Positions 1 to 30,301 of a stretch of 30,301 nt of DNA are shown here, one piece after another. Source of the DNA: Catajapyx aquilonaris (Eukaryota); NCBI GenBank assembly GCA_000934665.2, contig JYFJ02001210.1:62001-92301 (forward strand). Direction: 5' to 3'. Positions within the stretch are counted from its first letter, which is position 1. Each line of letters begins with the position of its first letter. The notes below the pieces were generated by a model. The model was given only the letters and a program-made list of their open reading frames with translations. It searched no databases and was not told the DNA's origin. The position numbers were made by a program, and so were the translations under genes.

Positions 1-340
1 ATTGTTTAGCATCATTTGCTCATTGAATATTTCAAAAGCTGAACATCGCTTTCCGCCCAGTACAATGCTGCATTGGGAGCTCATCAATAATTAATGAGAC
101 ATAAATATTTCAGCTAATTCTCGCTCTGCATAGGCTGCATGAAGCGTAATTAATTGGTATATAATTCACTTTCAGGGACAGCGCTTTAAAAGTATGTCAG
201 AGAGCTCCTCGTTCCTAAATTTTGCATAATTTTATCGGAGTTTCTGATTGACCGACGTGTTCCATACGAAGCTGAATACACAATAGGACTCGACCCAATG
301 CCTTTTGCTTCTTTTTTTTAAATATTTTATTTCAATGCAG

Positions 341-3300
341 CTTGGCTCCACTGAGCGCTTACGAAGGAGAAGACATCCAGATAGTCCTGCCTGGAGACAT
401 GACAGTGCACGACATCGGCCACCTGTGCCTGTGGTGTGTGGACTACCGACAAAACTTCGGTCACGTAATCATACCTCCGAACCTCGACGTCCCTCCTGCA
501 CTGGGACAGACCAAAATCACTGTGAGTGAAGAAGAGGACGATGATTAACTATTTCCATGTAGTGTCTTACATTTATGTTAGCAACAAACAAAAATGTCGT
601 TCTAAACTTACAGTTTAGACATTTGATGCCAGTATAATCGAGCTACCTGTACTTTTTACAGGCACACTGCCTTTATTTTTCATGTACAAGTATTTGCCAT
701 AACAATTATTGTTGACTGGTTGGGGTTATTTATTTGTGGTTATGCTGCCCAGCTAGTAATTGTAGTAGTTGCTACAATGCTTCGTTATTAATTTATCACT
801 GTCCAAATGACTCCAATAAATATACGATATGCACAAGAGGTCATTGTCCCAACTTTCCAAGGGAGGATTTTAAAAACAGGGCAGGAATTATCCACAATAA
901 TGTGACCCACAATAATGACGCCGTTAATGAAGAGATCACTTAATGTGGCACAAATTCGGAACCGATACCACAAAAATAATGAGCCCGAACGACCGACACA
1001 AAATTTAATTGGAGTAACTCGCTCGTTGTCACTGATTAATCCGCTTTGATTCGCGGTACTTAAATCATGAGTGGCCATTTAGAGAGCCATATTCAAGTTG
1101 ACTCCGTGGGAAACTATATGAGTACTTTACTGCAATTGGAACTATGCCATGAATCAGATCTTTTTCTACTCACAAAACAGTTCCCCCTATACGTATTATC
1201 CACCCCCATTTTTATATAAATTAACAAACATGCACCTTTAAAAAATCATGCACAAAATTTAACACACGTCCAGCTTAATTTCTGGCTTTCAAAACGCACC
1301 TTGATGGTTATGAATATTAAAATTGCACTTCAATTAGTGTAAAACTATTTTGTGGTTCATCCAGTCGATGCAATTGGAAGGACCCATTTTATGTAAACTG
1401 AATTAACTATCATTACACAGCCATTTCGTGCCAAATATTTGTGCAATATTAATGTAGAAGGCTAGATCTAGCTGCCAGGGTAAGCTGGACAAGCTCATTG
1501 CACCCTCATGCACAGTAAATGCAAGAACAGTGTACTGCACATCTCTATTCATAGGTGCAGTGCATTAACAGAAGCTGGACTTTTATCGACCCCCCAAAAA
1601 ATAATTTTCATACAAATTGTAACAACAGTTTGTTCGTTGTGAGCGGTCTTTCCCTCGACGCTCTAGGTTGACAAATCCTCTTTGTTTTGCATGTCTTACC
1701 TTGACATCTTAGCCTTCGTGGTGGTACAACCCTGTAAGTATTCACAGAAACTTGTGCTTGACGATTTTGACGCTGAAGATACGTCTCTTTTAGCCATTTT
1801 TGTTTGTCATGCATTACTTTTCACACGCACTGCCTTTTGGTTTTTGGGTGTTGGTAGCTAACCACAATATATATTTATACCGAGGGGGAAAATGGTGGAA
1901 AATTAAGATTGGTGCTGGCAACACGTTTGTTGGGCTATGTAGTCAGCTTTGTCAACAACGCTGTAGTTTGCATGGCGGGGTGATGGGTGATAATTAGCCC
2001 TCTCCAGAACACGGCACTATAATTATGCACTAGTCATAATCGCCTGTAAACCTATAACATAATATCAGGCTACCCAAACGGATCAAGAGACCAGCGTAAA
2101 ATCATCCGTAATTACCTCAAATTGGCAGTTCACATGCGACAAAACTAAAACAAAGAGTTGATTTAGAAAAAAAAAAGAAAACCGTGTCTGACAGGGTTGA
2201 TATCTCCCCACAAATGTTTTCCTTTTGTCTTGTCTCTGGGGGGGATGATTGTGGTTTTTCGCACTAATCCGTGTGTCTCTTTCCCTGTCCCCTGTTTGAC
2301 GCGTGCCGACAGATTCCGCCCTTTTTGTCTTGCTAATCTCTTGTTCTCTTCACCCCTGACTAGACCACAGTGAAGCCAACAAAGGAAAGCAGCGGGTACA
2401 GCAACTGCCGGGAACTGATCAGCGACAAATCGGGAAGGAAGATGCAAGTGATGTGGGAAATGGAAGACAACGGGATGCTGCGGATCGCTCTGTCAGGAAG
2501 GATGAAAGAAAACCAATACATGGCTTTCGGGCCATCTGCCAAACAAGGAAGGTAAAAAATAACGATTCCTCACTACTTTTGTTCACACCTGGCAGGACAC
2601 GGTGACACTTCTTGTCCCTTGCGTCAATATTCTTGCAACGCATATGTCACAAGATCAAACATAATTATCTGGAATGTTAGTATCTACAGTGTGCAATCCC
2701 TTCCAGCTCTGAAATGGTTGGATCCTCTGTGACTGTTGCCTTTTACAACCAAGACTATGACATTGCGACGGTGCAGGATTATTTCATGGACTCCAAGGCC
2801 CAGTGCGACGGAACCAACGGGGTATGTCCGTCGCCCAACAACGACGCGAAGGTCGTGAAGCACTCAAGGTACAACGGAGTGACCACTGTCGAGTTCAGGA
2901 GGCCCATGTGGCCCAACTACTCCAGCATCAGCACCATCATCGCAGCTGTGGGGACTCTCAACAGCAGGAAGCAGCCCAACTACCACTATTCTCTCCGCAC
3001 AGCCAGAGACGGTTAGTTGGTTTAGTTTTTAAAAAATTAACTGGCCAGACCACCCATACTTATTCAAGAAAAAATACATAGTAATAAGATGGCTTTGACA
3101 GTGAACTCACATTACCACAAGGAAAATATGTTTCTACTGTACTACTGCAATAATAATACTACCCGTCCGTAATTCATAAGTGAATCATACTGATCAGACT
3201 TTTCCATCATGTCGAGCGCGGAATATCAAACAGTGTGAAAACAGACTATCAATATATTGTGCAATTTTGTGAAGTTTTATATGACCACAAGCGCCTCTGA

Positions 3301-6233
3301 AAGGGGCAGAAACACGGTCTGCATTTTAATTTATTAATGCCAGCGGGGAGACGGAGTGGCGCCGCGGTAACGCGCGCGCCCACGGAAGTTAAGGTCCCGG
3401 GTTCAATCCCCACCCGGGGTTCCCACCTTCTTTCGTGCAGAGTTGGGCCATCTCTGGCTTCGTTTCGGGTGGCAATTTCCGACAGACTAAGCCACCCGGG
3501 GGAGTTCACAAAATGACGATTAGAGACATTGCACTTGCACTTTGCACATCCCCTCCCACCCACCCTTGGAGTACACTAATAAGATTCTATCTTAACTCGC
3601 TCCAACGAAAACCCCAATGGTGGTAATCCACCCCCCCTAAGGAGTACGTAACTCCCCCCGTGGGGTAATGCAAAAAAAAAAAAAAAAAATTAATGCCAGA
3701 AGGATAATATGCACTTCCCTATATCAACTTGATATCCACTGTTTTAAAATTACAGTCAAATCATTCATGCTGGCTACCTAGTCTCAGGAGAAAATCCAAA
3801 ATATCACAAAATGCATCTATACGTAAAGCACGCAACCATCATTGAATATTCAATTGCACTTTAAAATGAATTCATATCACGCGATGTTAGAGCAGGGCAT
3901 AACTTATATCGGTCTGACCTAGAAATAAATAAAATAGGCATGTAAATATGATCAGTCTATGCTCTGTACTGTCTGTACTCTGTATAATATTGCAGTGGAA
4001 GTGTGGTCGTTACTTCTTGTAACCCTCAGTGGGACAGGCTGTAACTTGTAACGATAACTGCCATGGCAACGTGCAAACTTTTTTGGAGTGGCACGATTTT
4101 TGCCTGTTTTCATAGCGCGGTTTGTGGCAAAGGTTAAGTTCTACAATATAATAGCCCAATAAAACCGAAACTTTAAAATCCGGAATTTTGCCAGTACACA
4201 GTCGGTATAAGAGAAAAATTAGATGCACTTTTCATCTACCCATACCAGCCCTTTTCATTCTCCTATAAAAATCACTAATTCTAACTTCTGGTAAAATGCC
4301 AAGTGAGGCTTACTTTAGCGAAATCCTGGGCAAAGCTTCATGTTGAGTGTCCTCATTTCCAGCCAATGTGGTAATAGACTTCAGGGCGCAGAACGACGAC
4401 ACTTGCGTGGGTTCCCTGGAGCAGGACGTTCGTCCAGAAGAGGAACTTCGTCCTTGGCCACCGGCCATCGTCGACGGCGAGACGACAATCCGAGCCGTCA
4501 TCGGACCCACCGGCGGAAAGAGGGGCTACTCGGTCATCACAGGTCAACCGTCCTGGGGCATCTGCTGGTTCATGAACGACCTACTCATTCCGGAAATATA
4601 CGTGGAAAGAGGGAAGACGTACACCTTTATCGTAGAAGGAGGTATGTCTCGCGATGCAGGAAGAACTAGCTTTCCTGGACAGGTCATAAGGGTTTATTCG
4701 CAATGGTGTCGTCGTTGTTTTTGGAAAGCCCCAATCACCAACCGAAATAAAAAGACTACTGTACCAGTATGCAGTGACAAACTTAATCAGAGTTATTCAC
4801 ACAAACCGTCTCTATACAAGTACGAGTAGTTTCTAAACTTCATCAAAGACAGAAGAGCAGCATAAAGCATATTGGGTACGCGAATGTAGCTGGCTATCTT
4901 CATCGCCGAGGAACATTCTAACGTCACCTATGTGAATGACCCTATTATGCACAGAATTTAGACCAGAGTCCTTCTGCTCTGAGTTGTCTGGGAAGATGTC
5001 CAGGAAAGCCTGCTATCGGCTCTTGACTTGAGTGCATATTCGGAGGGAATCTGCACGCTGGAGAGGCAGAGTAACCTTCTGACACTTGTTGCCTCGCCAT
5101 GCAGCTCGAAACTTTGCACTAAACCCGCATGATGATGTTTCAGGCAACGACCCGACTAATCCGGCTCGTTATCATCCCCTGTACATTACGGACAGCCCAG
5201 AAGGAGGGTTTGGGCAGAAGAGCGAAATCGAGCAGAGGAAGCAGAAGGTGTACGCAGGGGTCACCTACGACGCCGAAGGATACCCGTCACCCAGTGCTGG
5301 TAAGGTCGCTTGTTACTTACATTCGAGGAAAATACATTTGCAGCTGCGTTGCCCACATAAATTTTTAAAAATGATAAGATTAGGATGGGCACAACCGTTT
5401 CATCCCAGTTGGACGAAGAGTTTTGACACGAATTATGTCATGTCTTATAATGCAGCTGGACGGTACTGCGAATGGGAGCACCAGACCATCGACAAGTCAG
5501 CGCAGTCGGAAACGTTCGAAGATTACTTCAAGACACTGAGATTAGTGTGTCAGGACGGAAGCCCTGCTTACATGAACTGGACTGTTCCATTGGACGCCCC
5601 CAAGCTGTTGTACTATCAGGTAAGGTCAAAGTGTAGATTGTAGAAAATACAGTGCTTAATAATAAGTATAATAATTCAGGAAGACTTTTAGCTATGGAAG
5701 TTGAGTTTATGTAAAGATGCCACTTAGCCTCTAATTGATGAGATTTGCATTAATCTAGACATCTACTGTCGTGGGCACAGCCCAGGACACTTCCATCGGC
5801 TACCTGCTGCCTAATGAGATCACAGTCTAAAGTGAAACTCTTCGATATCATCTCCGTGAGAAAGGCAATGTAGCTTGGAGGGACGCATACTTGCCAGGAT
5901 ATTTCATCCATTGCGCTTTAATGCTCATTATCTCAGTAACGAGGCTTCTCAGACCAAATGACACCTCTGCATAAAGTGATCCTTTTTTGCCTCAGGACTT
6001 TACCTATGAGGATTTGTGTGAATTTTTCCTGCATGTGACACGACTGATGCCCTGCTTTATATGCCCGGTTTCAGTGCTACACCCACAGTAACCTGGGTTG
6101 GAAAATCCACGTTGTGGATCCGGGTTTCCGTCCTAGAAGAGACGGCTTGGCGGGTGACTCGGCCAGCGGTCTGACCTCGATGACCCCGCTCATCTCGACC
6201 CTTATCATCCTCGGCCTCGTTTTGCTCAGGTAA
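341..6233 (+). CDS. Knk2: Knickkopf-family protein, Knk2/CG12492-like (end of second DM13, DOMON, C-terminal domain, hydrophobic GPI-like tail); 5' exons lie upstream of the window. Exons: 341-521, 1713-1733 (microexon), 2364-2551, 2707-3011, 4363-4641, 5144-5299, 5456-5619, 6075-6233
   Basis: All junctions are GT-AG and frame-consistent. Peptide motifs LAPLSAYEGEDIQIVLPG...WCVDYRQNFGHVIIPPNLDVPPALGQTKIT, YMAFG, GQPSWGICWFMNDLLIPEIYVERGKTYTFIVEGGNDPTNPARYHPLYITD, AGRYCEW and YYQCYTHSNLGWKIHVVD are typical of the Knk/Skeletor family. The protein ends in hydrophobic LISTLIILGLVLLR*. Family is secure; the Knk2 paralog assignment is from recalled sequence. Confidence 0.88.
1713..1733 (+). CDS. 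21-nt symmetric (phase 0-0) microexon of the Knk2-like gene encoding PSWWYNP
   Basis: Pyrimidine-rich acceptor ...ttaccttgacatcttAG, then CCTTCGTGGTGGTACAACCCT, then a strong GTAAGTA donor. It is in frame between ...GQTKIT and TTVKPT... Confidence 0.75.
3345..3688 (+). mobile_element. tRNA-derived SINE, family A, copy 1 (in a Knk2 intron)
   Basis: A-box-like TGGCGCCGCGG, B-box GGTTCAATCC, poly(A) tail, and an 11-bp target-site duplication ATTAATGCCAG (3333-3343 / 3689-3699). A near-identical copy lies at 27448. Confidence 0.92.
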
Positions 6234-6264
6234 GGTCTACGGAATGGAATGGACGACGTGAAAG

Positions 6265-6282
6265 CAGCAGCAGCAGCAGCAG
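6265..6282 (+). repeat. (CAG)6 microsatellite just downstream of the Knk2 stop codon
   Basis: Directly visible. Confidence 0.85.
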
Positions 6283-7279
6283 AAAAGGACGGAGGATGAA
6301 GATGGAGTTTGGAATTTGTACGACGAATCTCAAGTGCATACCAAGACAGCGAAGAGGACAGTTGGGCTACGTTTTTTGCATTGGTTGGGTTGGCGACGAT
6401 GAAGCGTTTGCTGATGGGGAGAAAATAAGGGACAAAAGAGAGGTTGTGTGGAGAAAATCATGCCAGTTTGTTGCCTACAACGGACACTTTCCAGATTTAC
6501 GTTATATTTTGGTCTATTTTACTTTTAATGCAGGACTGGTCTTTTCGCCCCGTTTTGGTGGAGTAAGTGGGCCTTGGTCCATTGTGCCTGTTCCTCCGAA
6601 TGGCGGTAGGGTTTAATCACACATCATACATACTCACACGAACCCAGTTCGGGCTCTTTTGATTTTAACCTTCCTCGATAATTTTTGTTTCGTTAAAAAA
6701 GAAAAAAAATCACCGGTTTATACTCCCTCGTGTTCCAATTCAACATATCAGACTTCTTTCCTTATGTTCCGGAAATCACGGCGCCGACGGCATGGTTGTG
6801 AGCTATGACGCGTGTGCACTTTGCACCTAATTACAGGTGTGATCGGGGATGAAAATGTACACGATTTGTTTATAGGGCATTTCAATTCCTTCCACGAAGG
6901 GAAGTTGGATGCGTTTTTCGACAGAACGCCCTCCGTTCCAGTAGGTACACCTGTGCATGCAACTTCTGTTCATACCTGTACAGTTTGAAGATTTTTAAAA
7001 AATGCGACGAATAAGTAAGCACAAGTCTGCTCAAACTCAGAGAGTTGACAATAAGTAATTTTTGTACGACAGTGCTTTCCTTTAGGTCTTATTTTGTCCT
7101 CATAGAAATCAGACGTTAGTTACCTCATCATTTGACGTGACGCCAATGTTCCTGTGTTGTAATGGAGAGAAAAAAACAACAAGTAACCCAAGTCTATTTC
7201 TTTACGGTCCTATACGATGTGTGCTTTATATAGTTTAACAAGTAATTTATGTACAGTAGTAGGTCAAAGACCACAACGG

Positions 7280-7775
7280 CAGGGATTAACGAACGAATTA
7301 CTGTTCCTCTTCCGATCTCCAATCACCTCCAGTTAATGTGACATATTTTAATAATTATTAGGCAAAATGACTCATATTATATGGAATCATTTATAATCAG
7401 AAAACTTACTCGTATAAGCACAAGGCCGTCGTTTTGTGCCCGTTAGAGGTCATCAAAACTCTTACGACGTATAGTATTTGTCGGCATGAACATAATAACG
7501 CATCATGACGAACATGTGCGACAGTGATGTTCAGTATTTATGATTAAAGTTTGAGAATTAAAGTAGCATTAGTTATGTCCTAAATATATTTTGTTGGTCT
7601 TTAAATGTTTGCAGCAAACTAATGGTGCTAGTAATTCTGCGAGTGATGTTTATTATTATTCATAATATTATTGAGCAGGTGATAATGACGCGGTGTGAGG
7701 CACTTGTTCAAAAGCAAGGTACAAAACGATTGATTAATAAATGATATAGCCAAACGTTCAAGTCGTTAATCCCTG
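7280..7775. mobile_element. Putative non-autonomous DNA transposon (MITE) with hAT-like CAGGG termini
   Basis: Perfect 13-bp inverted repeat CAGGGATTAACGA (7280-7292) / TCGTTAATCCCTG (7763-7775) around an AT-rich non-coding interior. No matching TSD seen. Confidence 0.45.
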
Positions 7776-10700
7776 GCCAGCATCAACAGATGCCCTATTG
7801 TTTTAGGTGGTCATCCAATGGTGTATTAATAGCGTTGTTTTGCGGCGACTATTTGGCGGAAGAAAATGGATAATATTCTAGACTTACTACAACACCACTA
7901 TCTACGCTATCATTTCAAGCTTTATCCTTCATGTTATGCCTTTTTATAAATGTAAGTGTTTCAAAGAAGCAATCTGAATGGTGAAAAAATGACCCGCAGA
8001 TCAATAATGTCAAGTGTCTGGCCTTCAGTTTGTTTATGCATTGAACGTATGACAATAATGAATATAACTTACACCTGTAAATCAGGCCAACTGATGATGT
8101 ACCAAAGTAGGTAATAGTGTTCCAGAGACACGATTGACAATAAATAACTGGTAGTAAAAATAACAATAATAATAAAACACTAACACTAACACACACACGT
8201 ACACAAAGTATCGTCGAACTTGAAACATGACAATAAAATATACCTTTCTGGTGAGCTTGGTTGATGGGAACCAGGTTATATCCGAGCAAGACTGAGACGT
8301 TCTTGCTTTTTTCGAAGAAAAGATTTATACTGTAAACGTATGCCCTGTTGTGAGAGTGATTGTCAGATGATGAGGCAGAGTGCAATTTGTCCCCCAATAT
8401 AGGATTATTTTATTCCTTTTGGGGGATTTTTAAAAAGGAGGAATGAACTACTTCCGCTTAGTGTTTGACTAGGAAGTGTAATTATGGAGCTAATTTTAAT
8501 AAGTAAGGCCACATAGAGCATTGAATGTCCAAATATGTTCATAGCCCATTCTTGTGGACAATAAGGTTTGAAGAAAAAAAGTATAATTATTTTAATTGTT
8601 CTGACTGTGTCCGTAGATATTACCGAAATCTGTGCCACTACTCCATATCAGTTGCCAACCGTTTTTATTCTTAACCGTTTTAAACCCACAACTACGTAGA
8701 ATTTCCAGTGCTATACAATGACCTATAATAACTGTTGGAGTACGTTTTGTCTCTAAAAAAGTATTCACAAAAAAATATGAATTTCTTCCTGGTAATGTAC
8801 GACAATAATATTGAACTGAACTACGAAGACAATATTTGACGACAATAATAATTTTAGGGTAAGTTTCCACCTCTACTGCATTGTGCTTACGGATTATTGC
8901 TGTCACACAAGTGTTGTTTTCAACACTTGTGTCATATCCATGTCCTGATGAGAGATCCTTTTGTTGCACAATAATTTTACTGGAAGTTGGATGTTACTGA
9001 AAGATTTTATATGATGCTGCTGAAAGTTACAAATAAATTTTCGTATAAAATGAACGCATTAAGCTTTTCAGTGATTCCTTCCCTTGTACATATCACACAA
9101 CTACATGCTACAATATTGCTTACGTTTAACCAGTGCAGACAGACCATTTCCGGGAGTTCGTTTCAAGATATTCGGAGATGACAGGAAGAGGCTGTGACCA
9201 CCCTTGAAATGAAGACATCATGGAATATCGGAGAAAACGTCCGAAAACATGATGGCCCGCATTTGGTATACGACCTTGTGTTTATAGCGTGATGTCCGTG
9301 AAGTTCGTCACGCTAATTTTTGCGTTTTTTTGCCCCACATCTCGTACTTAACGGACGACCCCTTTCATACGATATATTCAGCAATAATTATTGTCATTAC
9401 CTTCCGAAATATTTTGAAATCCTTGCTATAAATCAATGTACAGTACCCGAGGTATCTTTCTATTCAAGAGAAAAATATGACACCAGCACTGCCTCAGGTA
9501 TAAAGCATTGTTATTGGAATGATGGCATTGTTATTTTGCAACGATCATCAGACACAGCATTCCATATCATCCTGAGTTGCCGTCCCATCATATCTTGTTA
9601 CCGTCATGGAACCCTTTTGGAGTGTCACTTGCATATTCATTGGATTACACAATGAATCACACGATAGGGTAGTATTGTTTCTTGGTATTTTCGACTCACC
9701 TTGTCCTGCCCATGATGATGACAGGAGGACGAAAATATGCAGGGAACATCACGGCAAGGTGGGCTCAACTTTAGTGTTCTCATCTCGATCGAGACCGTTT
9801 GAGTAACGTATACAGTCATGTAGCTCTTGCCCGTTTCAGCCTAATGTCAGAGATCATTTCCTATCCCTCAGTGAAAATCACACGAATAAGGGCAATTAAG
9901 AGTCGGGAGAATACCAATGAAGCCCTTCCAGGTTGGCAATCATTAAGGCAGAAATTTCAACCAATACAACAAACTTGCTTTTCAAGTCTTAAAAATACGG
10001 CTCAAACTAATACATGCTCATTATATAAATGTTCTTCGCATGAATCCATCCTGCGAAAAGTTCCTTCCAATGACAGCAGTCACTACTACTGTAATAACAT
10101 GAAAACTCGACTATTCTGCTGCTCGTGAGGAGAATCACATACCGTACCGTACATGGTAATCGAGAAAATAGACTACAAACATACCGATAGTATTTGTGCC
10201 TAAAACATTTCTGCTGTGTTTTCTTTCAGTCCCACAAGAAGTGCACCTCTGATTCCGGTAAGATACCGGCCGGTTTACTTCGTGACTATATCATCGAGGT
10301 TATTTATGTCGCACTCGATGCAACATGGGAAATGTACAAAGAAACCTGCCAACCTACTCACGAAGTTGCTTAACGACTATTTCCGCGTTGTTGTTTGTTT
10401 TCTTCTCTGATGGAAACATCCGCATGCAGCTACCGCTCTGAAGGATTTAACAATCTCGCATGACTCTACGCCAGTCACTCTTTATGAAAATCCGCATCTT
10501 GTCCATCTCTCTTGGCCTAGAAGCCGCTCACGCAATGCATGTTCGCAGGTGCAAATGCACTAGTTTGCCAGAAAATGGAGGAACCAGCAGCAGAATAAGG
10601 GCCAAAGTTCAAGGTAATTCAGAAACTGAGATAAAAGTACAATGCATCCATTCAGTAATCTGATCTTTATTGTAGGGATGGTCACTATACGATGTGGCTT

Positions 10701-11541
10701 ACATCGAGGACTGTTTTCAATAAGGAGGGGAGCCGAAAGGAATTTGCCAAAGTAGTTTTCCATAATTATGGTCCCCCAAAATAAACCGGACTCGAGTTCT
10801 TAATTGGCCAACTGGGCCATTCGTTTGTGAAAGGAAATGATTACTTCCTGATTGGCAAATGAACCGCAATGCTCGAGCCGAGTGCACCTGTAAATCGAGG
10901 AACATTCGCCCAAGGCCGCAAATTCTAAAAATAAAAGAACCCGATTTGTCCCGCAGCCTGCATAATGACCCAAAACTTGACAAACCAGCTCAACATATTG
11001 GCAGTAGCAGGCAGCAATAATTTTGAAGGGCGCCCATTTCGTCACACATCCTCCGATTCAAGTCGCTCAGGCAAGACTTCGGGAAAGTGCGCGAGAGAAA
11101 CTTCCAACCTTGCACCAGTCGGGATAATGACCTCCACTTGAGGCTCAAGGGGGTACGTACTAAGGTTGGTGCCCCGCCCCTCCGTGCACTTGCTCTCCCC
11201 CAAACCAAAACAATTTTTCCTCCACACTCCCCTAGCAAGTTGCTTGGGAGCCAACCGAGCCCAGAAATGCCCGAGGACACGTAGCGGAGTCTCTCTCTCC
11301 CCCACCTTTCTTTTTCTCTCTGTTCTTTTCTTTTGCCTCCCCCTCTCCTCCATCCATCCACTCTTGCTATGGCCTGCTGCCCACCTGACCTCAATCCCAC
11401 ACACTCCTTCCAGGTGAAGCAGTGCTGAGGAGGGAGGCCCAACTGCTGCTGCTGCATTGCTCAAATATTCTGGTGTTCGGGACAAGGACCGGCTGGGTTG
11501 TAGATGCAAGGGAAGACGGATGTACGGGGGTATCCGGAAGA

Positions 11542-14500
11542 ATGAGGAAGATTCCCGGGTCTCTGCTGCTTACACTCTGCTTGGGTGAGTCTGTCATATG
11601 GTTGGATCTCTCTCTGGTCTTATGGCCGCATTTCTTTTCTATTTTGGGCAGCCACGGTGTTGGGACAGGACGATGACAAGCACTACAAGGGAAAGCTGAT
11701 CGGAAAGTTCAACTCGTACCATCACCAGGTCAATGGTGAGGTGTACGCTGTCAATGAGACTACTTTCCTGATCAAGGATTTCATATACGATGGAAACGGA
11801 AAGGACACGTTCTTCTGGGCCGGATCCACCAATCAGCCTGGAATTCAGGGGTTCCTGGTGCCAGACAGATATGGCAGGTGGGTTTTTGGAGGATGTGTCA
11901 TCCAGGGGTGTGGCGATCAAACCTCGACTTTTTTTTTTTTTTTTCGTTGGCAGGACCAACATCCTGCATCGTTACCTGAATGACGAATTCACCCTGAGTT
12001 TACCCGATGGCAAGAAAATGAGTGATCTCAGGTGGTTGGCAGTTTATGATGTGGCTCTCCAGGTAAGTCAAGTTATTGACATTCTTATTGATCGAAATAT
12101 ATTTGGCATATATAAATAATAATTTATTACAGTAATTCATTTAAAAACTCGTGTGGGCCAGTGGGAAAACCTATACAGTTACTATATTTTCAACGCACGA
12201 GTTGCATGCCATTCACATTAATGTTATAAAATTACTTGGTTTCATTTTTTAAAGAGTTATTGATGTCTTTGCGATATGTTAATTCTCCAAGGAAAAGAAA
12301 TGGGAAAAGCAATGTGCAGCAGATACAGTATTCATTGCAGGTATTTCTTAGTGATGTAAATAATAATGGCTAAGAAAATCTTTTTCGATGGATTTTTATT
12401 GAAAAAAGTGGATATCTGACTGTTATGTTATTACTGCATAAAGCAACATTCTCACATTTGTATCAATGATTACACGAGGGGGAGAATTTCAACCAATATT
12501 TAGACCTACCGCAATGCAATTAGGCTTTTCATTTAATGTATCATATGTATATTCACAAATGTCAGGTACAGAGTACAGTACATCAAAAATAATCACCAAA
12601 TGTATTATGATTCAGGCTGCATTTGGTGATGTGCCCATTCCCGAAGGCTTTGAAGCACCTGCAACACAGCAACTTTCTGAGTTGTCAAGACGGTCCCATG
12701 GAGTCAGTTCTGACAATGTGCTCATTGTGGATGTAAAAACTATCAGGATTCCTAACTTCTTTTATGATGGTCTTGGAAATGGTAACAATGTGCACTGCAT
12801 ATTTATCAAAAGAAAACTCTTCCATGTTTATATCTTTCAGACACTTACTTTTGGGTTGGAAGTACTGGAACTCCAACCACGTCAGGTTATAAAGTACCTG
12901 ATGAAAATGGATAGTAAGTTTTTACACTTTAAATGTCATAAGTCAGGAGTGAGCTATTAATATTATTGACGTACTCTTTTACCTAGCCTGGACCCAATCC
13001 GAGCTTATGATGGTGAGGATATAATCCTGGAACTTCCTGGGGATGTCTCAATATTTAACATCAGGTGGTTCAGCATTTATAATCTAGACACCAAAGAAAA
13101 CTTTGGATCTGTGATAATTCCTGACAACCTCAACGTAGCTCCATCGCTAGTGAAAAACATTGTAAGTTGCCATGTAATTCAACACACACTGATCAAATCA
13201 TCACTTTCTATTTCCCCCTTTAGCCTATTAAAAACACTTATCCAAACTGCGAACAACTGCATAGAAAATTGCAAGTCAGCTGGGAAATATTTGGACCGGC
13301 AATAACTATTGAATTGTCTGGCCAAATCAGTAAGTATGTCACTTGAAGAATGTTAAACAAAATTGTATTGATTCATCTTTCAGATGATGATGAATACATT
13401 TCATTTGGACTGAGTGGCTCAGACTCCAGGTCTACAATGGACGGAGCTGATGTAGCTGTGGTATACTGGAAAGATTTCAGCAGCTACGCAGTTGATTACA
13501 ATATAACTGGAAGGGCACCAGTAAGTACCAGAAGCATTATGCCATTTTATCATGCCTGCTTATGTAAACCGCTTTGTCCACAGTGCAATAATATTCTGGA
13601 GAAGTATCGTGGAGTCTGCAGAGACTTACTTGTTGGTGGACTTGATGACAACCAAGTCCACACTGGTTACAGACAGGATGGAGTGAGCACCATCACTTAC
13701 AGGAGATCACTCATATCTGGTAAGATCATCAGTGGTTGCAAATCTTTTGACACCTATTGCAGTCAACGAAAGTATAATCAGTATATAATTATATTAGCAA
13801 GGCCTTAAATGCTCCATAACATTACAATAACTTCATGCAATTTCTGTAATGCATGATAGTGCAAACTGCAAACTTACTCAGAGTAATGCATTTGGATGTC
13901 ACATATGGGACATTTGATGCTTTTGGTTTCATTTTCATCCTTTGATGTGATTTTGTGAGATCACATGCCTCATGCTCATGAGAATAATGAGGTTTCTAAT
14001 TGTATAGGAATGTGTCAGTCCTTTCCCTTAAAAATTGCAATGCCATATTATTCACTATGGTACATTTTAAACAACTTGAACTCACATGGAAGTTTTATGG
14101 TAAAAGCATGATTCTTTCCCTCAGCATAAAAATATCCCTGTTAATAGATGTGCTGTCTGTTTTGCAATTAATGGGTATGTTACACTTGTTATTTAGCGGA
14201 CAGTGGTGACAAAGAGTTTCCTAAGCAAGGCATATCCTATGTGGTTTGGGCTATTGGCCGCTTAAATGAAAAGTCTGAGCCACTTTTCCACCGCTATTAT
14301 CCCAAAAAAGATGTAAAGATTGAATTTGGGCGCAAGGGACAGATCAACTGTGTCTCCTTCACTAATAGCCCACCAGAAGCAATGTAAGTCAACATGCCGC
14401 AAAGCATCACTTCAGTCCTGATCAATGACTTTCAAAGTTATTAAACCAACCTCAATTTGTAGCGAACCATGGGGTCCATTTTCAATATTTGACCCGAAAC

Positions 14501-15277
14501 TCCGCATTATCTCAGCGAGGCTGGGACCTTCTGGAGGAAAGAAAGGCTACGAAGGTATCACAGGAATGCCAACAACAGGAACTTCGTGGTATATAAATGG
14601 CTTTCTAACTCCTGTGATCTACCTGCAACGGGGCCTCACCTATGCTTTCAAAGTGGAAGGTGGGAACAACCCCCACAGTGTGGAATATTATCATCCTTTC
14701 ATCATCACCACTGAGCCACATGGAGGATATGAAACCATATCCAACCTGGGAAAAGATGTCAGGGTACTAGCTGGAGTGGAGTACACAAGAAGAGGTCAGC
14801 CGAAGCCAACAACAGGTGATGAAACATGCCAGTTTCCGTAGTATCATGGTTGGCACCTACAGTGAAACTAAAACAATTTACTATAATTTTCCATAATAAG
14901 CGGGCCGACTTTGCCTGTGGAAACACACGAAGGCTGACAGACGACTGGATGACAACTTCGTCACCTTTCAAAAGTACCGCAACTCACTGACACTGGCGTG
15001 TCAGGAAGGTAAGTTTATTCATCAGCCTCACACAGACAATTCATAACTGACCACATTGTTTGGCCTTGCAGGTGAAGAAGCAACGTTGGAAGTGACACCC
15101 AACAACTCATGGCCTGACATTGTGTATTACCACAGCTACACCCAGGCCAACATGGGTTGGAAGATGCATGTGGTGGACAGTTTTACCAGAACTGTGCAAG
15201 TGTCTGATGCCCAATGGACTAAAAGTGCATTCATATTGGTCACATGTACCCTCATCATTCCAAGACTGATCCTCTGA
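11542..15277 (+). CDS. knk: Knickkopf-like protein (signal peptide, 2x DM13, DOMON, C-terminal domain, GPI-like tail), about 674 aa. Exons: 11542-11584, 11652-11877, 11954-12062, 12616-12781, 12841-12913, 12987-13161, 13224-13329, 13384-13520, 13584-13719, 14197-14383, 14463-14815, 14901-15008, 15072-15277
   Basis: 13 GT-AG exons total 2025 nt, in frame. Signal peptide MRKIPGSLLLTLCLATVLG. Motifs YKGKLIGKFNSYHHQVNGEVYAVN...YDGNGKDTFFWAG, PNCEQLHRKLQVSWEIFGP, GGNNPHSVEYYHP, DRRLDDNF and NMGWKMHVVDS match recalled Drosophila Knk. The C-terminus is hydrophobic. Confidence 0.9.
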
Positions 15278-15719
15278 AAAACACAAGCAGCCACAAATGC
15301 AACCCAAGTTCCTTCTCTAAATATAATGAAACAATGTAGAGATATCTCCAGCAGAAATCAAAAGTAAATCCTTCACACATCAGCCACAGCCATTATACCT
15401 GTTTCCTTGGTATCTGATATGACCCTCAATATGCAAGACATTTAGTAGGCCCGCTAACTCTATAGAAGTCAAAAGTTGCACAGTACGTCTTACCACCACT
15501 CAAAACAAGTAAGGAGATCCTAAGGGTCATCCTAAAGCTGAGACAAGTCTTTTGGCTGAAGCATCCAACAGTAATGGGCTGATCTTGATTATGAAAAGGA
15601 GTCAAAGCAACATAGCGTGTCCGGAGACTTCCTAATGCACCTGCTGGTCTAACCTGTAAGCATGGCATGGATATGTTCCTGGCACACAGGAAGCAATATA
15701 CACGACATTTAGTAATGTT

Positions 15720-15725
15720 TTTATT
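15720..15725 (-). terminator. Candidate polyadenylation signal (AATAAA on -) for translin
   Basis: TTTATT on + about 490 nt beyond the translin stop codon. Confidence 0.4.
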
Positions 15726-16211
15726 ACAAGTTTTACCTTCCTACAAAATACAAAATGTGCACAGCCTTTGTTGAATACTAGCAACCACTTGCTGAATAAC
15801 GCAGTGACTAATAGTTCCAAATTGTACTTGCATGATAATTCCTTTTTTCAGTAACAATGCATGATTAAGTGTGTTTCTCAGTCGAAAACAAAGGCTGTCC
15901 ATAAAGCATGCCACACTGGTGAGGGGTAGAGGTGATGTCAGTGAAGACCAACATGTGTTGGGTTAGGGAATAGTTCAGCGAAGCATTCAAAAGTTGCATG
16001 ATACCTCCATGGACCCTCTCATCAAATTCTCCAATTACTCGATTCTTGTAACAACAAAAAGGTACAGAGGAGGGGTCTGGGCCAATAGCCAAAAATCAGC
16101 AAGACACACTTTATGGACAACCAACTCAAAAAAAATGAACAAAAAAGAACAAAAAGAAAACCTCTCTCACTGTCAGTGCATGCCAGAGGTTTTTGAGCTC
16201 AGTCCGTGCCA

Positions 16212-19200
16212 TTATGCTGGATCTCCCGGTAGTTCCTTCTCAGTTTCACCCTCATCAACAGGCAACTCTTTCTCAGTGGAAGCCAGTCCCTCACCACTGC
16301 CACTCTCCACTTCCTTCTCAATCTCCGCTTCCTTCTCAATCTCCACCTCACCATGTTTCAGTCCTCGAATAGCCAGGTCATACACAACGTCTTCCACCTT
16401 CTTCAAGTCATACTTCAGACCATCATATCGCCTGCGCAAGTGGTCATTCTTCAGATTCAGGAGGTGAAATCCTGAATTCAGTTCCTTCATAAACTTAAGG
16501 ATCTGGAGGGGACGATCATAATCTCCAGCAGTAACGCTGTTTACTGCAAAGCGAGACTGGAAAAAAAACACCAACATAAAAACTGGCCAAACACACAGAG
16601 AATGTCACATAGTATTACCAGCTCTGATGTCATATGAAGCAAGCCACTCAGGTAGTCTTCCAAATCAAGATGAAAGACACCTCTTTCAACGGCCACTACA
16701 GAAGCAAAGAAAAATTACCAATCTCATGTCATAAAGATTATTAATCCAAAATGTCACACACACTCTTGGCGGATAAGGGAAAAACAGAATGAACCGCCTC
16801 ACCTCCCAAAAGGTCACAAACTTGTTCACGAGTAGCCAAAGTGTCAGTCTCCAGGTAGATCGTCAACGCCGCTAAGAAGACCAACCTTTGGGTGGCAGCT
16901 CGCCAATGATCATGGAACCGATAAAACTGGTCAGCAGGAACCTTCAGCTTCAGAGCACCATAGAGTTCCCGAACCTTCTCAAAGTACTGATAGGCCTGCT
17001 CACATATGATGGCCACTGAAAAAAAAAATAACGGCAACTGTAAAATGCATCACACATGAAGAATGCTCCCACACTGTCACCTATCTACAGGAAATAATCC
17101 ATAATTGCATGCTGGGTAGTACACACTGTTCAAGAGGAAGGTAGGGGAAAACCACGCTTTGTTCAACCCAGCAACCAGTTTAATAAAAAGCAACCAGGCC
17201 GCGCATAAAATATCGATATCAATCCCGATACATCGATAAATCCGCCATGTTGGATTTCCCACGTGGTCAATCGAAACCTATTCATTCGATCACTCTGGGC
17301 TTATCCGGCGTCCTTTTTGGTGCTGCCTGCGATTAATATTAACCGCACATCAAGTGAGCAACCTGTAAGGCTTGTGTATATTATTATTCCTCTTCACACT
17401 GACAATGCTATTTTTGTGCAGAATGGCGACTTGCAAGGATTCGCCAGAAAACGTCACTCTCTGCTACCTCTACAAATTATCAGATGAGGATAACGGACTG
17501 CCACTTATTAAGAAGCTGATGGAATGGGGCTTGCTAGCACAGGAAGGTACTAAGAAATGCCCCCGCAATCACACGATGTGCATCAGAGCAAGCAGCACCA
17601 TCCTTGACAAGTACAAATGGTCATGCAGCGCAAAACGGTCAAAAAAGAATACCAGACTTTGCAATTACAGGTGGGAAGCAAACGATGCAGAGCCAGCGCA
17701 ATACTAATCAGACGTATTTCTTCCACAGTTGCTCCATCAGGAAAAACACCTTCACCTCCCGCTCGCATCTAACTCTATTTCAAATAGCAGCATTTGTACA
17801 TATGTGGATCAATCATCTGTCCCAGTCGTACATTGAGAATGAACTGTGCCTTTCGAGGACAACCTGCATTGATTATTCCTATTGCTGTGGTGAAATAGTT
17901 TACAACTATCTAATTAATCAGTCCACGAAAGTAGGAGGGGAAGGAACTATCGTAGAAATATACGGCTCCAAATTCAGCAAGAGGACAAGCGACGAACAAG
18001 ATATCATCACTGAGAATTGGGTTTTCGGTGGCATTCAACGGGGAACAGGAGAATTCTTCTTCTTCACAGAGGAAGACAAAGACATAGGCACTCTGGACAA
18101 CCTGATCGAAAGCTGGATACTCCCTGGAACAACAATAATGTCAGAGTGCTGGACTGTAAGTATCACATGCGTGACTTTGACTGGATTGCACCACTGCACA
18201 GAGATTGACTAACCCAGGATTTATGTTGGTGATTCATTGCTGGCTCCAAAATAAGAGTGAATGACAAGGACAAACCCATGACTGTCAATTTCCCTGACGA
18301 GGTGCAACCCAGATTTTATAGTTTGCAGGCTACTGGAAACTTGCCTTTTCAAATTCTGAAACTGGAAATTTCAGTTTCCATACTCTGTGACTGAGTATAG
18401 ATTTCTCACCCACTAAAAGCTCCTAGATACTTGAAGCCATTATTATTTATTGAACCGAATGGTTCTGACTTCACAAGCCATTAATTGTTAGTTTCATTAT
18501 TGAGAGTCATTGTTGCCCATTGTAATGTGAATACGATTCACTGGTTGTAAAGCAATAATAGCTTGTGCTTATCACTGATTGTCAAAATTAAACGACGAGC
18601 ACTGGCTGACCTGCTACTTTGCCATCCCAATGAAATAAGCCTTATCTGCAAAATTGGTAATGACGCATGTCTGACTGGGAGTGAGCAATTAAGTTTTGAA
18701 ATTCCCAGTTTCAGTTCCAGGTTTCATAGTGGTATGCAAACAAAGTTAATGACATGCTGGCATGATCAGAAGTCATGAGAAATATTATTTACAGGAATAC
18801 AAAAATGAAGCACAGAAATGTTATGACCATTTCCTTGCAAAACACTTCGTCAAAATTGTGAGTCCAGACTTGGGGATGGAGAAAACTCTGTTACTTCGAA
18901 AGTACAAAAGGCCAGAATTACTTGGTAGCAATTTGGCAAGATACATCTTCCAGAAGAAATGCAAAGCACACCAGCTGACTCCAACCATTGAATTCTTCAA
19001 ATGTGCAGGAACCTTCTACAATCCCTTACTACCCTTGGAAGAAGAGAGGCATGAACGCAGTCAACAGGAAACAAAAGAAGAACAAAACTCTTACGAAGAC
19101 TTCACCACTGAAGATGAACTACCCTTGGAAGAAGAGAGAGCTGAAAGCAGTCTGCAGGAAATGAAAGAAGAACAAAACTCTTATGAAGACTTCACCACTG

Positions 19201-22200
19201 AAGATGAATTGGAAGCTTCGTAATAAATGCACATTCACTAGAAACTATAGTGTCATTTACATATTTGCTACCTAAATCTGCCTAACTCAAGGTATGTTCC
19301 CAAGCTCAGGAAAATGATAAATAATTTTTGAGGGAACTGAGACTTCTTGCCGAGAGTGAGAAGTCAACCTAAAAATGACGTTTGAGAATTGCCTCTCGCT
19401 CTTGCTCACGCTTTTGCTATGACTAATTCTCATGAGCTTGGGAACACATCTTACCCCAAGGGAATGGTGTCTCGTGTAATCATATACGAGGGCTGTTCAA
19501 AAAGAAACCGAACTTTTTCTATCGCTCAATTTGCAACATTTTAAGCACTGTCCCCTTCAAAGTAGTTCCCTCTACTGGCGATAGACAGTTTTAAATTTTT
19601 TCTTCCATTGTTGGAATGCTTCCTGGAACGCACTTTCTATGATGGCGCACAGTCGCATTGTCCTGAATCGCTTTATGGTTCGGAAATGATGTCATTTCAA
19701 ATTTGTTTTAAGTTTTGAATATAGCAAAAAGTCCGGTGAGGCTAAGTCCGGAGAATAGGGTAGATTGGCACAACAGATGTCTGATGTTTTGCCAGATAAC
19801 TGATGACGAGGAGCGATGTGTAAGCCAGCACATTGCCATGGCGCAATATCCAAGTCTGGCTTTCCCACAATGTAGGCATTTCCTGGGCACAGCAGCCCTC
19901 TAACATTATGGTACAACACTGTTTGTCTAGCTGTCAATCTGACAACATGGTCCGAATTCATCAAGTAAAATGCCTTTCCAATCCAAAAAGACAACCAACA
20001 TCACCTTGACCTTTGACCATCTGTGCCTCATTTGGTCGAGGAGACCCTTCCCAAGTATAGTTGGTAAAGCAATTGAAATGTCGCTGTAAAATATTTACCA
20101 ATTTACTAGCGAAATTTCACGTCAACACGTTGTTTTTCGAGCTCTCTCATTTTCACTTTCTCACTAATTCAGCTTGTCCAAGTGCGCACTTAAGTGGATG
20201 TATCTCGATGATCAATGGTCATAGTGGAATGTGGCGAATGGCAATTTGTTGTCAAGACATGTCGCTAGGTGCTGTCAGTAGCCTCAATACACTCTTTGTG
20301 CCGGTTGACGCCCTATTTAAAAAGTTCGGTTTCTTTTTGAATGGCCCTCGTACACTTCAACAAGAAGTAGCCAACTCCTTGGCCTAATCTAACTTAGAAA
20401 CATGGGCAAGCAGTCAAAGGTAGCCTGCAGATATCCAGGTCCTGGAACATGACTTCCGTGTAAAATGGGGAGGCATGGTGGCCGAGTCAGTGACGAATCG
20501 GCTCGCTTAGTGGAAGGTCCCAGGTTCGATCCCCGCCTGGGAGTTCCCTTTCGCTTGAGCCAGGAGGGTCTCTAACCCGCGCCATGGAGGCATCTGGCAA
20601 CCTAACCTCCAGTGAGACTGCACATGACCCCTTTTCTGATATTGCACTTGCACCTGTATCTCCTCCTCAAAAATCCCTATCCCTACCTCATGTCATTTCT
20701 TCCCTGCAAGGTGATTGAAGAAAAATATTGCAGAAAATTGGAGGAAAAAATGGTGGTATTCCTTATGAGGGCCAATTTTTGCAAACTTATTTATCTAGAC
20801 TCTCGACTTTCTATAGAGCAACATGCTAATACTAGTAACATATTCTTTGAGTAATTTCATAGATTACTGCAGTAGCTACTTCCATGGATAAATAACATAG
20901 GTACCGATGACTCACGAGTAAGGAACAGATTTTTAGGTTCTAAAAAGTCCTCCAATAGGTAGGCATTTAGGCCCTGAAAATAGTCAAAATAGGCTCTTAA
21001 TAGGAGGTAAAAATCAAGCCGCAGGTCCTAATTTATTTTCATTTCTACACACTTTTACAGCCTACTCTTGACCATGTAATTTTGCAGCACAGTAACAAAC
21101 TAGCAGTTGTTCCATATTTTCGTTGGTTAATAGCAGTTATTCGGCGATGCCTGTCTGACAATACACTTCTACACGCTGAAAATGACCTTTTGACGTCACA
21201 CAAAGTAACTGGATCATACTTGAAAAGTGAAATGTCTTCTATAGCCAGTTCATCTGGCATGCCTGCAGCTGCTTCGCCCTTCACCGGTTGAAGTGGGAGA
21301 GATTCTTTGAACGAAAAACCCACAGAACTCTCGGAAATATTACAAAACAGCATCAAAAAGGTGAAAATAGGTGCAAAATAGGCGCTAATAGGCCATTTAG
21401 GTCCCGATGCCCAAAATCGGCAACTTTTGGTTCTGTAAAACTACGATTTTGAGGTCCTTGTGTTATGAAACAGTCCGATATTTTGGTTCCGGTGCTCTGC
21501 CTACAAAATAAAAAAGTAGGTAAAAACCTAGAAAGCCGTTCTCTACTCATGAGAAATAAACTGCAACTAATGTACAGTTTACTTATATGTCAACGCACAT
21601 TCCCCTGCCAACACTTCATATGTGATTTCCCAATAAGCAGAATCCTTCTACAAAATGGGCCCCTTCATTACCTAACTTTCTAAGTGCCACTTATTAAGAT
21701 CACGACAGCCAAATAAATTTATGCCATGTATTGTAAATACTATGAACACTTGCAATGCATACCGAAGCCGGTTGGTGTGGTGGTTAAGGAGCCCGGCTGC
21801 TAATCGGGAGGTCCTGGGTTCGAATCCCGGGGCCGGCGACCCTGACCGTGGTTTTCTGTGGTTTCCCACGGTCCCCCCAGCGGCCCCAGGACAATATTCT
21901 AGGGTCGTTTCCGTAACAATAGGCCACAGCCACTTCCTTCCATCCGTATCCTAGGCACTAGGCCCCACCTGTGTTTAGTAAGTCAAATTGAAGAAAACTG
22001 ACGGTGGTATGCCACTCCGCCCTATCACGGGGTTTTTAAAAAAATTGCACTGGCAATGCATAACTTTGAACACCACTGTTTCTGACTTGATGGCTGGTAT
22101 GTTCATTATGGCCACCTGCTCAAGTCATCCACCAAACCCAACATGATGCCCTCGGTTGCAGGGCGCATACCAATCTCATTATACTTTACTACTCTTTAAA

Positions 22201-22429
22201 GTGCCAGCTTACATCTCTTGACCCCATCCACCTGGTGAATCTCCTGCAGTACGGCCAGCAGCTCCCTGGAGGTCTGCTCAATGTCCCGCACCACCACTCG
22301 AATCACCTGAAAGACAAAAATGTCCCAATCAGTGCCATGTGCTTCACTAATAATTACACACCAATTAACCTCTCTGGACTCCTGATCAGCAGTCATGGCC
22401 TCCAACGCAACCTGAAATATGCTGGCCAT
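16212..22429 (-). CDS. trsn: Translin (C3PO subunit), about 262 aa with an acidic C-terminal extension. Exons (-): 22370-22429, 22213-22306, 16803-17015, 16619-16695, 16212-16556
   Basis: Spliced product MASIFQ...DQESREVIRVVVRDIEQTSRE...QFYRFHDHWR...QRLVFLAAL...FHLDLEDYLSGLL...ELSRFAVNSVTAGDYDRP...GFHLLNLKNDHLRRRYDGLKYDLKKVEDVVYDLAIRGL carries the translin signature motifs. All junctions are GT-AG; 789 nt in frame. Confidence 0.95.
17195..17364 (+). promoter_or_regulatory. Putative core promoter and 5' UTR exon of the nested transposase-derived gene
   Basis: DRE TATCGATA (17211-17218), DRE-like CATCGATA (17231-17238), YY1/Pho-like CCGCCATGTT (17242-17251), E-box CACGTG (17260-17265) and Inr-like TCATTC (17282-17287). 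The patch is locally CpG-rich. A donor GTAAGG at 17365 pairs with an acceptor AG at 17420-17421, just before the ATG. Confidence 0.6.
17423..19223 (+). CDS. IS1595/Merlin-type DDE transposase-derived protein, about 367 aa, catalytic residues substituted; nested antisense in translin intron 2. Exons: 17423-17670, 17729-18155, 18795-19223
   Basis: Spliced ORF of 1104 nt with no stops or frameshifts. It has a Zn-ribbon-like N-terminus (CPRNH...WSC...CNYSCSIRKNTF) and IS1595-type motifs VGGEGTIVEI(Y)GSKF, WVFGGIQRGT, WILPGTTIMS(E)CW and YDH...KH...VSPD. An AATAAA overlaps the stop codon (19222-19227). Confidence 0.82.
18321..18741. mobile_element. Degenerate inverted-repeat element (MITE-like) in intron 2 of the nested gene
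   Basis: CTGAAACTGGAAATTTCA (18356-18373) vs TGAAATTCCCAGTTTCAG (18697-18714) match 17/18 as an inverted pair. The outer arms GTTTGCAGGCTACT / AGTGGTATGCAAAC are also partly complementary. Confidence 0.4.
19029..19208 (+). repeat. 2 x 90-bp in-frame tandem duplication encoding the acidic 30-aa repeat LPLEEER...EEQNSYEDFTTEDE
   Basis: Units 19029-19118 and 19119-19208 are directly alignable with few substitutions. Confidence 0.92.
19291..19450. mobile_element. Short MITE, possibly PIF/Harbinger-type
   Basis: Imperfect TIRs GGTATGTTCCCAAGCTCAGGAAAAT / ATTCTCATGAGCTTGGGAACACATC, flanked by CAA and TTA. Confidence 0.55.
19487..20350 (-). mobile_element. Internally deleted mariner element with a degenerate transposase remnant
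   Basis: About 32-bp TIRs CGAGGGCTGTTCAAAAAGAAACCGAACTTTTT / AAAAAGTTCGGTTTCTTTTTGAATGGCCCTCG (2 mismatches), with TA on both sides. Minus-strand remnants PYSPDLASPDFLLYSKLK (mariner YSPDLAPxD motif) and IASRGNYFEGD. Confidence 0.92.
20467..20725 (+). mobile_element. tRNA-derived SINE, older copy related to family A (3' end approximate)
   Basis: GGGGAG head, A-box-like TGGCCGAGTCAG, B-box GGTTCGATCC. It shares the internal ATTGCACTTGCAC motif with family A. No clear TSD. Confidence 0.65.
20911..21553 (-). mobile_element. Deleted hAT-like DNA transposon remnant
   Basis: Imperfect TIRs CTCACGAGTAAGGAACAGATTTTTAGGTT / AACCTAGAAAGCCGTTCTCTACTCATGAG (about 23/29). Repeated subterminal AATAGG motifs. 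The minus-strand peptide DISLFKYDPVTLCDVKRSFSACRSVLSDRHRRI resembles the hAT C-terminal (PxTSxxxERxFS) dimerization motif. Confidence 0.7.
21762..22047 (+). mobile_element. tRNA-derived SINE, family B
   Basis: tRNA-like head 21767-21838 (B-box GGTTCGAATCC), insect-SINE-like body (GGTTTTCTGTGGTTTCCC...AGGCCACAGCCACTTCCTTCC), A-rich end, and a 15-bp TSD with one mismatch CACTTGCAATGCATA / CACTGGCAATGCATA (21747-21761 / 22048-22062). Confidence 0.85.
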
Positions 22430-22905
22430 GTTCGGGGGCATGTGTCGACCTATCCGTCTGGCTGGAACTGATGTTTCGTGGGTCACACAAATCCTGGAGA
22501 AACAGACAAAGCCTACTGGAATCACTAGTCCACGTGGGAACCACCAACCAACGTGATTCCATAGGCGCTGCCTGCCTGCAGGTGGTAGAGGCTATGTTTA
22601 TAACATTTAACATCTATTTTAAATATTTTTATAGTTCAGTGTATACACTGAACTATAAATAAATAGGATTTAAAACGTGGCAATAACCACACTGGTACCC
22701 TTGTGTCAAGATGGCTGCTCTCATGATGTCCGTTGTGCAGAATTTAAACAACTTTCGAATGTTGGGAGAGTAAATATCCCTTTGTTGGTGCTCGTGGAGG
22801 ACGGCGAGACACATATTTGGTAAGCCCTGCTGCCACTGGGAAAAAACGGAGATAAATTTCTTTAATGGGAACTAGTTGGGCCTGCAGAGTCGTACGGAGT
22901 GCAGA
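22430..22905. promoter_or_regulatory. Probable bidirectional promoter region shared by translin (-) and Rad17 (+)
   Basis: The ATGs are 476 nt apart, head-to-head. Motif1-like GGTCACAC (22481-22488), E-box CACGTG, YY1-like CAAGATGGCTGC (22707-22718), and a probable Rad17 5' UTR donor GTAAGC at 22820. Confidence 0.65.
22628..22659. repeat. Perfect 32-bp palindrome TTTATAGTTCAGTGTATACACTGAACTATAAA
   Basis: 16-bp arms, fully complementary, no spacer. Confidence 0.95.
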
Positions 22906-25837
22906 ATGTCGTGGGTGCAGCCAGATTTCGAGGACTGTTTTGCTTCTGATGTGGTGACGAGCGCTAAAAAATCTGAAGGAAGGAGATGGACCACTCCAAA
23001 GAAATCTGAAAGGAAATGGGGCACTCCGAAGAAGGCGATAAGCAGCAATAGAGGAACCTCATCGCCTCGCCATAAGCCACTCAACACCTCAAAATTATGG
23101 ATAGAAACCTGCCAGCCAGAATCAAAGGCAGAACTAGCCGTGCACAAGAAGAAAGTGGAAGAAGTGGAGCAGTGGATGGACAGTGCCTTCAACGGCAATG
23201 GCAAGGTAGTGCGTCACGTTGAGAGAAAGGATAGCCTATCAATGCAATATGTAACCTTCATGTTTCGTATCAACAGACAAAGTGCCTGCTCCTGACTGGG
23301 CCGGCAGGATGTGGAAAAACAGCGACTGTATTGACACTGGCTAAGGAGATGGGGGCACACATTCAAGAGTGGATCAATCCAGTAGACCTGATTAGGTGCG
23401 ACAGTTGGGGAACCAGCAGCCAAGAAGAGAGGAGTGAGTTGTGCCTACTAATTGTCCGAATATAATTTGATTGGACTTGGACTATGAATTTCATCAAAGA
23501 GTTTTCTACAGGCTATAAATTCTACACGACCAAATATTTCGCAATAAAATGTTCATGGCATAAACGTTAGTTCCCAACCTTGAGCAAGAGCAAAAAGCCA
23601 ATTCTTTCACCTCATTTGTCCATTGCCTTGTTGCTCACAATGCTAAAAAGTCTCGAATTTGCACCAAAACTCTCATTCTTGAGATCTTGGGGACACAACT
23701 TACGATATCTCTATTGCAGGAACACGTACGGACTACATGAAATTCTACGAGAGTCAGGCAAGCGCCTTCTCAGACTTTCTGTTTCGAGCAAGTTGCTACC
23801 CTAGCCTAGATTCTAGTAGAAAGGAGGAGGTATCAAAGACACTGATTCTGGTTGAAGACTTCCCAAATGTGTTCACTACATCTCCAGGATCTTTGGGCAC
23901 TATAATCAAGAGGTACATTCAGATCGGAACGAATCCTATTGTCTTTATTGTAACAGACAGCTTGGACAAGGATTTCAACTCTAAGAAACTGTTTCCAAAA
24001 CAACTGATGGCGGAGATGAGGATTGACACTATTCAGTACGTGGTCCATGATTTGGTAGCCAAAGCTGTGGAAGAGCGGATTTAAGTGTCAGTTTGTTTTA
24101 TCCAGGTTCAACCCAATTGCACAAACTCTGATGGTGAAGGCATTGGAGAAAGTTATGAGATGTCAGGGCCCAAACTTCAAGGGTCCTTCAAGACCTGTTC
24201 TCCTGGCCATGGCTGACAATAGCTCTGGGGACCTCCGAAGTGCTATTAATGCTCTCCAATTTGGATGTTGCAAGGACGTTGGTAGGCTCTGCGAATCTTT
24301 TCAGGGAGCAAGGACGGTCACTTCTGAGAAGAAGCGACGCAGGACTAGTAATAAGCCAGCATCTGACACAACACCCCCGGCAATTGGAGGAAAAGACACC
24401 CCTTTGTTCTTTTTTCACGCCCTTGGAAAGGTTTTACACTGCAAGCGTAAGTTTCAACATGCACACCTCATTTAATTGGCTGCATCTGGTTACACTAGTT
24501 GCTGGAGTATACAATCCATAACTTTTTCACCTCCTCCTTTTTTGGGACCTGGACAGGAGAGGAGTTTAGCCGCAGTAGTGAAACACTTCCTATTAACCTG
24601 AAGAAGCATGAACGACTGCCGCTTCAGACCATCCCAGAAGAAGTTTTTGAGCAGTCACACATAAATGCTGACTCCTTCCAGTTGTTCTTACACCAGAACT
24701 ACGTGCCCTTTATGCCTTCAGTTGAAGAGATTGCAGCTGCTGCTGAGACTTTCAGTGACGCAGATTTTATTATGGGACATTGGGAGGTAAGAGTTAATTG
24801 CATACTGCAAGCAAGTTGATGCTAATTCCAATCTTACTGGTAGAGCAAGAAGACCCTTGAAGACTGTGCTGCTTCTGTTAGCCTTCGAGGAGTGATGCAT
24901 GCCAATGATGGAACCAAGAAGGTGGGATGGATGGCACTGCAAAAGCCGCAGATGTTTGAGGTTCAGAAATTGGTGAAGGAAAGGTATGCGTGGGTCAATG
25001 TATGCATTTTTCCTTTGCATTCATTATCAGTCCTTTAACTACAAAAAGTGGGAACAATTGATTAGCCAATCAACTTTTGCTCAAGTCAGCATATTTGTTC
25101 AAGTGTTAGCACTGTATTGTGGGGCGACCTTGATTAGGTCAAATGATGAAACCATGCATATTTAATTTGCAATTCTTTTAATTTGCAGACTTGAACAGGG
25201 GAAAGCACTATACATGAAACCAGGGTGGTCATCGGAAGACTTGTTCACCCAGCTAATTCCATACTTAAAATTCTTCAAGTCCAATGTGCAAGGTGGGTTC
25301 AACCAACAATGCTGCAGTTATTTTCAGTAGTATTATGCGAGTACTTTTAGTTCTACAAGCTTGTGTGATCAATGGTAAATGAAGAATAAGTGATTGATCC
25401 ATGTTGTTCGTGCAGGATTAATTACTTGCCGGCGATTTATTGTCATTCACACAGCCGGCATGCAGAAAACATCAGGACAAAAAACTCACCCCATAACATT
25501 TGTGGATTTGGAATTTTTTGAAAATTAATTAGCTACTTTCTTCTCAGGTAATCAGCGATTTGCTGCTGAAGTGGGTTGCATCAATACGAATCACTTTAAG
25601 AAGTAAGTTGGAACTTGTGTAACATGACAGTGTGTCTCAACCACATAAAATTTAATTATTTTAATATGCAGTGCCTTGGGAGAGAAAATGAGTGCCAGTG
25701 ACATGGACCAAGATGAAGAACAAATGGGTCGCAACATAATTCACGCCCAACTAGGACAGATTAACTACAGTGATAACCTACAGGAAGTGAATCTGAGTGA
25801 TGAAGAAGAATATGAGATTGAAGAGTACATTGATTGA
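22906..25837 (+). CDS. Rad17: Cell-cycle checkpoint protein Rad17 (9-1-1 clamp loader), about 602 aa. Exons: 22906-23205, 23277-23433, 23720-24035, 24106-24446, 24557-24786, 24844-24983, 25189-25292, 25548-25602, 25672-25837
   Basis: Motifs LW...P...ELAVHKKKVEEV, Walker A LLLTGPAGCGKT, QEWINP, LILVEDFPN, QFNPIA, SGDLRSAINALQF, GGKDTPLFFFHALGKVLHCKR, LFLHQNY, and an acidic tail ending IEEYID*. 1809 nt in frame; all junctions GT-AG. Confidence 0.95.
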
Positions 25838-27447
25838 ATTAGATTGCATTTTTCATACTGTATGTTAAATTGTATGCATTTCTTCTAAGCTGCAGTTTTG
25901 TGTAAAAATGTAAAATATATTTTCCAACTGTCTTATATGAAAATAATACAAAATGGATTTGAAATTGCACATGAAGTCCTTTGAAATTCAGAAGAATTAC
26001 GCACACAATTATTGGTCATTGGATAAAATTGAGTTAGGTATTTTGTGACATTTCGAGCCTATTACCTGACCATTATCTTGTAAATAATGTATTCTCATTT
26101 TTTTAAACTAATGTGTCAATGACATGATGTAATTTGAGTTTTACCTCATATTGCAGTCCAGTTCTCCTGGCCCACTGGGTACTGGTGGGATGCAGGCTGC
26201 ACTTTACTGAGAACCACTGCTTCAGACCCTTGCCACAATGCCAATTGATTCTGCAACATTTGTGAAAACTATTTGAAATAATGATTGTCTACATAAGCAA
26301 CTATTTCAAGAATTTGAAAAGAAAAAAAGTTTATCCCAAACCCACACAAGCTAAATGGCAGATGTGATTATAGCTACTCCAGGATGCTGCCCCAATGTCC
26401 CACAGGTACTCTCTGATTCACATAAGTCTGAACCTTTTTGGATACCTATACGCCAGAAAGTAGTGCCCAACATGCCGGGCCCTACAGATCTTCACAACTA
26501 AATGTGCAGTTTGTGTAGAGCTGCAGCTGCCGCATGGACTGCCCATGATAATTAGGCATTCGAATTACATGTACCAGCACTGTTTCTTCGAGAAAGCCAT
26601 AGATACTGGGGACTAATTTTGCAGCGGCTCACCCCCTCGGGCGTATTTATATCCAAAAAGTTACCTCTAAGTTGCTACTTTTGACAACTTGTACCTTATC
26701 TGTGCATGTTAGGGCATCTGCCCCCTGGAAGGGAGCCTATTGCATTGAATGGGTCAGCATCATACAAACAAAAAAAAACATTATGATGTGTCTCTATAAA
26801 AAAGATAGTGATGTAACAGATGCAAGTCAAATAATAATTATGTGCTTAATAAATGACACAAAAATGCATGGCATTCAATGGATCATCATCACTCTGCAAA
26901 AGCAAGCCATTGATTTAAACCAGTACCGTATATTGTCTTTATCAAACCTATGTGGAAGACGTATTAGATAAATGTCCCTGTCTCATCCTATTCCCATAGA
27001 AGCCTCAAGCACATGCACTCACAAGTCAGTCTCACATCAAAGCAACAACTTCAATGAAATCAATCAAGCATTAAAGCGACTTCTTCAGGCATGTGTTGCT
27101 CCATCATTAGACACACAAATTCCACCTCCATGATGCATCTAAAAGCACAACTATCTATTGCATATCATCAACTAGATGCAAAACTCGGCTGAGTCAGGCA
27201 AATCATGATTCATGCATATTTGAAGGACATGGCATGCTAACAAGAGTAATAAAATTAATGCACAAATTCTCTCCAATTAATTAAATTACTATTAAACTGT
27301 GACCAATGAATGCAAACTAAGGCACACACACTCTCTGATTCACATGATTTCACACTTTTCCGGAAAAGAAGGGATGCAATTGAATCAGACATGCCACTAC
27401 ATCACCCTGTAAATAATGAAGATGCTGCATAATTATAAAAAGATCCT

Positions 27448-27798
27448 GGGGGAGACGGAGTGGCGCCGCGGTAACGCGCGCGCCCACGGAAGTTAAGGTC
27501 CCGGGTTCAATCCCCACCCGGGGTTCCCACCTTCTTTCGTGCAGAGTTGGGCCATCTCTGGCTTCGTTTCGGGTGGCAATTTCCGGCAGACTAAGCCACC
27601 CGGGGGAGTTCACAAAATGACGATTAGAGACATTGCACTTGCACTTTGCACATCCCCTCCCACCCACCCTTGGAGCATACTAATTAAGATTCTTCTTAAA
27701 CTCGCTCCAAAAACAAATTCCAAAGGTGGCAACCCACCCCCCCTAAGGAGTAGTATAACTCCCCCCGTGGGGTAATGAAAAAAAAAAAAAAATATATA
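27448..27798 (+). mobile_element. tRNA-derived SINE, family A, copy 2
   Basis: Near-identical to 3345-3688. Poly(A)/(TA) tail and a 14-bp TSD TATAAAAAGATCCT (27434-27447 / 27799-27812). Confidence 0.92.
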
Positions 27799-28838
27799 TA
27801 TAAAAAGATCCTTCTAAAAATAATATATACAAGTACAAACAGAAGAAACACACACACCCCACCTACCCATCATTGGGATCTCGTAACATCAATCTACAAA
27901 TCAACGCCAATGCCACTCAACCCTGCCAGAGGCAGTCCATTAATCAAGATGAGAAAGGCATTATTGTGGAAGGCTATACAGTACAAACAACCTACCTCAA
28001 AATAATGTCATTCAAGATGAATAGCCTTGCATGTACTGTACACCTTTTGGCAAGTACAACTGTATCATAGATGTACACAACCAGGGTGTACCACTCCCAA
28101 AAGGGAGTATTCAATCAAAATATGATGCAACCACACCATATTCTCGCTTGGTTGTGCCAAACTGGTGTCACCTCCTCATTCCAAGGCTGACGGAACTTTT
28201 CACGGCAGAGAGGAAACAGGAGGGGGTAAATAAAAAAGCTAACTTCTTTTTCTAAATTTACAATGCAACATGTACAGGGAGCTTCCTAGAGGAAATCAAA
28301 ATAAAACCCTTCACATGTCAACCAATGGCCGTTACACAGTACTTGGCATGAAATAATGGCAAAGTATATTATTATTTTTTGTACACACCAGTTCATCCAT
28401 GCACTGCCACTAAAATTCACTCATTTCCTTCTTTCAGTCAATAATATACAAAAAAAGGAAAAAAAAACTTTGTGATGCTCAGTATATTTCCTGCTGAAGT
28501 GTCCATTGTTGAAACACTTGCATGGATTGTAATGCTGAACAGGAGGCAGTTCTTTGCAGTAAAAAATCTTAACAGAAGTACACTACTACTACTTGTAAAC
28601 ACAATTTATTCCCGACACCCTATAACTCCTTCATTTTGTTAAATAACCTTAACGACCTTGTAAATAGGCCATATACTAGACGCAAAGAAATTGACAAAAA
28701 AACTTGCACTTGTGCACAATCAGGTTCAACTCTGGTTTTAAGTGTGAGTTTTCCCACCCCAATAAAAGGATCACAAAATGTGCCCATTTCTCGGAAGTGT
28801 GATGTACGATTTAATGACTCAATCTGGCAATGCATTAT

Positions 28839-29066
28839 TTAGTGCCTCCTGTGGAGCTGGATGAAGTGCTCCAGGATAGTGGGGACCTCCCCTTTGTAAG
28901 GGATTTGTCTCTCGGATACCACTCTGGCTGCCAGGCACTTGAGGCTGGTATACTGCAATAGATTGATGTCATTTTCTGGGTTGGCCATCAGCGCGGTGTA
29001 AGGCCGCTCATCCTCCCGGTTGCCCTGGTCAAGGTGTGCCCCATGATCAAGGAGTAGGCGGACAGT
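28839..29066 (-). CDS. fem-1: Last coding exon of a FEM1-family ankyrin-repeat protein (CRL2 substrate receptor); remaining exons lie beyond the window
   Basis: Acceptor TTGCAG then TVRLLLDHGAHLDQGN (ankyrin) ... YTSLKCLAARVV (BC/VHL box) ... IPYKGEVPTILEHFIQLH, the typical FEM1 C-terminus. Paralog not resolved. Confidence 0.85.
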   Translation of the reverse strand, partial: TVRLLLDHGAHLDQGNREDERPYTALMANPENDINLLQYTSLKCLAARVVSERQIPYKGEVPTILEHFIQLHRRH

Positions 29067-29607
29067 CTGCAATGTAATGAAAAATAATAATAATGTCTGC
29101 CTTGCACTGCAAGAGTAAAATAGCAACAACATTGTTTCAATGAGTACGTTAGGAAAGAGGTCCAATAATAATCTGATGAAGAACTACAGGACAAAGTTGA
29201 AAGACACCTGTGAATGATTCATCCATCTCTCCCATCAGAAATAAAAAGTACTGGTGATTCACCTCAAAAAATAAGCAAATTACAACTGCAAGTTATACTA
29301 TCACATATCTTTCAAGCAATTATCATCAGCAACACTCCAGAGTATCCTAGTTGCTCCAGAGAAAACAAAATGAATAGACAACAATACAGATTGATTACAT
29401 AATGCAAGACACTATTATAGCAGCTAAGTTGCCATAGTCCACAAGTGGCAACCCGCAAGTCTTTTGGACTATAGCAATAGGCTATTATCCCTTTCTTAAG
29501 TGTCAAAAAAAATGTCTGTGGATAGTTTCATCTATAAGATGCAACACTTGATAATTGTTTTTCCTTGCTCTCGGCCTAAACCAGTGGTTCAGGTCAAAAC
29601 TACAGTA

Positions 29608-29953
29608 CAGGAAGTCCCCGGTCTACAAACATGGTTACGTTCCTGAAAATGTCCATATGTTGGATTTGTACATAACTGGAATCCCTGAAGAACTGCGCAT
29701 ACATGCAGCGTAAAGATGCTGCTCCAACAAACTGCTTTGGTCATGTGTGTTTGTTTACAGGCGTGGAAGTAGTAGTTTCCGGATTATTTATTAATTATAC
29801 AGTATTTATGATGAACTTTGTGCTGGAGAATGTACACAGAAGTGATTTAAAGTGGAGGAATCATTATAAATCATCCTTATGGAGAGCTTTGGGAGACCGT
29901 TCGTAAGTACGGATCGCCATAAGTCGGGTCGTTCGTAAACCGGGGACTTCCTG
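29608..29953. mobile_element. Tc1/mariner-superfamily (pogo/Tigger-like) MITE in the fem-1 intron
   Basis: 23-bp TIRs CAGGAAGTCCCCGGTCTACAAAC / GTTCGTAAACCGGGGACTTCCTG (2 mismatches), with TA on both flanks. Confidence 0.88.
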
Positions 29954-30205
29954 TATATCAAAAAGCAATGCCCATGTCTTCCTCTTTTTCATGAATATAG
30001 CTGCAGGTGGTTTGAAATGAAATGCATACAGCAAAGAAAATTTATCACCATTTTACACCTTGTCTGGCTATCATTAAAACAATCAACCTACAATCAAAAT
30101 TTGTCACTTGTAATGATCCTGTAAAACCTGTCTGTAGCTGACCACAAATATTGATGAAAATAGTCTCCTGCAGAAATATTCAGTTACTTAGGTAGGCCTA
30201 CTTTG

Positions 30206-30226
30206 CAACAACAACAACAACAACAA
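30206..30226 (+). repeat. (CAA)7 microsatellite, possibly the tail of a minus-strand RTE-type retroposon
   Basis: The repeat is directly visible and is followed by a small hairpin CCCT-ATG-AGGG. The retroposon origin is inference. Confidence 0.7.
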
Positions 30227-30301
30227 CATCACGACATTTCCCTATGAGGGGTAGTCAGCGATGAAGGGAGATGCAAGCTAACCCAACATATGAACTAATA
30301 A

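Follow-up and report, generated by a model that had tools for sequence, protein, structure and literature searches.

Transcription factors, centromere proteins and recombinases have repeatedly arisen from transposases that were domesticated, and the pogo-derived proteins of the CENP-B/POGZ type are domesticated transposases that have become catalytically inactive. The PIF/Harbinger-derived genes of insects are described in the same way, as catalytically inactive domesticated transposases, in the available text of PMC9710019. Merlin elements have TIRs starting with GG and 8-9-bp target duplications (PMC8101967), and TIR-less DDE_Tnp_IS1595 genes have been proposed as domesticated in Stentor and Perkinsela (PMC8101967) and in Blepharisma, Oxytricha and Stylonychia (bioRxiv 10.1101/2021.12.14.471607), as far as the accessible portions of both texts go. 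In these same portions the Blepharisma members appear to have complete triads (bioRxiv 10.1101/2021.12.14.471607), the text on Stentor and Perkinsela is silent on the triad, and the Stentor genes have neighbours shared between two species (PMC8101967). For the protist candidates generally domestication was inferred, with no function demonstrated (both sources). Our literature searches found no animal gene domesticated from Merlin/IS1595, and Merlin domestication is not mentioned in the available part of bioRxiv 10.1101/2021.09.26.461848; in the literature searched, to the extent of the text available, the superfamily is without a characterised domesticated animal gene and its candidates come from protists only. 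A first-pass annotation of the DNA studied here was not aware of characterised arthropod genes domesticated from this superfamily, a claim of novelty that the protist proposals narrow.

Within the 30.3-kb window (the whole stretch of DNA that was analysed) we found a real, immobile, expressed and catalytically dead transposase-derived gene in intron 2 of translin. Transcripts were assessed using run X5, generated from the same organism in a separate study and from a different sample. Its library type is not on record, and it was judged cDNA-like from its spliced contigs alone; the DNA runs X1 and X4 were used for comparison with it. The features of the locus are as follows.

17016-22212, minus strand: translin intron 2 (second coding intron), 5197 nt; spanned by a 17015/22213 joint in an X5 contig, CT..AC
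17211-17218, no strand assigned: TATCGATA palindrome, putative promoter motif, 205 bp upstream of the ATG
17232-17238: a second ATCGATA, upstream of the ATG
17260-17265: CACGTG, upstream of the ATG
17423-17670, plus strand: coding exon 1 for residues 1-82, with 2 nt of the next codon; holds the N-terminal helix and a region resembling a zinc ribbon
17671-17728, plus strand: intron 1, 58 nt, GT..AG
17729-18155, plus strand: coding exon 2 for residues 83-225; three-helix HTH followed by RNase H-like core strands 1-4, with Y160 and E222
18156-18794, plus strand: intron 2 of the gene, 639 nt, GT..AG
18795-19223, plus strand: coding exon 3 for residues 226-367 and the stop codon; C-terminal core half in degenerate form, conserved C-terminal helices and acidic tail
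19028-19207, plus strand: tandem in-frame repeats forming the acidic tail, two 90-nt (30-codon) copies, 90% identical
19222-19227, plus strand: AATAAA, overlapping the TAA stop at 19221-19223

The three joined exons amount to 1104 nt, or 367 codons and TAA, with no internal stop, which confirms exactly the join of three open reading frame fragments across two GT-AG introns (58 and 639 nt) to give ~367 aa made in the first-pass annotation, and the AATAAA that it had placed at the stop was also found. No frame anywhere in the window stays free of stops for longer than that of exon 2 (224 codons), and intron 2 of the gene has many stops when read through in frame and carries an 18-nt inverted repeat (18356-18373 / 18697-18714). 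The ATG is preceded by A at -3 and followed by G at +4. Upstream of it, TATCGATA occurs once in the window, with 0.27 occurrences expected, and at 17211-17218 we take it to be a DRE-like core-promoter motif; by inference only, this region is proposed as the promoter. A putative 5' leader intron can also be read from the sequence at 17365-17421. The antisense placement in translin intron 2 was borne out by the translin joints in X5, which besides that across the intron itself include 16695/16803 and 22304/22368 (both CT..AC, minus strand), and the minus-strand exons at 16212-16604, 16541-16714 and 16741-17049 match the Pfam Translin family.

The gene is transcribed, and its transcripts are processed as those of host genes are, with both introns removed in X5. 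Both of the junctions that had been put forward for checking were present: one contig, with a short side of 38 letters, is cut at 17670/17729 and skips the 58 nt of intron 1 (GT..AG), and another, with a short side of 119 letters, runs from 18155 to 18795 and skips the 639 nt of intron 2. Since these exon-exon joints are absent from both DNA runs, X1 and X4, the gene is not a retrocopy, and since its plus-strand GT..AG borders are opposite to the CT..AC borders of translin the transcripts are not translin pre-mRNA. Overall, X5 contigs span about two thirds of the coding sequence, covering 17473-17666 of exon 1 and across its junction, 17740-18155 of exon 2, and exon 3 over 18795-18913 only, with no X5 cover over 17220-17443 and 19012-19459 and none at the TATCGATA and AATAAA sites.

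Using our own profile of 70 ISXO2-like/Merlin relatives, the spliced product was matched in one piece over positions 1-326 of 329 (E 1e-82; best of 20 shuffled controls, 0.0015). Each exon alone also matched this profile, exon 1 at positions 1-77 (E 2.5e-11), exon 2 with E 1.1e-55 and exon 3 at positions 230-326 (E 1.3e-10), and alignment to the relatives needed no indel at either exon junction. Searched singly against Pfam DDE_Tnp_IS1595 (PF12762), a domain which intron 2 splits, exon 2 reached 13.6 bits (E 0.067), the cut-off being 27; neither exon 1 nor exon 3 matched a Pfam family, and the three exon pieces matched no NCBIfam family. HMMER with exon 2 recovered 2048 relatives at E<=1e-3, the best single-unit match being P0003 (7.6e-29), and PF12762 was detected in 11/11 single-unit relatives tested (6e-10 to 1.5e-21), P0003 among them at 4e-17. 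Homology to the superfamily is therefore secure by transitivity, because exon 2 matches P0003 and P0003 carries PF12762. Likewise, 26 of the 30 Atlas matches were ISXO2-like, the predicted structure of the nearest relative matches the integrase, Mos1 and ISCth4 cores, and in an AF2 model the exon 2 region (pLDDT 91.2) has VEIY in its first strand and SE where the fourth strand ends. As the profile match and the PF12762 domains of its relatives support, the predicted protein descends from an IS1595/Merlin (ISXO2-like) transposase, as the annotation had proposed.

Alignment with these relatives placed VEIYGS and MSECW at the VEIDES and SDCW positions of the family. The first catalytic column, D in 50/70 relatives, is Y160 here; the second, D in 62/70, is E222; and the E-bearing HTNxIExxW segment is lost to an 11-13-residue deletion that three aligners placed there. 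A complete DDE triad is lacking, and the substitutions and the missing E segment described in the first-pass annotation are all upheld. With all three catalytic positions lost, the product is predicted to be catalytically dead and, because its catalytic apparatus is gone, unable to cut or join DNA. A micro-exon in intron 2 encoding the missing segment was considered and rejected, the deletion lying ~28 residues inside exon 3 and not at the junction. The nearest relative, P0020, is sister to the gene in the best tree, with a support of 42, and shares its Y at the first D, and five changes explain the six Y rows; Y as the mark of a special clade was rejected, as the five Y relatives are scattered over the tree and P0020 alone groups with the gene. 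Of the columns at least 75% conserved, 34/54 are kept, the second lowest among 71 rows (median 0.87); those kept belong mostly to the core (VEI, WVFGG, TL, PGT-I-S, W and Y), and those lost include polar residues around the active site. The zinc ribbon keeps 3/4 conserved Cys columns, with a gap at the second Cys of the CxxC (C in 61/70 relatives) and a His placed four residues downstream of the first Cys, and in the HTH region the conserved W and R are replaced by Y and G. The annotation had listed the zinc-ribbon Cys/His, the putative HTH and the WVFGG scaffold as kept, which is too strong for the zinc ribbon, given the missing Cys.

Because it is transcribed, spliced, devoid of the DNA-cutting residues and without a near-identical copy, the gene is a good candidate, if an unproven one, for a transposon gene recruited by its host, and such host domestication is plausible, with an even chance of being right. 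We envisage a host-style gene, single-copy at >=95% likeness, that derives from a Merlin/IS1595 DDE transposase and is transcribed from the plus strand into a 367-aa product. From its family this protein keeps the N-terminal helix, a zinc ribbon that is for the most part present, the HTH with its three helices, and the RNase H-like fold's structural core; it has lost both Asp (to Y and Glu) and 11-13 residues of the helix with the catalytic Glu, and has gained a duplicated acidic tail. It would most likely act as a DNA-binding protein, in which the zinc ribbon and HTH bind DNA, possibly at sequences related to the ends of the ancestral element, the dead core serves as a scaffold or oligomerisation module, and the acidic repeats recruit or titrate partners; its role could be that of a regulator, or of a repressor of related transposases, retained by host selection. 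DNA binding, promoter, host function and selection are here what we infer, and the erosion of the DNA-binding part itself (the missing zinc-ribbon Cys, and HTH W/R to Y/G) counts against this account. A dead Merlin-derived gene retained as a host DNA-binding regulator is nonetheless the best explanation, and we regard it as evenly poised between right and wrong. Its fullest form, a first animal gene domesticated from Merlin/IS1595, with its own DRE-type housekeeping promoter inside translin and a product that is a sequence-specific DNA-binding regulator or a dominant-negative guardian against related Merlin elements, is held more tentatively, as possible.

The strongest competing explanation is a relic that is still transcribed and spliced, an old copy of Merlin type that lost its ends and catalytic residues, has no host function and stays open by youth or luck, which we take seriously and consider rather doubtful. 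It draws on the lack of an ortholog among the proteins searched: word-index protein searches with exons 2 and 3 gave no scoring match, a metagenome scan with exon 2 gave 195 pattern matches with none confirmed, and nothing exceeded 34-47% identity (best full-length identity to any relative 34%, best partial 42-47%), so the gene may be lineage-restricted. The reading of the first-pass annotation is supported as to the descent, the dead site, the lack of TIRs, the lack of a near-identical copy and the spliced expression, and its co-opted host protein is a candidate. Furthermore, the host intron is otherwise filled with repeats, its depth over 19460-22147 ranging from 190 to 190,000 in the DNA runs; the mariner and hAT remnants that had been reported nearby found no credible TE domain to match them in Pfam searches of 12 ORFs from this repeat-rich remainder (0/12). 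The genome-maintenance neighbourhood (translin, Rad17) that had been read as a pointer to function is counted as no evidence of it, because a transposon can insert in any intron. First-D loss is also common among the database relatives (20/70), so that open but dead copies of the family are frequent in gene predictions; introns within the coding sequence and their splicing do not alone prove function; and the loss of conserved residues extends to the DNA-binding region. The age of the gene bears on both sides. When substitutions alone were simulated, with indels not counted, 8% of the runs kept an open frame at 0.05 per site, and this is the figure that applies if the tail repeats, which differ by 10%, were duplicated in place (~5% per copy). 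At 0.1 and 0.2 neutral substitutions per site survival fell to 1% and 0.04%, and yet the 367-codon, three-exon frame is open despite 20/54 deviant conserved columns, loss of the triad and an in-frame deletion of 11-13 residues. With a protein so changed and frame survival so low, an open frame is unlikely without selection, an argument from divergence that presumes an active ancestor like today's family consensus. The splice sites of both introns, the start context and the AATAAA are, moreover, all intact, and the changes have spared core positions.

The gene could instead still belong to a transposon family, as a non-autonomous or regulator copy (for example a dominant-negative repressor) with diverged sisters and an autonomous partner elsewhere, which we consider improbable. 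The best inverted alignment of the flanks (17016-17422 vs 19224-19900) scored 17, below the median of 20 for 200 shuffles, in agreement with the earlier report of no TIRs; a repeat scan found no inverted-repeat pair bracketing the gene, and Merlin-type 5'-GG TIRs with an 8-9-bp target-site duplication are not present at it. Copy number, which had also been suggested for checking, was that of unique sequence: a single 6083-nt DNA contig covers 16100-19512 at depths of 34.9 (X1) and 20.5 (X4), close to those of the unique flanking contigs (37.9/24.5 and 32.2/21.3 for X1/X4), and neither run contains a second copy at >=95% likeness, the threshold of the check, below which diverged sisters would escape it. 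P0020 shares the Y at the first D, so this state could predate the insertion, but P0020 still has both the second D and the IE segment, which the gene has lost, and their grouping as sisters is weak. On its sequence, the gene is judged to be transposase-derived, with an intact ORF, immobile and not repeated (copies judged at >=95% likeness). That there is no gene here, the frame being open by chance or the assembly at fault, has as its sole support the incomplete RNA cover at the 5' and 3' ends and is extremely improbable, given that both junctions occur in independent spliced contigs, the locus lies in one contig in two DNA runs, and the homology reaches E 1e-82.

Retention of a dead Merlin-derived gene by the host, the reading we prefer, fits a locus with the classic signature of exaptation, in which the DNA-binding head and fold are kept, the active site is destroyed, the ends are lost, and the gene is single-copy (>=95%) and spliced. 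It is a small and clean locus with a verified gene model. Should there be orthologs under purifying selection, it would add a new superfamily to the sources of host genes and offer a compact 367-aa protein for probing a dead RNase H-like core; if there are none, it would usefully illustrate for how long a transposase gene without catalysis can stay open and expressed.

Compared with Merlin/IS1595 transposases (DDE_Tnp_IS1595), the likeness is full-length, comprising the N-terminal helix, Cys-rich ribbon, HTH, RNase H-like core and C-terminal helices, with the VEIDES, WVFGG, PGTTIxSDCW and HTNxIExxW motifs recognisable or traceable in the gene; unlike them, it is without triad, TIRs, target duplication or second copy (>=95%), and the Pfam score of its own exon 2 is below threshold. 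As far as the available texts describe the protist candidates, it resembles these in being Merlin-type, TIR-less, open and expressed, but differs in having lost its triad, which appears complete in the Blepharisma members, in belonging to an animal and in its nested position within a host intron. The PIF/Harbinger- and pogo-derived genes, within the limits of the text available, come from other superfamilies and differ from it in having orthology across species and purifying selection, or function, shown. What the translin-intron gene has in common with them is a DNA-binding N-terminus and core fold that are kept, catalysis that is lost, a single copy, introns and expression.

The gene, a three-exon derivative of a Merlin/IS1595-type transposase that lies antisense in translin intron 2, is real, immobile, expressed and nuclease-dead, and is a good candidate for domestication. 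Splicing of its three exons gives 1104 nt, made up of 367 codons and a closing TAA and free of internal stops, and the ATG is flanked by A at -3 and G at +4. Across all six frames of the 30.3-kb window no stop-free run is longer than the 224 codons in the frame of exon 2, and in-frame read-through of intron 2 meets many stops. The features of the locus are as follows.

Features of the gene and of its host transcript
17211-17218, TATCGATA, palindrome 205 bp upstream of the ATG
17232-17238, ATCGATA
17260-17265, CACGTG
17365 (GT) to 17421 (AG), candidate leader intron of 57 nt
17423-17670, plus strand, exon 1
17671-17728, plus strand, intron 1, 58 nt, GT..AG with a pyrimidine-rich tract before the AG
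17729-18155, plus strand, exon 2, 142 aa
18156-18794, plus strand, intron 2, 639 nt, GT..AG with a pyrimidine-rich tract before the AG
18795-19223, plus strand, exon 3
19028-19207, plus strand, tail repeat pair, two in-frame 90-nt (30-codon) copies, 90% alike
19222-19227, plus strand, AATAAA overlapping the stop codon
16695/16803, 17015/22213 and 22304/22368, translin joints in X5, CT..AC, minus-strand introns

Expression was assessed by comparing contigs of three sequencing runs of the organism (X5, X1 and X4) with 16100-22800. X1 and X4 are DNA runs and belong to a set of four, X1-X4, from one sample that is maybe the source of the assembly; X5 derives from a different sample and study of that organism, has no recorded library type and contained 31% of the sampled words. 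The X5 contigs skip five introns and contain no intron sequence, and X5 therefore behaves as cDNA. Two of its joints are those of the gene, at 17670/17729 (58 nt skipped, GT..AG; one contig, 38 letters past the joint) and from 18155 to 18795 (639 nt skipped, GT..AG; one contig, 119 letters past the joint). Both joints are absent from X1 and X4 (0 contigs in each), so a retrocopy is not the source of the spliced form. In total X5 covers 17473-17666, 17740-18155 and 18795-18913, about two thirds of the coding sequence. The CT..AC joints, together with translin exons matched by Pfam on the minus strand, identify the host transcript as translin and place the gene antisense within its second coding intron (17016-22212); the GT..AG transcripts of the gene cannot be by-products of translin pre-mRNA. 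The first-pass annotation had joined three ORF pieces through these two GT-AG introns, noted AATAAA at the stop and nested the gene antisense in translin intron 2, and the sequence and the X5 joints agree with it on each point, including both junctions that it had singled out for an RNA check.

The translin/Rad17 neighbourhood is uninformative about the function of the gene. The first exons of translin (22213-22304 and 22368-22534, minus strand, from the RNA joints) and the Rad17 ORFs (Pfam Rad17 at 23683-24084, plus strand) diverge within 22213-24819, and the two genes may share a bidirectional promoter. On the far side, left of the 3' end of translin in the window, is a gene of several exons that carries a DM13 domain (2681-14841, plus strand; Pfam 11546-11983), which we take to be Skeletor/DOMON-like.

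Upstream of the gene, TATCGATA, which is presumably the DRE motif of arthropod housekeeping promoters, occurs only here in the window, where 0.27 occurrences are expected. With ATCGATA and CACGTG downstream of it, these motifs suggest that a promoter may lie in this region, and it would be followed by the candidate leader intron. No X5 contig reaches the motifs or this intron.

A search of 1.84 billion representatives with exon 2 returned 2048 proteins at E<=1e-3, 416 of them at E<=1e-10, and among the matches listed the best single-unit proteins were 43-47% identical and typically 300-380 aa long. Pfam DDE_Tnp_IS1595 ('ISXO2-like transposase') was found in all 11 single-unit relatives tested (6e-10 to 1.5e-21), and that name is shared by 26 of 30 Atlas neighbours; exon 2 of the gene, taken alone, scored 13.6 bits against this Pfam model, which has a cut-off of 27. 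We built a family profile from 70 relatives of 280-450 aa among the 150 listed of the 2048, the other 80 being excluded by length. The spliced product matched this profile in one piece over positions 1-326 of 329 (E 1e-82), and the exons singly gave 2.5e-11, 1.1e-55 and 1.3e-10, against 0.0015 for the best of 20 shuffles. No indel was needed at either junction in the family alignment, in agreement with the RNA evidence. Among the matches listed, the closest full-length proteins were P0003 and P0020 (34% identity), while P0007 was 42% identical over 210 residues. The two top-scoring matches, P0001 (1611 aa) and P0002 (1750 aa), contain 10 and 7 stretches of the exon 2 region, respectively, with four DDE_Tnp_IS1595 stretches in P0001, and could represent either the element in tandem array or gene predictions that have been fused.

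The AlphaFold model of P0020, the nearest full-length relative listed (pLDDT 86), has four parts: an N-terminal helix, a small β-rich Cys ribbon, a three-helix HTH and an RNase H-like core. Its Foldseek matches were retroviral integrase cores, the Mos1 mariner transposase and the ISCth4 transposase, with E from 5e-5. In the model of exon 2 of the gene (pLDDT 91, leaning on the alignment of relatives), VEIY falls on the first strand of the core and SE ends the fourth, which are the positions where the two aspartates canonically sit. At the first, the 70 relatives have D 50, Y 5, E 4, G 3, N 3, V 2, H 1, I 1 and A 1, and the gene product has Y160, with G in place of the next conserved E. At the second, D is present in 62 of 70 relatives and the gene product has E222. 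Three aligners remove 11-13 residues of the catalytic-Glu segment HTNxIExxW and differ in details: MAFFT places Leu at the catalytic-Glu column, HMMER keeps one Glu between gaps of 5 and 6 residues, and BLAST deletes 13 residues, IE among them. These column counts and alignments confirm the motif changes reported at first pass (VEIYGS, IMSECW and a missing E segment). Judged from its sequence, the gene product is predicted to be unable to catalyse transposition because of Y160, E222 and the deleted catalytic-Glu segment.

Of 54 columns shared by at least 75% of relatives the gene product keeps 34, the second lowest of 71 rows (median 0.87). Those kept are largely the hydrophobic and glycine core, and those lost include polar residues round the site (DES, K, the E of ERG and the NH of VNHS). 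Of the four cysteines conserved in the ribbon, one is missing, with a His close by, and in the HTH region Y and G replace the conserved W and R, so the DNA-binding head is also eroded, although less than the active site. The claim that ribbon, HTH and scaffold are kept agrees with the kept core columns but fails at one ribbon cysteine and at the HTH W and R.

A quick tree set the gene within a clade of 17 rows (SH-aLRT 89), and its end branch, 1.07 long, exceeds the median of 0.78. The best tree pairs it with P0020 as sister, with support of only 42; P0020 also has Y at the first Asp, and retains the second Asp and the IE segment. Y occurs at this site in six rows, requiring 5 changes on the tree; the five full-length relatives of 70 that carry it (P0020, P0037, P0045, P0093 and P0119) are scattered. 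Word-index protein searches with exons 2 and 3 returned no matches, and a metagenome scan with exon 2 found no relatives.

A single contig of 6083 nt spans 16100-19512 in X1 as well as in X4, at depths of 34.9 and 20.5, respectively, close to those of nearby unique contigs (37.9/24.5 and 32.2/21.3). Over 16100-19459 this contig accounts for the whole summed depth, so nothing else matches there at 95% likeness or above, and no near-identical second copy was seen in X1 or X4 at that likeness, contig depth not being copy number. No inverted repeat brackets the gene, and inverted local alignment of 17016-17422 with 19224-19900 scored 17 at best, below the median of 20 for 200 shuffles. Absence of TIRs and of near-identical copies, the former observed and the latter set as a check in the first-pass annotation, therefore holds within these limits. 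Intron 2 contains an 18-nt inverted repeat (18356-18373/18697-18714, 94% complementary, arms 323 nt apart), and a small MITE-like insertion may make up much of this intron. A short way past the stop is a 27-nt inverted repeat (19289-19315/19426-19452, 85% complementary, arms 110 nt apart).

The remainder of the host intron (19460-22147) matched hundreds of contigs, with summed depths of ~190 to 190,000. Its most repeated stretch, 21700-21923 (~190,000 in the DNA runs, ~7,500 in X5), contains a tRNA-Ser(GCT)-like sequence (21767-21838, plus strand; Rfam tRNA 29.8 bits, also ARAGORN), probably a tRNA-derived SINE. Two minus-strand ORFs ~24 kb apart (3249-3575 and 27350-27679) have nearly the same ~100-aa translation and are probably two copies of one repeat, to which ORFs at 21672-21950 look related.

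The tail repeats form the final 180 nt of the coding sequence and encode a strongly acidic tail. They differ at 9 nt, 2 of them synonymous and in the outer, otherwise identical parts; the remaining 7 sit in four adjacent-to-central codons, a sample too small for a test.

On our best reading, held with about evenly balanced confidence, the gene encodes a DNA-binding protein that has undergone exaptation. Its ribbon and HTH head would contact DNA, possibly at sequences derived from the ends of the ancestral element, the dead RNase H-like core could serve as a scaffold or oligomerisation module, and the duplicated acidic tail could engage partners, with gene regulation or repression of related transposases as the outcome. 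A functionless transcribed relic is possible but somewhat doubtful. The first Asp is absent in 20 of the 70 predicted relatives, so dead copies with an open frame are no rarity in databases, and many predicted ISXO2-like proteins there may themselves be dead or may add to the domestication candidates. Under simulated neutral substitution alone the frame survived in 36% of runs at 0.02 substitutions per site, 8% at 0.05, 1% at 0.1 and 0.04% at 0.2, shares that indels would reduce. The gene has diverged far at family-conserved sites and carries an in-frame deletion, yet 367 codons are open and all four splice sites remain intact, as do the context of the start codon and the poly(A) signal, which would favour selection for the open frame, a reading that hinges on the sequence of the active ancestor. 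Distinctly unlikely is membership of a surviving, diverged transposon family, for example as a repressor-like copy. An artefact is highly improbable, being contradicted by spliced X5 contigs with both junctions, the 6083-nt contig in two DNA runs and the profile match. Of the co-opted host protein first proposed, a transcribed, immobile, nuclease-dead Merlin/IS1595 derivative is upheld, but co-option itself remains a candidate.

By homology the gene is a derivative of the Merlin/IS1595 superfamily, but it differs from an active element in its triad, in TIRs and target duplications, and in copy number (copies at least 95% alike). Merlin TIRs start with GG and target duplications are 8-9 bp, and domestication has been proposed for TIR-less conserved Merlin copies in Stentor and Perkinsela, according to PMC8101967. 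In ciliates, the Blepharisma preprint (10.1101/2021.12.14.471607) describes TIR-less, developmentally upregulated DDE_Tnp_IS1595 genes, whose family members appear to have complete triads and are given no known function there. Among the literature matches listed, there was no characterised Merlin-derived host gene in animals. Within a superfamily that has no characterised animal example in the portion of the literature searched, the gene represents a type that is already known, the domesticated-or-dead transposase.
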